From: Candidatus Allofournierella merdipullorum
GTDB lineage: Bacteria; Bacillota; Clostridia; Oscillospirales; Ruminococcaceae
Direction: 5' to 3'
Length of the DNA stretch: 64,000 nt
Assembly (NCBI GenBank): GCA_019116345.1
Contig: DXBV01000063.1
Coordinates: forward strand, 17,574 to 81,573
Shown: positions 1 through 64,000 of the stretch, piece after piece
Layout: every line of letters begins with the position of its first letter
How positions within the stretch are numbered: the first letter of the stretch is position 1
Program-made: the position numbers and the translations under genes
Notes under the pieces: generated by a model
Seen by the model: the letters and a program-made list of their open reading frames with translations, nothing else
Told to the model about the DNA's origin: nothing
The model's database searches: none

Positions 1-593
1 TCATTGCCGAACATCCAGCGCAGCAGGTCGATGCCGTGGATGCACTGGTTCATCAGGCAGCCGCCGTCCTGGGCCCAGGTGCCCCGCCAGGGCGCCTGCT
101 CGTAGTATGCCCGGTTGCGGTTCCAGCGCACGTGGATGCTGCCGTGGCTCAAGGTGCCGAAGCGGCCGGCCTCCAGCGCCTGCCGGGTCTTCTGCACCGC
201 CACGTTGAAGCGGTTCTGGTGGCAGGCGCAGACGGTGACGCCCTTTTCCTCGCTGCGGCGGATGATCTCCTCGGCGTCCGCCATGGTCATGGCCATGGGC
301 TTTTCGATGATCACGTTCACGCCGGCGTCGATGCAGTCCAGGGCGATGCGGGCGTGCAGGCCGCTCTCGGTGGCGATGGCGACGAGCTCCAGCTCGGGAT
401 GCTCCGCCAGAAGCTGCTTGTAGTCGGTGTAGCGGGCGATGGAGGGATCCTGTTCCAGGCCGTGCTTTTCCAAAAGCGCCTGCATGTGTTCCGGCAGGAT
501 GTCACACACCGCCACCAGCTCCAGGCCGTTGTTCAGCACCGCTTTGATGTGGTTGGTGGCGATGCGGCCGCAGCCGATCAGGGCGTATTTCAT
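1..593 (-). CDS. Gfo/Idh/MocA-family NAD-dependent sugar-nucleotide oxidoreductase, WbpB-like (C-terminus outside window)
   Basis: Absent from the ORF track because it runs off the left edge. My reverse-complement translation from ATG 593-591 reads MKYALIGCGRIATNHIKAVLNNGLELVAVCDILPEHMQALLEKHGL...VIIEKPMAMT...CHQNRFN...WRGTWAQDGGCLMNQCIHGIDLLRWMFGN with no stop. It has an N-terminal GxGxxA Rossmann motif and the EKP motif of this family. It starts 1 nt after the stop of the upstream dehydrogenase gene. Confidence 0.8.
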   Translation of the reverse strand, partial: MKYALIGCGRIATNHIKAVLNNGLELVAVCDILPEHMQALLEKHGLEQDPSIARYTDYKQLLAEHPELELVAIATESGLHARIALDCIDAGVNVIIEKPMAMTMADAEEIIRRSEEKGVTVCACHQNRFNVAVQKTRQALEAGRFGTLSHGSIHVRWNRNRAYYEQAPWRGTWAQDGGCLMNQCIHGIDLLRWMFGN

Positions 594-594
594 T

Positions 595-1920
595 TTACAG
601 CACCTCGATGTTGTCCCGGTTTTCCACGTTCTTCATCACGTTCTTGGTGTCGAAGACCGCCGAAGCGTTCTGCTGCACCATGTTGTAATCCACGTTGCTG
701 TGGGCGCAGGTGACCATCACCAGGTCCGCCTGCCGTACCACCTCGGGGGTCAGGGCGGGGATGCTGTGGAGCACCTTGCCGCCGTGCTTGCACTCGGCCA
801 CCCAGGGATCGTAGTAGGTGACCTGGGCACCCACCTTGTTCAGCTCGTCGATGACCCGCAGGGCCGGGCTCTCCCGGTAGTCGTCGATGTCCTGCTTGTA
901 GGCCACGCCCAGCACCAGCACCTTGGCCCCGTTGATGGCTTTCTTGTGGCGGTTCAGGATGTGCATCGCCCGCTCCACGCAGTACTCCGGCTGGCCGTCG
1001 TTGATGACCATGCTGTTCTCGATGAGGGTGGTGTGGAAGCCGTACTCCCGGGCTTTCCAGGTGAGATAGTAGGGGTCCAGGGGGATGCAGTGGCCGCCCA
1101 GGCCCGGGCCGGGATAGAACGCCTGGAAGCCGTAGGGCTTGGTCTTGGCCGCGTCCACCACCTCCCAGATGGAGATGCCCATGCGGTTGCACAGCCGGGC
1201 CAGCTCGTTCACCAGGCCGATGTTGATGTTGCGGTAGGTGTTCTCCAGGATCTTTTCCATCTCCGCCACCGCCGGGCTGGAGACCTCTTTCACGTCGCCC
1301 TCCAGCACCGCCCGGTACATGGCGGCGATGACCTCTGTGGCGTCCTTGCCGACGCCGCCCACCACCTTGGGGGTGTTCTTGGTTTTGTAGATCAGGTTGC
1401 CCGGATCCACCCGCTCGGGGCTGAAGCCCAGGTAGAAGTCCTCGCCGCAGACAAGGCCGCTGCCCTGCTCCAGCAGCGGGCGGATCAGCTCCTCGGTGGT
1501 GCCGGGATAGGTGGTGGACTCCAGCACCACCATGGTGCCGGCTTTCAGGTGCTTGGACACGGCGATGGTGGAATCCCGCACGAAGCTGATGTCCGGCTCC
1601 TGGTGGGCGTCCAGCGGGGTGGGCACGCAGATGGCGATAAAATCCACGTCCTTGATAAAGCTGAAATCGGTGGTGGCGCGCAGTTTGCCGGCCTTGACGA
1701 TCTCCTCCAGGTCGCTGTCCACCACGTCGCCGATGTAATTCCTGCCGGCGTTGACCATGTCCACCTTGGCCGCCTGCACGTCAAACCCGATGGTCTCGAA
1801 CCCGGCCTTGGCCTTTTCCACCGCAAGAGGCAGGCCCACATACCCCAGGCCGACAACGCCCACCCGGATGGTCTTGTCTTCGATCTTTTTCAGAAGTTCT
1901 TGCTTCATCATGTTTTCCAT
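595..1920 (-). CDS. Nucleotide-sugar 6-dehydrogenase (UDP-GlcNAc/UDP-ManNAc dehydrogenase family; WbpA/WecC/TviB-like)
   Basis: 441-aa ORF with Rossmann motif VGVVGLGYVGLPLA, catalytic Cys block GLGGHCIPLDPYYL and C-terminal VLVLGVAYKQDIDDYRESPA. These are hallmarks of the UDP-glucose/GDP-mannose dehydrogenase family. In-frame ATGs at codons 1, 4 and 5 leave the exact start uncertain. Confidence 0.9.
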   Translation of the reverse strand: MENMMKQELLKKIEDKTIRVGVVGLGYVGLPLAVEKAKAGFETIGFDVQAAKVDMVNAGRNYIGDVVDSDLEEIVKAGKLRATTDFSFIKDVDFIAICVPTPLDAHQEPDISFVRDSTIAVSKHLKAGTMVVLESTTYPGTTEELIRPLLEQGSGLVCGEDFYLGFSPERVDPGNLIYKTKNTPKVVGGVGKDATEVIAAMYRAVLEGDVKEVSSPAVAEMEKILENTYRNINIGLVNELARLCNRMGISIWEVVDAAKTKPYGFQAFYPGPGLGGHCIPLDPYYLTWKAREYGFHTTLIENSMVINDGQPEYCVERAMHILNRHKKAINGAKVLVLGVAYKQDIDDYRESPALRVIDELNKVGAQVTYYDPWVAECKHGGKVLHSIPALTPEVVRQADLVMVTCAHSNVDYNMVQQNASAVFDTKNVMKNVENRDNIEVL

Positions 1921-2010
1921 TCGTCCTTTCGATGGTTTAAATACGTATATCCAGATATCGCAGGATATCTTTCCGAAACAGATGTCGCGGGCCCTTGCGC
2001 CAGCCTTTTA

Positions 2011-2039
2011 ATTATACCGATCATTGGCCCTTTATGCAA
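2011..2039 (-). promoter_or_regulatory. Predicted sigma-A-type promoter of the dehydrogenase/oxidoreductase operon
   Basis: On the minus strand: TTGCAT (2039-2034), 17-nt spacer, TATAAT (2016-2011), about 90 nt upstream of the start at 1920. Sequence match only. Confidence 0.35.
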
Positions 2040-2256
2040 CTGCCTGCGCCCCGTCCTGTTTCCCTGGCGTAACATCCGGCGCCTTTGTGTAACGCTTTTT
2101 GGATATTCTGGTCCGGGCGCGGCCCGGCCAGCCAGGCAGTCCGTATTATTATAGCACTATTTCAGGTGAATTTCATCCCTTTCCCTGCAAATGCTACAAT
2201 TTGTACACATATTGGCCGGCGGCGCCGGGCCGGGGGATGGGCGCAGGGTGCTCGCG

Positions 2257-3627
2257 TCACGCCGGGGCGGACTGCTCGCTGCCGGCCGCCGCCCGCATCC
2301 TGCGGCGCAGCACCAGGAAGCAGATCAGGTGTACCACCGCCGTGAGCCCCCAGGACACCGGGTAGGACAAATACAGACACAGCTGGGTGCGCTCCCACTG
2401 GAACAGGGTCATCACCCAGACGATCCGCAGCACGCAGGCGCCCAGGATGGACACCACCATGGGCAGCAGCGAGGAGCCCAGGCCCCGGACGCTGCAGGCC
2501 AGGCAGTCCATCCAGCCGCAGAGGAAATAGGTGGTGCAGACCACGCTCATCCGGTACAGGCCGTAGGTGATGACCTGGGCGTCGGGGGTGTAGATGGCCA
2601 GCAGCCAGCGCCCCGCCAGGTAGGCGCTGGCGCCCAGGGTGATACCCACCGCCGCCGACAGCAGCATACACCGGGCCACCACCTGGTCCACCCGGGCAAA
2701 GCGCCTGGCGCCCGCGTTCTGGCTGACAAAGCTCATGGAGGTCTGGGACACGGCGTTCATGCAGGTGTAGACGAAGCCCTCGATGTTGGAGGCCGCCGTG
2801 TTGCCCGCCATCACCGACGAGCCAAAGCTGTTCACCGACGACTGGATCAGCACGTTGGACAGGCTGAACACCATGCCCTGCACGCCGGCGGGCACGCCGA
2901 TCCGCAGGATCTCCCGGAACTGCTCCGGGTCGATGCGAAGCTCGCCCAGCACCAGCCGGAACGCCCCGGTGTTGTGCTGCAGGCAGACCACGATCAGGTA
3001 GGCGGACACCGTCTGGCTGAGGATGGTCGCCAGGGCCACGCCCACCACCCCCAGGGAAAAGGCGATGACAAACAACAGGTTCAGGGCCACGTTGATGATG
3101 CCCGCCAGGGTGAGGAAGTACAGGGGCCGCCGCGTGTCGCCCACCGCCCGCAAAATGGCCGCGCCGAAGTTGTACACCAGCAGGCTGGGCGCGCCCACAA
3201 AGTAGATGCGCAGATACAGGGTGGCCTGGTCGATCACGTCGTCGGGGGTGCCCATCAGCTCCAGCATGGGCCGGGAGGCCGCCACCCCCACGAAGATCAG
3301 CAGCACGCCCCCCGCCAGCGCGGTGAGCATGGCGGTGTGTACCCCCTTGTGTACCGCGTCCATGTTTTTCGCCCCGTAGCTGCGGGCGATGAGCACGTTG
3401 GCGCCCACCGACAGCCCGATGAACAGGTTGACGATCAGGTTGATGAGCGCCGAGGTGGAACCCACCGCCGCCAGCGCCGTGTGGCCGGTGTAGCGGCCCA
3501 CCACGATGATGTCCGCCGCGTTGAACAGCAGCTGCAGCACGCCCGAGCACATCAGCGGAAAGGAAAAGGTCAGGATCTTGCCCAGCAGCGGGCCGCTGGT
3601 CATGTTCATCTCATAGCTTCGCGCCAA
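2257..3627 (-). CDS. MATE-family efflux transporter
   Basis: 456-aa highly hydrophobic ORF. The N-terminus MNMTSGPLLGKILTFSFPLMCSGVLQLLFNAADIIVVGRY and the repeated 6+6 TM layout are typical of NorM/DinF-type MATE proteins. Confidence 0.85.
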   Translation of the reverse strand: MARSYEMNMTSGPLLGKILTFSFPLMCSGVLQLLFNAADIIVVGRYTGHTALAAVGSTSALINLIVNLFIGLSVGANVLIARSYGAKNMDAVHKGVHTAMLTALAGGVLLIFVGVAASRPMLELMGTPDDVIDQATLYLRIYFVGAPSLLVYNFGAAILRAVGDTRRPLYFLTLAGIINVALNLLFVIAFSLGVVGVALATILSQTVSAYLIVVCLQHNTGAFRLVLGELRIDPEQFREILRIGVPAGVQGMVFSLSNVLIQSSVNSFGSSVMAGNTAASNIEGFVYTCMNAVSQTSMSFVSQNAGARRFARVDQVVARCMLLSAAVGITLGASAYLAGRWLLAIYTPDAQVITYGLYRMSVVCTTYFLCGWMDCLACSVRGLGSSLLPMVVSILGACVLRIVWVMTLFQWERTQLCLYLSYPVSWGLTAVVHLICFLVLRRRMRAAAGSEQSAPA

Positions 3628-3872
3628 GGAAAAACGCCCTCTTTCTCGGTTTTACATCCTTTTTACATACTTTCGTCCGTGTCCTATCATAGCACAGATC
3701 CGCCGGTTCGCAAGCCGCAATTTTCCAAAGGCGGCCCGCCGGCGGGCCGCGGCGGTTTGTTCTCTTGCATTTCACCGGCCATATCCTTTATAATAGGGAT
3801 GGATCTTCCCCCGGCGGCCCCAGGGCCACGCGGGCCGGGGTCCGGATCGAAGCAACAAAGGAGAACTGTATT

Positions 3873-5069
3873 ATGCGAACTGTCGGCACTACATCCCGCG
3901 GCGTGCGCTGCCCGGTGATCCGGGAGGGGGACGACCTGGTCAAGATCGTCACCGACGCCATCCTTGCCTGCGGCGAGGAGCAGCATATCGAGTTTCAGGA
4001 CAAGGACATCGTGGCGGTGACCGAGGCGGTGGTGGCCCGCAGCCAGGGCAACTACGCCAGCGTGGACGCCATCGCGGCGGACTGTGCCGCCAAGTTCGGC
4101 ACCGACACCATCGGCCTGACCTTTCCCATCCTGAGCCGCAACCGCATCGCCATCTGCCTGAAAGGCATCGCCCGGGCGTTCAAAAAGGCCTATATCCTGA
4201 TGAGCTACCCCAGCGACGAGGTGGGCAACCACCTGTTTGACGAGGACCTGCTGGACGAAAAGGGCGTGAACCCCTGGAGCGACGTGCTCAGCGAGGAGAA
4301 GTACCGCCAGCTGTTCGGCTATGTGAAGCACCCGTTCACCGGCGTGGACTATGTGGAGTACTACGGCGAGCTCTTCCGCAGCCAGGGCTGCGAGGTGGAA
4401 TTCGTCTTCGCCAACGACGTGCGGGCCATCCTGCCCTACACCAAAAACGTGCTCTGCTGCGACATCCACAGCCGTTTTCGCTCCAAGCGCCGGCTGGAGG
4501 CGGCGGGCGCCGAGAAAGTGCTGCTGCTCAGCGACATCCTCACCGCCCCGGTGAGCGGCAGCGGCTGCAACGAGAAGTTCGGCCTGCTGGGCTCCAACAA
4601 GGCCACCGAGGAGAGCGTGAAGCTGTTCCCCCGTGACTGCGAGACCTTTGTGGCCCGGCTGGCGGCCAGCCTGCGCGAGGCCACCGGCAAACAGATCGAG
4701 GCCATGGTCTACGGCGACGGCGCTTTCAAGGACCCGGTGGGCAAGATCTGGGAGCTGGCGGACCCGGTGGTGAGCCCGGCCTACACCCTGGGCCTGGAGG
4801 GCCAGCCCAACGAGCTGAAGCTGAAATACCTGGCGGACAACGACTTTGCCGATCTCTCCGGCGAGGCCCTCACCGCCGCCATCAAGGAGAGCATCACCCA
4901 CAAGGACGCGGACCTGAAAGGCCAGATGGCCAGCCAGGGCACCACCCCCCGCCGCCTCACCGACCTGATCGGCAGCCTGTGCGACCTCACGTCCGGCTCC
5001 GGCGACAAGGGCACCCCCATCATCCTCATCCAGGGCTATTTCGACAACTTCGCCAAAGAGGAGAAGTGA
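3873..5069 (+). CDS. CofE-like (F420-0:gamma-glutamyl ligase family) protein, function unknown
   Basis: The ORF track gives 3765-5069. I prefer ATG 3873, which is preceded by AAAGGAG. The N-terminus RGVRCPVIREGDDLVKIV...DKDIVAVTEAVVARSQGNY and the C-terminus LTDLIGSLCDLTSGSGDKGTPIILIQGYF resemble CofE blocks as I remember them, with a large insertion between them. Confidence 0.6.
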   Translation: MRTVGTTSRGVRCPVIREGDDLVKIVTDAILACGEEQHIEFQDKDIVAVTEAVVARSQGNYASVDAIAADCAAKFGTDTIGLTFPILSRNRIAICLKGIARAFKKAYILMSYPSDEVGNHLFDEDLLDEKGVNPWSDVLSEEKYRQLFGYVKHPFTGVDYVEYYGELFRSQGCEVEFVFANDVRAILPYTKNVLCCDIHSRFRSKRRLEAAGAEKVLLLSDILTAPVSGSGCNEKFGLLGSNKATEESVKLFPRDCETFVARLAASLREATGKQIEAMVYGDGAFKDPVGKIWELADPVVSPAYTLGLEGQPNELKLKYLADNDFADLSGEALTAAIKESITHKDADLKGQMASQGTTPRRLTDLIGSLCDLTSGSGDKGTPIILIQGYFDNFAKEEK

Positions 5070-5095
5070 CGGCGGCCCGAACACCGCACACAAAA

Positions 5096-5131
5096 GCGGG
5101 CGCATCGTTTTGACGATGCGCCCGCTTTTTT
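5096..5131. terminator. Bidirectional intrinsic terminator between convergent genes
   Basis: Stem GCGGGCGCATCG (5096-5107) pairs with CGATGCGCCCGC (5114-5125). It is flanked by an A-run (5092-5095) and a T-run (5126-5131). Confidence 0.8.
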
Positions 5132-5147
5132 CGCGTTGGCGCGGGGG

Positions 5148-6413
5148 TCAGTCCTCGAGGCGCCCGAAGCAGCGGAACAGATAGAACGTGTTGGCAAAAC
5201 CGGTGAGCAGAACGATGAGCAGCGTCGTGGCTGCGGCGCCCATCGAGCCCCACCACTGGATGAAGAACCAGTTCGAAAGGATGTTCGCGGGGCCGGACAC
5301 GGCGGACACGATGAAGTTGAACCTGAGCTTGCGCTGGGTGGTCATCAGGTTGCCGGCGATGGTGCGGAACGTGCCGGAGAAAAAGTAGCTCACCGCCAGC
5401 ACCCGGAACACCGGCACCGCGTCCAGGTAGATCTCGCCGAACAGGATGCGGATCAGCAGCGGGGCGAACAGGAACAGCCCCCCGGAGATGATCGCGTTCA
5501 GGCCGCCCACCGCCGCCAGCGTGGCCTTGTAGTGCTGTATGCACCACTGCTTTTCCCGGTTGTGCCGCGCGAAATAGGGATACAGATACACCGCGATGGC
5601 CGACGGGATAAAGGTAAGCGCGGTGGGGATGGTGGTGGCCACCTTGTAGCTGGCCAGGATGGTCTCGTTGGGGTCCACGATGCCCAGCACGAACACGTCG
5701 GACAGATACAGCAGCTGGGACAGGCCGTTGGTGGCCATGGACAACAGCGAGATCTTGACAAGGTCCACCCGGTCGGTGCGGTCGATGGCGCCGGGGCGGC
5801 CCAGCAGCCGGAACAGCGGGAACCTGAGCACGCAGCCGGCGTAGACAAAGGTGAGCAGCAGCGCCAGGTATTTGCCCCAGACCAGGCCGTATTCCCGGGC
5901 CGCCACCGCGCCCAGGATGGAGCACACGCAGACGCACAGGGTATTCACCGTGTTGAGCGCCGCATACTCCCTGTTGCGCCTCTGCCCCCGGAGGTAGATG
6001 GTCATCCACTCGAAGATGAATTGCAGCGGCGGCAGCAGACACAGTGCCTGGATCATCCGGCCGCCGCCGGGGATGGAGAGGGGCAGCAGGGTGCCGATGA
6101 GCACCAGCAGCACCGTCAGCGCCCCGTCGGCATACAGGCCCACCCGCGCGCCGAAGCGGCACAGATCATCGTAGCAGGCCCTGTCGTCCGCCCGCTCGCT
6201 GCACAGCTGCAACAGCCCCGACACCACACCCAGCCCGTTGAGCAGCAGCACCAGGCTGTAGATGTTCCAGGCGTAGGTGAAGACCCCGTACGCCTCCTTG
6301 GAGATCAGCCGCACCAGCACCACGTTGCTGAGGAACGTGAGGATCTTGTTGATGACGCTGCTGCCGAAGATGTGGAAAAAGCCGGTTTGAAAAAGTTTTT
6401 TAAAAGCTCCCAT
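5148..6413 (-). CDS. wzx: Polysaccharide/oligosaccharide flippase (Wzx, MOP superfamily)
   Basis: 421-aa multi-TM ORF. The N-terminus FFHIFGSSVINKILTFLSNVVLVRLISKEAYGVFTYAWNI is typical of polysaccharide-biosynthesis (Wzx/RfbX) flippases. It is the last gene of the glycosyltransferase operon. Confidence 0.8.
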   Translation of the reverse strand: MGAFKKLFQTGFFHIFGSSVINKILTFLSNVVLVRLISKEAYGVFTYAWNIYSLVLLLNGLGVVSGLLQLCSERADDRACYDDLCRFGARVGLYADGALTVLLVLIGTLLPLSIPGGGRMIQALCLLPPLQFIFEWMTIYLRGQRRNREYAALNTVNTLCVCVCSILGAVAAREYGLVWGKYLALLLTFVYAGCVLRFPLFRLLGRPGAIDRTDRVDLVKISLLSMATNGLSQLLYLSDVFVLGIVDPNETILASYKVATTIPTALTFIPSAIAVYLYPYFARHNREKQWCIQHYKATLAAVGGLNAIISGGLFLFAPLLIRILFGEIYLDAVPVFRVLAVSYFFSGTFRTIAGNLMTTQRKLRFNFIVSAVSGPANILSNWFFIQWWGSMGAAATTLLIVLLTGFANTFYLFRCFGRLED

Positions 6414-6428
6414 GCCAAACCAACGTCC

Positions 6429-7715
6429 TTATGTAATTGCCTCTTCCCGGGCACTGCCGGCGGCCAGCCGCTCGCCCAGCTGGTAAGCCTGGGCCACGCA
6501 GTCTTCGATGGAGCAGTATTTCCAGTCGCCGTAGCGGCCGATGGTGTGGATGTGCTCCTGGGCGAGGCGGGCCTTGAGCTGCTCCTTTTCCCGCTGGGAC
6601 TCCGCGGAGATGTGGACATAGGCCGGGTCCATCAGCACGCAGTTCCAGGCAAGCAGTTTGTGGGCGGTGACCAGCCCGGCCTTTTTCAGGTCGCACAGCA
6701 CCCGGTCGAACCAGTCCTCCGGCCGGACCCGGGCGTCCTCCGGCAGGCCGATCTCCACATAGAGGCTCATCTTGTCCCGGTGGAGGATGTTGTTGTAGAA
6801 GCCCACCCGGTAGAACACCAGGTCGGGGTCCGGGTAGTAGATCCAGTGGACCGTCCGGTCTTCAGGGGGCGCGTCGAAGCCCAGGTTGAAGATCAGGACC
6901 TTGTTGGAGGTGTAGCTCGCCCGGTGGGGCAGGCCGCACATGCTGAGCAGCCGGGGGAACGGCATGGTGCTGATCAGCCGCCGGTAGTGTACCTCCAGAT
7001 CACCCGCGACCGCCACCTGCCGGTCGGGCAGGATCCTTTCCACCTGCCGGCCCAGCCGGAGGCTGCCGGCGTCCACCTCTTTCAGCAGCTCCTCCACAAA
7101 GGCCGCCGCGCCTTTGGCGGAATAGAAGAACGTGTCGTTGTAGGTGCCGATCTTCTCCCCGCGAAAATGCCGGATGATCTCCGCAGGCTCCGCCTTTGGG
7201 AAAAAGTGGCCCATGGCGTCGATGTCCAGCTCGTTCAGGTCGCAGGAATAGAGCTTTTCGTTGTAGGGGATGAGGAATTTCTCGGCGATGGGCACGCCGA
7301 ATTTCGCATACAGCATCTCCTTGAAGTTGGCGGGCGCTTCCCCGCCCCGCCCCTCGAACAGGCCGCACAGGCAGTCGATGAACTCCTCCTTGTCCAGCTG
7401 GCAGATGTTGAACTGAAAGGGGTAGTCCACATAGCGGCCGCGGTAGAAGATAAGGGTGCGCTTGTGGTTGTACACATTGTCCCCGCTTTGGAGGAACGGG
7501 GCGAACCTGCGCCGGAGCTGCTGCTGGCTGAAATGAAAAAAGTGGCCCGCGTAGTCCCAGACGAACTCCCCCGCGTAAAAGGTCCGGCAATATCCCCCCG
7601 CTTCACGCTCCTTTTCCAGGATGAGATAGGAGCCCGCCTTTAGCCGGGAGGCCAGCGCCAGGCCGGACACCCCGGCGCCTATGATCAGATTTTCGGTGTG
7701 GACCGCTGTTTTCAT
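6429..7715 (-). CDS. FAD-dependent UDP-galactopyranose mutase-like enzyme (long, eukaryote-like form)
   Basis: Dinucleotide-binding motif IIGAGVSGLALASRL..LILEKEREAGG. The blocks YRGRYVDYPFQFNICQLDKEEFIDCL and C-terminal IGRYGDWKYCSIEDCVAQA resemble long-form UGMs from memory. The ORF track starts at 7721; I prefer the ATG at 7715 because the SD GAGGG abuts the first ATG. Confidence 0.65.
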   Translation of the reverse strand: MKTAVHTENLIIGAGVSGLALASRLKAGSYLILEKEREAGGYCRTFYAGEFVWDYAGHFFHFSQQQLRRRFAPFLQSGDNVYNHKRTLIFYRGRYVDYPFQFNICQLDKEEFIDCLCGLFEGRGGEAPANFKEMLYAKFGVPIAEKFLIPYNEKLYSCDLNELDIDAMGHFFPKAEPAEIIRHFRGEKIGTYNDTFFYSAKGAAAFVEELLKEVDAGSLRLGRQVERILPDRQVAVAGDLEVHYRRLISTMPFPRLLSMCGLPHRASYTSNKVLIFNLGFDAPPEDRTVHWIYYPDPDLVFYRVGFYNNILHRDKMSLYVEIGLPEDARVRPEDWFDRVLCDLKKAGLVTAHKLLAWNCVLMDPAYVHISAESQREKEQLKARLAQEHIHTIGRYGDWKYCSIEDCVAQAYQLGERLAAGSAREEAIT

Positions 7716-7724
7716 CTGCATCCC

Positions 7725-8600
7725 TCAAAGATCCAAAACGTGATACTCGCTGTACAATTCCTGTATCTTCTCTGGCGCGTAGTGCTCCAGAACATAGTCA
7801 TGGCCCACCAGGTTCAGTTCCGGCGCCTTTTCGATAACGGAGCAAAAGGCGCGGTCGACCGCGTCGATGTCCATCGACGCCGGGGCCACGGCCCCCGGAT
7901 GCTCATACCGGTAGACCACCTGCTTGCCTTTCGCCAGCGCTTCCATGAGCATCAGCGACAGCCCGTCGTGTTCCGGCAGGCGCACCAGCACCGAGATCTT
8001 CCGGTACATCTCTTCCATCTGCCCGGCGTCCAGTGTTCCGCAAAAGATGACATTGTCGGCGGCGGGCGTCTCGAAGCCCTTGTTTGCCACGATGTAAAAG
8101 GGGATGTCCGGGTGCCGCGCCGCCAGGGCCGTCACCAGCTCCGCGTGGTAGAACGTCTCTTTTCCCTGGGGGATGTAGGCCAGCGCGGCGTGGCGCGGCG
8201 GCACGCTTTGCAGCTCCATGGGCAGCTGCTGGGGTACGATGGGGATGAACTGCGCCCGGATGCCCACCGACGCCAGCTCCTGCCGAAGCAGCGGGCTGCA
8301 CGCCAGGTGCATCGCGTGGTCATAAACCCGCAGCCGCCTGGGTGCGCGGAGGTAGTTGTACACGTCGGTGCCGATCCAGTGGATGATCAGCTTTTTGCGG
8401 CACAGGCCGGCGAACCGGACGATCCTTTCGCTGAAGTTGCCCACAACATACACCCGGTCCGCCCGGAGGATGCCCAGCGCCATGTCGAGCCTGCCCCGCC
8501 AGCCGCTGCCGCGCGGCGCAAAGAACCGGCGCTCGCCGGATGCCAAGAGCTTTTGGATGTGCTTCGTCTGGCCCGAACCCACAAGAAATATCCTCTGCAC
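7725..8600 (-). CDS. Glycosyltransferase (short GT-B/GT4-like)
   Basis: 291-aa ORF with a GTG start preceded by AAGGGGAG. The C-terminal block VRLPEHDGLSLMLMEALAKGKQVV matches the E-x7-E-type sugar-donor region of GT4 enzymes. Confidence 0.7.
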   Translation of the reverse strand: MQRIFLVGSGQTKHIQKLLASGERRFFAPRGSGWRGRLDMALGILRADRVYVVGNFSERIVRFAGLCRKKLIIHWIGTDVYNYLRAPRRLRVYDHAMHLACSPLLRQELASVGIRAQFIPIVPQQLPMELQSVPPRHAALAYIPQGKETFYHAELVTALAARHPDIPFYIVANKGFETPAADNVIFCGTLDAGQMEEMYRKISVLVRLPEHDGLSLMLMEALAKGKQVVYRYEHPGAVAPASMDIDAVDRAFCSVIEKAPELNLVGHDYVLEHYAPEKIQELYSEYHVLDL

Positions 8601-8630
8601 ACTGCGTCTCCCCTTTTTATGCTTGCCTTT

Positions 8631-9947
8631 TCAGCTCCGCCCCTGAGCCCGCTTTTCCTCCATCAGCCGCCAAACCTGTTCCGCAATGCGCTGATAGGAG
8701 TATCCGGCCACATACGCCTCGTCCCGCCGGATGGTCACCTCGCCGGTGCGTTTCCACTCCTGGTATTTTTCCAGGATGTAGCCCTTGAGCGCGGGATAGG
8801 TCTCCTCGTGGCGGCACTGTTCGTAGCATACGCCGCCCAGCCGATGGATATTCTGCGCCGGCAGGCTGTGGGGCATGTCCCCCGTGACCACGTACGCGAT
8901 GGGCTTGCCCGTCATCATATATTCGTAGGTCTTGCCGGTCCACATGCACTGGGCGCGGGCCTCGTTCCAGCCCGTTTGCAGCAGCACCGCCGCGCTTTGC
9001 TGCAGCGCGAAAGCCTGCTGGCGGGCAAGGACGCCCTTGTCCTCCAGAAAGGCCTCCGCCCCCTGCTTTTTCGCCATGGCAAGGGCCTCGCGCCCCTGCC
9101 CGCCGGCATAGACGAGGCGGGCGTGCTCCTCGTCCAGCACCCCCTCCTCTTTCAGCTCCCGCAGCAGCCGAAAGAAGACGCCCAGATCGGTTTTCTCCCC
9201 GTACAGCGTGCCGGTGAACACCAGGTCAAAGCGCCGGGGCGGCAGGGACGGCCGCCGCTCCGCCGGGTCGTATCCGTTGGTGACGACCTCCACCCGGGCG
9301 CCGGCGGGCTCGTTGATGTACAGCGAGTCCAGCACCTTGGTGAGGACGTCGGCGGCGGCGCAGTGCCGGCGGACGAAGCGGTCGTGCCGGCGGAACGCCA
9401 GCGGCGCGTCGGTGTGCTTTGCGTAGGGGTCGCGGAAGTCGGCGATCCACACGGCCCGGGGACACCGTTTTTTGATGCGCTCGGCCACCAGATGGGGCCA
9501 GGCGGGGCCATAGGTGGACACGATCACGTCAAAGTCCAGGGTCTTGTCCTTTAAAAAGGCCATCGTCTGGCTGTAGGAGATGCGCTCCTTTTCGTCCCGC
9601 ACCGCCAGCAGCAGCTCCCTTTTCAACAGGGCCGGCTGGACGGGGCTCTGGCTGTACGCCGTTTGCTCCGCGCTTTGCACCTGGCCGGCGTTTTGGTGCT
9701 TGAGGGCCTCGTAGAGCTTCATCCGGCGGCCTTTGGGCACCTGCCAATACCGGTGGAACGCCGCCATGTCCCGCTCCAACAGCACGTCCTTTTTCTGCCC
9801 GCCCGGGCCGAACTCCTTTTGGTCGGTGAGCACCGTGATCTCCGCCTCGGGATGCGCCGCCCGGATGTACTTCGCGATCTTGGTCCACCGCACCGAGGCG
9901 ATGGACTGGAGCGGCGCGATGTATTCGCTGATGATCAGGATCTTCAT
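8631..9947 (-). CDS. Glycosyltransferase (GT-B fold, GT4-like)
   Basis: The ORF track gives 8631-9977. I prefer the internal ATG at 9947 (MKILIISEYIAPLQSIASVRW), a typical GT4 N-terminus. The context is a glycosyltransferase operon. Confidence 0.7.
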   Translation of the reverse strand: MKILIISEYIAPLQSIASVRWTKIAKYIRAAHPEAEITVLTDQKEFGPGGQKKDVLLERDMAAFHRYWQVPKGRRMKLYEALKHQNAGQVQSAEQTAYSQSPVQPALLKRELLLAVRDEKERISYSQTMAFLKDKTLDFDVIVSTYGPAWPHLVAERIKKRCPRAVWIADFRDPYAKHTDAPLAFRRHDRFVRRHCAAADVLTKVLDSLYINEPAGARVEVVTNGYDPAERRPSLPPRRFDLVFTGTLYGEKTDLGVFFRLLRELKEEGVLDEEHARLVYAGGQGREALAMAKKQGAEAFLEDKGVLARQQAFALQQSAAVLLQTGWNEARAQCMWTGKTYEYMMTGKPIAYVVTGDMPHSLPAQNIHRLGGVCYEQCRHEETYPALKGYILEKYQEWKRTGEVTIRRDEAYVAGYSYQRIAEQVWRLMEEKRAQGRS

Positions 9948-9973
9948 CGTATCCGCCTTTTCTCCGCGGCCTC

Positions 9974-10927
9974 TCAAGGCGCGGAATATATTTTTTTGCC
10001 CAGCAGCGCAAGGGCCGCCGCGGCGCGGTTTTTCGCCCGGGCGTTTTTGTCCAGCAGCATCTGCCGCCGGTAGCCCTTTAAAAAGCGCCAGATCCTCTCT
10101 TCCGCCTGCCGCACCGCCTCGTCCGATCGGTCGGCCCCTTTCATCCAGCGCAGCACCTGGCTGTAAGAGCTGAACCTGCGGGCGTTGGCCGCGGGGAGGT
10201 ATTCCGGGCAGTTGGCCTCCACGAAAGCCACGATCTCATCCGCCGCGTCCAGCTGATCGAACATCCGCGGGCTGAAAGTCTGGTGCATGATGCTTTCGGG
10301 GTTCTCCCGGTAGGCGTAGAGCTTTTGGGGGATGTAGACCACCTTGTCCGCCTTATAGAGCACCTTGTATAAGGTGAACAGGTCCTCGTACAGCCGGCCC
10401 CGGGGGAAACGAAAGCCCTCCAAAAGGCTCCGCTGGTAGAGCTTGCCGCAGGCGCTGGTTTCAAAAGGCCGCTGGTAGAGCATACGCTCCATCGCCTCGG
10501 GGCCCGTGAACGCCGCCGCGCCGCCCCGCCGGGGCGGAAAGGGGGCGTCCTCCCGGGCCACCGCCAGCAGATCGCACACCACCACGTCCGCCCGGGCCCG
10601 CCGGGCCTCTTCCAGCAGGGTGGCCGCCAGGTCCGCGGACACCCAGTCGTCGCTGTCCACAAAGGTGACGTACTCCCCTCCTGCCTCCGCAAAGCCCGCG
10701 TTGCGGGCGTCGGACAGGCCGCCGTTGGGTTTGTGAAGAACGCGGATGCGCCGGTCGCAGGCGGCCAGTTCGTCGCAGATCCCGCCGCTGCCGTCGGTGG
10801 AGCCGTCGTCCACCAGGATGATCTCCAGCTCCTCCAGGGTCTGCCGCTGTATGCTGGCCACACATGTATGCAGGTACCGGGCCACGTTGTACACGGGAAC
10901 GATCACACTGACCTTTGCCTGCTTCAT
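9974..10927 (-). CDS. Family-2 glycosyltransferase
   Basis: The real start is MKQAKVSVIVPVYNVARYL...ILVDDGSTDGS...FVDSDDW, with the GT2 DxD-type motifs. ATG 10927-10925 overlaps the upstream stop as ATGA. The 452-aa track ORF (to 11332) is an unsupported extension inside the upstream gene. Confidence 0.9.
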   Translation of the reverse strand: MKQAKVSVIVPVYNVARYLHTCVASIQRQTLEELEIILVDDGSTDGSGGICDELAACDRRIRVLHKPNGGLSDARNAGFAEAGGEYVTFVDSDDWVSADLAATLLEEARRARADVVVCDLLAVAREDAPFPPRRGGAAAFTGPEAMERMLYQRPFETSACGKLYQRSLLEGFRFPRGRLYEDLFTLYKVLYKADKVVYIPQKLYAYRENPESIMHQTFSPRMFDQLDAADEIVAFVEANCPEYLPAANARRFSSYSQVLRWMKGADRSDEAVRQAEERIWRFLKGYRRQMLLDKNARAKNRAAAALALLGKKIYSAP

Positions 10928-12018
10928 GCCCGGGCCCTCCGCAGATAAAATTTCCCCAGCCGGGCGGCCTGTCCGGAAAGCTCCGGGACGGCCGCGCCCC
11001 TGGCCCTGTGTCCCCGGGGCAGGGCGCTGGCCCATTCCGCCGGGTCTTCCAGCGCCAGCTGCCGGGCGTTTTCCGCCACCACAGCCTGTGCCGGCACCCT
11101 GTCGGAAAACAGGCAGGGCAACCCGTTGGCCTGAGCCTCCAGCGCCACCACCGGCAACCCCTCGTAAAGGCTGGGCAGGCAAAACACATCCATGGCGGAG
11201 TAGAGCTTGTTCACATCCGCGCGGGCGCCGGTGAATACCACATCGTCTTGCAGCCCTGATCCCGCGACCTTGTCTTTGATCTGCTGCGCAAGTTCCCCTT
11301 CTCCCACAAGAAGCAGTCTGGCGTTCGGGCATTGCCGTTTGAGCGAAGCAAAGACCTGCACCAGAAACGCGTGGTTCTTGGCATAGGTGAACCGCCCCAC
11401 ATGCCCTGCCACAAACGCCTCCTGCGGTATGCCCAGCTCCCGCCGCAGCCGCGCGCGGGCCGCAGGGTCGAAAGCAAACTTTTCGGTTTCGATGGCATTG
11501 GGCATCACGCGGACCCTGCCCTTTTCAAAAGCCCGGTCACCGTACATCCAGCGCCCGGCTTTTTCGCCGCAGGCAAGCCAATCGGTGGCAAACAGTTTAT
11601 TGAAAGGCCGAAGCAGATACTTCAGCAAGGTCTTTTTGCCCTCGCCCCAGTGGGCGGTGGAGTGGTTGTGGCAGATCCGCACCGGCACGCCGGCGCGCCA
11701 GGCGGCGAACAGCGCGAACACCGACATGGTGGACAGATGGGCGTGGACGATCTGATACCGCCGCTGCCTGAACGCCCGGTACAGCGCCCGGTGGTAGGCC
11801 AGCGGCCGGCTGTAAGGGGGGATGGGGCAGATGCCCGCCCCCAGGCGCTCCAGCTCCGCCCGCTGGGGGAACGTGCTGTTTTCGGCAAAGTAGAAGTCAA
11901 ACTGTATCTGCTCATGGTCGATATGGCGATAATAATTCATCACCACCGTCTCGATGCCGCCGCTGTCCATGCGGTTGAGCACCTGGGCCACCCGCAGAGG
12001 CTGTGCTGCTGTGTTCAT
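10924..12018 (-). CDS. Family-4 glycosyltransferase (EpsF-like)
   Basis: 364-aa ORF with LRVAQVLNRMDSGGIETVVMNYY at the N-terminus and CLPSLYEGLPVVALEAQANGLPCLFSD (EX7E region). SD AGGTGAG lies upstream. Confidence 0.9.
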   Translation of the reverse strand: MNTAAQPLRVAQVLNRMDSGGIETVVMNYYRHIDHEQIQFDFYFAENSTFPQRAELERLGAGICPIPPYSRPLAYHRALYRAFRQRRYQIVHAHLSTMSVFALFAAWRAGVPVRICHNHSTAHWGEGKKTLLKYLLRPFNKLFATDWLACGEKAGRWMYGDRAFEKGRVRVMPNAIETEKFAFDPAARARLRRELGIPQEAFVAGHVGRFTYAKNHAFLVQVFASLKRQCPNARLLLVGEGELAQQIKDKVAGSGLQDDVVFTGARADVNKLYSAMDVFCLPSLYEGLPVVALEAQANGLPCLFSDRVPAQAVVAENARQLALEDPAEWASALPRGHRARGAAVPELSGQAARLGKFYLRRARA

Positions 12019-12036
12019 CCGGCGCTCACCTGCCCT

Positions 12037-13428
12037 TTATGCGATCTTCTCGTCGTTCTTCATGCCGCCGAAAACGGTCATGAAAAGGATCTTCACGTCC
12101 AGCCAGAGGCTCCAGTTCTCGATGTACCAGATGTCGTACTTCACCCGTTTCTCGATGCTGGTGTCCCCCCGCAGGCCGTTCACCTGGGCCCAGCCGGTGA
12201 TGCCCGGCCGCACCTGCTGGCGCACCAGATAGAGGGGGATCTCCTCCTTGAAGTGGTTCACATGGAACGGGATCTCCGGCCGGGGGCCGATGAGGCTCAT
12301 GTCCCCCTTGAGCACGTTGAAGAACTGGGGCAGCTCGTCGATGCTGTACTTGCGGATGAAGCTGCCGAACCGGGTCTTGCGGGGGTCGGCGTTGGTGCTC
12401 CAGCCGGTGTCCTCGGTGCCGGTGATCCGCATACTGCGGAACTTGTACATCCGAAAGATCTTTTTGTCACGGCCCACCCGCTCCTGCCGGAAGAGGATGG
12501 GCCCCGGGCTGGAAAGCCGCACGCCGATGGCCGCGAAGAGCATCACCGGGCTGGTGAGCACGATCAGCACCAGCGAGCCGACGATGTCCATGCAGCGCTT
12601 GACGATCCGCCAGAGCACGTTGTCCAGCGGGGTGGTCCGCATATTGATCAGCTTGGTGCGGCCCACCACGTCGATGGTGGGGTGGTCGGGGATGAAGTCG
12701 TTGTAAAAGGGGATGATGCTGATCCGCACGCCGGTCTTGTCGGCGGTGGCCAGCACCTGGCGCATGAAGCCGATCTCGTCCGGCTCCAGCGCCGCCACCA
12801 CCTCGTCCACCCCGCCGGCGCTGAGCACCGCCTCCAGCTGCTCAAAGGCGCCCAGCCGCGGCCCCAGACCGGGGCACTCCCGTTCGCTCACATAGCCGTC
12901 CAGCGCAAAGCCCATGTGGGGGTTGCGGCGCAGGTCCTCGGCGTACTGGCAGGCAAAGTGGCCGCTGCCCACCACCACCACATGTTTCTGGTTGTAGCCC
13001 AGCTTGCGGTAGTGGCGCAAAAAGCTGCGCACCACCGCCCGCTTGCCGATGACCAGCAGGGTGGAATACAGCCAGAAGAGGAACAGCGCCACCCGGGAGA
13101 ATTCACTCATCCGCACCAGGTACATCAGCGCCATAAGGGCCAGCACGCCCACCCCGTTGATCAGCCCGATGGTGAGGCTCTCGGTGCCCATCTCCTTGAA
13201 CCGGTAGGAGCCGTAGAGCCGGGCGAACAGGTACACCGCCACGATCGCCCCGCTGTATGCCAGCGCCATGCCCCAGTACAGGGGCTCGTCGATCCAGACA
13301 AGGGCGCCCTGGTGGCCGTCGATCAGGAAATACTTGGTGAACAGGGCGGCAAAATAGGCCGCAAAGATCAGCAGCGCGTCCGAGAGCAGGTTCAGTTCAT
13401 TGACCAGCCGCTGGTTTTTTCGGATCAT
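12037..13428 (-). CDS. Initiating polyprenyl-phosphate hexose-1-phosphate transferase (WcaJ/EpsL/CpsE-like bacterial sugar transferase)
   Basis: 463 aa with N-terminal TM helices. The C-terminal bacterial sugar-transferase domain reads KRCMDIVGSLVLIVLTSPVMLFAAIGVRLSSPGPILFRQERVGRDKKIFRMYKFRSM...PGITGWAQVNG. It is the first gene of the minus-strand operon. Confidence 0.9.
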   Translation of the reverse strand: MIRKNQRLVNELNLLSDALLIFAAYFAALFTKYFLIDGHQGALVWIDEPLYWGMALAYSGAIVAVYLFARLYGSYRFKEMGTESLTIGLINGVGVLALMALMYLVRMSEFSRVALFLFWLYSTLLVIGKRAVVRSFLRHYRKLGYNQKHVVVVGSGHFACQYAEDLRRNPHMGFALDGYVSERECPGLGPRLGAFEQLEAVLSAGGVDEVVAALEPDEIGFMRQVLATADKTGVRISIIPFYNDFIPDHPTIDVVGRTKLINMRTTPLDNVLWRIVKRCMDIVGSLVLIVLTSPVMLFAAIGVRLSSPGPILFRQERVGRDKKIFRMYKFRSMRITGTEDTGWSTNADPRKTRFGSFIRKYSIDELPQFFNVLKGDMSLIGPRPEIPFHVNHFKEEIPLYLVRQQVRPGITGWAQVNGLRGDTSIEKRVKYDIWYIENWSLWLDVKILFMTVFGGMKNDEKIA

Positions 13429-13474
13429 CCCTGTTTCCCCTTTCTTCGGATCTTTTCGCCGGTATATCTGATTT

Positions 13475-13502
13475 ATTATACCACAAAGCCCCCTGTTTCC
13501 AA
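13475..13502 (-). promoter_or_regulatory. Predicted promoter of the glycosyltransferase operon
   Basis: Minus strand: TTGGAA (13502-13497), 16-nt spacer, extended -10 TGGTATAAT (TATAAT = 13480-13475). Confidence 0.4.
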
Positions 13503-13534
13503 GCTGATCGCGGCCATTTTGCGCCGCCCGGCGC

Positions 13535-16117
13535 TCAGCCCCGGCGGGCGTTGTGTTCGGCGATGATGCGCTCGATCTGGCGCGCCGTGTCCTCCACCTC
13601 CCGGCGGAACATCCGGCTGGAGACCCGCAGGGTGCCGTGGCCCAGGATGATCAGCTGTTCGGCGCCGTCGCTGGTGACCACCCGCACCCGGCGCTCCTTT
13701 TCCAGTTTGCCCAGCTCGTAGGTCACCTTTTCAATGTAGGCGTCGGCGGTCTCCGCCTCTTTGGTATAGACCACCCAGACGCCCCCCTGCCGCTCCACGC
13801 CGCCGGCGCCGCCGGACACCCGCCAGGCGTCGAAGACCAGGATCAGGGTACACTGGTGGAACCCCTGGTAGTTGCAGAGGATCTGGATGAGCGCCTCCCG
13901 GGCGGCACAGAGATCCCGGCCGGCCAGCTCTTTCAGGTCCGGCCAGTCGAAGATCACGTTGTAGCCGTCCACCAGCAGATACTCCCTCTTTTCTTTCCAG
14001 GGGGCCGCCGGGGGCGCCGGCGTCTGCTCCCGGGCGCTGCGGAACAGCTCCCGCCGCTGCACCGGGCCGTAGGTGCGCTCGAAGATGGCCGCCAGCTGGG
14101 CGTCCTCCTCCAGGCTGCCCGACGCTGGGCGGGCGGCGGGCGCCGGCGCGGGCGCCGGGGGCTCTTCTTCGGCCTCCAGCCGCACCCGATTCTCCAGGTG
14201 CATTTTTGCAGCTGCTTCCCGCCAGGGCACCACCACCCCTGCTCCGTGACTGCAAAACACGGAGTCAGCGGGGTTTTCGGTGTCCCGCTCGGGATCATAC
14301 CCAACCGCCGCGATGACCTGCTCCGCGTTATGGCAGGGCTCGTAGCCCTTCACCGTAACGCTCAGCCGTCCGTCGCCCTTGGTGTAAGCCGCCACCTGGG
14401 CGGCGTAGCCGGTCATCTCCGACACTGGCGCCTCGCCCGTGAGCAAAGCAGTCTCGCCCAGCGTCTCGGGCGGGTCGAACCGGCCGCTCATCCGCTGCAC
14501 ATCCGCCATGGCGCGGCCGAGATTTGCAGCGGGCACCTCCAATCGGAAGGCATACCAAGGTTCCAGCAGAACATTCTCTGCCTGCATCAATCCGTGCCGC
14601 AGTGCCCGGAAGGTGGCCTGGCGGAAATCGCCGCCCTCGGTGTGTTTCAGGTGCGCTTTGCCCGCCACCAACGTGATTTTGATGTCAGTGATGGGGCTGC
14701 CGGTAAGCACGCCCGGATGCCGACGTTCCGCCAGGTGGCTCAAAATCAGCCGCTGCCAGTTTCCATCCAGCTCGTCCTCGCTGACGGCGCTTTCCAGCAC
14801 AAGGCCGCTGCCCCGCTCGCCCGGCTCCAGCAGCAGATGCACCTCGGCGTAGTGGCGCAGGGGCTCGAAGTGGCCCATGCCCACCACCGGGGCGGCGATG
14901 GTCTCCTTGTAAACGATGCTGCCCGGGCCAAAGGACGCCTCCAGCCCGAAGCGGCTTTTCAGCTGGTGGGCCAGCACCTCCTGCTGGACCTTGCCCATCA
15001 GCCGCGCCTGTACCCGGCCGGCGGCCTCGTTCCACTCCACCTGCAAAAGGGGGTCCTCCTGCTCCAGCAGCCGCAGCTTTGCCAGCAGGGTGGCCTCGTC
15101 GCATCCCGCCGGGGGCAGCACCTGGCAGGCCAGCACCGGCTCCAGGGCGGGGGCGGCGGCATTCTCCTCCTCCCCCAGCCCCTCGCCGGGCCAGGTGTGC
15201 TCCAGGCCGGTGACGGCGCACACCGTGCCCGCCGCGGCCTCGGCCAGGGGGGCGTATTTCGCGCCGGAGTACAGCCGCAGGCCGTCCGCTTTCTGCTGCC
15301 AGGCTTCGCCGGCGGCGGTGCGGCCCGAGAGCAGGGTCTTGGCTTTCAGGCTGCCGCCGGTGACCTTGATGTGGGTCAGCCGCGCGCCGGCCTCGTCCCG
15401 GGATATTTTAAACACCCGGGCCCCGAAAGCCGCCGGCCACACCGGCACGGGGGCCCACCGCTCCAGCCCCGCCAGCAGCTCCTCCACCCCCTGCAATTTA
15501 AGGGCCGAGCCGAACCAGCAGGGAAAGGCCCGCCGGGCGGCGATGAGGCCGGCAATGGTCCCCTCGCCCAGCGCGCCTGTGTCCAGGTATTCCTCCAGCG
15601 CGGCCTCGTCCAGGCCGGCCAGCTCCTCGGCCAATTCCCCGGCGGGCAGCGAAAAGTCCGCGAAGCCGCCGCCAAAGGCGGCGGTGAGCGCCGCCAGCAC
15701 CGCCGCCCGGTCTGCCCCCGGCAGGTCCATCTTGTTGACGAACACAAAGGTGGGCACCCGGTGGCGCGCCAGCAGCCGCCACAGGGTGCGGGTGTGGCTC
15801 TGCACCCCGTCGGTGCCGCTGACCACCAGCACCGCGCAGTCCAGCACCTCCAGGGTGCGCTCGGCCTCGGCGGAAAAATCCACGTGGCCGGGGGTGTCCA
15901 GCAGGGTGATCAATGCGCCGGGCAGCGGAAGCACTGCCTGTTTGGCAAAGATGGTGATGCCCCGGCGGCGTTCCAGCGCGTCGGTGTCCAGAAAGGCGTC
16001 TCCGTGGTCCACACGGCCGGGCTTTTTCAGCCGCCCGCCCCGGTAGAGCAGCGCTTCGCTGAGCGTGGTCTTGCCGGCATCCACATGAGCCAGGATACCA
16101 ACGGTGATGCGTTTCAT
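13535..16117 (-). CDS. Translational GTPase (EF-G/Tet(M) ribosomal-protection-like) fused to a C-terminal YacP/Rae1-type NYN ribonuclease domain
   Basis: Start ATG 16117 is preceded by GGGGAGAA (the track ORF starts at 16180). GTPase motifs are G1 AHVDAGKTT, G3 DTPGH and G4 NKMD, followed by EF-G-like domains II-V. A Pro/Ala linker EAEEEPPAPAPAPAARP follows. The last ~165 aa read YLLVDGYNVI..LVFDA..YTKEAETADAYIEK..VVTSDGAEQ, matching YacP/Rae1 NYN blocks. Confidence 0.85.
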   Translation of the reverse strand: MKRITVGILAHVDAGKTTLSEALLYRGGRLKKPGRVDHGDAFLDTDALERRRGITIFAKQAVLPLPGALITLLDTPGHVDFSAEAERTLEVLDCAVLVVSGTDGVQSHTRTLWRLLARHRVPTFVFVNKMDLPGADRAAVLAALTAAFGGGFADFSLPAGELAEELAGLDEAALEEYLDTGALGEGTIAGLIAARRAFPCWFGSALKLQGVEELLAGLERWAPVPVWPAAFGARVFKISRDEAGARLTHIKVTGGSLKAKTLLSGRTAAGEAWQQKADGLRLYSGAKYAPLAEAAAGTVCAVTGLEHTWPGEGLGEEENAAAPALEPVLACQVLPPAGCDEATLLAKLRLLEQEDPLLQVEWNEAAGRVQARLMGKVQQEVLAHQLKSRFGLEASFGPGSIVYKETIAAPVVGMGHFEPLRHYAEVHLLLEPGERGSGLVLESAVSEDELDGNWQRLILSHLAERRHPGVLTGSPITDIKITLVAGKAHLKHTEGGDFRQATFRALRHGLMQAENVLLEPWYAFRLEVPAANLGRAMADVQRMSGRFDPPETLGETALLTGEAPVSEMTGYAAQVAAYTKGDGRLSVTVKGYEPCHNAEQVIAAVGYDPERDTENPADSVFCSHGAGVVVPWREAAAKMHLENRVRLEAEEEPPAPAPAPAARPASGSLEEDAQLAAIFERTYGPVQRRELFRSAREQTPAPPAAPWKEKREYLLVDGYNVIFDWPDLKELAGRDLCAAREALIQILCNYQGFHQCTLILVFDAWRVSGGAGGVERQGGVWVVYTKEAETADAYIEKVTYELGKLEKERRVRVVTSDGAEQLIILGHGTLRVSSRMFRREVEDTARQIERIIAEHNARRG

Positions 16118-16240
16118 GTCGTATTCTCCCCGCTTCGTTCTCTTCTTCTGTATTGTATCATACTTTGATAAAATGTCCATTGCAACAGGAGCGCCAGATG
16201 CTTTATAATAACAGGGGCAATCCTTTGGAGGTGACCGCTG

Positions 16241-17659
16241 TTGCGATTCAAAATACTGAAAGGCCGCTCCGCCGGGTGGTGGGGTTGTGCCGCGGTTTTG
16301 GGCATCGCATTTTTTGCGATGCTGGTGTTCAATTTCCTCACACCGCTGATCTCAGACGACTACACCTATCTTCTCCGATATCCCACCAGCGAGCCGGTGG
16401 AGAATTTGGGCGACATTATTGAGTCTCAGATTGCCCACTACATGCAGTGGGGCGGGCGGACCATTGTCATCAGCCTGAACCAGATTTTTCTATGGCTCGG
16501 CAAGTGGCTTTTTAACCCGTTGAACGCCGCCATGTTCTGCGTCTTCGTTTGGGCCTGCGCCAAGCTGGCCGTCGGTCGCCGGCCGGTCCATCCCCTCCTT
16601 CTGGTGGTCGTGCTGGCCGCGCTGGTCCATTTCAATCCCTGCTTTGGCGCGGTGAACCTGTGGCTGTGCGGCTCCTGTGGGTATCTGTGGCCTCTTGCTC
16701 TGTGTCTGTTGTTCTTACTTCCTTATCGTCTGGCGCTGGACGGACTGGAACTGCGGGGTGCCGGGGCTGCCGCGGGCATTTTCTTTCTCGGACTTGCCGC
16801 CGGCTGGGGCAACGAAAACACCAGCGGCATGGCAGTGCTGGCCGCAGCGGTCTTTCTGGTCTTGCTGCGGGTTTTCCTCAAAAAGGTTCCTCTGTGGGCG
16901 TGGACCGGCGCGGCGGGCTGTCTTACAGGTTTTCTTCTGCTGATGTGCGCGCCCGGGCAATGGGTGCGTTTTGAATACGCCGGCAGCGACGGGCGCAGCT
17001 TTTTGACCGTATATGCCACCCGCATCATGAACGCGACCCACAGCCTGTTTCTCTACGGTGCCTGGCTGCTGGTGGCCTTCGGAGCATTGTACGGCCTGCT
17101 CATCCTGACAAAGCCCGGCGCAAAGGCGCTGGTGCTGCCGGCAGTGTTCTGTCTCCTGGGCCTGGCGGCAAACTACGCGCTGATTCTCTCTCCTGTATAT
17201 TACATTCGTTCCTTCTACCCCGTTCTGGCGATGCTGGTCTGCGCCGATGCCGGTTGCATCGCTGCCTTGGCGCAGACCCGTGTGGACACAGACCGCCTGC
17301 TGCGCGGCGCCCTTGCCGGGCTGTTCAGCGTGGTGCTCGTCTACGATCTTGCGATTGGCGGCTATGACATACTGAACTATTTCACCATGCGCCTTGTGCG
17401 GGACGGGGAGATCACCGCGGCGGTGCAGGCCGGCGAGACGGACGTGGAAACTTATGCGGTGTTCCCCTACACCCGCTTCTGCGGCGCCTGGGGCCAACCG
17501 GATATCCGTCAGGATCCCGGCAACTGGGTGAACAAAAACATGGCCCTGCACCTGGGTGCGGGCAGCATCCGCGCCGTGGAACAGCACTACTACCCCTTCC
17601 CCGGTTACGATGATTTTTCCAACACAGTGGACAAAGAGATGAGCCTCGCGCTGGAATAA
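16241..17659 (+). CDS. Polytopic membrane protein, putative GT-C-fold polysaccharide glycosyltransferase (DUF6056-like), paralog 1
   Basis: 472 aa with a TTG start 7 nt after GGAGGTG. It is multi-TM with an N-terminal LTPLISDDYTY loop motif, NLWLCGSCGYLW, AGWGNENTS, ILSPVYY and C-terminal PYTRFCGAWGQPDIRQDPGNWV. It is a clear paralog of 19287-20636. Confidence 0.7.
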   Translation: MRFKILKGRSAGWWGCAAVLGIAFFAMLVFNFLTPLISDDYTYLLRYPTSEPVENLGDIIESQIAHYMQWGGRTIVISLNQIFLWLGKWLFNPLNAAMFCVFVWACAKLAVGRRPVHPLLLVVVLAALVHFNPCFGAVNLWLCGSCGYLWPLALCLLFLLPYRLALDGLELRGAGAAAGIFFLGLAAGWGNENTSGMAVLAAAVFLVLLRVFLKKVPLWAWTGAAGCLTGFLLLMCAPGQWVRFEYAGSDGRSFLTVYATRIMNATHSLFLYGAWLLVAFGALYGLLILTKPGAKALVLPAVFCLLGLAANYALILSPVYYIRSFYPVLAMLVCADAGCIAALAQTRVDTDRLLRGALAGLFSVVLVYDLAIGGYDILNYFTMRLVRDGEITAAVQAGETDVETYAVFPYTRFCGAWGQPDIRQDPGNWVNKNMALHLGAGSIRAVEQHYYPFPGYDDFSNTVDKEMSLALE

Positions 17660-17669
17660 AAAACAAAAG

Positions 17670-17702
17670 CCTCCCCGCGAACGAACCGCGGGGAGGTTTT
17701 TT
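17670..17702. terminator. Bidirectional intrinsic terminator
   Basis: CCTCCCCGCG (17670-17679) pairs with CGCGGGGAGG (17687-17696). A T-run lies at 17697-17702 and an A-rich run lies upstream. It sits between convergent genes. Confidence 0.8.
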
Positions 17703-17703
17703 G

Positions 17704-19023
17704 TTATTCTGCAGCAGGTTTTGCAAAATTCGGCGTACGCTCCCGGGGCAGCAGATAGAGCACACAGGGTAAAAGCCACAGGCACACGTTGATGCAGGGC
17801 CAGGCAAAGTGCCCTTCCATAAAGGCGTGGGCCAGCATCACCACGAGGCAAGCACTCTCGGTCACCGCCCCCTTTTTCATCAGCCGCCACAGCAGCACCG
17901 TCACGGAGCCCCAGAGCAGAAGGCTTTCCACCGGACCGCCGTAGATCCACTGTGCCACATAGAAATTATCCACAACAAAGCCCGAATCGGTCAGCCGCTG
18001 GCCAGCGATGGCGATGGAGCTGCCGGTCAAAGCCTGGTTGGCGAGCATCAACCGGCCGGTGAAAAGGCCGTCCAGACGCGTCCAGAAGCCGCTGTCGGCA
18101 CGGTAGAGCAGGCCGCTCAGAAGACTTGCTGCAAAGGCTGCCGCCGGCGCGGCGCTCACCAGCCCCCGCACCCAGACCGGTTTTGCAAGGCCCGGAGCAA
18201 AACGCAGCACCGCAGCCAGTAAAATCAGCAGCGCGATGCAGACGGTGGCGGCGCGGCTGTCCGGCCCCTGGTCGCAAAACACCAGCGCCGCGGCCAGCAG
18301 CGCGAAATCAAACCACTTCAAATTTTTGGCCTGCCGCCAGCAGACATACATGATGCAGATGGCCAGCAGGATCGCGCCGGTAAGGTTGAACCAGCCATAG
18401 CCGAAACTGTCGCGGCCACGAGCGCCAAGAGATGGATCGCCATTGGTAAGCGTTTTAATCCATCCCATCGCGGCGCTTGTCACCACAGCCAGGAAGCTGG
18501 CCGCGCTCACCGCAAGTCCTGTTTTCAAGGCTTGCCGCATTCGTACATCCTTCGCCGCCAGGAAAAACATCATGCCTGCAACGACCCAAAACTTTCCGTT
18601 GTTCAAAAACACCCAGCGGAACACAAAGAAGAAGCAGTACCCGGCTCCCAACTGAAGGCCCGAGTAGCGGGTGAAAAACACCAGCTTCAGAATAATGAGC
18701 CAGAAATAGATGATCTCCAGCTTCGGAGCCAGGAACCCATACCATGAGGCGGTCGTCTCCCGCACATAGCTGTTCATAAAGAACATATCAAACTGCAAAA
18801 GAGCCATTGCAACGACGAACAGCCAGCTGCCGATCTGCACCCGCGTTTCGCCGCCCCAGCCACCAAATAGAAGGCGTTCATCGGTCAGCGCCGCGTGCAA
18901 CTTATCCTTCCATCCGCCCTTTGTGAGGAGGGCGCATCCGCCAAGCCACAGCAGACCCAACGTCCAGCCGATCAGGACCAGATCCAGATAACCGTAAATG
19001 CCCGTGGTAAACAATCTCGCCAA
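17704..19023 (-). CDS. Putative polysaccharide polymerase (Wzy-like / O-antigen-ligase-like multi-pass membrane protein)
   Basis: 439-aa ORF with 10 or more hydrophobic segments. It has a TTG start 7 nt after GAAGGAGAG. It is more A/T-rich than its neighbours, as is typical of wzy genes. I recognise no catalytic motif; the call rests on topology and context. Confidence 0.55.
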   Translation of the reverse strand: MARLFTTGIYGYLDLVLIGWTLGLLWLGGCALLTKGGWKDKLHAALTDERLLFGGWGGETRVQIGSWLFVVAMALLQFDMFFMNSYVRETTASWYGFLAPKLEIIYFWLIILKLVFFTRYSGLQLGAGYCFFFVFRWVFLNNGKFWVVAGMMFFLAAKDVRMRQALKTGLAVSAASFLAVVTSAAMGWIKTLTNGDPSLGARGRDSFGYGWFNLTGAILLAICIMYVCWRQAKNLKWFDFALLAAALVFCDQGPDSRAATVCIALLILLAAVLRFAPGLAKPVWVRGLVSAAPAAAFAASLLSGLLYRADSGFWTRLDGLFTGRLMLANQALTGSSIAIAGQRLTDSGFVVDNFYVAQWIYGGPVESLLLWGSVTVLLWRLMKKGAVTESACLVVMLAHAFMEGHFAWPCINVCLWLLPCVLYLLPRERTPNFAKPAAE

Positions 19024-19161
19024 ATCTTTTCTCTCCTTCGGGCCGACGCCGCCGGCGCCGCTTGTTTTTCAATTTGTGCACAAAGGCCATTTTATTCTGT
19101 GTGCATCTCAATTATAGTGGTTTTCATCCCCGTTGTCCACTTCTTCTGCGCCCACCGTTCA

Positions 19162-19190
19162 TTGAAATCCCGCGGGTTTTATGGTATCAT
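19162..19190 (+). promoter_or_regulatory. Predicted promoter of GT-C paralog 2
   Basis: TTGAAA (19162-19167), 17-nt spacer, extended -10 TGGTATCAT (TATCAT = 19185-19190). Confidence 0.4.
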
Positions 19191-19286
19191 AATAAGCACT
19201 TTTACGCTCCGCTGTTCTGAAAGGAGGAGTCCGCCCTGAAAGCGAAATGGAACGCGGCTCCGCTGCCCGCGAAGCTGGCAGCCGCC

Positions 19287-20636
19287 ATGGCCGCATTGGT
19301 CTTTCTGGCCATGCTGGCGCTCAACTGTCTGACGCCCTATGTGGCGGATGACTATACCTTCTCCTTCAGCTACGCCACCGGCGAGCGGCTGACCGGGCTT
19401 TGGAGCGTGCTGCAAAGCCAGTGGTACCACTACTTCCACTGGAGCGGCCGGTTTCTCATCAAGTGCCTTGCCCAAGGCTTCACTGTTCTGCCCAAGATCG
19501 TGTTCAATCTGCTGAACGCGGCGGTGTACGCCGGTCTCGGCCTTGTACTGCACCGACTGGCGATCGCGCGAAAGCGGCATTTTGAGCCGGCGGTGCTGGC
19601 GCTCATCTACCTGAGTCTGTGGATGGTCGCGCCGGTGTTCGGCCAGACGAACCTCTGGATGTGCGGCTCGGTGAACTACCTCTGGGCCACTTTTTTCTGC
19701 ATGGCGGCGCTCATTCCCTATGCGCTGCACCTGAACCGGGCCTTTTCCGCGCGCCGCTGGCTGGCGCCGGTTTGCCTTCTGGCGGGGCTTGTTGCCGGCT
19801 GGTCCAGCGAAAACACCAGCGCCGGGTTGCTGGTGGCGCTGGTGCTGTGTGTCGGGTTCTTCCTCTGGCGGGACAAAAAAGCTCCCCTCTGGGCCTGGCT
19901 TGGCCTTGCGGGCGCGCTGCTGGGCTTCGCGCTGCTGATCCTGGCGCCGGGCAACTACCAGCGTCAGGACGCCGCCGCCGATCCCCGCGGCCCGCTGACC
20001 GTGCTGGCGGTGCGTTTCCTCTCCGCCCTAAACCAACTGGTGAGCGGCGGCGGGCTGGTGCTTCTAGTACTCTTCGGCGTGCTCTTCTGCCTGCTGGCAC
20101 TTCAAAAGCCGAGTGTGTCCGGGCTGTTCTGGCCCCTGGCCCTCTTTGCCGCGGCCATGGGCGCGAATTTTGCCATGATCCTTTCGCCGGTATACTATCC
20201 CCGCTCCACCCACGGTGTGTTCACCTTCCTCACCGCCGCCTGCGCTGCTTGCGCGGTGCAGCTGGAGGGCAAAAGCATCCGCTGCGCGCTGGCTGCCGGC
20301 GCCGCCGGGCTCACCATGGCGGCGGCAGTGCAGTTCGTCTGGGCAGGATACGACATTGCCAGTTTCTTTGTGATGAAACAGACCCGGGAACAGGCCCTGC
20401 TGGCCGAGGCGGCGGCCGGGAATACCGAAGTGGTGACCTACGCCATTGAGCCTTACACCCGCTGGTGCGCCGGCTGGGGCCTGCCCGACCTGCGCCAGGA
20501 CCCCGAGGACTGGGTCTGCGCGGACACCGCGAAGTATTACGGGCTGGAAAGCCTTTCGGCCGACGAAGCCCGCACCTATCCCTTCCCCGGCAAGACCAAT
20601 ACCGCTTTTGAGACCGGTGAGATCCCGGACATCTGA
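19287..20636 (+). CDS. Polytopic membrane protein, putative GT-C-fold polysaccharide glycosyltransferase (DUF6056-like), paralog 2
   Basis: 449 aa from ATG 19287. It shares LTPYVADDYTF, NLWMCGSVNYLW, AGWSSENTS, ILSPVYY and PYTRWCAGWGLPDLRQDPEDWV with paralog 1. The frame is open from 19221, and a CTG at 19236 lies 6 nt after AAGGAGGAG, so the true start may be 19236. Confidence 0.7.
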   Translation: MAALVFLAMLALNCLTPYVADDYTFSFSYATGERLTGLWSVLQSQWYHYFHWSGRFLIKCLAQGFTVLPKIVFNLLNAAVYAGLGLVLHRLAIARKRHFEPAVLALIYLSLWMVAPVFGQTNLWMCGSVNYLWATFFCMAALIPYALHLNRAFSARRWLAPVCLLAGLVAGWSSENTSAGLLVALVLCVGFFLWRDKKAPLWAWLGLAGALLGFALLILAPGNYQRQDAAADPRGPLTVLAVRFLSALNQLVSGGGLVLLVLFGVLFCLLALQKPSVSGLFWPLALFAAAMGANFAMILSPVYYPRSTHGVFTFLTAACAACAVQLEGKSIRCALAAGAAGLTMAAAVQFVWAGYDIASFFVMKQTREQALLAEAAAGNTEVVTYAIEPYTRWCAGWGLPDLRQDPEDWVCADTAKYYGLESLSADEARTYPFPGKTNTAFETGEIPDI

Positions 20637-20646
20637 CAGAAAAACC

Positions 20647-20678
20647 AAGGCCCCACGGACAGTTGCCCGCGGGGCCTT
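20647..20678. terminator. Bidirectional intrinsic terminator
   Basis: AAGGCCCC (20647-20654) pairs with GGGGCCTT (20671-20678). T-rich tracts follow on both strands. It sits between convergent genes. Confidence 0.7.
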
Positions 20679-20687
20679 AAGTTTTGT

Positions 20688-20948
20688 TTACAGTGTTCCG
20701 CCGTTGATGAGGTATTCCGCCAGTTCCACATCGTCTTTATCCACAAAGATCTTGTATTCGGTGGCGGCACGGGTGAGGAACGGGAGCACCTGCCCGTTCA
20801 TGGCGCGGGGCATCAGGTCATCGGTGTGCTGGCGCACCCAGAATTTCACGCCGCCCTCCTGCAGGGCCATGCGGGCCGCCCCCACCTGCACCGCATCGTA
20901 GGTATACAAGACCAACCGCTTGCGAAAAAAGCCTGTCAGGAATTTCAT
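20688..20948 (-). CDS. Hypothetical small protein (86 aa)
   Basis: The ORF lies immediately downstream of pepT on the same strand and has coding-like composition. I recognise no family with confidence. Confidence 0.5.
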   Translation of the reverse strand: MKFLTGFFRKRLVLYTYDAVQVGAARMALQEGGVKFWVRQHTDDLMPRAMNGQVLPFLTRAATEYKIFVDKDDVELAEYLINGGTL

Positions 20949-20979
20949 ACGCCTCCTCCTTTCAGGGGACGCAGGATGT

Positions 20980-22197
20980 TCAGCTGATGTAGATGCTCAG
21001 GATATTCAGCAAAATTTCCACGCTCTTGTCCATCTTCTCAGCGGTGATGTACTCGCAGGGCCCGTGGAAGTTGAAGCCGCCGGTGCCGAGGTTCGGGCAG
21101 GGCAGCCCCATAAAAGACAGCCGCGCGCCGTCGGTGCCGCCGCGGATGGGCACGATCTTCGGCTCCAGCCCCGCCTGCTTCACCGCCAGCTGGGCGTTCT
21201 CGATCAGGTGATAGTGGGGCAGGATCTCCTGCTCCATATTGTAGTAGCTGTCCTTCAGTTCCAGCACCGCGGTGCCCGCGCCGTACTTTGCGTTGATGGC
21301 ATCTGCGGCGGCGGTCATCGCTGCCTTGCGGGCGTTGAATTTCTCCATATCATGGTCGCGGATGATGTACTCCAGTTTCGCCTCGCTCACCGTGCCGCTC
21401 ATCTCACACAGGTGATAGAAGCCCTCGGTGCCCTCGGTGTGCTCCGGGCGCTCATCGGCGGGCAGCATGGCGTGCAGCTCCACGGCGATGTTCTGGGCGT
21501 TCTTCATCAGGTCTTTGGCACTGCCGGGATGCACCGAGAAGCCGTGGATGGTGACAAAGGCCGAAGCGGCGTTGAAGTTCTGATACTCCAGCTCGCCCAC
21601 GTCGCCGCCGTCCACCGTGTAAGCATAGTCGGCGCCGAAGCCCTTGACGTCGAACAGGTCGGCGCCCTCGCCCACCTCCTCGTCGGGGGTGAAGGCCACG
21701 CAGACCTTGCCGTGGGCGATGCCCTCCTTCTGCAGCCGTTCCACGGCGGTGAGGATCTCCGCAATACCCGCCTTGTCGTCCGCGCCCAACAGGGTGGTGC
21801 CGTCGGCGGTGATGAGGGTCTGGCCCTTCCAGTTCGCCAGCTCGGGGAACTGCGCCACCCGCATATACTCGCCGGTGCCGGTGAACAGAACGTCGCCACC
21901 GTCGTAGTTCTCGATGACCTGGGGCTTCACGTTCTCGCCCGGGGCGTCGGGGGCGGTGTCCATATGAGCGATGAGGCCGATGGCGGGTTTATCCTCCAGA
22001 CCGGGGGTAGCGGGCAATACACCGTAGACGTAGCAATTCTCGTCCACCCGCACGTCCTGCAGGCCCAGCTCCTTCATCTGCTGTTCCAGCAGACGGGCCA
22101 GGTCAAACTGGCGGGCGGTGCTGGGGTGGGTGGCGCTGTGGTCGTCGGAAGTGGTGTAGATTTTCGCGTAATCAAGGAAACGCTCGTAGGCGCGCAT
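20980..22197 (-). CDS. pepT: Peptidase T (tripeptide aminopeptidase, M20B)
   Basis: Starts MRAYERFLDYAKIYTTSDDHS, preceded by AAGGAGG (the track ORF starts at 22251). IGLIAHMDTAPD, LLGADDKAGIAEIL and FTPDEEVGEGA are classic PepT/M20 blocks. Length is 405 aa. Confidence 0.92.
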   Translation of the reverse strand: MRAYERFLDYAKIYTTSDDHSATHPSTARQFDLARLLEQQMKELGLQDVRVDENCYVYGVLPATPGLEDKPAIGLIAHMDTAPDAPGENVKPQVIENYDGGDVLFTGTGEYMRVAQFPELANWKGQTLITADGTTLLGADDKAGIAEILTAVERLQKEGIAHGKVCVAFTPDEEVGEGADLFDVKGFGADYAYTVDGGDVGELEYQNFNAASAFVTIHGFSVHPGSAKDLMKNAQNIAVELHAMLPADERPEHTEGTEGFYHLCEMSGTVSEAKLEYIIRDHDMEKFNARKAAMTAAADAINAKYGAGTAVLELKDSYYNMEQEILPHYHLIENAQLAVKQAGLEPKIVPIRGGTDGARLSFMGLPCPNLGTGGFNFHGPCEYITAEKMDKSVEILLNILSIYIS

Positions 22198-22294
22198 GGG
22201 CTTCGCCCTCCTTACTTTATCTTTGCTTGTATTGTAGCACAGGGCGGGCAAAATAGAAAGGGGCGTGCCAGAGCGTCGAAATCGCGCCGTCCCC

Positions 22295-22323
22295 TTGGAA
22301 ATTTGTTACTTTTATGATATGAT
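22295..22323 (+). promoter_or_regulatory. Predicted promoter of the fnl/glycan-modification operon
   Basis: TTGGAA (22295-22300), 17-nt spacer, TATGAT (22318-22323), about 70 nt upstream of fnlA. Confidence 0.4.
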
Positions 22324-22392
22324 TGTTACCGTATATGACTAAGGAACGCGCGCCTGCGCACAAGGATATACCTTTTGGGAGGTTTAAAAAGA

Positions 22393-23439
22393 ATGAACAG
22401 CAGCTATTTTAGCGGCAAGACCCTTCTCATCACCGGCGGCACCGGCAGCTTCGGCAACACGGTGCTCAAGCATTTTCTGGCCAGCGACATCGGCGAGATC
22501 CGCATCTTCAGCCGCGACGAGAAAAAGCAGGACGACATGCGCCATGAGGTGCAGCAGAAGCACCCGGAACTGGCGGGCAAGCTGCGTTTTTACATCGGCG
22601 ACGTGCGGGACATCTCCAGCGTGCGCAGCGCGGTGCGGGGCGTAGACTACATCTTCCATGCCGCGGCTCTGAAGCAGGTGCCCAGCTGTGAGTTCTTCCC
22701 CATGGAGGCCGTGCGCACCAACATCATCGGCACCGACAACGTGCTCACCGCCGCCATCGACGCGGGCGTGAAGAAGGTGGTTTGCCTGTCCACCGACAAG
22801 GCCGCCTACCCCATCAACGCCATGGGCATCTCCAAGGCGATGATGGAAAAGGTCATCGGCGCGAAAGCCCGCACCGTCAAGGCGGAGGACACCACCATCT
22901 GCTGCACCCGCTACGGCAACGTGATGTGCAGCCGGGGCAGCGTCATTCCCCTGTTCATCGACCAGATCAAGGCGGGCAAGCCCATCACCATCACCGACCC
23001 GGACATGACCCGTTTCCTCATGAACCTGGACGAGGCGGTAGACCTGGTTCAGTTCGCCTTTGAGCACGCCAACCCCGGCGACCTGTTCGTGCAGAAGAGC
23101 GACGCCTCCACCATCGGTGTGCTGGCCAAGGCGGTGCAGCAGTTGTTCGGCGACACCGGCACCCAGGTCATCGGCACCCGCCACGGCGAGAAGCTCTACG
23201 AGACGCTGATGACCAAAGAGGAGCGGGTGCGCAGCGAGGACATGGGCGGCTACTTCCGCGTGTCCGCCGACGGCCGTGACCTGAACTACGATAAGTTCGT
23301 GGTGAAGGGCGAGGTGCACACCCAGGCGGACGAGAGCTACACCAGCCACAACACCCGTCTGCTGACCGTGGATGAGACGGTGGCCAAGATCATGACCACC
23401 GAATACGTGCAGAACGAACTGGCGAACTGGGGCAAATAA
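22393..23439 (+). CDS. fnlA: UDP-GlcNAc 4,6-dehydratase/5-epimerase (FnlA/CapE/WbjB)
   Basis: KTLLITGGTGSFGNTVLKHFL...IRIFSRDEKKQDDMRH...YIGDVRD...STDKAAYPINAMGISKAMMEK closely matches CapE/FnlA as I remember it. ATG 22393 follows GGGAGG. Confidence 0.9.
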   Translation: MNSSYFSGKTLLITGGTGSFGNTVLKHFLASDIGEIRIFSRDEKKQDDMRHEVQQKHPELAGKLRFYIGDVRDISSVRSAVRGVDYIFHAAALKQVPSCEFFPMEAVRTNIIGTDNVLTAAIDAGVKKVVCLSTDKAAYPINAMGISKAMMEKVIGAKARTVKAEDTTICCTRYGNVMCSRGSVIPLFIDQIKAGKPITITDPDMTRFLMNLDEAVDLVQFAFEHANPGDLFVQKSDASTIGVLAKAVQQLFGDTGTQVIGTRHGEKLYETLMTKEERVRSEDMGGYFRVSADGRDLNYDKFVVKGEVHTQADESYTSHNTRLLTVDETVAKIMTTEYVQNELANWGK

Positions 23440-23473
23440 GGCCCTCCCACTTTTGAAAAAGGACGGCGACACC

Positions 23474-24607
23474 ATGCACAAAAACACCCCCATCCTCATC
23501 ACCGGCGCCGGAGGTTTCATCGGCAAGAACCTGGTGGCCACGCTGAAGGCCCAGGGCTTTGCCGACCTGATGCTGTTTGAAAAGGACGACACCCCCGAGA
23601 CCCTGGCGGAGTACGCCGCCAGGGCAGGCTTTGTGTTCCATCTGGCGGGCATCAACCGCCCCAAGGACCCCAGCGAGTTCTATGCCGGCAACTCCGGGCT
23701 CACCGACGTGCTGCTGGAGCTGCTGGCCAAGGCGGAACAGCCCGCCCCGGTGCTGGTGACCAGCAGCACCCAGGCCGCTCTGGACAACGACTACGGCCGG
23801 AGCAAGGCCATGGCGGAGGCGGCGGTGTACGCCTACGGCGAAAAGACCGGCGCGCCGGTGTATGTGTTCCGGCTGCCGGGGGTGTTCGGCAAGTGGTGCC
23901 GCCCCAACTACAACAGCGTGGTGGCCACCTTCTGCCACAACGCGGCCCACGGCCTGCCTCTTGAGGTGCGGGACCCTGCCTATTCCCTGCCTCTCGTTTA
24001 CATCGACGACGTGGTGCGCGCCTTCATCGCCGCCATGGACGGCGAGACCGTCACCGACGGCCAAACGCCTGCCCACTGCCGTGTGGAGCCGGAGCATGTG
24101 ACCACCCTGGGCCACCTGGCCGGGGTCATCGGCGGCTTTGCGGAAAACCGCAAGACGCTGGAAGCGCCGTATCTTGCGGCGGGCAGCCTTGAAAAGAAAC
24201 TCTATTCCACCTGGCTGTCCTACCTGCCCACCGACCAGTTCTCCTACCCGCTGAACATGCATTGCGACGCCCGGGGCAGCTTTACCGAGTTCCTGCGCAC
24301 CCCCGAGCGTGGCCAGGTGAGCGTGAATATCTCGAAGCCCGGCATCGTGAAGGGCAACCACTGGCATCACTCCAAGAATGAGAAGTTTCTGGTGGTGAGC
24401 GGCCGGGGCGTCATCCGCTTCCGCAAGCCGGACGAGGAGACGGTTTACGAATACTTTGTCTCCGGCGACAAGCTGGAGGTGGTGGACATTCCCACCGGCT
24501 ACACCCACAACATCGAGAATCTTGGCGAGGGTGACATGGTGACTCTGATGTGGGCCAACGAGGCCTTCGACCCCGAGAACCCCGACACCATCCCCCTGGA
24601 GGTGTGA
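23474..24607 (+). CDS. fnlB: UDP-2-acetamido-2,6-dideoxy-hexulose reductase with C-terminal cupin domain (FnlB/CapF/WbjC)
   Basis: It has an N-terminal SDR ILITGAGGFIGKNL and a C-terminal cupin GSFTEFL...GIVKGNHWHHSKNEKFLVVSG, the CapF architecture. I chose ATG 23474 over the track's TTG at 23453. Confidence 0.85.
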   Translation: MHKNTPILITGAGGFIGKNLVATLKAQGFADLMLFEKDDTPETLAEYAARAGFVFHLAGINRPKDPSEFYAGNSGLTDVLLELLAKAEQPAPVLVTSSTQAALDNDYGRSKAMAEAAVYAYGEKTGAPVYVFRLPGVFGKWCRPNYNSVVATFCHNAAHGLPLEVRDPAYSLPLVYIDDVVRAFIAAMDGETVTDGQTPAHCRVEPEHVTTLGHLAGVIGGFAENRKTLEAPYLAAGSLEKKLYSTWLSYLPTDQFSYPLNMHCDARGSFTEFLRTPERGQVSVNISKPGIVKGNHWHHSKNEKFLVVSGRGVIRFRKPDEETVYEYFVSGDKLEVVDIPTGYTHNIENLGEGDMVTLMWANEAFDPENPDTIPLEV

Positions 24608-24610
24608 CCG

Positions 24611-25747
24611 ATGGCGCAGGCTGCCTCTGAGCCGGCAAAGCCGACGGTCCGCATCGGGTTTACCGCGTTCCACTGCGATTTTGACCCTCAGCACAATCTC
24701 ATCACCGACCTGCTGCGCCGGCGTTTTGACGTGCAGGTGTGCGACGAGCCGGACTTTATGTTCTGCGCCGACTTCTGGTTCGGCGCCCACCGGTTCGATT
24801 TGAACAAGCTGGAGTGCGTGCGCATCGGCTACACCGGCGAAAACGACAACGCGAATTTTTCCGCCTTTGACTATTTCATCGGGTTCGAATACATCGATTA
24901 CCCCGACCGGTATTTCCGCTGCCCGAACCTGCTGTTTGAATGCGACCTGTCCGCCTGGCAGCCGCTGGAGGATGTGGACGCTTTTGCCGCGTCCAAAACC
25001 CGCTTTTGCAATTTCTGCTTCAGCCACCCCTCCGAGAACGGCGTCCGGGAGGACATGGCGCGCCTTTTGAGCGCCTACAAAGAGGTGGACTGCTGCGGCC
25101 CCATTCTCAACAACACCCAGCCGGGGGTGGACCCGGAGCTCTGCCGCATCCCCCGGGACGAGAAGTCCCGCCGGGTGGCCGAGAGCCGCTTCACCATCTG
25201 CTGCGAGAGCACCAGCCGGCCGGGTTTTGTCACCGAAAAGATCTGGGAAGCCTTGAAGAACCACAGCGTCCCCATCTACTACGGCGACGAGACCGTCACC
25301 CGCATCTTCAACCCCAAAGCCTTCGTGAACCTGCACGACTTCGCCTCGCTGGAGGAGGCGGCGGAGTTCATCCGCCGGCTGGACGCCGACGAAGCGGCCT
25401 ACCGGGAAATGCTGGCTCAGCCGCCCTTTGCGGAAGGTTTCGACCGGGACGCCATCTTCGACGCCTTTGAGGAGTTTTTGGCCCACATCGTTTCCCAGGA
25501 GCCGAAAGCCGCCCTGCGGCGGCCGGTCAGCTTCATGCCGGCGGACATGAACGATTATCTCGCCCTGCTCAAGCCCTACGCCCAAAAGCTGGACGTCAAG
25601 GAGCAGCGCGTCGCCCGCTGGCGGCGGCGCTGGTACTGGGGGCTGGTGCTTCTGCGGCGGTTCGTGCCCGGCCTTGTGCCCGAGCCGGACCGCGGAATGC
25701 TGAACTTTTACTACAAGCGACACGAGCGCGCCATGAAAAAGGAGTAA
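24611..25747 (+). CDS. GT10-family (alpha-1,3-fucosyltransferase-like) glycosyltransferase
   Basis: 378 aa. FTICCESTSRPGFVTEKIWEALKNHSVPIYYG matches the GT10 alpha-1,3-FucT motif (ENS..x..Y[IV]TEK[LI]W.AL...VPI..G). GGAGGTG lies upstream of the ATG. Confidence 0.75.
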   Translation: MAQAASEPAKPTVRIGFTAFHCDFDPQHNLITDLLRRRFDVQVCDEPDFMFCADFWFGAHRFDLNKLECVRIGYTGENDNANFSAFDYFIGFEYIDYPDRYFRCPNLLFECDLSAWQPLEDVDAFAASKTRFCNFCFSHPSENGVREDMARLLSAYKEVDCCGPILNNTQPGVDPELCRIPRDEKSRRVAESRFTICCESTSRPGFVTEKIWEALKNHSVPIYYGDETVTRIFNPKAFVNLHDFASLEEAAEFIRRLDADEAAYREMLAQPPFAEGFDRDAIFDAFEEFLAHIVSQEPKAALRRPVSFMPADMNDYLALLKPYAQKLDVKEQRVARWRRRWYWGLVLLRRFVPGLVPEPDRGMLNFYYKRHERAMKKE

Positions 25748-25753
25748 ACGCCG

Positions 25754-26893
25754 ATGAACAAGCTGAAACTGATGACCATCGTGGGCACCCGGCCGGAGAT
25801 CATCCGGCTGGCGGCGGTGATCAAAAAGTGCGATAAATACTTCGATCAGATCCTGGTCCACACCGGCCAGAACTACGACTACACCCTCAACGGCATCTTC
25901 TTCGAGGATCTGGGTCTGCGCGCGCCGGACTTTTATCTGGACGCGGTGGGCGGCGATCTCGGCGAGACCATCGGCAACATCATTGCCAAAAGCTACAAGC
26001 TGATGGTGGAGCAAAAACCCGACGCCCTGCTTATCTTAGGCGACACCAACAGCTGCCTTTCCGCCATCAGCGCCAAGCGACTGCACATTCCCATCTTCCA
26101 CATGGAGGCGGGCAACCGCTGCTTCGACGAGTGCCTGCCGGAGGAGACCAACCGCCGCATCGTGGACCACATTTCCGATGTGAACCTGTGCTACTCCGAG
26201 CATGCCCGCCGCTATCTGAACGCCGAGGGCACCGCCAAGGAGCGCACCTACGTTACCGGCAGCCCCATGGCGGAGGTTCTGCACGCGAACCTTGAGGCCA
26301 TCGAAGCTTCGCCCATTCTGGAAAAGCTGGGCCTTGAGGCGCACAAATACATGCTGCTCAGCGCCCACCGGGAGGAGAACATCGACACCGAGAAGAACTT
26401 CCTCGACCTGTTCACCTCCATCAACGCGCTGGCCGAGAAGTACGACATGCCCATCCTCTACTCCTGCCATCCCCGCAGCCGCAAGCGGCTGGAAGCCATG
26501 GGCTTCAAGCTGGACGAGCGGGTGCGCCTGCACGAGCCTCTGGGCTTCCATGACTACAACCATCTGCAGATGAACGCCTTCTGCGTCATCTCCGACTCCG
26601 GCACCCTGCCGGAGGAATCCAGCTTCTTCACCAGCGTGGGCCATCCCTTCCCCGCTGTATGCATCCGCACCTCCACCGAGCGCCCCGAGGCGCTGGACAA
26701 GGGCTGCTTCATCCTGGCGGGCATCGCCGCCGGCGGCGTGGAGCAGGCGGTGGAGACCGCCGTGGCCATGAACGAGAACGGCGATTTGGGCATTCCCGTG
26801 CCCTGCTATGTGGAGGATGTGTCCACCAAGGTGGTCAAGATCATCCAGAGCTACGTGGGCGTGGTCAACAAGATGGTCTGGCGCAAGGGCTGA
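25754..26893 (+). CDS. fnlC: UDP-2-acetamido-2,6-dideoxy-L-talose/UDP-GlcNAc-type 2-epimerase, non-hydrolysing (FnlC/CapG/WbjD)
   Basis: KLMTIVGTRPEIIRLAAVI...HTGQNYDY...ILGDTNSCL...HMEAGNRCFD...PEETNRRIVDHISD are canonical non-hydrolysing 2-epimerase blocks. The position matches CapG/FnlC. Confidence 0.9.
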   Translation: MNKLKLMTIVGTRPEIIRLAAVIKKCDKYFDQILVHTGQNYDYTLNGIFFEDLGLRAPDFYLDAVGGDLGETIGNIIAKSYKLMVEQKPDALLILGDTNSCLSAISAKRLHIPIFHMEAGNRCFDECLPEETNRRIVDHISDVNLCYSEHARRYLNAEGTAKERTYVTGSPMAEVLHANLEAIEASPILEKLGLEAHKYMLLSAHREENIDTEKNFLDLFTSINALAEKYDMPILYSCHPRSRKRLEAMGFKLDERVRLHEPLGFHDYNHLQMNAFCVISDSGTLPEESSFFTSVGHPFPAVCIRTSTERPEALDKGCFILAGIAAGGVEQAVETAVAMNENGDLGIPVPCYVEDVSTKVVKIIQSYVGVVNKMVWRKG

Positions 26894-26894
26894 T

Positions 26895-28130
26895 ATGGAA
26901 GAAACGAAAAAGCTGCTCATCGTCACCCAGCATTTCTGGCCGGAGGCCTTCCGGGTCAACGACCTGGCCGCCGGCTTTCTTGAGCGCGGCTATGAAGTGG
27001 ACGTGCTCTGCGGGCTGCCCAACTACCCCAAGGGGGAGTGGTTTAGCGGCTACCGCTACACCGGCCCCCGGCGGGAGACCCACGACGGGGTGAACATCAT
27101 CCGGGCGGGAGAAATTCGCCGCAAGGGCAACACCGGGGCGCGCATCTTCCTCAACTACGTCAGCTGGCCGGTGTGCGCCGTGTTCAATCTCTGGCGGCTG
27201 AAAGGCCCCTACGCGGCGGTGCTGTGCTACAACACCAGCCCGGTACTGATGAACCTGCCCGCCATTCTCTACGCCAAGACCCACCGGGTGCCCCTGACCA
27301 GCTATGTGCTGGACATCTGGCCGGAAAATCTCTACAGTGTGCTTCCGGTGAAAAACCGCTTTCTGCGGGGCGTCGCCCACTGGGTGAGCGACTGGCACTA
27401 CCGCCGCTGCGACCGGCTCATCGCCATGAGCGAGAGCCTGCGCCGCCGCCTGTGCGAGCGCACGGGCAAACCGGAAACGGCGGTGGCGGTCATCCCTCAG
27501 CACTGCGAGGATTTTTACGCCGTGCCCATTCACGACGAAACACTGGCCGCCCGCTTTGCCGGGCGGTTCAATCTGGTATTCACCGGCAACTTCAGCCCCG
27601 CCCAGAGTCTTGAGACCGTCATCCAAGCGGCGGTGAAGGCCCGGCGGCAGGGGGCGGACGCTTTGCGCCTTGTGCTGGTGGGAGACGGCATGAGCGCCGA
27701 CTCCCTCAAGGCGCTGGCAAAAGAGCTGGACGCCGGCGACACGGTGGAGTTCTGGCCCAGCGTGCGTCCGGAGCAGATCCCCGCCTACACGGCCCAGGCG
27801 GACGCGCTGGTGGCCAGCCTGTCGGACAGCCCGGACTTAGGGATGACGGTGCCCGCCAAAATTGCCAGCTACATGGCGGCGGCAAAGCCGCTGCTTGTCA
27901 GCATGAACGGCGAGGGCGCAGCCGCGGTGGCCGAGGCCGGCTGCGGCCTTGTGAGCCCCGCCGCCGACGTGGACGCGCTGGCGGCCAACATGGCAGCTCT
28001 GTGCGCCGCATCGGCGGACAAGCGGGCAGAAATGGGCCGCAAGGCCTTTGCCTATTACGAAACACATTACCGCCGCCGGGCCGTTCTGGACCGGCTGGAA
28101 AAATTTATCCTGCGAGGTAACCAAGAGTGA
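26895..28130 (+). CDS. GT4 glycosyltransferase, WbuB-like (candidate L-FucNAc transferase)
   Basis: Starts MEETKKLLIVTQHFWPEAFRVNDLAAGFLERGYEVDVLCGLPNYPKGEW, the typical WbuB-like N-terminus. ATG 26895 lies 1 nt after the fnlC stop. The track ORF from 26808 overlaps fnlC and is rejected. Confidence 0.8.
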   Translation: MEETKKLLIVTQHFWPEAFRVNDLAAGFLERGYEVDVLCGLPNYPKGEWFSGYRYTGPRRETHDGVNIIRAGEIRRKGNTGARIFLNYVSWPVCAVFNLWRLKGPYAAVLCYNTSPVLMNLPAILYAKTHRVPLTSYVLDIWPENLYSVLPVKNRFLRGVAHWVSDWHYRRCDRLIAMSESLRRRLCERTGKPETAVAVIPQHCEDFYAVPIHDETLAARFAGRFNLVFTGNFSPAQSLETVIQAAVKARRQGADALRLVLVGDGMSADSLKALAKELDAGDTVEFWPSVRPEQIPAYTAQADALVASLSDSPDLGMTVPAKIASYMAAAKPLLVSMNGEGAAAVAEAGCGLVSPAADVDALAANMAALCAASADKRAEMGRKAFAYYETHYRRRAVLDRLEKFILRGNQE

Positions 28131-28846
28131 AGATCCTGGTCATCATTCCCTGCTACAACGAGTCGGAGAACATCGCCAAAGTGGTGCGCCGGCTGCGCGA
28201 GACCTGCCCGGCGGCGGACTACGTGGTGGTAAACGACTGCTCCACCGACAAAAGCGTCCAGGTGCTGAAAGCCGAGGGCTGCAACTATCTGGACCTGCCC
28301 GTAAATCTGGGCATCGGCGGCGGCGTGCAGTGCGGCTACCGCTACGCGGTGGAGCACGGCTACGACGTAACGGTGCAGATGGACGGCGACGGCCAGCATG
28401 ACCCCGCCTATCTGCAGGCGGTCATCGCGCCGGTTCTGGCCGGGCATCTGGACATGTGCATCGGCAGCCGCTTCATCACCAAAGAAGGCTTTCAGACCAG
28501 CTTTATGCGCCGGGTGGGCATCCGCTTTTTGAGCAGCCTGCTCCATGTGCTCACCGGCTGCAAGGTGCTGGATGTGACCAGCGGCTACCGGGCCTGCGGC
28601 AAGGCCCTCACCGCCCGTTTTGCCCAGTGCTACGCCCAGGACTACCCCGAGCCGGAGGCCATCCTGCGGGCGGTGTGCGAGGGCTACAAGGTGGGCGAAG
28701 TGCCCGTGGTCATGGCCGAGCGCCAGGGCGGCAAATCCAGCATCAACGCTCTCAAGAGCGTCTACTACATGGTGAAGGTGAGCCTTTCGCTGGTCATCTA
28801 CCGGTTGTGCTTCACCAAAAAGGACAAAAGGAGGAACGAGGCATGA
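28127..28846 (+). CDS. GT2 polyprenyl-phosphate sugar synthase (GacI/GtrB/DPM1-like)
   Basis: 239 aa. The GTG start overlaps the upstream stop (GTGA). KILVIIPCYNESENI...VVVNDCSTD...QMDGDGQHDP...GSRF are the short DPM1/GtrB-type GT2 signatures. Confidence 0.85.
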   Translation: MKILVIIPCYNESENIAKVVRRLRETCPAADYVVVNDCSTDKSVQVLKAEGCNYLDLPVNLGIGGGVQCGYRYAVEHGYDVTVQMDGDGQHDPAYLQAVIAPVLAGHLDMCIGSRFITKEGFQTSFMRRVGIRFLSSLLHVLTGCKVLDVTSGYRACGKALTARFAQCYAQDYPEPEAILRAVCEGYKVGEVPVVMAERQGGKSSINALKSVYYMVKVSLSLVIYRLCFTKKDKRRNEA

Positions 28847-29244
28847 ACGACCTGCTCTATCCCCTGCTTGCGGTGGGGGACCTTGTTTTCCTGTTCCTCA
28901 TTTTCCTTTTCGTCAAGCGCGGCCGGCTGAGCGTGCGGTTCAGCCTTGCGTGGTTCGCGCTGGGCGGCGTGCTTTTGGTGTTCGCCGCCTTCCCGCTGGT
29001 GGCCAAGATGCTGCGGGCGCTGCTTCGCTTCGAAGTGGTCTCCAACATGGTGTTCACCATGCTGTTCGGTTTTGTGCTGCTGGTGCTGCTCATCCTTTCG
29101 GCCACCGCCAGCACCCAGACCGAAGAGATCAAGCGCCTGACCCAGCACAATGCCATCCTGGAGCACCGGGTGCGGCAGCTGGAAGAGGCTCTCAAGACCC
29201 GCGAGGCCGAAGGCAGCGCGGAGAAGCCTTCCGACAGCCGGTGA
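28843..29244 (+). CDS. Small membrane protein, DUF2304/GacJ-like partner of the GT2
   Basis: 133 aa. ATG 28843 overlaps the GT2 stop (ATGA) and follows AAAGGAGGAA. It has three hydrophobic helices, then the coiled-coil tail TEEIKRLTQHNAILEHRVRQLEEALK. Confidence 0.65.
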   Translation: MNDLLYPLLAVGDLVFLFLIFLFVKRGRLSVRFSLAWFALGGVLLVFAAFPLVAKMLRALLRFEVVSNMVFTMLFGFVLLVLLILSATASTQTEEIKRLTQHNAILEHRVRQLEEALKTREAEGSAEKPSDSR

Positions 29245-29328
29245 CGGCTCGGATACATGTCCGGTCTATGCTGATAAGCGAAGAGCCGGACCCCCGGCAG
29301 AATCAAACGCGGTGAGGTGTGAGGCGCG

Positions 29329-30813
29329 ATGGATTTTAATACCCCCATCTTTCTGGGCTTCTTTGCGGCAGCGGCCCTGTTGACCTATTGTGTGCCCCGG
29401 CAGCTGAAACCCTATCTGCTGCTGGTCGCCAGCTACATCTTTTACATGTACAAGCCGGAGAACGCCCGGCTTGTGGCGCTGCTTGTGAGCGTCACGGTGG
29501 TCACCTGGTGCGCCGGTGTGGCGCTGGGCAGCCGCAAGCTACGGAATGTCTGGGCCCGCCGGGCCTTTTTGTGGCTGGCGCTGGCGGTGTGTCTGGGCAT
29601 TCTGTTCTTCTTCAAATACTTCAACTTCTTCGGCCAGCTGGCGGCGGACATCGGCGGCATGTTCGGCGGCAGCGGAAACTTCGCCCGGCTGGATCTCATT
29701 GCACCGCTGGGCCTTTCCTACTTTACCTTCCAGAGCCTGGGCTACGTCATCGACGTCTATCAGCACAAGACGAAGCCCCAGCTGAACCTCTTCAAATACG
29801 CGCTGTTCGTCAGCTTCTTTGCCTGCATCTTTACCGGCCCCATCGAGCGGGCGGAGCATCTGATGCCCCAGCTGGAGAATCCCAAGCCCTTCAGCTATTC
29901 CCGCATGGCGGGCGGCGCCTTCCGCATGCTGTGGGGCTACTTCAAGAAGATGGTCCTGGCGGACGGCATCGGCCAGTTCGTCAGCGCCGTGTACGGCGGT
30001 GCAAGCACCGCCGCCGGGCCTTATCTGGTGGCGGCCAGCCTGTTGTTCAGCTATCAGATCTATCTGGATTTCTCCGGCTGCTGCGACATCGCCATCGGCG
30101 GCGCGCGCATTCTGGGCATCGACCTGCTCGAAAACTTCAACCGCCCCTTCGCGGCCACCAGCTACACCGAGCTGTGGAACCGCTGGCACATGAGCCTGAC
30201 CAACTGGTTCCGGGATTATATCTTCACCCCTCTGGCCTTTTATAACCGGGGCCTGCCCGGCGTGTGGGGCAAATTGCAGGGCTGGTTCAACGTGTTCATC
30301 ATCTTCCCCATCAGCGGCCTGTGGCACGGGGCCAGCTGGGGCTATGTCATCTGGGGCGTGCTGAACGGCCTGTTCCTGGTGGTGGGCAAAGCCACCGCCA
30401 AAAAGCGGCGCAAGCTGGCCAAAAAGAACCCCCTCTACCGCGCAAAGCCCGTCAAGGACTTCATCCAGCGGGCCATCGTCTACCTGCTGTTCACCTTCTG
30501 CATCGTGTTCTTTGCCGCCGACCTCTACGGCGCCACGGCGGGCACGGTGTTCGCCGGCATGTTCCGGGGCTGGGACATCGGCTGGAGCGCCTTCTTTGCC
30601 GGCGTGCTGGACCGCGGCCTGACGCTGCAGCTCATTGCGGTGCTCGTGGGCGGCTGCGCGCTGGTGGAGCTGGTGGAATGGCGCGGCCCGGTGGCGGAGT
30701 GGATCCGCCGCCAGTGGTTCGTCATCCGCTGGCCGCTGTACTACCTGTTGGCACTGGCCATTCTCTTCTTCGCAGCCTTCGGCCAGTCCGCTTTCATCTA
30801 CCAGCAGTATTGA
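29329..30813 (+). CDS. MBOAT-family membrane O-acyltransferase (AlgI/DltB/PatA-like)
   Basis: 494-aa polytopic ORF. The conserved His block PISGLWHGASWGYVIWG and RWHMSLTNWFRDYIF are typical of MBOAT proteins. Confidence 0.9.
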   Translation: MDFNTPIFLGFFAAAALLTYCVPRQLKPYLLLVASYIFYMYKPENARLVALLVSVTVVTWCAGVALGSRKLRNVWARRAFLWLALAVCLGILFFFKYFNFFGQLAADIGGMFGGSGNFARLDLIAPLGLSYFTFQSLGYVIDVYQHKTKPQLNLFKYALFVSFFACIFTGPIERAEHLMPQLENPKPFSYSRMAGGAFRMLWGYFKKMVLADGIGQFVSAVYGGASTAAGPYLVAASLLFSYQIYLDFSGCCDIAIGGARILGIDLLENFNRPFAATSYTELWNRWHMSLTNWFRDYIFTPLAFYNRGLPGVWGKLQGWFNVFIIFPISGLWHGASWGYVIWGVLNGLFLVVGKATAKKRRKLAKKNPLYRAKPVKDFIQRAIVYLLFTFCIVFFAADLYGATAGTVFAGMFRGWDIGWSAFFAGVLDRGLTLQLIAVLVGGCALVELVEWRGPVAEWIRRQWFVIRWPLYYLLALAILFFAAFGQSAFIYQQY

Positions 30814-30826
30814 GGGAGGCGCAGAC

Positions 30827-32128
30827 ATGAAAAAACGGAATTCTCCCCTGCGCTTTCTCGGGGTGCGCCTGTTGACCTTTGCCGAGATCGGACTCAAATT
30901 CTGCCTGTTTTTGCCCATCCTGCTGTTCATGGTGTGGTTCAACTACAAGGTGGACGTGAGCGGCCTGTTCCAGGGCGAGCTGGCTCCCCGTCAGGTGGCG
31001 AACCTGCTGTTGGAGGGAAGCACCGTCTCCGGCTATGACCAGATGGACGAGCGGCAGGTGCTGGAAGTGTACGCCCAGAACCTGACCGAGGCGCCTGACA
31101 CGCTGGCCCTGGGCTCCAGCCGGGTGCTGCAGCTCAGCGAAGATCTGGTGGGCGGCGGCAGCTTCTTCAACGCCGGCATCAGCGGCGCGGGCCCCATGGA
31201 CATTATGAGCATCTGGTACCTCTTTGAGCGGGAGGACAAGCTGCCTCAAAACCTCATTCTGGAAGTGGACCCCTGGCTGTTCAACGCCGACCCGGACATC
31301 AACCGCAACTCCGACTCGGAGCTGTTCGCCGAGTTTCTGGAAAAGGGCCTGGGCATCAACGCGGACTACGAAGAGCCGGACACGGTGGCGCTGTGGAAGG
31401 CGCTGGTGGACCCGGCCTACTTCCAGGGCAACGTGACCTACTACCTCAAGCAGCGCCAGACCGGCGCGGTGCTCACCGAGGAAGGGCAGGACATTCCCTT
31501 CAAGGCCGTCACCGGCAGCATCGAAAATCTGGACTACGCGGTGAAGCGCTCGGATGGCAGCATCCAGTACCCCGTGAACTTCCGCAGCTGGAACTACGAC
31601 CAGGTGATGGCCGAGGTGCTGGCCCAGGCGGGCACGCTGAACGCCCTCCACGGCTTCGAGCAGATGGACGCCTACTGGACCGACCTGTTCAGCCGCTTCA
31701 TTGAGCATGTGCAGGCAAAGGGCGTGAACGTGGTGTTCCTGATGACCCCCTACCACCCCTTCATCGCTTTGCACGTCTACAACAACCCCCAGGGGCTCAC
31801 CGGCTTCTTTGAGGTGGAACCCTGGGTGCGCGAGTTCGCCGCGAAGCACGACATCCCGGTCTACGGCAGCTACCACGCCGGACGGGTGGGCGTGCAGGAA
31901 AGCATGTTCTTTGACGGGCTGCACTGCAAGCCCGAGGCCCTGCGGCTGATGTTTCCGGGCATCGAAGAGGCGCTGGCGGGTGGCCAGACCGCCTACGAGC
32001 AGCTGTATCTCGAGGAGTACGGCGAGACCGAAAACAGCGCAAACGCCCTCATCGGCTACGACGCCGTATGCGTTGTGGTGGACGAGGAATGGCTGGCCCA
32101 GGCGGAGGCCGCCACACCAGGGCTTTAA
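30827..32128 (+). CDS. DltD/SGNH-like extracytoplasmic O-acyltransferase partner of the MBOAT
   Basis: Starts MKKRNSPLRFLGVRLLTF... (signal anchor), preceded by GAGGGAGG. It has a candidate Ser block LALGSSRV and a C-terminal FFDGLHC (D..H), as in DltD-type Ser-Asp-His proteins. The track ORF from 30635 overlaps the MBOAT and is rejected. Confidence 0.65.
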   Translation: MKKRNSPLRFLGVRLLTFAEIGLKFCLFLPILLFMVWFNYKVDVSGLFQGELAPRQVANLLLEGSTVSGYDQMDERQVLEVYAQNLTEAPDTLALGSSRVLQLSEDLVGGGSFFNAGISGAGPMDIMSIWYLFEREDKLPQNLILEVDPWLFNADPDINRNSDSELFAEFLEKGLGINADYEEPDTVALWKALVDPAYFQGNVTYYLKQRQTGAVLTEEGQDIPFKAVTGSIENLDYAVKRSDGSIQYPVNFRSWNYDQVMAEVLAQAGTLNALHGFEQMDAYWTDLFSRFIEHVQAKGVNVVFLMTPYHPFIALHVYNNPQGLTGFFEVEPWVREFAAKHDIPVYGSYHAGRVGVQESMFFDGLHCKPEALRLMFPGIEEALAGGQTAYEQLYLEEYGETENSANALIGYDAVCVVVDEEWLAQAEAATPGL

Positions 32129-32140
32129 ATCACCGTTTTG

Positions 32141-32168
32141 CCGGGGCCGAGGGGCCCCGGCTTTTTTT
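32141..32168 (+). terminator. Intrinsic terminator of the glycan operon
   Basis: CCGGGGCC (32141-32148) pairs with GGCCCCGG (32153-32160). A T7 run follows at 32162-32168. Confidence 0.8.
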
Positions 32169-32180
32169 GAAAATTGCCGC

Positions 32181-32209
32181 TTGACAAACTTGCTTTCGCA
32201 AGTTAAAAT
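32181..32209 (+). promoter_or_regulatory. Predicted promoter of the leu operon
   Basis: TTGACA (32181-32186), 17-nt spacer, TAAAAT (32204-32209). Confidence 0.6.
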
Positions 32210-32214
32210 GGTAG

Positions 32215-32520
32215 CATTATAAACGATGCGCAGATGGGGAGAAAGCCCGGGCAAAGCGTTTTTCAGAGAGCCGCCGGTTGGTGCGAGGCGGCAGCGCGGC
32301 GCGGGTATACTGGCCCCGGAGCACCCGGACTCAACGGCACAAATGCCCTGTAGGCCCGGGCGGCACCCGCCGTTATACGGGCGCGGTTCGCAGCAATGCC
32401 GACCGTACAAGAGGCCGCCTTTTCGGGCGGCAATGAGAGTGGTACCGCGGGTGCTTTTCAAAAATTTGTCTGAAAGCCCTCGTCTCTCAAAGCAATGCTT
32501 TGAGGGACGGGGGCTTTTTT
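32215..32520 (+). promoter_or_regulatory. T-box leader (tRNA-sensing riboswitch), probable Leu specifier CUC
   Basis: Stem I elements AGAGAG and GGTGCGA lie at about 32265-32290. A candidate specifier GA-CUC-A lies at 32328-32333. The T-box sequence AATGAGAGTGGTACCGCGG lies at 32432-32450. The terminator CCCTCGTCTCTCAAAG/CTTTGAGGGACGGGGG (32476-32516) carries a T-run. Confidence 0.85.
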
Positions 32521-32556
32521 CGTTCTTCAAAGCAGACAGAAGGAGGAACTGTTGCA

Positions 32557-34209
32557 ATGATGGACGTGACCAAGTACAGCGTGGGCTATTACAATCCCCC
32601 CAAGTGTGAATACCGCTGGGTGCACAAGGACCACATCGAGAAGGCGCCTGCCTGGTGCAGCGTGGACCTGCGGGACGGCAACCAGAGCCTGATCGTGCCC
32701 ATGAGCCTGGAAGAGAAACTGGAGTTTTTCGACCTGCTGGTGAAGATCGGCTTCAAGGAGATCGAGGTGGGCTTCCCCGCCGCCAGCGAGACGGAATACG
32801 AGTTTCTGCGCACCCTCATCGAGCAGAACCGCATCCCCGCCGACGTAACGGTGCAGGTGCTGACCCAGTGCCGCGACCACATCATCCGCAAGACCTTCGA
32901 CGCGGTGAAGGGCGCGCCCAGCGCGGTCATCCACTTCTACAACTCCACCAGCGTGGCCCAGCGGGAGCAGGTGTTCAAGAAGTCGAAGGACGAAATCAAA
33001 AAAATCGCTACCGACGGCGCGGCGCTGGTGAAAAAACTGGCCGAAGAATACGAGGGCAACTTCCGCTTTGAATACAGCCCCGAAAGCTTCACCGGCACCG
33101 AGCCGGAATACGCCCTGGAAGTTTGCAACGCGGTGCTGGACATCATGCAGCCCACCCCGGAAAAGCCCATGATCATCAACCTGCCGGTGACGGTGGCCAT
33201 GAGCATGAGCCACATCTACGCAAACCAGATCGAGTACATGCGCGACAACCTGAAATACCGCGACAGCGTTGTGCTGAGCCTGCACCCCCACAACGACCGG
33301 GGCTGCGGCGTGGCCGATACCGAGCTGGCCCTGCTGGCGGGCGCGGACCGGGTGGAAGGCACCCTGTTCGGCAACGGCGAGCGCACCGGCAACGTGGACA
33401 TCATCACCCTGGCCATGAACATGTACACCCATGGCGTCGACCCCCATCTGGACTTCTCCGACATGCCCGCCATCGTGGAGCTCTACGAGCGGGTGACCCG
33501 GATGCACGTCTACGAGCGCACCCCCTACGCCGGCGCGCTGGTGTTCGCCGCCTTCTCCGGCAGCCATCAGGACGCCATCGCCAAGGGTCTGACCTGGCGC
33601 AAGGAAAAGAACCTCCACCAGTGGACGGTGCCCTACATCCCCCTGGACCCCACCGACATCGGCCGCCGCTACGAGGCGGACGTCATCCGCATCAACAGCC
33701 AGAGCGGCAAGGGCGGCATCGGCTATCTGCTGGCCCAGGACCACGGCTACGATCTGCCCCCCAAGATGCGGGAGCACTTCGGCTACACCGTCAAAGGCGT
33801 TTCCGACCACGCCCACAAGGAGCTTTCCAGCGCCGAGGTGCTGGACATCTTCGAAAAGACCTACCTCAACAAGACCAGCCCTTTGAACATCGCCGAGGCT
33901 CACTTCATCCAGAAGAGCGGCATCTTCGCCGTGGTCACCCTGGAGGAAGGCGGCAAGGTGCGGGAGGCCTCCGCCCAGGGCAACGGCCGTCTGGACGCGG
34001 TGTGCAACGCCGTCAAGGCCGCCACCGGCCTTGACTTCACCATCAGCACCTACTCCGAGCACAGCCTGGAGCACGGCTCCACCAGCCAGGCCGCCAGCTA
34101 TGTGGGCCTTGTCTGGGGCGACGGCTCCACCACCTGGGGCGCGGGCACCGACACCGACATCATCCGCGCCGGCATCAAGGCGCTGGTGAGCGCCGTCAAC
34201 AACAAGTGA
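32557..34209 (+). CDS. leuA: 2-isopropylmalate synthase (long, LeuA type 2)
   Basis: The ATG follows [26 protein letters not shown]...[12 protein letters not shown]...[12 protein letters not shown] are the HMGL-like/LeuA signatures. Length is 550 aa. Confidence 0.93.
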
Positions 34210-34231
34210 CGCAAGCAATATAGAGGAGGGA

Positions 34232-35500
34232 ATGACCATGGGAATGACCATGACCCAGAAAATCCTGGCCGCCCACGCGGGGCTGGCCGAGGTCAAGCCC
34301 GGCCAGCTCATCAATGCCAGGCTGGACCAGGTGCTGGGCAACGACATCACCACCCCGGTGGCCATCAACGAGTTTGAAAAGGCGGGGTTTACCGGCGTAT
34401 TCGACAACGCCCGCATCAACATCGTGCTGGACCACTTCGTGCCCAACAAGGACATCAAGAGCGCCCAGCAGTCGAAACAGTGCCGGGAGTTTGCCTCGAA
34501 GTACGACATCGTGAACTTCTTCGACGTGGGCAAGATGGGCATCGAGCACGCGCTGCTGCCCGAGCAGGGCATCGTGACCGCCGGCGATTGCATCATCGGC
34601 GCCGACAGCCACACCTGCACCTACGGCGCGGTGGGAGCCTTCTCCACCGGTGTGGGCAGCACCGACATGGCCGCTGGCATGGCCACCGGCATGGCCTGGT
34701 TCAAGGTACCCGCCGCCATCCGCTTTGACCTCACCGGCAAGCTGGGCCCCCGGGTGAGCGGCAAAGACGTGATTTTGCACATCATCGGCCAAATTGGCGT
34801 GGACGGCGCGCTCTACAAGAGCATGGAGTTCACCGGCCCGGGCGTAACCACCCTCTCCATGGACGACCGCCTGTGCATCTGCAACATGGCCATTGAGGCG
34901 GGCGCGAAGAACGGCATCTTCCCGGTGGACGAAGTGACCATCGCCTACCTCACCGGCCGCAGCCGCCGGGCGTGGACGGTCTACGAGGCCGACCCGGACG
35001 CAGAGTACGAGAAAACCATCGACATTGATCTCTCCGCCATCGAGCCCACCGTCTCCTGGCCCCACCTGCCGGAGAACACCCACACCGCCAAGGAGAGCGA
35101 GGGCGTTGCCATCGACCAGGTGGTCATCGGCAGCTGCACCAACGGCCGTCTGGAGGACATGGAGGCCGCCTACGAGATTCTCAAGGGCAAGACCATCGCG
35201 CCGAGCGTGCGGGGCATCATCATCCCCGGCACCATGGCGGTGTACAAGGCCTGTTTGCAGAACGGCTGGCTGGAGGCCTTCATCGACGCGGGGTGCATCG
35301 TGTCCACCCCCACCTGCGGGCCGTGCCTCGGCGGCTACATGGGCATTCTGGCGGAGGGCGAAAAGTGCATCTCCACCACCAACCGCAACTTCGTGGGCCG
35401 CATGGGCCACGTGAAGAGCGAAGTGTATCTGGCAAGCCCCGCCACCGCCGCCGCCAGCGCGCTGACCGGGCACATTACCGACCCTCGGGAGGTGGAGTAA
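34232..35500 (+). CDS. leuC: 3-isopropylmalate dehydratase large subunit
   Basis: [11 protein letters not shown]..., [11 protein letters not shown] and [10 protein letters not shown]...TPTCGPCLG are the aconitase-family Fe-S Cys blocks. Four in-frame ATGs lie between 34232 and 34250; the one at 34238 has the best SD spacing. Confidence 0.93.
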
Positions 35501-35995
35501 ATGAACGCACAGGGAACCGTTTTTAAATACCCCGACAATGTGGACACCGACGTCATCATCCCCGCCCGCTACCTGAACAGCCAGGACGCGGCAGAGCTGG
35601 CCCGTCACTGCATGGAGGACATCGACCCGGAGTTCGTGAACAAGGTCAAACCCGGCGACATCATGGTGGGCGGCTGGAACTTCGGCTGCGGCTCCAGCCG
35701 GGAGCACGCGCCCCTGGTCATCAAGACCAGCGGCACCGCCTGCGTCATCGCCAAGAGCTTCGCCCGCATCTTCTACCGCAACGCCATCAACATCGGCCTG
35801 CCCATTCTGGAATGCGAGGCGGCAGCCGAAGCCATCAACGCGGGGGACGAGGTGGCGGTGGATTTTGACACCGGCGTCATTACCGACGCGACCACCGGCG
35901 AGACGTTCCAGGCTCAGCCCTTCCCCGCCTTCATCCAGGACATCATCCGCGCCGGCGGGCTGATGAACAGCATCCGGCAGAAAGGGGCGCAGTGA
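35501..35995 (+). CDS. leuD: 3-isopropylmalate dehydratase small subunit
   Basis: 164 aa. [14 protein letters not shown] and [14 protein letters not shown] are the aconitase swivel-domain motifs. It starts directly after the leuC stop. Confidence 0.93.
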
Positions 35996-35996
35996 A

Positions 35997-37067
35997 ATGA
36001 ACAAGACCATCGCGGTGATCCGGGGCGACGGCATCGGCCCGGAAATTGTAAACGAAGCCATCAAGGTGCTGGATAAGATCGCCGAAAAATACGGCCACAC
36101 CTTCACCTACGACGACGTGGACATGGGCGGCATCGCCATCGACAAGTGGGGCGACCCGCTGCCCCAGGCCATGCTGGACAAGTGTCTTGCCGCCGACAGC
36201 GTGCTGCTGGGCGCGGTGGGCGGCCCCAAGTGGGAGGGCCTGCCCGGGCCCCAGCGCCCGGAAAAGGGCCTGCTGCGCCTGCGGGCGGGCATGGGCCTTT
36301 ACTCGAACCTGCGCCCGGCCAAGCTGTGGCCCCAGCTGGCCCAGGCCAGCCCCCTGAAGCCCAGCATTGTGGAAAAGGGCATCGACTTTCTGGTGGTGCG
36401 GGAGCTCATCAGCGGCATCTACTTCGGCGAGCACAAGACGGTGGAGGAAAACGGCGAGAAGGTGGCCACCGACGTGATGCTCTATGCCGAGCACGAAATT
36501 GAGCGCATCGGCCGCATCGCCTTTGAAACCGCCATGAAGCGGCGCAAAAAGGTCACCTGCGTGGACAAGGCGAACGTGCTGGACACCAGCCGCCTGTGGC
36601 GGGCGGTGCTGCACCGCATCAAGGAGGAGTACCCCGAGGTGGAGTACGGCGAGATGTTCGTGGACAACGCCTCCATGCAGCTGGTGAAGGACCCCAGCCA
36701 GTTCGACGTCATCGTGACCGGCAACATGTTCGGCGACATCCTCTCTGACGAGGCCAGCATGCTCACCGGTACCATCGGTATGATCCCCTCCTCCAGCCTG
36801 GGGGACGGCACCCGGGGCATGTACGAGCCCATCCACGGCTCCGCCCCGGACATCGCCGGTCAGAACAAGGCCAACCCCATCGGCACCATCCTCTCCGCCG
36901 CCATGATGCTGAAGTACAGCTTTGGCATGGACGCGGAGGCCGCCGCCATCGAGGCCGCGGTGAACAAGGCGCTGAACGACGGCCTGCGCACCGCCGACAT
37001 GATGGCCGAGGGCTGCATCCCCGCCAGCTGCTCGGAGATGGGCGACGCCATCGCCGCCCGGCTGTAA
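35997..37067 (+). CDS. leuB: 3-isopropylmalate dehydrogenase
   Basis: IAVIRGDGIGPEI, VDKANVL and NMFGDILSDEASMLTGTIGMIPSSSL are isocitrate/isopropylmalate dehydrogenase signatures. Confidence 0.93.
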   Translation: MNKTIAVIRGDGIGPEIVNEAIKVLDKIAEKYGHTFTYDDVDMGGIAIDKWGDPLPQAMLDKCLAADSVLLGAVGGPKWEGLPGPQRPEKGLLRLRAGMGLYSNLRPAKLWPQLAQASPLKPSIVEKGIDFLVVRELISGIYFGEHKTVEENGEKVATDVMLYAEHEIERIGRIAFETAMKRRKKVTCVDKANVLDTSRLWRAVLHRIKEEYPEVEYGEMFVDNASMQLVKDPSQFDVIVTGNMFGDILSDEASMLTGTIGMIPSSSLGDGTRGMYEPIHGSAPDIAGQNKANPIGTILSAAMMLKYSFGMDAEAAAIEAAVNKALNDGLRTADMMAEGCIPASCSEMGDAIAARL

Positions 37068-37089
37068 AACCCTTTAAAAATGCGCTTTG

Positions 37090-37124
37090 CCCCGGCCCGT
37101 CCTGCTGGACGGGCCGGGGCCTTT
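37090..37124 (+). terminator. Hairpin terminator after leuB
   Basis: CCCCGGCCCGTCC (37090-37102) pairs with GGACGGGCCGGGG (37107-37119). The T tract is weak (CCTTTGTGC). Confidence 0.55.
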
Positions 37125-37166
37125 GTGCTATACTTTGGGTAGAATCGACCGGGAGGTATACCAGCC

Positions 37167-38183
37167 ATGAAAAGACTTTCGGCTCTTGTCGTCTGCGCGC
37201 TGGCCGCCCTGCTGCTGGCCGGGTGCAGCGAGCGCACCTACACCGGAACCCTCACCGCCCCGGGCGACGGGGCCGCCCGCACCTTCACCCTGCAGGGGGA
37301 CGAGGGCACGGTCTTTTCCGTCAAGGTGGCGGAAAACGTTCCGGTGGTAGCCTGGCCGGAGGGCACCGAACCCGGCGACCTCTATTCCGGAAACTGGCCC
37401 GCCCTGCGCCTTTCGGTGAAAGGGCGCACTTCCCTTTTCGGCGTCGAGCCTGTGACTCTGGAGGCCAGCAGCGTGCAAATCGACGCGGCGCAGCAGCCGG
37501 AGGGTATGACCCTTGCCGACGGCACTTCCCTGTCGGTCTGGCAGGCCAGCTTTGACCGGGAGTACTGCGCCCCGGACGGCACGGTGCTGCTGGAAGAGCG
37601 GCTGGGCAGCGAGGCCGCGGATGCCATCGAGAGCGTGGCCGGCCTGTCCGAAGAAGCCAAAGAAAATATCCTCGGCTTTTATGAAGCCCAGGGCATCCTC
37701 TATGACCTGCCCGCCCAGCTGGAAAAGGCCCACGCCGCATACAAGGCAGAGGGCGAAGATTTTGAACTTTACACTCTGGGGCAGGAGGTAAACCTCTGCG
37801 CCGAAAACAGCAGCACCCTCTGGCTGGTCACCAAGGTGACGCTGCCTCTGGGCGGACGGGTGGTCACTGAGGAGCCCCTCTGCGCCGCCTTTGACAAGGC
37901 CACCGGGGAGGCGCTGGGGCCCGATGAGCTGTTCACCTGCACCGGCAACGAATTGGCCGCCGCCCTGCTGAACGCTGCCGGCATCACCGACGAGCCGAAA
38001 CGCAGCGAACTGCTGGCGGCCTTTGACGAGAGCCGGGTGGTGTTCCGCGGTGAGGCGTTGGAGGTGTTCTTCCCGAAGGGCGCGGTGCCCGGCGAAGAGA
38101 CCGCCCTCATTCTCGGTCTTGACTACACCGACGAAGTAAAGGCACTGTTGCAGCCCCGGGCCCTGCCCCAAAGGGCAACGTGA
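37167..38183 (+). CDS. Putative lipoprotein, unknown function
   Basis: It has a signal peptide with a lipobox, MKRLSALVVCALAALLLAGC, and GGGAGG upstream. I recognise no catalytic motif. Confidence 0.7.
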   Translation: MKRLSALVVCALAALLLAGCSERTYTGTLTAPGDGAARTFTLQGDEGTVFSVKVAENVPVVAWPEGTEPGDLYSGNWPALRLSVKGRTSLFGVEPVTLEASSVQIDAAQQPEGMTLADGTSLSVWQASFDREYCAPDGTVLLEERLGSEAADAIESVAGLSEEAKENILGFYEAQGILYDLPAQLEKAHAAYKAEGEDFELYTLGQEVNLCAENSSTLWLVTKVTLPLGGRVVTEEPLCAAFDKATGEALGPDELFTCTGNELAAALLNAAGITDEPKRSELLAAFDESRVVFRGEALEVFFPKGAVPGEETALILGLDYTDEVKALLQPRALPQRAT

Positions 38184-38275
38184 CAAAATCACGGTAAACG
38201 CCCCCCCGTTTGGGGTATGCTATGAGCGTAAGGTAAACAAAGAGGCGGCAGACCCGCCGAAAGGAGATATAGACA

Positions 38276-38587
38276 ATGAGCGTTGTGCATGTGGATTCCA
38301 AGAATTTTGAGGCCGAAGTGCTGAACAGCACCCAGCCGGTGCTGCTGGACTTCTGGGCCACCTGGTGCGGCCCCTGCCGTATGCTGGCCCCGGTGCTGGA
38401 CGAGATCGCCGCCGAGAAAGCCGGCCAGGTGAAGGTCTGCAAGCTGGACATTGACCAGAGCCCCGAGCTGGCCAGCCAGTACGGCGTGATGAGCATTCCC
38501 ACCCTGATGGTCTTCAAGAACGGCCAGGTGGTGAACAAGAGCGTGGGCCTGGTGCCCAAGGCCGCGGTGGAAAAGCTGCTGGGCTGA
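38276..38587 (+). CDS. trxA: Thioredoxin
   Basis: 103 aa with the WCGPC active site (FWATWCGPCRMLAP) and the full thioredoxin fold pattern. AAAGGAG lies upstream. Confidence 0.95.
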   Translation: MSVVHVDSKNFEAEVLNSTQPVLLDFWATWCGPCRMLAPVLDEIAAEKAGQVKVCKLDIDQSPELASQYGVMSIPTLMVFKNGQVVNKSVGLVPKAAVEKLLG

Positions 38588-38613
38588 GCCTTGTTCCTTC
38601 ATACGTTCCCCGC

Positions 38614-38639
38614 TCCCCCGGCTTTGCCGGGGGATTTTT
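38614..38639 (+). terminator. Intrinsic terminator after trxA
   Basis: TCCCCCGGC (38614-38622) pairs with GCCGGGGGA (38626-38634). T5 follows at 38635-38639. Confidence 0.8.
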
Positions 38640-38659
38640 GCGTAAAACAAAAACAAAAA

Positions 38660-38695
38660 GCAGGCCTCCCGGTTCACAACGACCGGGAGGCCTGC
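38660..38695 (-). terminator. Intrinsic terminator of the surface-protein gene
   Basis: A 14-bp stem GCAGGCCTCCCGGT/ACCGGGAGGCCTGC is followed on the minus strand by TTTTTGTTTTTGTTTT. Confidence 0.85.
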
Positions 38696-38715
38696 TCGTT
38701 CATTTTAGGATGGGA

Positions 38716-41139
38716 TCAGTAGCCGCGGGACTCATCGTTTTTGCCGGCAAAAAGCTTGCGCAGCACCACCACAAGCACCACAAGCACCACCGCAACGCAG
38801 CCGATGGCGATGGGCAGCACAGGCAGTTTGGCGCCGTCGGCCGTGGTCTCCTCCACGGGCGGCTGGGTGACAGGCTCGCTCACTTCCGGCGCGGCGGGCA
38901 CGAGGGTCTCGTCATAGCCAATGACATACTTGGAGAAGTGGGGGGTGACAAAGGTCACCATGCCCGCAGCTTCGTCGTAGCTGGTTTCGCAGGGGGTGGT
39001 ATTGCCGTCCTCGTCCAGATACCAGACCACCACGCCCTCGGCCTGCTGGCCCTCCGCCAGGGTGTAAGGGATCTTGATGGTGGCGTTGCCGGTCTTGAAG
39101 TCAGAGATCACTTCGCCGCCGCTTTGCAGGGTGAGTTCGAAGATGGGCTGTCCGTTCGCCGTTTGGGCCTGGGCCTCGCTCAGCGCGGATTCCTGCACAG
39201 GCTCCACCTTCAGGATGATCTCTTCCTTCGCCTGCTCCACAATGGCGGAAAGGGCGACGGAATCGAAGGAGACCTCGGCCACGTCGCTGGTCACAACAAG
39301 GGTCGCGCCTTCTTCCTTGGCAAGCTCGGTCAGCGCCTCACTGGGCAGCGTCACCGCAACGGACGCGGCGTCCTCTGCCGCAGTCACTTCCACCCGAACC
39401 GCAGGCGCAGCGCCGGCCTTTTGGGCTTCGGCAACAGCCTCCGCCACAGCCTCGGCCAGCTGGTCTTTTTCCACAACAGCGGCAGCCGCGCTCTCGGTGA
39501 CCTGGGCCTCGGTGGTGGTGCTCACAACCACCGCGCCGGCTTCATTCACCACCGGAGCTTCGCTGGGAACAGGGGTGGCGGTGGCCACAGGACGGGCGGT
39601 GGCCAGGGGCTTGGGCGTAGCGGTGGGCGCCGGGACCGCCGTGGGCACGGGAGTGGTGCTGCCGCCCTGCTCGGGCGCCTGCGTGGGCACAGGAGTAGGT
39701 GCAACGTACTTGGTCACAACGTAGCCTTCACTATCGCTGCCGCTGACCACATACCCCTCCGCCACATAGCTGCTGGGGTCGGCGGAGAACTTGCCGCCGG
39801 TGATGGACAGGGTGGGCTTCTGGGTGCAGCTGTCGGCGCCGGTGCCGTAGCAGTATACGTCCATCGCACCGTTGATGGTGTTGGCTTCGGTGTTATTCAC
39901 CGTGACCGTGGGCGCTTTGTCCTTATAGGACTCGTTCAGCCAGTGCATCACATCCAGCGCCACCAGCTGCGGGTGGGTGCCTCCGATGCTCACATTGGTG
40001 AGGGTGGTGTCGCCGTAGTTGCAGGAAATGATGTACTGGGTGACCGCAGCGCCCGTCAGCGAGAGATCCTGCAGGGTCAGATCGCAGTAGTTCTGGAACA
40101 GCATCTTGGTGCCGGTGCTGGCTTCGCTGACCGCGATCGCACCGTTCTTCACAGTGACTTTATTCCCCTTTTCCAGGTGGAAGCCCTGGCTCTCGGTGCC
40201 CACAGAGCCCACCGACGGGTCGGTGCAGGTGTAGGTGTAGCCGCCCAGGTCGATGGTCAGATCCACGCCCACGGCGCCTTTGCTGTTGAACAGGCCGATG
40301 CCGCCGCCCTGGGAATCCTTGAGCAGGGTGACGGTGCCGATTTTGCTGTCAGAGGCCACCACGTCCGCCACGGCGTCCGCCAGGGTGGGATAGTATTTCC
40401 CGTCATACTGCGCCGGGCAAAGCACAACGGAATAAATGTTGTCCGCCGGACCTTCAACCATGCTGCTGTTAGCAACAAAGTCTTTTTCGGGGTTCTCCGT
40501 CTGGCTGGCGGAGGGATCGAAGTTCTCAAAGCGGCCGGTGTAAACATTGATCTGGGCCGCGCTGTTGTCGATCAGGTTCAGCAGCCAGTATTTGTCTCCC
40601 CAGCTGGCATCAGCCCGGAAATAGCCGTCATAAATATTCACGACCGCCGTATCGCCGGCCTGAACACAGGTGAGGCCGGCGTCGAAGGTGCCATTCAGAA
40701 TGGTGAGCTTGGCGTCGCCGCCAGCCCGCAGGCAGTAGCCGGTGCTATTGCTGTCCTCTCCCATATAGCCGCCGTTTTCATCCTTGTTGTAGGTGATGGT
40801 GCCGTTGCCGGTGATCGTCAGATCGGCGCCGCTGTACAAATCGATCAAGCCGGCGTCATACTGGTTATTTTCATCGACGTCCCCGTCGACGTCCCCGTCG
40901 TATGTAATGGTCTTGCCATTCATGTCCAGGGTGATCGCTTTCTTCACCACAAGCGTGCGGGACAAGGTGATGTCGTTCGCAAGTGTAATGGTAGCGCCGT
41001 TTTGTGCGCCATCCACCGCGGCAAGCAGTTCTTCACCGCTGGTCACCATGCTGCCGCCCTCGGCAAACGCGGCCGCAGGCACCATCGCCAGCAGCATTGC
41101 CAGCGCCAGCAGCGCCGCGATCCATCGATTTTTCTTCAC
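38716..41139 (-). CDS. Large secreted cell-surface protein: two tandem beta-helix-like modules, Pro/Thr-rich linker, stalk region, C-terminal TM anchor
   Basis: The GTG start at 41139 follows AAAGGAGG (the track ORF starts at 41238). The signal peptide is KKNRWIAALLALAMLLAMVPAAAFA. It has repeated ITL..D..L-type beta-strand ladders, the linker PTPVPTQAPEQGGSTTPVPTAVPAPTATPKP and a C-terminal helix LPVLPIAIGCVAVVLVVLVVVL followed by basic residues. There is no LPXTG. Confidence 0.75.
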   Translation of the reverse strand: MKKNRWIAALLALAMLLAMVPAAAFAEGGSMVTSGEELLAAVDGAQNGATITLANDITLSRTLVVKKAITLDMNGKTITYDGDVDGDVDENNQYDAGLIDLYSGADLTITGNGTITYNKDENGGYMGEDSNSTGYCLRAGGDAKLTILNGTFDAGLTCVQAGDTAVVNIYDGYFRADASWGDKYWLLNLIDNSAAQINVYTGRFENFDPSASQTENPEKDFVANSSMVEGPADNIYSVVLCPAQYDGKYYPTLADAVADVVASDSKIGTVTLLKDSQGGGIGLFNSKGAVGVDLTIDLGGYTYTCTDPSVGSVGTESQGFHLEKGNKVTVKNGAIAVSEASTGTKMLFQNYCDLTLQDLSLTGAAVTQYIISCNYGDTTLTNVSIGGTHPQLVALDVMHWLNESYKDKAPTVTVNNTEANTINGAMDVYCYGTGADSCTQKPTLSITGGKFSADPSSYVAEGYVVSGSDSEGYVVTKYVAPTPVPTQAPEQGGSTTPVPTAVPAPTATPKPLATARPVATATPVPSEAPVVNEAGAVVVSTTTEAQVTESAAAAVVEKDQLAEAVAEAVAEAQKAGAAPAVRVEVTAAEDAASVAVTLPSEALTELAKEEGATLVVTSDVAEVSFDSVALSAIVEQAKEEIILKVEPVQESALSEAQAQTANGQPIFELTLQSGGEVISDFKTGNATIKIPYTLAEGQQAEGVVVWYLDEDGNTTPCETSYDEAAGMVTFVTPHFSKYVIGYDETLVPAAPEVSEPVTQPPVEETTADGAKLPVLPIAIGCVAVVLVVLVVVLRKLFAGKNDESRGY

Positions 41140-41172
41140 GAAAAAACCTCCTTTAGGGTTACCAGAAAAAGT

Positions 41173-41190
41173 CTGTGCGAAATCGCACAG
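41173..41190. promoter_or_regulatory. 18-bp perfect palindrome in the 5' leader of the surface-protein gene
   Basis: CTGTGCGAAATCGCACAG lies between the predicted -10 and the SD. On the minus strand it is followed by ACTTTTTCTGG. Confidence 0.35.
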
Positions 41191-41202
41191 CCTGTACATT
41201 TT

Positions 41203-41231
41203 ATTATGCCACCAGAATCGTCTCTTTGCAA
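41203..41231 (-). promoter_or_regulatory. Predicted promoter of the surface-protein gene
   Basis: Minus strand: TTGCAA (41231-41226), 17-nt spacer, CATAAT (41208-41203). Confidence 0.4.
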
Positions 41232-41257
41232 GCGGCAAATGCTCTGTTTGCCAGTTT

Positions 41258-41800
41258 TTACAGGAACTTTGCCATGAACAGCACGTCCTCGTAGCTGCCG
41301 TCGGGAAATTTCATGTTCCGGGGCAGGGTGCCGCACACCTCAAACCCCAGCTTTTTGTAAAGGGCGATGGCCCCGGTGTTGTGGGCGGCCACCTCCAGCT
41401 CCAGCTGTTCCAGACCCTTTTGGCGGGCGACGTCGATGAGCTCTTCCAGCAGAACGGTACCGATGCCCTTTCCCGTGAATTTCTGATAGAGGGCCACGGC
41501 CAGCTGGGCCCGGTGGCGGTAGCGCGCCATGGAAAAGCCCATCAGCGAGGCGTTGCCCGCGTGCTCGCCGTCCCAGAAAGCCAATAACATCAGATTCACG
41601 GGAGACTCGTTCTGGCCGCGGATGAAGGCTTTTTCCTCCTCCTCGGTCATGGTGACTTCCTCCGGCCCGCGGGCCAGCCAGGGGGTCTCGCCGCAGGTGG
41701 TCTTGAGATAGCGAAGAAGCATTTCCGCGTCTTCTTCCGCCGCGCAGCGCAGGGTGAGCGTGTGGCCGTTCAGAGTGCGGGTAATGGGTTCCACAAGCAT
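41258..41800 (-). CDS. GNAT-family N-acetyltransferase (RimJ/RimL-like)
   Basis: 180 aa. The acetyl-CoA block is YQKFTGKGIGTVLLEELIDVARQKG...NTGAIALYKKLGFEV. GAGGAGGAAG lies upstream. Confidence 0.85.
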   Translation of the reverse strand: MLVEPITRTLNGHTLTLRCAAEEDAEMLLRYLKTTCGETPWLARGPEEVTMTEEEEKAFIRGQNESPVNLMLLAFWDGEHAGNASLMGFSMARYRHRAQLAVALYQKFTGKGIGTVLLEELIDVARQKGLEQLELEVAAHNTGAIALYKKLGFEVCGTLPRNMKFPDGSYEDVLFMAKFL

Positions 41801-41862
41801 GGGGTCTTCCTCCTCTTTTTACATTTCGGCCCCGGCCTTTTACAGGCCGGGGCCGGGCATTT

Positions 41863-43023
41863 TTATTTTGCCTTGGGTGCGCCGGGCAGGTATTTCTCCC
41901 GTTCCACGCCCTTTTCCCGCAGCTTGCGGCGGGTGGCGGTGCGCAGCAGGCTGTAGGCCACCGAGCAGGCGGGGATCATCACCAGCATGCCCATCACACC
42001 CATGGCGCTGCCGCCGATGGTGACGGCCATCAGCACCCAGATGCCGGGCAGGCCCACCGAGTTGCCCACCACCTTGGGGTAGATGAGGTTGCCTTCGATC
42101 TGCTGGATGCAGAGGAACAGCACCACGAACCACACCGCCTGGATGGGGTTTTGCACCAGGATGAGAAACGCGCCCACAAAGCAGCCGATGAAAGCGCCGA
42201 ACACCGGGATCAGGGCAGTGACGGCCACCAGCACGCTGATGAGTGTGACATAGGGCATACGGCAGAGCAGCATGCCCACCGCGAACAGGCCGCCCAGGAT
42301 GCAGGCTTCCAGACACTGGCCGGACAGGAATTTGGAGAAGGTGTGGTTGGTGAGCCGGGCCACCTCCACCGCCTTTTCCGCCCGGTGGGCCGGGCCCCAG
42401 GCGTAGAGAAGCATTTTGGCCTGCCGCGTCAGGGTCTCTTTGCAGGCCAGCAGGTAGAGCGCGAAGATGAGGCCGATGAAGAAATCCACGAACTGCATCA
42501 CAAAGCCGGTGGCGGCGGTGGCCGCGTTGCCCACCAGGGCAAAGCCGCCGTTTCGGAACCACTCGGCCACGGCGGAGACGGCGCTCTGCCAGTCGGTGAT
42601 GAACTCGGTGGAGATCCACTCCTCCAGCATGGGGTACTGCACCATCAGCTCCGCCAGCCATTTCTGGCAGTCGGTCCAGAAGCCGGGCAGCTGGGCACCG
42701 ATGCTGGCAATGGTGCGGCCCAGCTGGGGCAGGATGAGCAGCAGCACCAGCGCCATCACACCCAGCACCGCCAGCAGCGTCAGGGTAAGAGCCGCCGCGC
42801 GGCGGCCCTTGACCAGCTTTTTGGGCAGCGCTTTTTCAATGGCCCGCATGGGCACGTTCAGAATAAAGGCCATGCTGCCGCCCAGCACAAAGGGCGACAC
42901 GAGGCCCCACACCCTGTTCAGGATACCGCCCACCCGGTCCAGGTTCTGCAGGCCCCAATAGAGCACGATGCAGAAACTGGCCATGAGCAGCAGCGTTCGG
43001 ATGGTCTTTTTATCAAGCTGCAT
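41863..43023 (-). CDS. AI-2E family transporter (PerM/UPF0118 permease)
   Basis: 386-aa polytopic ORF. The C-terminal block QQIEGNLIYPKVVGNSVGLPGIWVLMAV is typical of this family. Confidence 0.85.
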   Translation of the reverse strand: MQLDKKTIRTLLLMASFCIVLYWGLQNLDRVGGILNRVWGLVSPFVLGGSMAFILNVPMRAIEKALPKKLVKGRRAAALTLTLLAVLGVMALVLLLILPQLGRTIASIGAQLPGFWTDCQKWLAELMVQYPMLEEWISTEFITDWQSAVSAVAEWFRNGGFALVGNAATAATGFVMQFVDFFIGLIFALYLLACKETLTRQAKMLLYAWGPAHRAEKAVEVARLTNHTFSKFLSGQCLEACILGGLFAVGMLLCRMPYVTLISVLVAVTALIPVFGAFIGCFVGAFLILVQNPIQAVWFVVLFLCIQQIEGNLIYPKVVGNSVGLPGIWVLMAVTIGGSAMGVMGMLVMIPACSVAYSLLRTATRRKLREKGVEREKYLPGAPKAK

Positions 43024-43113
43024 AGTCGCAGGCCCTCACTTTTTGTTTTCTCGCCCCCGCCGGGGGCTTTTCTTTATTGTATCCTGCTTTGGGCCGATGC
43101 GCAAGCGGTGTTT

Positions 43114-44082
43114 TCAGCTTTCCAGTTCGCCCAGCAGCCAGTCCAGGCTCTGGCGGGTGAGGTCCAGCTGCTCCTGGGCCCGCTCCAGCTGGGCGCGCAC
43201 CTCCTCGCAGTCCTCGCCGCCAGTCTGGGCCAGGCCGGTGACCCCCGCCTGCAGCGGCACCCAGTACTGCCCGCCCAGATAGTCGATTTTTGCCCACACC
43301 GCGCCGTTCCACTCGCCGTCGGTGACCTCCGAAGCAGGATAGCGCCCAATCGGCAGGGTGCCCGAAAAGGCCGCCGGGTCCGGCGCAAAGTAATAGGTGG
43401 CCCCGCTCTGATACACCACCAGTTCGGTGCCCGTGAGCGGCAGGGTGGCCGGGCCCTGGGAATAGCCATTCTTGCCCGCCGCCTTGATGAGCGGCAGAAA
43501 ATCCTTGTAGCTGTAATTCAGATCCACGTTGCCGGAGATGCCGTTCACCCGCCCGGTGCTGGAATACTGCCACATGTCGTAGCTGCCCTGATAGCCCACA
43601 AAGCCCCGGTAGTCGGCGATCCACAAGGGATATTCCGCCAGTTCCGCCATGTTCAGATAGTTTTGGGCGAAGTTGGTGTAGGTGTAAAAGCCGGGGAACC
43701 AGCCCTTCTGGTCCAGGATGTCCATGGCGAAGCGCACCAGATTCGTCAATTCGGTGCGGCCAAGGCTTTGCAGACTGGAGGCCTCCACATCCACGAACAC
43801 GGGATATTCCAGCCGCAGGCCCTCCAGCACCGGCAAAAGAGTCTCCAGCTCGTTGATGACCGCCGCCTCGGTGCGGGCGTAGGTGTAGTAGTAAACGCCC
43901 ACCCGCATGCCCGCCTCGTGGGCACCGGCCACGTTCTGCTCAAAATAGGGGTCCACATAGACCCCACCGCTGTTGGAAGACACCGCCCGCACGATGGCGA
44001 ACTGCTTGCCCGCCGCCACCTGCTGCCAGTCGATGACCCCCTGGTACCGGGACACGTCGATGCCCGTCTGAAAAATCTCCAT
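43114..44082 (-). CDS. GH25 muramidase (lysozyme) with C-terminal SH3-like and coiled-coil regions, no signal peptide
   Basis: GIDVSRYQGVIDWQQV..FAIVRA, VFVDVE, PLWIADY and MWQYSSTGRVNGISGNVDLN are GH25 signatures. The N-terminus begins directly with the catalytic domain. The tail is EEVRAQLERAQEQLDLTRQSLDWLLGELES. Confidence 0.9.
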   Translation of the reverse strand: MEIFQTGIDVSRYQGVIDWQQVAAGKQFAIVRAVSSNSGGVYVDPYFEQNVAGAHEAGMRVGVYYYTYARTEAAVINELETLLPVLEGLRLEYPVFVDVEASSLQSLGRTELTNLVRFAMDILDQKGWFPGFYTYTNFAQNYLNMAELAEYPLWIADYRGFVGYQGSYDMWQYSSTGRVNGISGNVDLNYSYKDFLPLIKAAGKNGYSQGPATLPLTGTELVVYQSGATYYFAPDPAAFSGTLPIGRYPASEVTDGEWNGAVWAKIDYLGGQYWVPLQAGVTGLAQTGGEDCEEVRAQLERAQEQLDLTRQSLDWLLGELES

Positions 44083-44134
44083 AAAAAGCCCCCCTCTTCG
44101 CCATGGTATGCGAAGAGAGGGGTGGTTCGTTCCT

Positions 44135-44857
44135 TTAAGTCACCAGGCCGCCGTTCACGCCCAGCACCTGGCCGGTGATGTAACTTGCCCCGTCGCCGGC
44201 AAGAAAGACCAGCGCATCCGCCACCTGCTTCGGGGTGCCAAGAGCGCCCAGAGGCGTTTCCTCCGCCAGGGCCGCCTTGTCCTCGGCGGAGAAGGAGGAC
44301 ATCATATCGGTGTCGATGACGCCGGGTGCCACACAGTTGACGGTGACGCCGCTGGGGCCTTCTTCCTTCGCCAGCGCCTTGGTCAGGCCGATGAGGCCCG
44401 CTTTGGCGGCGGAGTAGGCCACTTCGCAGCTGCCTCCCACCTGCCCCCACATGGAGCTGACGGTGAGGATGCGGCCCCATTTTTGGTGTATCATGTGGGG
44501 CAGCGCCCGGCGGCAGCAATAAAAGGCTCCGGACAGATGCACGTCCAGCATTCGCCGCCATTCCTCGTCGGTCACGTCGGTGAACAGCTGCTGGGCGGCG
44601 ATGCCCGCGTTGCACACCAGCACGTCCACCCCGCCGAAAGCCTGCTCGGCGGCGGCGAACATCGCCTCCACCTGGGCGGGGTCGGCCACGTCCGCCTGCA
44701 CCGCCAGCGCCCGGCCCGGCCAGCGGGCGGCAAGGGCTTCAGCTTTTTCGGCGCTGTGCAGGTAGTTGATGACCACCTGATAGCCCGCCTCGGCAAATTT
44801 CTCCGCGGCGGCGGCTCCGATGCCCCGGGCCGCGCCGGTGATCAATACCGTTTTCAT
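44135..44857 (-). CDS. SDR-family oxidoreductase (FabG-like)
   Basis: Starts MKTVLITGAARGIGAAAA, preceded by GGGAGGAAG, and has the catalytic YSAAK. The track ORF extends to 45109 inside tadA and is rejected. Confidence 0.88.
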   Translation of the reverse strand: MKTVLITGAARGIGAAAAEKFAEAGYQVVINYLHSAEKAEALAARWPGRALAVQADVADPAQVEAMFAAAEQAFGGVDVLVCNAGIAAQQLFTDVTDEEWRRMLDVHLSGAFYCCRRALPHMIHQKWGRILTVSSMWGQVGGSCEVAYSAAKAGLIGLTKALAKEEGPSGVTVNCVAPGVIDTDMMSSFSAEDKAALAEETPLGALGTPKQVADALVFLAGDGASYITGQVLGVNGGLVT

Positions 44858-45324
44858 CGCGCTTCCTCCCGTTTTTTGCGCAGGGCGGCAAAAAAGTCCT
44901 TTAAAAGGCCGGCACATTCCTCCGCCAGCAGGCCGCTCTCCACCTGGGGGTGGTGGTTGAAGGGCAGGGCGAACAGGTCGGTGAGGGAGCCGCAGCAGCC
45001 CGCCTTGGGATCCGACGCGCCGTAGACCACCCGCTTGATGCGGCTGTTGATGATGGCCCCGCTGCACATGGGGCAGGGTTCCAGCGTCACGAACAGCTCG
45101 CACTGCCACAGCCGCCAGCCGCCCAGCGCTTTGCAGGCGGCGTCGATGGCCAGCAGCTCGGCGTGGTGGGTGGCGTTTTTGCCGGTCTCCCGGGTGTTGT
45201 AGGCCATGGCCACCGGCTCGCCGTCCTTGGCCACCACCGCACCCACCGGCACTTCCCCCAGGGCGGCGGCCTTTTTCGCCTGTTCAATGGCCAGGCGCAT
45301 CAATTGTTCGTCGGTCATGTTCAT
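44854..45324 (-). CDS. tadA: tRNA-specific adenosine-34 deaminase
   Basis: 156 aa. The CDA zinc motifs are HAELLAI and PCPMCSGA. ATG 45324 overlaps the upstream stop (ATGA), and its own stop overlaps the SDR start. The track ORF to 45936 is an antisense-frame extension. Confidence 0.9.
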   Translation of the reverse strand: MNMTDEQLMRLAIEQAKKAAALGEVPVGAVVAKDGEPVAMAYNTRETGKNATHHAELLAIDAACKALGGWRLWQCELFVTLEPCPMCSGAIINSRIKRVVYGASDPKAGCCGSLTDLFALPFNHHPQVESGLLAEECAGLLKDFFAALRKKREEAR

Positions 45325-46244
45325 CCCCCAATGGTCTTGAATAGGCTCAACGCAGCCAGCACCGCCAGCGCCGTCAGATAGCCGGGGCTGCGCAGAAGGC
45401 GCAGCAGCTCTCTCCCCTGCCCCCGCAGACGGCCTGCGCCACGGCGGGGCAGCGCCCGCCAGGGCGCGAAGGCCAGGGCGGCCAGGGGCGGCAGGAACAT
45501 CAGCAGATAACAGATGATCTGGGGCGCGCCGTACTGCTGGCAATACTGGCCGGCAAAGGCCAGAGTGTTGTTGTAAAGATGGAAGGCCATGCCCGGCACA
45601 AGGCTGCCGGAACAAGCCGCCGCGATGCCCAGCGCTGTGCCGCCGAACAGAGCGGCCGCCACCGCCGGCGCGCGCCCGTGGAGCAGCGCGAAGAGCAGTG
45701 CCTGCCCCGCCACGGCCACCACCGGGCCGAAGGGGCGAAGCCAACCCTGCAAAAGGCCGCGGAAGAGCAGTTCCTCCCCCACGGCGGGCACAAGGCAGAC
45801 CGCCAGCCAGGCCGCCGCCAGCGCAAGGCCGGAGGGGGGCAGATCCATCTGCCCGCTGCCCGAGCCGGTGAAGGCGCCGGCCAGCAGGTTGCCACCCATG
45901 ATCAGCAGCCAGAAAAGCAGAAAGAGCGCCGCCCACTGCTCGGCGTTCATGCGCCGGGGCGCCGGGGCAGGCGGGCTGCCCGCAAGGCGCAGCAAGACAA
46001 AGGGCGCGGCCAGGGACAGGGCGCTCACCAGCGCCTGCAGCAGAATGGCCGCCGCAAGGCCGGTGCCCGCGGGGTTGGCAAGGCTCGCCCCCGGCACACG
46101 CAGCGCCAGCAGGGCGTTCGCCAGGGCGGTAAGCACCGAGCGCGCCGCCAGATACCCCAGCGCGGCGCAGCCGCAGGCCGCTCCCGCCCGCCGCAGCGCG
46201 GCGGCGCGGGCCGCGCCCATGGGAAGGGCCTCAGCGGTCCTCAT
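45321..46244 (-). CDS. CPBP-family intramembrane glutamic endopeptidase (CAAX protease/Abi-like)
   Basis: 307-aa polytopic ORF with motif 1 EELLFRGLLQ, motif 2 FALLHG and motif 3 HLYNN. Confidence 0.85.
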   Translation of the reverse strand: MRTAEALPMGAARAAALRRAGAACGCAALGYLAARSVLTALANALLALRVPGASLANPAGTGLAAAILLQALVSALSLAAPFVLLRLAGSPPAPAPRRMNAEQWAALFLLFWLLIMGGNLLAGAFTGSGSGQMDLPPSGLALAAAWLAVCLVPAVGEELLFRGLLQGWLRPFGPVVAVAGQALLFALLHGRAPAVAAALFGGTALGIAAACSGSLVPGMAFHLYNNTLAFAGQYCQQYGAPQIICYLLMFLPPLAALAFAPWRALPRRGAGRLRGQGRELLRLLRSPGYLTALAVLAALSLFKTIGG

Positions 46245-46890
46245 CGGAAAGGTCTTTGTAGTCCACGTCCACCGGCCGGTCCTTGCCGGGAGCGGGGCGG
46301 CCGTCCAGCGTTTCGGTCAGCTTGTCCAGCTGGCGTGCGGCGTCCTTGGCGGTGCGCTCCAGGCCCCGCACCAGTACAGCGGCGTAGACGCCGCTGATGA
46401 GGTTCAGCGCGCCTTCCACCAGCAGGATGACGCCGATGGCCATCACAAGCAGCTGCACCGTCTCGAAGGGATTGGCCACCATCAGAATGCCCAGCACCAC
46501 CGACAGGCCCGCCAGAACGAGAAAGCTCCACCAGTGGGCGTAGCCCATGGCTTTCAGCTCAAAGGCGGACTGCAGCCGCACCACCGCGTCCACGATGACG
46601 TACAGGCCCACCAGAATGGGCAGGACTGAGACCACCGTGTCCGGTTTGATGAGCAGGAACACGCCCAGCGCCGCGGCGGCCACGCCGAACACAAGGCCGA
46701 AGTAATCGAAGAAGAAACGCTCCTCGGCCCGCACATAGCCCCAGACGCTCAGCAGGCCCTTGATGAGGATGACCGCGCCGAAGAGGTAGCACACCAGCCG
46801 CAGCGAGGCCTCCGGCCAGAGCAGCAGCGCCAGGCCCAGAAGCATGAAGGCCAGCGCCGAGAGCAGGAATCCCTTTTTCATATGTGTCAT
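46231..46890 (-). CDS. HdeD/DUF308-family membrane protein
   Basis: Starts MTHMKKGFLLSALAFMLLGLALLLWPE, preceded by GGAAAGGA. It has the repeated GxxxL(I/V)xG helices typical of DUF308, plus a charged C-terminal tail. The track ORF starts at 46977. Confidence 0.7.
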   Translation of the reverse strand: MTHMKKGFLLSALAFMLLGLALLLWPEASLRLVCYLFGAVILIKGLLSVWGYVRAEERFFFDYFGLVFGVAAAALGVFLLIKPDTVVSVLPILVGLYVIVDAVVRLQSAFELKAMGYAHWWSFLVLAGLSVVLGILMVANPFETVQLLVMAIGVILLVEGALNLISGVYAAVLVRGLERTAKDAARQLDKLTETLDGRPAPGKDRPVDVDYKDLSDEDR

Positions 46891-46986
46891 TGTTTTGACC
46901 GTCCTTTCCCGCAGGGCCGTTCTCAGGCTCTGCCTGTTGGCGTTCCATAGGTTTAGTATACCATATTCGCGGCGCAAACAAAAGAC

Positions 46987-47010
46987 GGGGCGGCCCCCAC
47001 GGGCCGCCCC
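46987..47010 (-). terminator. Intrinsic terminator after htpG
   Basis: GGGGCGGCCC pairs with GGGCCGCCCC across a 4-nt loop. On the minus strand it is followed by GTCTTTTGTTTG. Confidence 0.7.
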
Positions 47011-47019
47011 GAACCTTTT

Positions 47020-48936
47020 TTATTGCATCAGCTCGCACACCGCCTGGGCGTAGGCCACAGGGTCCTCGATGGGCAGACCCTCGATGAGCAGGGCCTGGTC
47101 GTAAAGGATGCGGGCGTATTTGCCCAGCTTTTCGGTCTCGCCCTTCTCCTGCAGGCCTTGCAGGGCGGCGAAGATGGGATGGTCGGCGTTGATCTCCAGC
47201 ACCTTCTGGCTCTTGGGCGCGCCCTCCGCGCCGGGCATGGCGGAGAGCACCTTTTCCATCTCCAGAGACAGGGGCCCTTCGCTGGACAGGCACACCGGGT
47301 GGCTCTTCAGCCGGGTGGACAGGCGCACCGCCTCCACCTTGCCCGCCAGCGCCTCCTTCATGGCGTCGAACAGGGGCTTGTTGGCCTCGGTCTTTTCCTC
47401 GGCGGCCTTCTTCTCTTCCTCGGTCTCCAGGCCCAGGTCGCCGGAAGAGACGTTCTTGAACTCCTTCTCCTTATCCTTTTCGCCGTAGCGGCGGAGCATC
47501 TGCAGGCAGAATTCGTCCACATCCTCGGTGAGCAGCAGCACGTCGTAGCCTTTGTCCAGCACCATCTCGGCGGCGGGCAGCTTGGCCAGACGGTCGGCGG
47601 AATCGCCGGCGGCGTAGTAGATGAACTTCTGGTCCTCGGCCATCTTCTCCACGTACTCGGCCAGAGTGACCATCTTCTTTTCCTTGGCGCTGTAGAACAG
47701 CAGCAGGTCCTTCAGCTGGTCGGCGTTCATGCCGTAGTCGGCGTAGCAGCCGTATTTCAGCTGACGGCCGAAGTTCTTGAAGAACTCCTCGTACTTCTCC
47801 CGGTCGCCAGTTTTCATCGCGTTCAGCTCGTTCTTGATCTTCTTTTCGAGGCTGGTGCGAATGAGCTTGAGCCGCCCGTCCTGCTGCAGCATCTCACGGC
47901 TGATGTTGAGGCTCAGGTCCTGGCTGTCCACCACGCCCTTGACGAAGCTGAAGTGGTCCGGCAGAAGGTCGGCGCATTTTTCCATGATGAGCACGCCGCT
48001 GGCATAGAGCTGCAAGCCCTTTTCGTAGTCGCGGGTGTAGTAGTCGTAAGGCGCGCGGCCGGGCACGAACAGCAGGGCGTTGTAGGTGGCGGTGCCCTCG
48101 GTGCGGCTCACGATGACCCGGGCGGGATCGGTGAAGTCGTAGAACTTATCTTTATAGAACTGGTTGTACTCCTCGTCGGTCACCTCGCCCTTCGAGCGCT
48201 TCCAAAGCGGCACCATGCTGTTGAGGGTCTCCAGCTCGGTGTAGGTCTCGTACTCGGGGGTGTAATCCTCGCCGGCGTCGGCGGGCTTTTCCTTCTGGCG
48301 AGTCTTTTCCCGGTACATCTGGATGGGATAGCGCACATAGTCGCTGTACTTCTTGACGATGCCCACCAGGGTGTACTCGTCCAGGAAACGGTCGTAGTTT
48401 TCCTCGGGGGTGCTCTCCTTCACCACCAGGATGACCTGGGTGCCCACCTCGGGCTTGTCCGCCTCGGTGATGGTGTAGCCCTCGGCGCCCTTGCTCTCCC
48501 ACTTCCAGGCGGTATCGCTGCCGAAGGCCCGGCTGATGACCGTGACCTGGCTGGCCACCATGAAGGCGGAGTAGAAGCCCACGCCGAACTGGCCGATGAT
48601 GTCGATATCGCCCGACTTGTTCTCTTTCTTGAAGTCGAAGCTGCCGCTGCGGGCGATGGTGCCCAGGTTCTTTTCCAGCTCCTCCTTGGTCATGCCGATG
48701 CCGTTATCGGTGATGGTGATGGTACGCCTGTCTTTATCCAGCGTCAAGTGAATTTTGTAGTCCTCCTTGCGGCTGGGCACGGAATGATCGGTGAGGCTTT
48801 TGAAATAGAGCTTGTCAATGGCGTCGCTGGCGTTGCTGATGAGCTCCCGCAGAAAGATCTCCTTGTTGGAGTAGATGCTGTTCACCATCAGGTCCAGCAG
48901 CTTTTTGCTTTCGGCTTTGAATTGTTTCACTGCCAT
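47020..48936 (-). CDS. htpG: Molecular chaperone HtpG (Hsp90)
   Basis: 638 aa. [37 protein letters not shown] and [15 protein letters not shown] are Hsp90 signatures. Confidence 0.95.
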
Positions 48937-48977
48937 GTGTGTTCGCTCCCTTTATGTCAAATCTTTTTGAAACGTTT

Positions 48978-49004
48978 TTAGCACTCTGTATATCAGAGTG
49001 CTAA
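48978..49004 (-). promoter_or_regulatory. CIRCE element (HrcA operator), exact consensus
   Basis: TTAGCACTC-TGTATATCA-GAGTGCTAA lies 41 nt upstream of the htpG ATG and 3 nt downstream of the predicted -10. Confidence 0.9.
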
Positions 49005-49007
49005 TTA

Positions 49008-49036
49008 ACTATAGCGCGTTTTGCACAAAAAAGCAA
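49008..49036 (-). promoter_or_regulatory. Predicted htpG promoter
   Basis: Minus strand: TTGCTT (49036-49031), 17-nt spacer, TATAGT (49013-49008). Confidence 0.5.
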
Positions 49037-49154
49037 GGGCTTTCACACAAAATTTAAAAAGCGTTCAAATCCGTGGCCGCGGATGGCAGCGGGTTCACCC
49101 TCCACCCGGCAGGGGGAGAGCCGGGTGGCCGCTAACAAAAAACCGGGCTGAAAA

Positions 49155-49361
49155 TCAGCCCGGCATAAACAGGTCGTCCACAGTGGTGCCCAGCTCCTGA
49201 GCCAGCTTGAAGGCCAGCGCCAGGGTGGGGTCGTATTTGTTGTTCTCGATGGCGTTGATGGTCTGGCGGGAAACGCCGCACTTTTTGGCCAGCTGCTCCT
49301 GCAAGAGGCCCTTTTCCCGGCGCATCTCGCGAATCTTATTTTCCACGTTCGAAATCACCAT
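49155..49361 (-). CDS. XRE-family helix-turn-helix transcriptional regulator (short, YozG-like)
   Basis: 68 aa. IREMRREKGLLQEQLAKKCGVSRQTINAIENNKYDPTLALAFKLAQ is a canonical Cro/C1 HTH. Confidence 0.88.
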   Translation of the reverse strand: MVISNVENKIREMRREKGLLQEQLAKKCGVSRQTINAIENNKYDPTLALAFKLAQELGTTVDDLFMPG

Positions 49362-49671
49362 ACCGTTTCTTCAGCACCAGCAGCACCACAAAGTAGGTCA
49401 CCGCGGTGACGCTGAGATCAATGAAGGGGTTGGACTGCAGCTTCTTGGCCAACACCACCGCCTCCACCACGTCGAACACCTGGGTCAGCACCGTGATGAG
49501 CAGGGTGAAGGCACCGGCCTTCCAGACGATGAGCTGGCGGCGCTCATCCCCCACCCGCACCAGCGAGACCACCATGGCCACATCCAGAACGATGGTGCCC
49601 AGCAGAAAAAGCCCAAACAAAATCAGGAAAAAGTTATCCCACGTGAACATGCCTTGCGTTACAGGGTCCAT
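49336..49671 (-). CDS. Small membrane protein (3-4 TM) co-transcribed with the XRE regulator
   Basis: 111 aa and hydrophobic. AAAGGAGG lies upstream. The 3' end overlaps the regulator start by 26 nt. Confidence 0.65.
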   Translation of the reverse strand: MDPVTQGMFTWDNFFLILFGLFLLGTIVLDVAMVVSLVRVGDERRQLIVWKAGAFTLLITVLTQVFDVVEAVVLAKKLQSNPFIDLSVTAVTYFVVLLVLKKRYGDFERGK

Positions 49672-49691
49672 TGCGATGCCTCCTTTTTAAA

Positions 49692-49711
49692 ATGTCAAAT
49701 TCTTTTGACAT
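49692..49711. promoter_or_regulatory. Operator-like inverted repeat 1 (ATGTCAA-N6-TTGACAT)
   Basis: Perfect 7-bp arms lie between the predicted -10 and the SD of the membrane-protein/XRE operon. Confidence 0.6.
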
Positions 49712-49715
49712 CATC

Positions 49716-49744
49716 AGCATACCATAGGCGGCACAATATGTCAA
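49716..49744 (-). promoter_or_regulatory. Predicted promoter of the membrane-protein/XRE operon
   Basis: Minus strand: TTGACA (49744-49739, inside inverted repeat 2), 17-nt spacer, TATGCT (49721-49716). Confidence 0.5.
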
Positions 49745-49757
49745 GAGTTTTTGACAT
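49738..49757. promoter_or_regulatory. Operator-like inverted repeat 2 (ATGTCAA-N6-TTGACAT)
   Basis: A second copy with identical arms lies 46 bp centre-to-centre from repeat 1 and overlaps the -35. Confidence 0.6.
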
Positions 49758-49801
49758 TCTTTGTAGGCCAGGAGGACCGGCTGACGCGGGGAAACGCCGA
49801 T

Positions 49802-50266
49802 TTATGCCTTCTTTATTAGCGTCAAGAACTCATATATGCCACCGTTCGAACTGCGCTTTATGAGTTCCGAGTCCAGGAATCCACAGGAATGATACACTTT
49901 GATGGCTCTTTGATTGAAACTCGCCACGTTCATAATGAGCTTATCAAATTCATAGTTGCGCTCTATAAAGGCCAATATTTGCTCCAAAAACTGCCTTCCT
50001 TTTCCTTTGCCGCAGAGGTCCGGCCGCATACCAAGGCCGATCTCAATGGACGCGCCTTCTCGGATGACGCAAAAGAACCCAATCAAGTTCTCATTTTCCA
50101 ACACTTCATAGTGGTCATTTTTGTTGCGCAGATCCGCGTCCACGAATCCTTCGTAGTCCTCCGGGTCTGCTGTCATATCATAAAATGAATAAATGCCATC
50201 GTATTTCCACTCGTTGGCGATCTCCAGCGCGTGAGCTTGGGTCAGGGGTCTGAATGCTGCTTTCAC
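49802..50266 (-). CDS. GNAT-family acetyltransferase in a low-GC islet
   Basis: The GTG start at 50266 lies 6 nt after AGGAGGTG (the track ORF starts at 50536). The acetyl-CoA block is GLGMRPDLCGKGKGRQFLEQIL...NQRAIKVYHSCGF. The gene is visibly A/T-rich. Confidence 0.8.
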   Translation of the reverse strand: MKAAFRPLTQAHALEIANEWKYDGIYSFYDMTADPEDYEGFVDADLRNKNDHYEVLENENLIGFFCVIREGASIEIGLGMRPDLCGKGKGRQFLEQILAFIERNYEFDKLIMNVASFNQRAIKVYHSCGFLDSELIKRSSNGGIYEFLTLIKKA

Positions 50267-50299
50267 ATAAATCACCTCCTGGTCATGGTTCCAAAAATC

Positions 50300-50346
50300 G
50301 CAAAAAAGAAAAGGGAGGCCGGCCGGTCCATACGGCCCGGCCGGCC
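50300..50346 (-). terminator. Intrinsic terminator of the nucleoside ABC operon
   Basis: GGCCGGCCGG (50317-50326) pairs with CCGGCCGGCC (50337-50346). On the minus strand it is followed by TCCCTTTTCTTTTTTGCG. Confidence 0.65.
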
Positions 50347-50381
50347 CTTTGTGGGTTGATGTTTGCCCCCACAAGCCTCCC

Positions 50382-51413
50382 TTAGCGGGTGCTCTTGTCG
50401 TAGGGGATGCCCTCCGCCTTGGGGGCGCGGCTCTTCTTGCTGGTGAAGGCCAGCACCAACAGGGTGATGAGGTAGGGCAGCATACGGTAGAAATGGGGGC
50501 TGATGCCCAGGTCCGCCAGCAGGAACACTCCGTCACCGTTGATGTCGATGCTGGCGTAGGAAGCAGCGATGCACTTGAACAGGCCGAACAGCAACGCCGA
50601 GCAGGCGATGTTCAGGGGCTTCCAGTTGCCGAAGATCATAACGGCCAGAGCCAGGAAGCCGAAGCCCGCCACATCGCCGGTGGAGGCGCAGTTGGCGGTG
50701 GTGAGGGCGTAAACGAAGCCGCCCATGCCGGCCAGAGCGCCGGAAATGGTGGTGCCGGCGTAGCGCATGACGTAGACGTTGATGCCCAGAGAGTCCGCTG
50801 CCTGAGGGTTCTCGCCGCAGCTGCGCAGGCGCAGGCCGAAGCGGGTCTTGTAAAGCAGGATGGACAGAACGATGAACAGCAGGATGCAGATGTAGGTGGC
50901 AAGATAGGTCTTGTCGATGAAGGTGCGGCCGAAGAAGCCCATCTCATCGTTGCGGCCGTAGCCGAAGAAGCTCTTCTTGATCATGAACCAGCTGGCGGAG
51001 TCGCCTTCGGCCATCTGCAGAGTGTTCTGGTTGGCGATGATGCGGATGAAGAAGAGGACCAGAGCGGGAGCCAGCAGGTTCAGAGCGGTGCCGCCGATGG
51101 TCTGGTCCGCCTTCAGGTTGACCGAGGCGAAGGAGAGCAGCAGCGAGAACACAGCGCCCATGATGGCCGCCACCAGCATGGCCAGCACCATAAAGCCCTG
51201 CAGGGCCACCCAGTCACCGGCGGCCTTTGCCTCGGCAAAGACGCCCGCCTTCTGGGTGAGGTTGACGAACAGAACGCCGATGAAGGCACCGAAGATCATG
51301 ATACCTTCCAGAGCCAGGTTGATGATGCCGCTGCGCTCGGCGAAAACGCCCGCCAGCGCCACGATCATCAGAGGCACGGCGTAGATCAGGGTCTGTTGGA
51401 TCAGAAAAGTCAT
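50382..51413 (-). CDS. ABC transporter permease (BMP/nucleoside uptake system, NupQ/YufQ-like)
   Basis: 343-aa polytopic ORF. Its start overlaps the upstream permease gene by 4 nt. It is the last gene of the BMP operon. Confidence 0.85.
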   Translation of the reverse strand: MTFLIQQTLIYAVPLMIVALAGVFAERSGIINLALEGIMIFGAFIGVLFVNLTQKAGVFAEAKAAGDWVALQGFMVLAMLVAAIMGAVFSLLLSFASVNLKADQTIGGTALNLLAPALVLFFIRIIANQNTLQMAEGDSASWFMIKKSFFGYGRNDEMGFFGRTFIDKTYLATYICILLFIVLSILLYKTRFGLRLRSCGENPQAADSLGINVYVMRYAGTTISGALAGMGGFVYALTTANCASTGDVAGFGFLALAVMIFGNWKPLNIACSALLFGLFKCIAASYASIDINGDGVFLLADLGISPHFYRMLPYLITLLVLAFTSKKSRAPKAEGIPYDKSTR

Positions 51414-52663
51414 TTCGCCTCGCCTCCTTTCGCGTCCTGCGCTCCGTCGGGAGCATCCGGCGCGGGGGCCGGGGCGGCGGTCTCAGCCGGAGCCGCCTTG
51501 TGCTTTTTGCCGCGGCCGCTGAGCCACAGCTTGATGACCAACGAGAAGGCGCTGAGGTACACGATCACCGCGATGATGACGTCGGTGATGTACTCGTTGT
51601 AGGCCGTCAGGTTGGTCAGCTGCAGGCCAACGATGTCCAGCATGGACATGAAGCAGCCGGTGAAGATAACGCCGATGGGATTGCTTGCCGCCAGCAGGGC
51701 CACGGGGATGCCGTTGAAACCGGTGGCGGGCAGGCTCTGGTAGGTGGACCAGAAGAACTCGGTGTTGCCGGAGAGATAGTAGAGAGACGCGGCCGCACCG
51801 GACAGCGCGCCGGCGATGGCCATGCTCAAAACGATGTTGCGCTTGTCGCTGATGCCGGCGTAGCGGGCGGCATGGCGGTTGGCGCCGCAGGCCTTGAGCT
51901 CATAGCCCAGGGTGGTCTTGTTCATCAGAATGTAGACCAGAACGGCGATGACGATGGCCACGATGATGCCGCCGTTGACCTGAGAGTTGGGGAACAGCTT
52001 GTCCAGGCCGAGTTTGGCGGTCTGCACGCCGTTGTAGCTGGTCTTGTAAATGTAACCGCTCTTGGTGTTCTCCACCAGGTTGCGGTAGTTGCTGCCGTCG
52101 AACATCCAGGTGACCAGGTTGGCGGCGATCCAGTTGGTCATGATGCAGGCCAGCACCTCGTTGATGTTGAGGTAGGCTTTGACCAGGCCGGGGATGCAGC
52201 CCCAGAGTGCGCCGGCCAGCATGCCGCCCAAAAAGGCGATGACCCAAACCAGCGGGGCGGGCACCGTTTCGGTGGGGATGCCCAGCGCCAGCATCAGGGT
52301 GGCGGCGGTGCCCATCAGGTACTGGCCCGGGGCGCCGATGTTGAACAGGCCGGTCTTGAAGGCAACAGCCACCGACAGACCGGTGAGGATCAGCGGGGTG
52401 GCACGGAACAGCATGTTGCCCACGCTGGTGGAGTTAAAGCCGAAGGTCAGCTGACCGGCGGCGGTGCGGCCGGTGCTGAACAGGCCGCCGAACACCAGGC
52501 GGATGCCCTCCCAGGCGCCGGAAAGGCCCAGGTTCGGGTTATTCAGGCCCACCACCAGGATGATGACGCCGCCCACGGCCATGCCGATGAGAATGGAGAT
52601 CAGCGAGGCCAGCACCGACTTGGTGCCGCCCTTTTGCCACAGTTTGGAAAGTCCTCCGTTCAT
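51410..52663 (-). CDS. ABC transporter permease (NupP/YufP-like)
   Basis: 417-aa polytopic ORF overlapping the ATPase stop by 4 nt. Confidence 0.85.
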   Translation of the reverse strand: MNGGLSKLWQKGGTKSVLASLISILIGMAVGGVIILVVGLNNPNLGLSGAWEGIRLVFGGLFSTGRTAAGQLTFGFNSTSVGNMLFRATPLILTGLSVAVAFKTGLFNIGAPGQYLMGTAATLMLALGIPTETVPAPLVWVIAFLGGMLAGALWGCIPGLVKAYLNINEVLACIMTNWIAANLVTWMFDGSNYRNLVENTKSGYIYKTSYNGVQTAKLGLDKLFPNSQVNGGIIVAIVIAVLVYILMNKTTLGYELKACGANRHAARYAGISDKRNIVLSMAIAGALSGAAASLYYLSGNTEFFWSTYQSLPATGFNGIPVALLAASNPIGVIFTGCFMSMLDIVGLQLTNLTAYNEYITDVIIAVIVYLSAFSLVIKLWLSGRGKKHKAAPAETAAPAPAPDAPDGAQDAKGGEAK

Positions 52664-54204
52664 GCGCCCTCACCCTCCTTCTTTGCTCGTTTTGCGCCGG
52701 CCATGTAGAGGCCCAGCTCCTGCACGGTGGTGGTCTTGGGGTCAAGCTCGCCCACGATCTCGCCCTCGTACATCACCAGGATGCGGTCGGACAGGCTCAT
52801 CACCTCGTCCAGCTCCAGGCTGACCAGCAGCACCGCCTTGCCGGCGTCCCGCTGGGCCACCAGTTGGCCGTGGATGTACTCGATGGCGCCCACGTCCAGG
52901 CCGCGGGTGGGCTGCACCGCCACCACCAGAGATTTCTGGCGGTCCAGCTCGCGGGCGATGATGGCCTTCTGCTGGTTGCCGCCGGACATGCTGCGGGCGA
53001 TGGTCACGGGGCCCTGGCCGCTGCGCACGTCGTACTGGGCAATCAGCTTTTCGGCGTACTGGCGCACCGCGCCGTTGTCGATGAAGCCGAAATGCTCAAA
53101 GCGGGGCTCGAGGTAGGTCTGGAGCACCATGTTCTGCTCCAGGGTGAAATCCAGCACCAGGCCATGCTTGTGACGGTCCTCGGGGATGTGGCTCATGTCA
53201 CGGCCGCGGTGGCGGATGGAGGCGTGGGTGATGTCGTTGCCGCAGAGGGTGAGGTGGCCGCCGCTGGATTTCTCCAGGCCGGTGAGTCCGTGGATGAACT
53301 CGGTCTGGCCGTTGCCGTCGATGCCCGCGATGCAGACGATCTCGCCCGCGCGCACCTCAAAGCTCACGTCGTTCACGGCGTTGTGCTTGTGGCCGCCTTT
53401 GCCGGGCACGGAGAAGTGCTCCACCTTGAGCACCGTCTCGCCGGGGTGGGCGGGCTCTTTGACCACTTCCAGCTGCACGGGGCGGCCCACCATCATGTTG
53501 GAGAGGGACTGCTTGTCCGTGTCGGCGGTGTTCACGGTGCCGATGTATTTGCCCTTGCGCAGAACGGTGACCCGGTCGGCCACAGACATGATCTCATTGA
53601 GCTTGTGGGAGATGAACAGGATGCTCTTGCCCTCCTCGGCGAACACTTTCATGGTATTCATCAGCTCGTCGATCTCCTGCGGGGTGAGCACAGCGGTGGG
53701 CTCGTCGAAGATGAGGATCTCGTTGTCGCGGTAGAGCATCTTCAGGATCTCCACGCGCTGCTGCATGCCAACGGTGATGTCTTCCACCTTGGCGTCCAGA
53801 TCCACTTTCAGGCCGTACTTTTCGCTCAGGGCCTGCACCTTCGCCCGGGCTTCCTTTTTCTGCAAAAAGCCCATGCGGGTGGTCTCGGCGCCCAGGATGA
53901 TGTTGTCCAGCACGGTGAACACGTCGATCAGCTTGAAGTGCTGATGCACCATGCCGATGCCCAGGGCGGTCGCGTCGTTGGGATTGTTGATCTTCACCAC
54001 TTCGCCGTTCTTGCGGATCTCTCCCTTTTCCGGCTGGTACAGGCCGAACAGCACGCTCATCAGCGTGGATTTGCCCGCGCCGTTTTCGCCCAGCAGGGCA
54101 TGGATCTCGCCCCGCCGCAGCTGGAGGGTGATGTCGTCGTTGGCGATGATACCGGGGAACTCTTTGGTGATGTGCAACATCTCGATGATGTTCTCGGTTT
54201 GCAT
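52660..54204 (-). CDS. ABC transporter ATP-binding protein with duplicated ATPase domains (NupO/YufO-like)
   Basis: It has two Walker A sites (GENGAGKST, GIDGNGQTE), signature motifs (VGMQQRVEI, LSGGNQQK) and Walker B sites (LIFDEPT, LVVAVQPT). Confidence 0.92.
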   Translation of the reverse strand: MQTENIIEMLHITKEFPGIIANDDITLQLRRGEIHALLGENGAGKSTLMSVLFGLYQPEKGEIRKNGEVVKINNPNDATALGIGMVHQHFKLIDVFTVLDNIILGAETTRMGFLQKKEARAKVQALSEKYGLKVDLDAKVEDITVGMQQRVEILKMLYRDNEILIFDEPTAVLTPQEIDELMNTMKVFAEEGKSILFISHKLNEIMSVADRVTVLRKGKYIGTVNTADTDKQSLSNMMVGRPVQLEVVKEPAHPGETVLKVEHFSVPGKGGHKHNAVNDVSFEVRAGEIVCIAGIDGNGQTEFIHGLTGLEKSSGGHLTLCGNDITHASIRHRGRDMSHIPEDRHKHGLVLDFTLEQNMVLQTYLEPRFEHFGFIDNGAVRQYAEKLIAQYDVRSGQGPVTIARSMSGGNQQKAIIARELDRQKSLVVAVQPTRGLDVGAIEYIHGQLVAQRDAGKAVLLVSLELDEVMSLSDRILVMYEGEIVGELDPKTTTVQELGLYMAGAKRAKKEGEGA

Positions 54205-54315
54205 GATTTTGGTCCCGCCTCCTCCGCATAAAATGTGCGTTTGTAACAGTTTTTATTATACCGTACAGACGGGCAAAACACAAGAAAATTCCCGCCTTTC
54301 ACCGGTACAAAAAAA

Positions 54316-54344
54316 GGGGGGCGAAGGCATTGCCTTCGCCCCCC
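54316..54344 (-). terminator. Intra-operon hairpin/partial terminator after the binding-protein gene
   Basis: A 14-bp stem GGGGGGCGAAGGCA/TGCCTTCGCCCCCC is followed on the minus strand by T7 (54315-54309). Confidence 0.7.
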
Positions 54345-54367
54345 TTCGTTCACATCAAGAGAAACGA

Positions 54368-55579
54368 TCAGATGATGTTCAGGTTCAGGTTGGAGTACTC
54401 CTGCTCCAGGTTGTTGTAGTCGCTGTCGATGGTCAGCTCGCCGTTCAGGACCTTATCGTACATGGTGTTGTACTCATCCACGGTGAAGGTCTCAAAGCGC
54501 CAGGAGTCGGCAGCGGTGGGCAGGCCCACAGCATGCTCGGCAACGCCCAGGCTGGTGGCAGTGCCGCCGATCTCGGAGAAGGTGTCGTCGTAGACCTTGG
54601 CAACAGCCCACTGCACAGCGTCGGCCAGGCCCTTCATGGCGCTGGTCACAACGGCGTCGGACTGGCTGGACTGGTCCACGTCAACGCCGACCACATAGCC
54701 GTCGTTGGCAGAGGCAGCAGCAGCGATGGACTGGAACATGGAACCGCCGCAGGCGAAGATGATCTCGGTGCCGTTGGCGTACCAGCCGTTGGCCATGGTC
54801 TGCAGCTCAGGAGAAGCGGAGAAGTTAGCGCCGTACTCCCAGGAGTAGTTCACGTCAACGGTCTTGCCCAGCTCGGCAGCGGCAGCGTTGGCGCCCTGCA
54901 CGAAGCCGTAGCCGAAGCGGCAAACAGCGGGGTTGTTGCCGCCGCCGCCACCGGAGAAGCCCAGCTTCTCGAAGCCGTCCTTCACGACAGCGTAACCGGC
55001 GAAGTAACCGGCCTGCTCTTCCTGGAACGCGACAGCGGCCACGTTGGTCAGCACGGGGGCTTCAGGATTCTCGGGGTCCTCGGTGAGGGGATAACCGTCG
55101 ATGAAGACGAAGGGCACATCCGGGAACTCCATGGCGGCACGACGCAGAGCGCCCTCCTGCATGAAGCCGGCGCAAACGACCACCTTGGCGCCGCCCTCAA
55201 CAGCGGCCTTCATGGCGTCGTAACGGTCGTCGTCGGTAGCCTGGTCGCCGTTGGCGGGCTGGTAGTACTTGTAGCTCAGGCCGTTGGCGGCGGCGTACAG
55301 CTTAACGCCGTCGTAGGTGCCCTGGTTGAAGGACTTGTCCTTCAGCTGGCCCACATCGGTGATGAAGGCGATCTCGTAGGTGCCGTCGGCGCTGGTCATG
55401 TTGTCCTCGATGTCATCGGCGGACACAGCGTCGGTCTGCTCAGGCTCGCTGGCAGGGGTGGAGGCGGAGGTGGGCTCGCTGGCAGGAGTGGAAGCGGGGG
55501 TAGACGCAGGAGTACCACCGCAGGCAGCCAGAGACAGAGCCATCGCCGCAGCCATAACAAGAGCGATAAACTTCTTCAT
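54368..55579 (-). CDS. BMP-family (PnrA/TmpC/Med-like) nucleoside-binding lipoprotein
   Basis: The lipobox is MKKFIALVMAAAMALSLAACGG, followed by a Ser/Thr/Pro/Ala linker and then the BMP domain (IAFITDVGQLKDKSFNQG...). AAAAGGAGAG lies upstream. Confidence 0.9.
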   Translation of the reverse strand: MKKFIALVMAAAMALSLAACGGTPASTPASTPASEPTSASTPASEPEQTDAVSADDIEDNMTSADGTYEIAFITDVGQLKDKSFNQGTYDGVKLYAAANGLSYKYYQPANGDQATDDDRYDAMKAAVEGGAKVVVCAGFMQEGALRRAAMEFPDVPFVFIDGYPLTEDPENPEAPVLTNVAAVAFQEEQAGYFAGYAVVKDGFEKLGFSGGGGGNNPAVCRFGYGFVQGANAAAAELGKTVDVNYSWEYGANFSASPELQTMANGWYANGTEIIFACGGSMFQSIAAAASANDGYVVGVDVDQSSQSDAVVTSAMKGLADAVQWAVAKVYDDTFSEIGGTATSLGVAEHAVGLPTAADSWRFETFTVDEYNTMYDKVLNGELTIDSDYNNLEQEYSNLNLNII

Positions 55580-55689
55580 GTTTGACTCTCCTTTTTTCTT
55601 TGGCCGGCGGCATGCCGCGCTGCGATGCAGCCCGACGGGCCGGCCTTTTTGTGTGTGCCGGGCGCCCAGACGCCCGACCGCGCAATATA

Positions 55690-55718
55690 AGTATACAGCC
55701 CTCCGCCGCGGTTTTCAA
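55690..55718 (-). promoter_or_regulatory. Predicted promoter of the BMP/ABC operon
   Basis: Minus strand: TTGAAA (55718-55713), 17-nt spacer, TATACT (55695-55690). It is followed by a GC-rich leader of roughly 100 nt. Confidence 0.4.
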
Positions 55719-55802
55719 TCGTTTCGGGGCAAAACAGGCAGTTACAAAAAGTTACACGCGCCCTTTCAAGCCCGCTTATTCCGCGTTAAAACGGGCTTTC
55801 TC

Positions 55803-56213
55803 TCAGTTGAGATTGGCCGGCCCGAACCCAATGGGCAAAAGCTCGCCCAGGGTCATTTCCAGGTAGTCCTCCTCGCTTTTGGCCAGGATGACCTGCAGTT
55901 CGTCGCCGCCGAATTCATAGAGGAACTGACGGCAGACCCCGCAGGGGGAAGTGACCAGGGTGTTCACCTTGCCTTCGGCCGCGCCCACGATGGCGATGCG
56001 GCTGAACTCCCGCACGCCCTCGCTCACCGCCTTCACCAGGGCTGTGCGCTCGGCGCAGCAGGTGGGGGTGTAGGTGGCGCTCTCAATGTTGCAGCCGGTG
56101 AACACCCGGCCGTCCTTTGCCTCCAGCGCCGCGCCCACCTTGAAACGGGAATAGGGCGCATAGGCCTTCTCCCGGGCGGCGAAGGCAGCGCGGATAAGCT
56201 CCTGTTTGGTCAT
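55803..56213 (-). CDS. cdd: Cytidine deaminase
   Basis: Starts MTKQELI..., preceded by AGAAAGGAA (the track ORF starts at GTG 56231). The zinc motifs are CAERTAL and PCGVCRQ. Length is 136 aa. Confidence 0.92.
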   Translation of the reverse strand: MTKQELIRAAFAAREKAYAPYSRFKVGAALEAKDGRVFTGCNIESATYTPTCCAERTALVKAVSEGVREFSRIAIVGAAEGKVNTLVTSPCGVCRQFLYEFGGDELQVILAKSEEDYLEMTLGELLPIGFGPANLN

Positions 56214-56227
56214 GGCGTGTTCCTTTC

Positions 56228-56947
56228 TCACTCGGCGGCGCCCAGGGCGATCTTCATCATGTTTGTGAAGGTCGTCTGGCGCTGCTCGGGCGTGGTGATC
56301 TCCGGGCTGACGAAGCTGTCGGAGATGGTGAGGATGCAGGCGGCCTTTTTGCCCAGCACGGCGGCGTTGTGGAAGAGGGCGAAGCTCTCCATCTCCACGG
56401 CCACACAGCCCTTTTCATCCCGCAGGATCTCCCAGTAGGTGGGGTCTTTGCGGTCGTCGTGGCGGTAGAACACGTCGCTGGAATGGATGACGCCCTCCAC
56501 CAGGGGAATGCCCTGGGCGGCGGCGCTGGCGCGCAGGCGGTCGTTCAGCTCGGCGCTGGGCAGGATGGTGTCGCCCTCAAAGCCGGACATGGTCTTTGCA
56601 AAGCTGCTCTCGGAGTAGGCGGCGGTGGCCAGCACCACGTCGTAGAGCTTCGCCTTTTCGGTGTAGGAGCCGGCGGAGCCGATGCGGATGATGTTCTCCA
56701 CACCGTACTGGGCGTAGAGTTCGTGGGAGTAGATGCCGATGCTGGGCATGCCCATGCCGCTGCCCATCACGCTCACCTGTTTGCCCTGGTAGGTGCCGGT
56801 GTAGCCCAGCATGCCGCGCACGTCATTGAAAAGCACGGGGTCCTCCAGGAAGGTCTCGGCGATGAATTTCGCACGCAGGGGGTCGCCGGGCATCAGGACG
56901 GTCTTGGCGATCTGGCCTTTTTCGGCTTTGTTGTGGGGGGTAGACAT
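56228..56947 (-). CDS. deoD: Purine nucleoside phosphorylase DeoD type
   Basis: TPHNKAEKGQIAKTVLMPGDPLRAKFIAETFLEDPVLFNDVRGMLGYTGTYQGKQVSVMGSGMGMPS is almost collinear with E. coli DeoD as I remember it. Confidence 0.95.
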   Translation of the reverse strand: MSTPHNKAEKGQIAKTVLMPGDPLRAKFIAETFLEDPVLFNDVRGMLGYTGTYQGKQVSVMGSGMGMPSIGIYSHELYAQYGVENIIRIGSAGSYTEKAKLYDVVLATAAYSESSFAKTMSGFEGDTILPSAELNDRLRASAAAQGIPLVEGVIHSSDVFYRHDDRKDPTYWEILRDEKGCVAVEMESFALFHNAAVLGKKAACILTISDSFVSPEITTPEQRQTTFTNMMKIALGAAE

Positions 56948-56989
56948 AAGTGTTCTCTCCTTTTGAATGAAATTATGGAAAAGGGCTCA

Positions 56990-58978
56990 TCAGCCCTCGG
57001 GGCGCTCTTTTACGAGGCCGGTCTGATAGGCGGCCACCAGGCGCTTGAGGTCCTCCACGTCGGCGGCCAGCTTGCGGCCGTTGTCCGTGTCGCCCACCAG
57101 CACGCGGTTTTTGGTCGTTTCAAACACGTCCACGCTGGACACGATGTCCAGATTCTCGCTGATGGCCTTCTCCACCGTCTCAAAGGGCTGGTGGGCCCGC
57201 AGGGAAAGACCGTGGCTGTTGTAGACCAGAGTATAGCCTGCGATGCCGGTGCGCCGGTGATAGGCGCGGCAGAAGCCGCCGTCGATGCGGATCATCCGTC
57301 CGGCTCCCTTCACCGGGCTCTCCCCTTCCACCGTCCGCACCGGGACGTGGCCGTTGACGATATGGCTGCGGGTCTGGTCCAGCCCGAACTCCGCCAGAAT
57401 GGCCCGGTCCATGCGGGTGTCGTTGACATAGCGGTAATAGGGGTTGCTGGGCTCGGCGTGGGTGATCTTGTCCGCCACGAAGAGGCGCTCGAAGGTGGTC
57501 ATCTTGGCCCGGCCGTAAAGGGGCGACAGCCTGCCGCACCACAGATACCACAAAAAGTCGCAGCCGGTCTGCCAGGCCTCGCTGCCCTCGGGGGAAAAGT
57601 AGGCCCGCCGGGCCCGCTCGTCGCAGTAGTCCATCAGCGCCTTGCCGGCATAGCCGTGCTGCTCGAAGGTCTCCACCTGGAAGCCGCCCGACTCGGTGAG
57701 GGGCACCGCCCCGTGGAACATCAGATTTCCGTTCTCGATGTGGTACACGCCGCCCTTGGCGTAGAGAAAGCCCACATGGCGCTGCAGCCGCTCGCTGTCG
57801 GTGAAGCTGCGGCACAGCGAGGCCAGCACCTCCTCCTCGGCAGGGGTGAGGCGGGCGGGGTCCGCCGGGTCCACGGTGGGCAGGTCGTCGTCCTGCAAAG
57901 GATAGCGCCGGCCCTCCACGTCCACCGTGCCCGCCGCAAAGTCGATGCGGCGCAAAAAATCCCGGCCCTCCAGCTCAAAGTCCGGGTTGCGGTCGATGAC
58001 GGCGCACTCCAATTTGAACATGATGACGGCGATGGCCTTGTGCATCCGGGCCACCCTTGCCAGCTCGCTGCGGTGGTAGGGGCCGCGGCTCTCGTCCACC
58101 TGGGGATAGAAATGGTGGATGTCGCAGTCCCGGTAGGTGTTCTCGGCAAAGAGGGCCAGCGGGCGGGTGTTGATGCCGTAGCCGTCCTCCACCGCTTCCA
58201 GATTGTTGTAGGCCAGGGTGGTGCGCAGCACCGTGGCGATGCACACCGGGCTGCCCGCCGCCGCGCCCATCCAGACCACGTCGTGGTTGCCCCACTGGAT
58301 GTCCACCGAGTGGTGGGCCATCAGCTGCTCCATGATGAGGTCCGGCCGGGGGCCACGGTCATAAATATCGCCCAGAATATGCAGTTTGAACACTGCCAGC
58401 GTCTTGATGAGCTCGCACAGCGCCTCGATGAAGTCGTCCGCCCGGTCCACCGCCAGGATGCTGTTCAGGATCTCATTGTAGTAGAATTCCTTGTCGTGGT
58501 CCTCGAAGTGGGCGTGGAGCAGCTCGTCCAGAATGTAGGCGTAGTTTTTGGGCAGCCGCTTGCGCACGAAGCTGCGGGTGTGCTTGCTGGACACCACCCG
58601 GCAGACGTCGATGAGCCGGAACAGGGTCTGCCGGTACCAGGCGGGCAGGTCGGTCTGGCGGGCTTTCAGCTCGTCCAGCTTGCGGTTGGGATAGTAGATG
58701 AGGGTGGCGAACTCCGCCCGTTCGGCTTCGCTCACCTCTTCGCCCAGCACCCGGTCCACTTTTTCCTTGATGACGCCGGAGGCGTTGTTCATGATGTGGG
58801 TGAAGGCTTCGGCCTCGCCGTGGAGGTCGCTCATGAAATGCTCGGTGCCTTTGGGCAGCTTGAGAATGGCCTGCAGGTTGATGATCTCGCTGCAGGCGCT
58901 GGCGATGGAGGGGTACTCCCGCGCCAGCAGGGTGAGATATTTCAGGTCTTTGCGCAGCTTATCCGCCCCGGAGCGCAT
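56990..58978 (-). CDS. fbp: Fructose-1,6-bisphosphatase class 3
   Basis: Starts MRSGADKLRKDLKYLTLLAREYPSI... The blocks HFMSDLHGEAEAF, LHILGDIYDRGP and WGNHDVVWMG (metallophosphoesterase) are typical of Firmicutes class-3 FBPase. The track ORF starts at 59041. Confidence 0.92.
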   Translation of the reverse strand: MRSGADKLRKDLKYLTLLAREYPSIASACSEIINLQAILKLPKGTEHFMSDLHGEAEAFTHIMNNASGVIKEKVDRVLGEEVSEAERAEFATLIYYPNRKLDELKARQTDLPAWYRQTLFRLIDVCRVVSSKHTRSFVRKRLPKNYAYILDELLHAHFEDHDKEFYYNEILNSILAVDRADDFIEALCELIKTLAVFKLHILGDIYDRGPRPDLIMEQLMAHHSVDIQWGNHDVVWMGAAAGSPVCIATVLRTTLAYNNLEAVEDGYGINTRPLALFAENTYRDCDIHHFYPQVDESRGPYHRSELARVARMHKAIAVIMFKLECAVIDRNPDFELEGRDFLRRIDFAAGTVDVEGRRYPLQDDDLPTVDPADPARLTPAEEEVLASLCRSFTDSERLQRHVGFLYAKGGVYHIENGNLMFHGAVPLTESGGFQVETFEQHGYAGKALMDYCDERARRAYFSPEGSEAWQTGCDFLWYLWCGRLSPLYGRAKMTTFERLFVADKITHAEPSNPYYRYVNDTRMDRAILAEFGLDQTRSHIVNGHVPVRTVEGESPVKGAGRMIRIDGGFCRAYHRRTGIAGYTLVYNSHGLSLRAHQPFETVEKAISENLDIVSSVDVFETTKNRVLVGDTDNGRKLAADVEDLKRLVAAYQTGLVKERPEG

Positions 58979-59114
58979 GACATCCGTCCTTTCATTTGTC
59001 TTTTTGCGGGGAAAGATTGCACGATCAGCTTTCACGGCCATTATACCACACCGGGCAGGAAATATGGTACAATATTCACGGAAAATTTAAAACCCCCGCG
59101 AAAGGTCGTGTCCC

Positions 59115-60008
59115 ATGGTCATCCCCACCCACTGCGAACTGTGTCCCCGCCGCTGCGGCGCGGACCGCTCAAAACGCCCCGGGCGCTGCGGCGCTGGCGG
59201 GCAGCTGCGCGTTGCCCGTGCGGCCCTCCACTTCTGGGAGGAGCCCTGCATCAGCGGCGAAAAAGGCAGCGGCACGGTGTTCTTCACCGGCTGCTCCCTG
59301 GGCTGCTGCTACTGCCAGAACTATGCCATCAGCCAGCAGGGGCTGGGCAAGGACATCGACGAAGCGCGCCTTGCGGACATTTTCCTGGAATTGCAGGAAA
59401 AAGGCGCGGCCAACCTGAACCTCGTCACCGCCACCCAGTGGCTGCCCTGGGTGACCGCCGCCCTGGATTCCGCCCGCGCCCGGGGCCTGGCCCTGCCGGT
59501 GGTGTGGAACACCGGCGGCTACGAAACGCCGGAAACGGTGGCCGCTTTGAAGAACTATGTGGACGTATGGCTTTGCGACGTTAAGTATATTTCGGCAGAA
59601 ATCTCCAAAAAGTATTCTGACGCAGCAGATTACTTCACCGTTTGCGAAAAAGCGGTAAAGGCCATGCTGGAGCAGGCGGGGCCTCCGGTGTTCGATGACG
59701 ACGGCTACCTGCAAAAGGGGGTCATTCTGCGGCACCTGGCGCTGCCGGGCGCCCTGGCGGACAGCCGGGCGGTGCTGGACTGGATGGCCACCCTGCCAAA
59801 GGGCAGCTTCATCCCCAGCCTGATGAGCCAGTACACTCCTTTTTATAAGGCGAAGGAGATGAAACCGCTGGACCGGCGCATTTCCACCTGGGAGTACCGG
59901 CAGGTCATCGGCCGGGCGGTGGAGCTGGGTCTGACCGAGGGCTACATGCAGGAAAAGAGCAGCGCGAAGGAGGAGTACACGCCTCCCTTCGACCTGGAGG
60001 GCGTATGA
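59115..60008 (+). CDS. Radical SAM protein, PflX-like (PFL-activase-related, function unknown)
   Basis: 297 aa. It has an N-terminal Cys cluster CELCPRRCGADR...GRCG and the radical SAM motif CSLGCCYCQN. Confidence 0.8.
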   Translation: MVIPTHCELCPRRCGADRSKRPGRCGAGGQLRVARAALHFWEEPCISGEKGSGTVFFTGCSLGCCYCQNYAISQQGLGKDIDEARLADIFLELQEKGAANLNLVTATQWLPWVTAALDSARARGLALPVVWNTGGYETPETVAALKNYVDVWLCDVKYISAEISKKYSDAADYFTVCEKAVKAMLEQAGPPVFDDDGYLQKGVILRHLALPGALADSRAVLDWMATLPKGSFIPSLMSQYTPFYKAKEMKPLDRRISTWEYRQVIGRAVELGLTEGYMQEKSSAKEEYTPPFDLEGV

Positions 60009-61867
60009 TGGGAAATGTGTTGAGCCTTGTTTATATGGGGATATTTCTGGCGGCGGGCGCGGGCCTTGCCCGCCGGCTTGTGCCCCATTCTGACCTGCAG
60101 GAGCGGGTGGTGTTCGCCAGCGCCTTTGCCACGGCGCTGCTGGCCGGGCTGCCCGCGCTGGCGGCGCTGGTCTTTGACTTCACCCTGCCCGCGGCGCTGA
60201 CGGCGCTGGCCGCCGCGGCGGGCCTTGCGGTGTGGGGCTGGCTGCCCGCCGCGGGCACGGCCATGGGCGGAAAGCCGGAGCGGGGGTTCTGGCTGTGCCT
60301 TCTGCCGGCGCTGGCCCTCACCTTCTGGCTGCTGTTCACCCACACCCTTTATTTAAAGGACGGGGCCTACTGGTGCGGCCAGAGCACCTACGGCGACCTG
60401 CCCATGCACCTGGCCCTCATTCAGGCGCTGGCCCAGCAGGGCGACTTCCCGCCGGGCTTTTCGCTGCTGGCGGGGCAGACGGTGGCGGGCTACCACTACC
60501 TGGGCGAGAGCGTGTCCAGCGTGTTTCTGCTGCTGGGGGCGGGGCTGAAGTTCGCCTGCCTGCTGCCCCAGTTCACGGCGCTGCCGGCAGTGTTCGGCGG
60601 GGCATGGCTGCTGGCCAGGCGGCTTTTGAAAAGCGCCGGGGCGGCCAGCCTTGCCTTCTGGCTGTTCTTCTTGGGCAGCGGTTTTGGCTTTGTCTACTTC
60701 CTGGGCGGCGAAAAGGGCAACTTCTCCCGCATCTTCACCGCCTTTTACGAAACGCCCACCAACTATGTGCAGGAGAACATCCGCTGGGTGAATCCCATCG
60801 TGGACATGCTGGTGCCCCAGCGGGCCACCCTGTTCGGCTGGGCGCTGCTCTTCCCTGCTCTTGCGCTGCTGGCGGCCTTTGCGCTGGAAGGCCGGCGGGA
60901 GCTCTGGCCCGGCCTGGCATTGCTGGCCGCGCCCCTGCCCCTCACCCAGACCCACGCCGCCCTGGCGCTGGTGCTCATCTGCGGGGTGCTGTTTTTCCGT
61001 CAGCTGCTCACCGACCGCAGCCGCGCCGCCCTTGCCCCCTGGCTGGTGTTTGCGGCGGTGTGCGCGGTGTTCTGGCTGCCCCAGATGCTGGGGGAGATCC
61101 TGCCCGGCGTGCAGGGGGGCGAGCGTTTCCTGCGTCTTTCCTTCAACTGGGCCAACGAGGGCGACAACTACTTCTGGTTCTACATCAAGAACATCGGCGT
61201 GGTGTATCTGCTGCTCATCCCGGCCTTCATCGCCGCGGACAAGGCCCTGCGCTGGTTCTACGGCGGCGGGTTGGTCATTCTGCTCTTGAGCGAGTTCGTT
61301 GTGTTCCAGCCCAACAACTACGACAACAATAAGCTCCTGTTCGTCTGGCATCTGCTGGGCTGCATCCTTGTGGCGGGGCTGCTCTGCCGGCTGGTGAAAA
61401 AGCTGCCCCAAAAGGCTGCCGGCGCGGTGCTGGCAGGCATGCTGGTGTTCCTGGCCACCTTCGGCAGCGTGCTGACGGTGGGACGGGAACTGGTGAGCGA
61501 ATACCAGCAGTTCTCCGCCGACGCCATTGCCGCCGCCGACTGGGCCAAGGAGGAGACCGACCCCCACGCCCTGTTTTTGACCGGCACCCAGCACATCAAC
61601 GCGGTGGCCAGCCTGGCGGGGCGCACGGTGCTCTGCGGCAGCCCCAGCTATCTCTATTACCACGGCCTTGACTACGCCGACCAGCAGGCGGCGGCCAAAG
61701 CGATGTACGAAACGCCCAGCGCCGACCTTCTGGAGGAGTGGGGCGTGGATTACGTGGTGTTCAGCGGGTTTGAGCGCAGCGAGTTTGCCGCGGATGAAAA
61801 ATGGTATCTGCAAAACTGCACGCTGGCCTTCAGCCATGGCGACTATGCGATCTACCAGATGGAATAA
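60005..61867 (+). CDS. Large polytopic membrane protein with C-terminal soluble domain, possible GT-C-fold glycosyltransferase (uncharacterised)
   Basis: 620 aa with about 13 hydrophobic segments. The first-loop motif is YGDLPMHLALIQALAQQGDFPP. The C-terminal ~130 aa are hydrophilic. The ATG overlaps the radical SAM stop (ATGA). Confidence 0.6.
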   Translation: MMGNVLSLVYMGIFLAAGAGLARRLVPHSDLQERVVFASAFATALLAGLPALAALVFDFTLPAALTALAAAAGLAVWGWLPAAGTAMGGKPERGFWLCLLPALALTFWLLFTHTLYLKDGAYWCGQSTYGDLPMHLALIQALAQQGDFPPGFSLLAGQTVAGYHYLGESVSSVFLLLGAGLKFACLLPQFTALPAVFGGAWLLARRLLKSAGAASLAFWLFFLGSGFGFVYFLGGEKGNFSRIFTAFYETPTNYVQENIRWVNPIVDMLVPQRATLFGWALLFPALALLAAFALEGRRELWPGLALLAAPLPLTQTHAALALVLICGVLFFRQLLTDRSRAALAPWLVFAAVCAVFWLPQMLGEILPGVQGGERFLRLSFNWANEGDNYFWFYIKNIGVVYLLLIPAFIAADKALRWFYGGGLVILLLSEFVVFQPNNYDNNKLLFVWHLLGCILVAGLLCRLVKKLPQKAAGAVLAGMLVFLATFGSVLTVGRELVSEYQQFSADAIAAADWAKEETDPHALFLTGTQHINAVASLAGRTVLCGSPSYLYYHGLDYADQQAAAKAMYETPSADLLEEWGVDYVVFSGFERSEFAADEKWYLQNCTLAFSHGDYAIYQME

Positions 61868-61880
61868 ATGATAAACCGAA

Positions 61881-61916
61881 GGCCCCGCAGGGCGTTGTCC
61901 TGCGGGGCCTTTCGGT
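61881..61916 (+). terminator. Intrinsic terminator after the membrane-protein gene
   Basis: GGCCCCGCAGG (61881-61891) pairs with CCTGCGGGGCC (61899-61909). It is followed by TTTCGGTT. Confidence 0.65.
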
Positions 61917-61986
61917 TGCCGGGGCACCTCCCGTCCGGCGTCGGCATATCCTGTTTTATCAGACTTTGTGTTGGGAGGAATCCACA

Positions 61987-62472
61987 ATGGAAAAAACAGA
62001 TCGCGCCGGCAGGGCCGGCTGCAGCTGCCGCACATCCTGCCCGGAGCAATGCCCCGGCGAGAGACCGTGCACTGCCTTTGCATCCTTTTTTATTTTTGAA
62101 AAGCGCTTTGAGAACGGTGCGCCCATCCCCTGGGTGACGGGCGTGGCGGACCCGACGGGCAGCATCGTTCTGACCAACGATGAACAGATCGACCTGCTGC
62201 CGGGATACTATTATATCTCCTACAGCGTTGCCACCGTGCTGGAGGAAGCCGGTTACCTGCAGGTCACGCCCTCCGTCAACGGCACGCCCTATCTGTTCTA
62301 CGGGGCCTACTTCAAGGAGAGCGCCGGGTCTTCCAGCGCCACCGGGGCCAACACGTTCATCCTGCATCTGTCGGCGCCGGCCAGCCTGCGGCTGACCTGC
62401 AACAGCAGCGTGGCCAACCGCGCCGGCGCGGCCACTCTTTCGGTGCTGAAGCTGGCCCCGGCAGCGCTGTGA
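61987..62472 (+). CDS. Small protein with Cys-rich N-terminus and beta-rich C1q/BclA-C-terminal-like region (hypothetical)
   Basis: ATG 61987 follows GGGAGGAA (the track ORF starts at 61801). The N-terminus is GCSCRTSCPEQCPGERPC. The C-terminal region LLPGYYYISYSV...LQVTPSVNGTPYLFYG...LRLTC...ATLSVLKLA is reminiscent of TNF/C1q-like jelly rolls. Confidence 0.5.
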   Translation: MEKTDRAGRAGCSCRTSCPEQCPGERPCTAFASFFIFEKRFENGAPIPWVTGVADPTGSIVLTNDEQIDLLPGYYYISYSVATVLEEAGYLQVTPSVNGTPYLFYGAYFKESAGSSSATGANTFILHLSAPASLRLTCNSSVANRAGAATLSVLKLAPAAL

Positions 62473-62479
62473 CGTTTCG

Positions 62480-62806
62480 TTACAGCAGTTCCCGGAGCTT
62501 GTCCAGAAAAGTCTCTTCGCCCCAGGTGTTGATTTTGAAGAACAGGGCCTGGCTGCCGCCGGCGGTGATGGCGGAAAGGTGAACGGGCCCCGCTCCGCTC
62601 TGGAACAGAGTCACGCTCATGCTCAGACGGTTGCCGCCGGCGTAGCTGAACCGCTCGAACACACGCACGCTGCACCGGGCATCCCCTTCGGAAAAATCGC
62701 TGGAACCTTCCAGCGAAGCGGAAATGCTGCCCTCCAAAATGCCCTGCTCGATGCGCCCCAGCAGCGCGTCAAAATCGACGGCGAGGGTCTTTTCCAGTTT
62801 TGCCAT
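62480..62806 (-). CDS. Hypothetical protein (108 aa)
   Basis: Starts MAKLEKTLAVDFDALLGRIEQ, preceded by GGAAGGAG (the track ORF starts at 62824). I recognise no family. Confidence 0.5.
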   Translation of the reverse strand: MAKLEKTLAVDFDALLGRIEQGILEGSISASLEGSSDFSEGDARCSVRVFERFSYAGGNRLSMSVTLFQSGAGPVHLSAITAGGSQALFFKINTWGEETFLDKLRELL

Positions 62807-62848
62807 ACTCTTCGCTCCTTCCACCGTTTTGCGTTTGGTAAAAGAAAA

Positions 62849-62873
62849 CGGCCCCGGTCAAAAACCGGGGCCG
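62849..62873 (-). terminator. Intrinsic terminator of the tRNA transcription unit
   Basis: CGGCCCCGG pairs with CCGGGGCCG. On the minus strand it is followed by TTTTCTTTTACC, directly 3' of tRNA-Leu. Confidence 0.75.
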
Positions 62874-62874
62874 C

Positions 62875-62961
62875 TGGTGCGGATGAAGGGACTTGAACCC
62901 ATATGGAGTTGCCCCCACTAGAACCTGAATCTAGCGCGTCTGCCAATTCCGCCACATCCGC
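62875..62961 (-). tRNA. tRNA-Leu (anticodon CAG), type II with long variable arm, CCA encoded
   Basis: The reverse complement is GCGGATGTGGCGGAATTGGCAGACGCGCTAGATTCAGGTTCTAGTGGGGGCAACTCCATATGGGTTCAAGTCCCTTCATCCGCACCA. The acceptor is GCGGATG/CATCCGC. The anticodon stem CTAGA/TCTAG carries loop TTCAGGT. The T-loop is TTCAAGT. Confidence 0.88.
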
Positions 62962-62987
62962 ATGTGTATCGCCAGCCGAACCGCTGT

Positions 62988-63062
62988 TGGAGCAGGTGAT
63001 GGGAGTCGAACCCACGTCCTCAGCTTGGAAGGCTGATGTACTAGCCGTTGTACGACACCTGC
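62988..63062 (-). tRNA. tRNA-Gly (anticodon UCC), CCA encoded
   Basis: The reverse complement is GCAGGTGTCGTACAACGGCTAGTACATCAGCCTTCCAAGCTGAGGACGTGGGTTCGACTCCCATCACCTGCTCCA. The acceptor is GCAGGTG/CACCTGC. The D stem is GTAC/GTAC. The anticodon stem TCAGC/GCTGA carries loop CTTCCAA. The T-loop is TTCGACT and the discriminator is U. Confidence 0.92.
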
Positions 63063-63080
63063 ACATCGGCTGCGAGTTGT

Positions 63081-63109
63081 ATTATATCATAGCCCCCCGC
63101 CGAATGCAA
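63081..63109 (-). promoter_or_regulatory. Predicted promoter of the tRNA-Gly/tRNA-Leu unit
   Basis: Minus strand: TTGCAT (63109-63104), 17-nt spacer, TATAAT (63086-63081), 18 nt upstream of the tRNA-Gly 5' end. Confidence 0.6.
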
Positions 63110-63234
63110 GCACTTTTTTTCATTCCTTTGCCGGGGCGTCTCTCTCCCTTTACATTCAGCCGATCCATGCTATAATGGAACCGTTTTACAGACTTTTCAA
63201 AAGGCGCGTTCAAAGGCGCGGCGGGGTGTTTTTT

Positions 63235-63798
63235 ATGGATCTTGCGGAGCTTTTTATTCTGGCGGTGGGTCTTTCCATGGACGCCTTTGCCGTGTCCATC
63301 TGCAAAGGGCTCAGCCAGCCCAAACTGAAACCGGGCCACATGGTCGTCACCGGCCTTTACTTCGGCGGGTTTCAGGCGCTGATGCCTCTGCTGGGCTTCA
63401 TTCTGGGCGCTCAGTTCGCCCGGTTCATCAGCGGCTTTGACCACTGGGTGGTGTTCGGCCTGCTGGCCTTCATCGGCGTGGGGATGATCCGGGAGTCCCG
63501 GGAACAGGCCTGCCCGGCGGACAAGGGTTTCACCCCCAAAGAGATGCTGCCGCTGGCGGTGGCCACCAGCATCGACGCGCTGGCCGCCGGGGTGAGCCTT
63601 GCGCTGCTGGACGTAAAGATCCTCTGGGCGGTGAGCTTCATCGGCGTGACCACCTTCTGCCTTTCCGCTGTGGGCGTGTGGGTGGGCCACCGCTTCGGCG
63701 CCCGCTACAAGGGCGGCGCGGAGCTGGCGGGCGGCGTTGTGCTCATCCTCATCGGCATCAAGGTCCTTTTGGAGCATCTGGGCTTTTTGAGCCTGTGA
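63235..63798 (+). CDS. mntP: Manganese efflux pump MntP
   Basis: Starts MDLAELFILAVGLSMDAFAVSICKG. The second half repeats LPLAVATSIDALAAGVSLA (duplicated DUF204 motif). Length is 187 aa. The track ORF starts at 63175. Confidence 0.88.
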   Translation: MDLAELFILAVGLSMDAFAVSICKGLSQPKLKPGHMVVTGLYFGGFQALMPLLGFILGAQFARFISGFDHWVVFGLLAFIGVGMIRESREQACPADKGFTPKEMLPLAVATSIDALAAGVSLALLDVKILWAVSFIGVTTFCLSAVGVWVGHRFGARYKGGAELAGGVVLILIGIKVLLEHLGFLSL

Positions 63799-63823
63799 AC
63801 GAACAAGACGGGAGGCGCGAGGC

Positions 63824-64000
63824 ATGGAGTTTCGGGAATATCTTCCCTTCTGGAAGGAACTGACCGACCAGCAGCAGGCGAAGCTGGAGAGCACCGCCAC
63901 GCTGGAGCATGTAAAAAAGGGCGAGGTCATCCACAACGGCACCGCCGATTGCGTGGGCCTGCTGGTGCTGGTAAGCGGCCAGCTGCGGGGCTTCTCTTTG
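63824..64000 (+). CDS. Crp/Fnr-family transcriptional regulator (N-terminal cNMP-binding part; continues beyond window)
   Basis: ATG 63824 follows GGGAGG. MEFREYLPFWKELTDQQQAKLESTATLEHVKKGEVIHNGTADCVGLLVLVSGQLR is a typical Crp/Fnr effector-domain start. The frame is still open at the window end. Confidence 0.7.
   Translation, partial: MEFREYLPFWKELTDQQQAKLESTATLEHVKKGEVIHNGTADCVGLLVLVSGQLRGFSL

Follow-up and report, generated by a model that had tools for sequence, protein, structure and literature searches.

A Rae1-type ribonuclease domain fused to an EF-G-like translational GTPase in Clostridia: a candidate ribosome-docked mRNA endonuclease

In the window, the complete stretch of 64,000 nucleotides that was analysed, the minus strand codes at 13535..16117 (860 codons and a stop codon) for a protein that joins an EF-G-like translational GTPase to a Rae1-type NYN nuclease. 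We lean towards the view that this fusion protein is a GTP-gated, ribosome-docked mRNA endonuclease which takes on the job of Rae1 at stalled or collided ribosomes. That the GTPase would deliver the nuclease to ribosomes is a reasonable assumption, and it is the one that we prefer.

As an observation the fusion is not new but has been on record since 2015/2017. TetM-like/NYN_YacP fusions in Clostridia were mentioned by Atkinson 2015 (BMC Genomics, PMC4342817), who listed ten species and placed the fusion proteins in the Tet subfamily, and also by Matelska 2017 (NAR, PMC5499597). Both papers leave the function open. The gene from the window shares architecture and taxon with these fusions and is a member of the same family. 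The framing in both papers is tetracycline resistance or rRNA processing, and Rae1/YacP does not figure there as a ribosome-associated mRNA nuclease. We found no functional study on a fusion member in the literature (ribosome binding, GTPase, nuclease, phenotype). Thus, the original prediction was right in that we found no characterised member, but the architecture had been described (PMC4342817, PMC5499597) and the protein is present in NCBI and UniRef (HIZ30889.1 and UniRef100_A0A9D2E4N3, both identical to it).

The fusion gene and its modules

The ORF runs without interruption from ATG 16117 to the stop codon at 13535-13537. The mechanical ORF extends further upstream, to ATG 16180, which is contained in a promoter-like site on the minus strand (16152..16179, TGGACA-16 nt-TACAAT with an extended -10 TG, 10/12 matches). 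We consider ATG 16117 the likely start because many relatives are about 860 aa long and because the Shine-Dalgarno sequence GGGGAGAA, as read from the sequence, is located just upstream (minus strand, 16124..16131, 6 nt from the ATG). Reading of the sequence thus bears out the uninterrupted 860-codon ORF with a Shine-Dalgarno sequence that had been predicted, and each motif quoted in the original prediction was found at its place in the translated ORF. Five promoter-like sites were seen, with 0.2 expected from shuffled sequences. From the position of the site, a 5′ untranslated region of about 27-35 nt would follow, into which a leader peptide or attenuator would not fit. An Rfam search of the region 13300-16500 gave no match.

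All features described below are encoded on the minus strand. The G domain (15443..16117, aa 1-225) is matched by Pfam GTP_EFTU (aa 3-223, E 2e-47) and carries G1 AHVDAGKTT (16064-16090, aa 10-18), switch I RGITI with Thr55, G3 DTPGH with the catalytic His78 (15884-15898, aa 74-78), G4 NKMD (15725-15736, aa 128-131), and G5 GSAL. Among 30-37 relatives, G1, Thr55, DTPGH/His78, NKMD and G5 show little or no variation; when 125 distinct full-length relatives were considered, DTPGH was found in all of them and NKxD in 124. With this motif set intact, the GTPase module is predicted to be active. The G′ insert is short and helical, G4 and G5 are spaced by 72 aa, and the alignment to EF-G jumps by about 45 residues after aa 162, in the G′ region.

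Domain II was not called in the Pfam search of the fusion protein. At its expected place (15170..15433, aa ~229-316), AlphaFold predicts a beta-strand region with strands at aa 232-315 (pLDDT about 83-95), and a match to EF-G domain II (PF22042) is precomputed in relatives. Domain III (14927..15142, aa 326-397; EFG_III, E 8e-8), domain IV (14579..14920, aa 400-513; EFG_IV, E 3e-16) and domain V (14324..14572, aa 516-598; EFG_C, E 5e-18) were all matched by Pfam. With GTP_EFTU and these three matches and with intact motifs, the claim of a complete translational GTPase of the EF-G/Tet clade is confirmed. Two nearly invariant, family-specific stretches of domain IV, GHFEPLRHYAEVHL (aa 415-428) and GKAHLKHTEGGDFRQA (aa 486-501), align to domain IV loops of EF-G and TetM and are among the best-conserved parts of the protein.

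A Foldseek search matched the predicted fold to EF-G across about 690 aligned columns (E 1e-52), and many of the top matches are EF-G bound to 70S ribosomes. Given this match, which is based on a structural model, docking of the GTPase module to the ribosome is expected. The best PDB matches, both by sequence and by fold, are EF-G, and the five-domain layout and the GTPase motifs are shared. The histidine of the 'SYH' motif in EF-G domain IV aligns to His489, and, as a further similarity, domain V is continued by a helix (aa 598-605) in a segment to which some EF-G alignments extend. There are also clear differences to EF-G. Compared with the GGRGQ-type loop of EF-G, the first domain IV stretch is 4 residues shorter and reads GHFEPLRHYAEV, the G′ insert is short, and the C-terminus has about 260 additional residues. 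The protein scores 266 bits with TIGR00484 (cut-off 659.4) and 310 bits with the best EF-G subfamily model (cut-off 583); cut-offs of the other NCBIfam EF-G models are 513-890.

Domain V is followed by a conserved extension (14198..14323, aa 599-640) which includes CHNAEQVIAAVGYDPERDTENPADSVFCSHGAGVVVPW and has Y607, D612, S619, F621 and G625 as near-invariant residues. In the AlphaFold model it consists of two helices with a beta-hairpin between them (pLDDT about 78-84). In the PDB sequence search the GTPase module has no match past about aa 605, and the extension does not align to the C-terminus of TetM.

The two modules are connected by a flexible tether of about 70 residues (13985..14197, aa 641-711), as judged from AlphaFold pLDDT. 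It opens with the acidic Pro/Ala stretch EAEEEPPAPAPAPAARP (aa 646-662, about 14132-14182), which agrees with the linker noted in the original prediction, and continues with the conserved helix EDAQLAAIFERTYGPV (14066-14113, aa 669-684; modelled as helix at aa 669-683) and a second variable stretch. In the helix, I678 and T682 are near-invariant, and L675, I678, T682 and G684 are invariant in A3. In 67 relatives, 84-146 aa (median 101) separate the DSVF motif from VDGYN, and for the family as a whole the disordered tether has about 70-100 residues. The pLDDT drops below 50 at aa 649-667 and 682-709, and therefore the model does not fix the placement of the nuclease relative to the GTPase body.

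The nuclease domain (13538..13984, aa 712-860) is of the Rae1/YacP type. The Pfam family NYN_YacP (PF05991) matches aa 714-857 with E 6e-44 (150.4 bits, cut-off 24.6), which settles the profile check that had been proposed for the last ~170 aa. The match spans profile positions 1-143 of 166, so that the last ~23 positions (144-166) are absent here; the tail after TSD has 43 aa, compared with a family median of 61.5. The motifs YLLVDGYNVI, LVFDA, YTKEAETADAYIEK, VVTSDGAEQ and SSRMFRREVE are present. According to Matelska 2017 (PMC5499597), NYN_YacP proteins are characterised by a GYN motif after the first Asp and by four conserved catalytic Asp residues. Here, these residues are D717 (codon 13967-13969), D763 (13829-13831), D792 (13742-13744) and D817 (13667-13669), invariant in 37 sequences and present in at least 123 of the 125 distinct full-length relatives. 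The alignment with B. subtilis YacP/Rae1 (PDB 5MQ8/5MQ9; E 9e-26, 44% identity) covers residues 3-141 of the latter and has LLVDGYN/VDGYN, VFDA, ETAD and TSD in register with 5MQ8. The C-terminal NYN domain with its catalytic acidic residues, as originally proposed, is thus substantiated, and with the catalytic tetrad conserved the nuclease is predicted to be active.

Distribution and genomic context

Relatives of the fusion protein are encoded in at least 597 GTDB species-level genomes or loci, compared with the ten species listed by Atkinson 2015 (PMC4342817), and in at least 545 metagenome loci. The genomes belong to Oscillospiraceae, Ruminococcaceae, Lachnospiraceae and their relatives. 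Allofournierella, Fournierella and Flavonifractor are the closest named relatives, and Faecalibacterium, Ruminococcus, Blautia, Dorea and Flavonifractor are among the names in the record titles of the loci that were inspected. As these Clostridia are dominant in the gut, its microbiome may commonly contain a ribosome-quality-control factor that has so far escaped study.

We consider the chance that an assembly or sequencing error has joined two adjacent genes to be negligible. The single-ORF architecture recurs in independent assemblies, is represented by 125 distinct full-length ORFs and is also found on megabase-scale contigs. The junction itself is bridged by conserved sequence, namely the extension that follows domain V and the tether helix. 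A single reading frame is compatible with 79 of the 80 species-level loci inspected; in the only split case (L044) the frameshift is within the G domain, away from the module junction. A frameshift or assembly join at the junction, which the original prediction wanted to see excluded, is refuted by this conservation across species, and the survey of orthologues found the fusion conserved as one polypeptide in Clostridia.

Polysaccharide-synthesis genes surround the fusion gene in the window. There are no conserved neighbours across 80 loci, no integrase, transposase, transposon or ICE genes were seen in the neighbourhood, and rRNA-processing genes do not adjoin the gene in the window or in the 80 loci. 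The context differs from that of Rae1, a free-standing protein (about 170-180 aa) encoded in an mrnC-yacO-yacP context, whereas the fused domain is the C-terminal part of an 860 aa protein from unrelated and variable contexts, and lacks the last ~23 Pfam positions in the window protein. The gene has a GC3 of 0.86, like its neighbours, its composition matches that of the host, it has the promoter-like site described above to itself, and it is single-copy with a family-wide distribution. The best explanation is a housekeeping-like, vertically inherited gene family of Clostridia rather than a mobile or defence gene.

Proposed action at stalled and collided ribosomes

The original prediction took Rae1 as an A-site mRNA endonuclease. 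This premise has since been revised. A 2026 preprint (PMC13622287) links Rae1 to collided ribosomes that it feeds to tmRNA. The mRNA must be under translation for Rae1 to act, and action takes place where ribosomes stall or collide; this fits a partner domain which docks to the ribosome.

We propose that the GTP form of the GTPase would dock at the ribosomal factor-binding site in the manner of EF-G or Tet(M), with domain IV reaching the decoding centre. The tethered nuclease would thereby be kept near the mRNA of a ribosome that is unable to advance, and would cleave this mRNA, which is what free Rae1 does where ribosomes have stalled or collided. GTP hydrolysis would then free the factor, and tmRNA would rescue the ribosomes on the truncated mRNA.

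The geometry that we prefer is more speculative. Native disomes of B. subtilis combine a non-rotated stalled ribosome with a collided one in the rotated/hybrid state (PMC10897456). Of two collided ribosomes, the factor may bind to the trailing one, whose rotated state is recognised by EF-G. The nuclease would then be at the mRNA entry side of the trailing ribosome, opposite the mRNA exit side of the leader that has stalled. This position would coincide with the cut site reported for Rae1, which lies 12 nt upstream of the codon in the A site of the leader. The first of the two domain IV stretches is shorter than in EF-G and differs in sequence, which makes EF-G-like binding to a rotated A site occupied by tRNA an assumption; it is equally possible that the fusion factor binds to an empty A site.

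We attach clearly less weight to a reading in which the fusion is a self-contained collision sensor and no-go-decay nuclease that replaces free Rae1 in Oscillospirales/Lachnospirales, which we regard as possible but doubtful. The EF-G-like module would sense the trailing ribosome, locked in the rotated/hybrid state that EF-G ordinarily binds but in this case is unable to translocate. The tether of ~70-100 residues would put the nuclease onto the mRNA between the ribosomes, with GTP hydrolysis returning the factor to its initial state.

The proposed logic, a nuclease which acts at a stalled or collided ribosome and leads to rescue, is shared with SmrB from E. coli and with Cue2/NONU-1 from eukaryotes. 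In contrast to these, the nuclease of the fusion is of the NYN and not of the SMR type, the folds being unrelated, and recruitment would be due to the fused GTPase and not to disome-interface or ubiquitin contacts. Hbs1-Dom34 is a system where a translational GTPase is used to probe the A-site region. The fusion factor would do so alike, but Hbs1-Dom34 has no nuclease; mRNA-cutting activity was once suspected there and, to our knowledge, never found. If the less favoured collision-sensor reading holds, the fusion would be the first translational GTPase that itself carries an mRNA-cutting activity. Because Rae1 binds only transiently, there is no ribosome-bound structure of it (PMC13622287). 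For the question of how Rae1 reaches and engages the ribosome, a natural EF-G-like fusion is a convenient starting point. From the fusion one would predict action of the nuclease near the factor-binding side of the ribosome, and locking with GDPNP could enable cryo-EM; trapping with a non-hydrolysable GTP analogue would, if the collision-sensor reading is true, yield the first structure of a Rae1 domain working on a ribosome.

Alternative explanations

The factor-binding site of the ribosome is near the sarcin-ricin loop, h44 and the A-site tRNA. A nuclease brought there by a GTPase docked to ribosomes or subunits might cleave rRNA or tRNA instead of mRNA, and this could serve ribosome maturation or quality control, turnover upon starvation, or inactivation of damaged ribosomes. 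The idea gains from the connection of NYN_YacP with an rRNA/tRNA processing operon that includes mrnC and yacO (PMC5499597). We nevertheless rate it as rather unlikely, as translation-dependent mRNA cleavage is the activity of all characterised Rae1/YacP nucleases, the fused domain shares the catalytic set and 44% sequence identity with Rae1, and rRNA-processing genes are lacking next to the fusion gene in the window and in the 80 loci. A toxin-like shut-off, where phage or stress causes the GTPase to target ribosomes and the nuclease to destroy mRNA globally, as in abortive infection, had been suggested in the original prediction as a defence-like translation arrest. Fusions of nucleases with NTPases are common in defence systems, and the 2026 preprint speculates that Rae1-type cleavage could act against phage transcripts that stall ribosomes (PMC13622287). 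However, the search of PADLOC-DB with the fusion protein returned no family at E up to 0.01, a partner gene, an immunity gene or a defence island is seen neither in the window nor in related loci, and the single-copy, family-wide distribution and host-like composition speak against it. The suggestion is without support from these analyses, and we consider it highly improbable.

Only slightly less improbable is a ribosomal protection protein against tetracycline, with the nuclease as an accessory or as part of a novel mechanism. In TetM-ribosome structures, the YSPVS-type motif of loop III in domain IV contacts the drug site and dislodges tetracycline. Such an activity of the domain IV tip loops is also described by Atkinson 2015 (PMC4342817), whose Tet-subfamily placement of the fusions supports this explanation. 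The protein, like many members of the family, is named 'TetM/TetW/TetO/TetS family tetracycline resistance ribosomal protection protein' in NCBI and UniRef, the G′ region of its G domain is short as in Tet proteins, and tet_protect is its best-scoring NCBIfam model. However, all Tet models score far below their cut-offs: 380 bits for tet_protect (775), 222 for TetM/W/O/S (1100), 185 for Tet(M) (1420), 322 for Otr(A) (900) and 229 for Tet(Q) (1425). In domain IV, KAHLKHTEGGDFR from TetM was aligned to LYYSPVSTPADFR, and at loop III GLYYSPVSTPADFR aligns to GKAHLKHTEGGDFR, so that YYSPVS is replaced by AHLKHTEGG (the TetM query was checked to be identical to PDB 3J25/3J9Y). A DFR motif follows loop III in both proteins. 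The C-terminal segment of TetM does not align to the fusion. For domains IV-V, EF-G is a closer match (E 6e-19) than TetO (2.5e-12) or TetM (1.8e-10), and the top 50 fold matches include no Tet structure. A leader or attenuator and nearby transposon or ICE genes are lacking, the composition is host-like, and hundreds of species carry the gene with varying neighbours. Calling the GTPase 'Tet(M)-type', as had been done originally, is acceptable only loosely, in the sense of the EF-G/Tet clade; by the Tet cut-offs and by loop III it is not, and domains IV-V and the overall fold are closer to EF-G.

Most likely, then, the fusion is not a tetracycline-resistance protein, and databases probably mislabel its gene as a tetracycline-resistance gene. 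Resistome surveys which are based on product names could therefore over-count tet genes in gut metagenomes.

The two catalytic modules and their tether

The fusion gene consists of an unbroken reading frame of 860 codons (13535..16117, minus strand), and all of the motifs quoted in the original prediction are present at the positions assigned to them. The longest mechanical ORF begins further upstream, at ATG 16180, which is contained in a promoter-like site (TGGACA-16-TG-TACAAT, 16179..16152, minus strand). ATG 16117 is the likely start, because the SD sequence GGGGAGAA is found just 5′ of it on the minus strand and because many of the relatives retrieved by protein search have a length of about 860 aa. 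The gene downstream of the fusion gene is preceded by a promoter-like site of its own (13502..13475) and therefore the fusion gene may well be transcribed separately. An Rfam search in and around the gene gave no match, so that no RNA leader or riboswitch was detected.

The reading as an EF-G-type GTPase with a Rae1/YacP-type NYN nuclease was borne out by Pfam matches to GTP_EFTU (aa 3-223, E 2e-47), EFG_III (aa 326-397, E 8e-8), EFG_IV (aa 400-513, E 3e-16), EFG_C (aa 516-598, E 5e-18), and, at the C-terminus as predicted, NYN_YacP (aa 714-857, E 6e-44, 150 bits with a cut-off of 24.6). Residues 3-141 of YacP/Rae1 from B. subtilis (PDB 5MQ8/5MQ9) align with the NYN part (E 9e-26, 44% identity), and the VDGYN, FDA, ETAD, and TSD blocks of the two match up.

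In the AlphaFold model of the fusion protein (mean pLDDT 77, pTM 0.61), the EF-G-like body is modelled confidently. Domain V is followed by a conserved extension (aa 599-640) which forms a helix, a hairpin, and another helix, and for which a PDB sequence search gave no match past about aa 605. The tether is disordered except for one conserved helix, EDAQLAAIFERTYGPV (aa 669-684), and leads to the NYN domain (aa 712-859); neither the nuclease nor the tether helix is confidently placed relative to the GTPase body. In the relatives, the DSVF motif and VDGYN are separated by 84 to 146 aa (median 101). The protein ends about 23 Pfam positions before the full NYN_YacP domain, while the tail is longer in many relatives. 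Several of them, fused ones included, have a conserved C-terminal tail ('NYLFD...L...E.RLG') which is absent from the protein encoded in the window.

Fixed positions were read from two alignments, one with 37 and one with 30 relatives. The GTPase motifs, among them the catalytic His78, show no or almost no variation, the four nuclease aspartates (D717, D763, D792, D817) are all invariant, and domain IV contains two near-invariant stretches, GHFEPLRHYAEVHL and KAHLKHTEGGDFRQA. Among 125 distinct full-length ORFs, DTPGH is found in all, NKxD and the switch I motif RG[IV]T[IV] each in 124. Of the nuclease motifs, those with the second to fourth Asp occur in at least 123. The protein thus has two intact, co-conserved catalytic modules which are connected by a flexible tether.

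Affiliation of the GTPase module

In NCBI and UniRef, the exact protein (HIZ30889.1, UniRef100_A0A9D2E4N3) is named 'TetM/TetW/TetO/TetS family tetracycline resistance ribosomal protection protein', and many of its relatives carry the same tetracycline-resistance name. The top NCBIfam model is indeed tet_protect, but with only 380 bits compared to a cut-off of 775, and the TetM/TetW/TetO/TetS model reaches 222 bits compared to a cut-off of 1100; the EF-G models likewise remain far below their cut-offs. When the whole GTPase module was compared to PDB sequences, EF-G scored higher (241 bits) than TetO (199 bits) and TetM (192 bits). For domains IV-V alone, which are EF-G-like, the E-value was 6e-19 for EF-G as compared to 2.5e-12 for TetO and 1.8e-10 for TetM. 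The best 50 fold matches comprise EF-G, mitochondrial EF-G paralogues, and archaeal EF-2. Many of these structures are ribosome-bound, and no Tet structure is among the 50. In its fold, the GTPase thus corresponds to ribosome-bound EF-G. The loop regions of its domain IV are highly conserved.

Nevertheless, the module differs from both groups. Compared to EF-G, the first near-invariant stretch of domain IV is shorter by 4 residues and has been rewritten, while in the second stretch His489 matches the histidine of the EF-G 'SYH' motif. The short G′ region is shared with Tet proteins. However, loop III of TetM domain IV, LYYSPVSTPADFR, is opposite KAHLKHTEGGDFR in the fusion protein, so that the loop III motif is not kept, and the C-terminal segment of TetM (we used the sequence identical to PDB 3J25/3J9Y) could not be aligned with the fusion protein. 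The GTPase module is a separate subfamily within the EF-G/Tet clade, and the protein lacks the features by which tetracycline protection proteins are defined. With a tet_protect score so far below the cut-off and without the TetM loop III motif, a function in tetracycline protection is unlikely and the resistance-gene name is probably wrong. As the gene is present in at least 597 gut species, surveys that identify genes by product name could count too many tet genes.

In one relative (P0238, 1156 aa), the G′ region, which lies between G4 and G5, contains a low-complexity insert of about 300 residues rich in Gly, Ser, Ala, Arg, and Asp, which suggests that the G′ surface tolerates large inserts.

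Proposed action on stalled ribosomes

The fusion has been recorded only in passing mentions (Atkinson 2015, PMC4342817; Matelska 2017, PMC5499597), and a full-text literature search did not reveal a functional study. As the architecture has been on record since 2015 and the protein is present in public databases, the novelty attributed to it in the original prediction was overstated. That prediction also started from the assumption that Rae1 cuts in the ribosomal A site, which is outdated since Rae1 is no longer thought to do so. According to a September 2026 preprint, Rae1 turns collided ribosomes into substrates for tmRNA; the authors stress that a structure of ribosome-bound Rae1 is lacking (PMC13622287). 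The GTPase fusion is not mentioned in the Rae1 literature that we surveyed.

We moderately favour a function as a ribosome-docked, GTP-gated mRNA endonuclease which acts on stalled or collided ribosomes. The GTP form would bind to the factor-binding site and place domain IV at the decoding centre, the tethered Rae1-type nuclease would cleave the mRNA on a ribosome that is unable to progress, and GTP hydrolysis would release the factor. Ribosomes on the truncated message could then be rescued by tmRNA. As a rough estimate, the 70-100 disordered tether residues should be more than long enough to reach the side at which the mRNA enters the same ribosome.

A more specific version, in which the protein is a collision sensor, is put forward only tentatively. 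EF-G binds to the rotated state of the ribosome. One may speculate that, when ribosomes collide, the factor binds to the trailing one in its rotated state. The entry side of this ribosome would then be opposite the stalled leader's exit side, the reported site of Rae1 cleavage. In native disomes from B. subtilis, the stalled ribosome is non-rotated while the collided one is in a rotated/hybrid state (Park 2023, PMC10897456). The main rival to mRNA cleavage, which we consider doubtful, is a role in the quality control or turnover of ribosomes, with rRNA or tRNA as the substrate of the nuclease. A defence-like role, which had also been suggested, is very unlikely and was rejected, as a PADLOC search gave no match for the fusion protein.

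No conserved neighbour was found in 80 species-level loci or in the window, and this also applies to the HTH partner noted in Matelska 2017 (PMC5499597). The GC3 of the fusion gene (0.86) is like that of the neighbouring genes. Based on the varied neighbours, the host-like GC3, and the lack of a PADLOC match, the profile is that of a vertically inherited housekeeping-type gene rather than that of a resistance gene on a mobile element or of a defence island. Together with the Rae1 work from 2025-2026, the fusion provides a direct experimental route to ribosome engagement by Rae1-type nucleases.

In the window, the gene is flanked by polysaccharide-synthesis genes (9974-13428, minus strand, and 16241-20636, plus strand). 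Downstream on the minus strand, 12037-13428 encodes a Bac_transf sugar transferase and 9974-11332 a family 2 glycosyltransferase, and two paralogous DUF6056 membrane proteins (16241-17659, 19287-20636) are encoded upstream in divergent orientation on the plus strand. The window contains no second gene for a NYN protein or a translational GTPase, and no second NYN gene occurs in the 1.49 Mb of fetched loci, which do not represent whole genomes. Two window ORFs with a length similar to translational GTPases proved to be ordinary housekeeping genes, coding for the chaperone HtpG/Hsp90 (638 aa, 47020-48936, minus strand) and a Firmicute-type class III fructose-1,6-bisphosphatase (683 aa, 56990-59041, minus strand).

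Distribution of the fusion

A protein search retrieved more than 120 full-length relatives with 60-96% identity and the same five Pfam domains, some of which are encoded on megabase-scale contigs of Fournierella/Allofournierella and Flavonifractor. Further relatives, including those from Pseudoflavonifractor and Lachnospiraceae, were added by a profile search. When one genome per GTDB species was scanned with the part from domain IV to NYN, at least 597 loci were found to encode a relative, and this part is covered in all of the best 80 loci. According to their record titles, these 80 are from Oscillospiraceae, Ruminococcaceae, Faecalibacterium, Lachnospiraceae (Blautia, Dorea, Anaerobutyricum, Herbinix), Acutalibacteraceae, Intestinimonas, and Anaerotruncus. 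The GTPase-NYN family is thus far larger than earlier reported and is at home in dominant gut bacteria.

Wherever the contig permits, the G1, domain IV, and NYN motifs share one frame, which holds for 79 of the 80 loci. Conservation across independent genomes rules out a frameshift or assembly join, and the chance of a sequencing artefact is negligible. In the sole exception (L044, uncultured Ruminococcus sp. RUG12488, ~4785-7380), the gene is split by a frameshift within the G domain (aa ~132 to ~181), so that this locus is likely to be a pseudogene or to contain a sequencing error.

It had been left open if some relatives have two adjacent genes instead. This was looked for and rejected, most other relatives being fused. 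Several protein clusters from the fused clade (P0219/P0400 with 184 aa, P0181, P0215, P0193, P0240) look like separate NYN proteins, and such short cases are located at contig ends or on low-coverage contigs. A scan seeded with the apparently free-standing 184-aa protein matched at least 545 metagenome loci. In one of these (L081), a sequence 99% identical to P0400 is part of a 982-codon ORF which carries G1 and domain IV motifs. The free-looking forms, at least the P0400 cluster, are thus very likely gene-call fragments.

A different case is P0261 (821 aa, from a 45 kb ENA contig), for which the alignment with other members starts only at the tether. Its N-terminal part reads like a large serine recombinase and is in frame with the tether helix and the NYN domain, which suggests either that a serine-recombinase mobile element has integrated into a GTPase-NYN gene or that the contig is chimeric.
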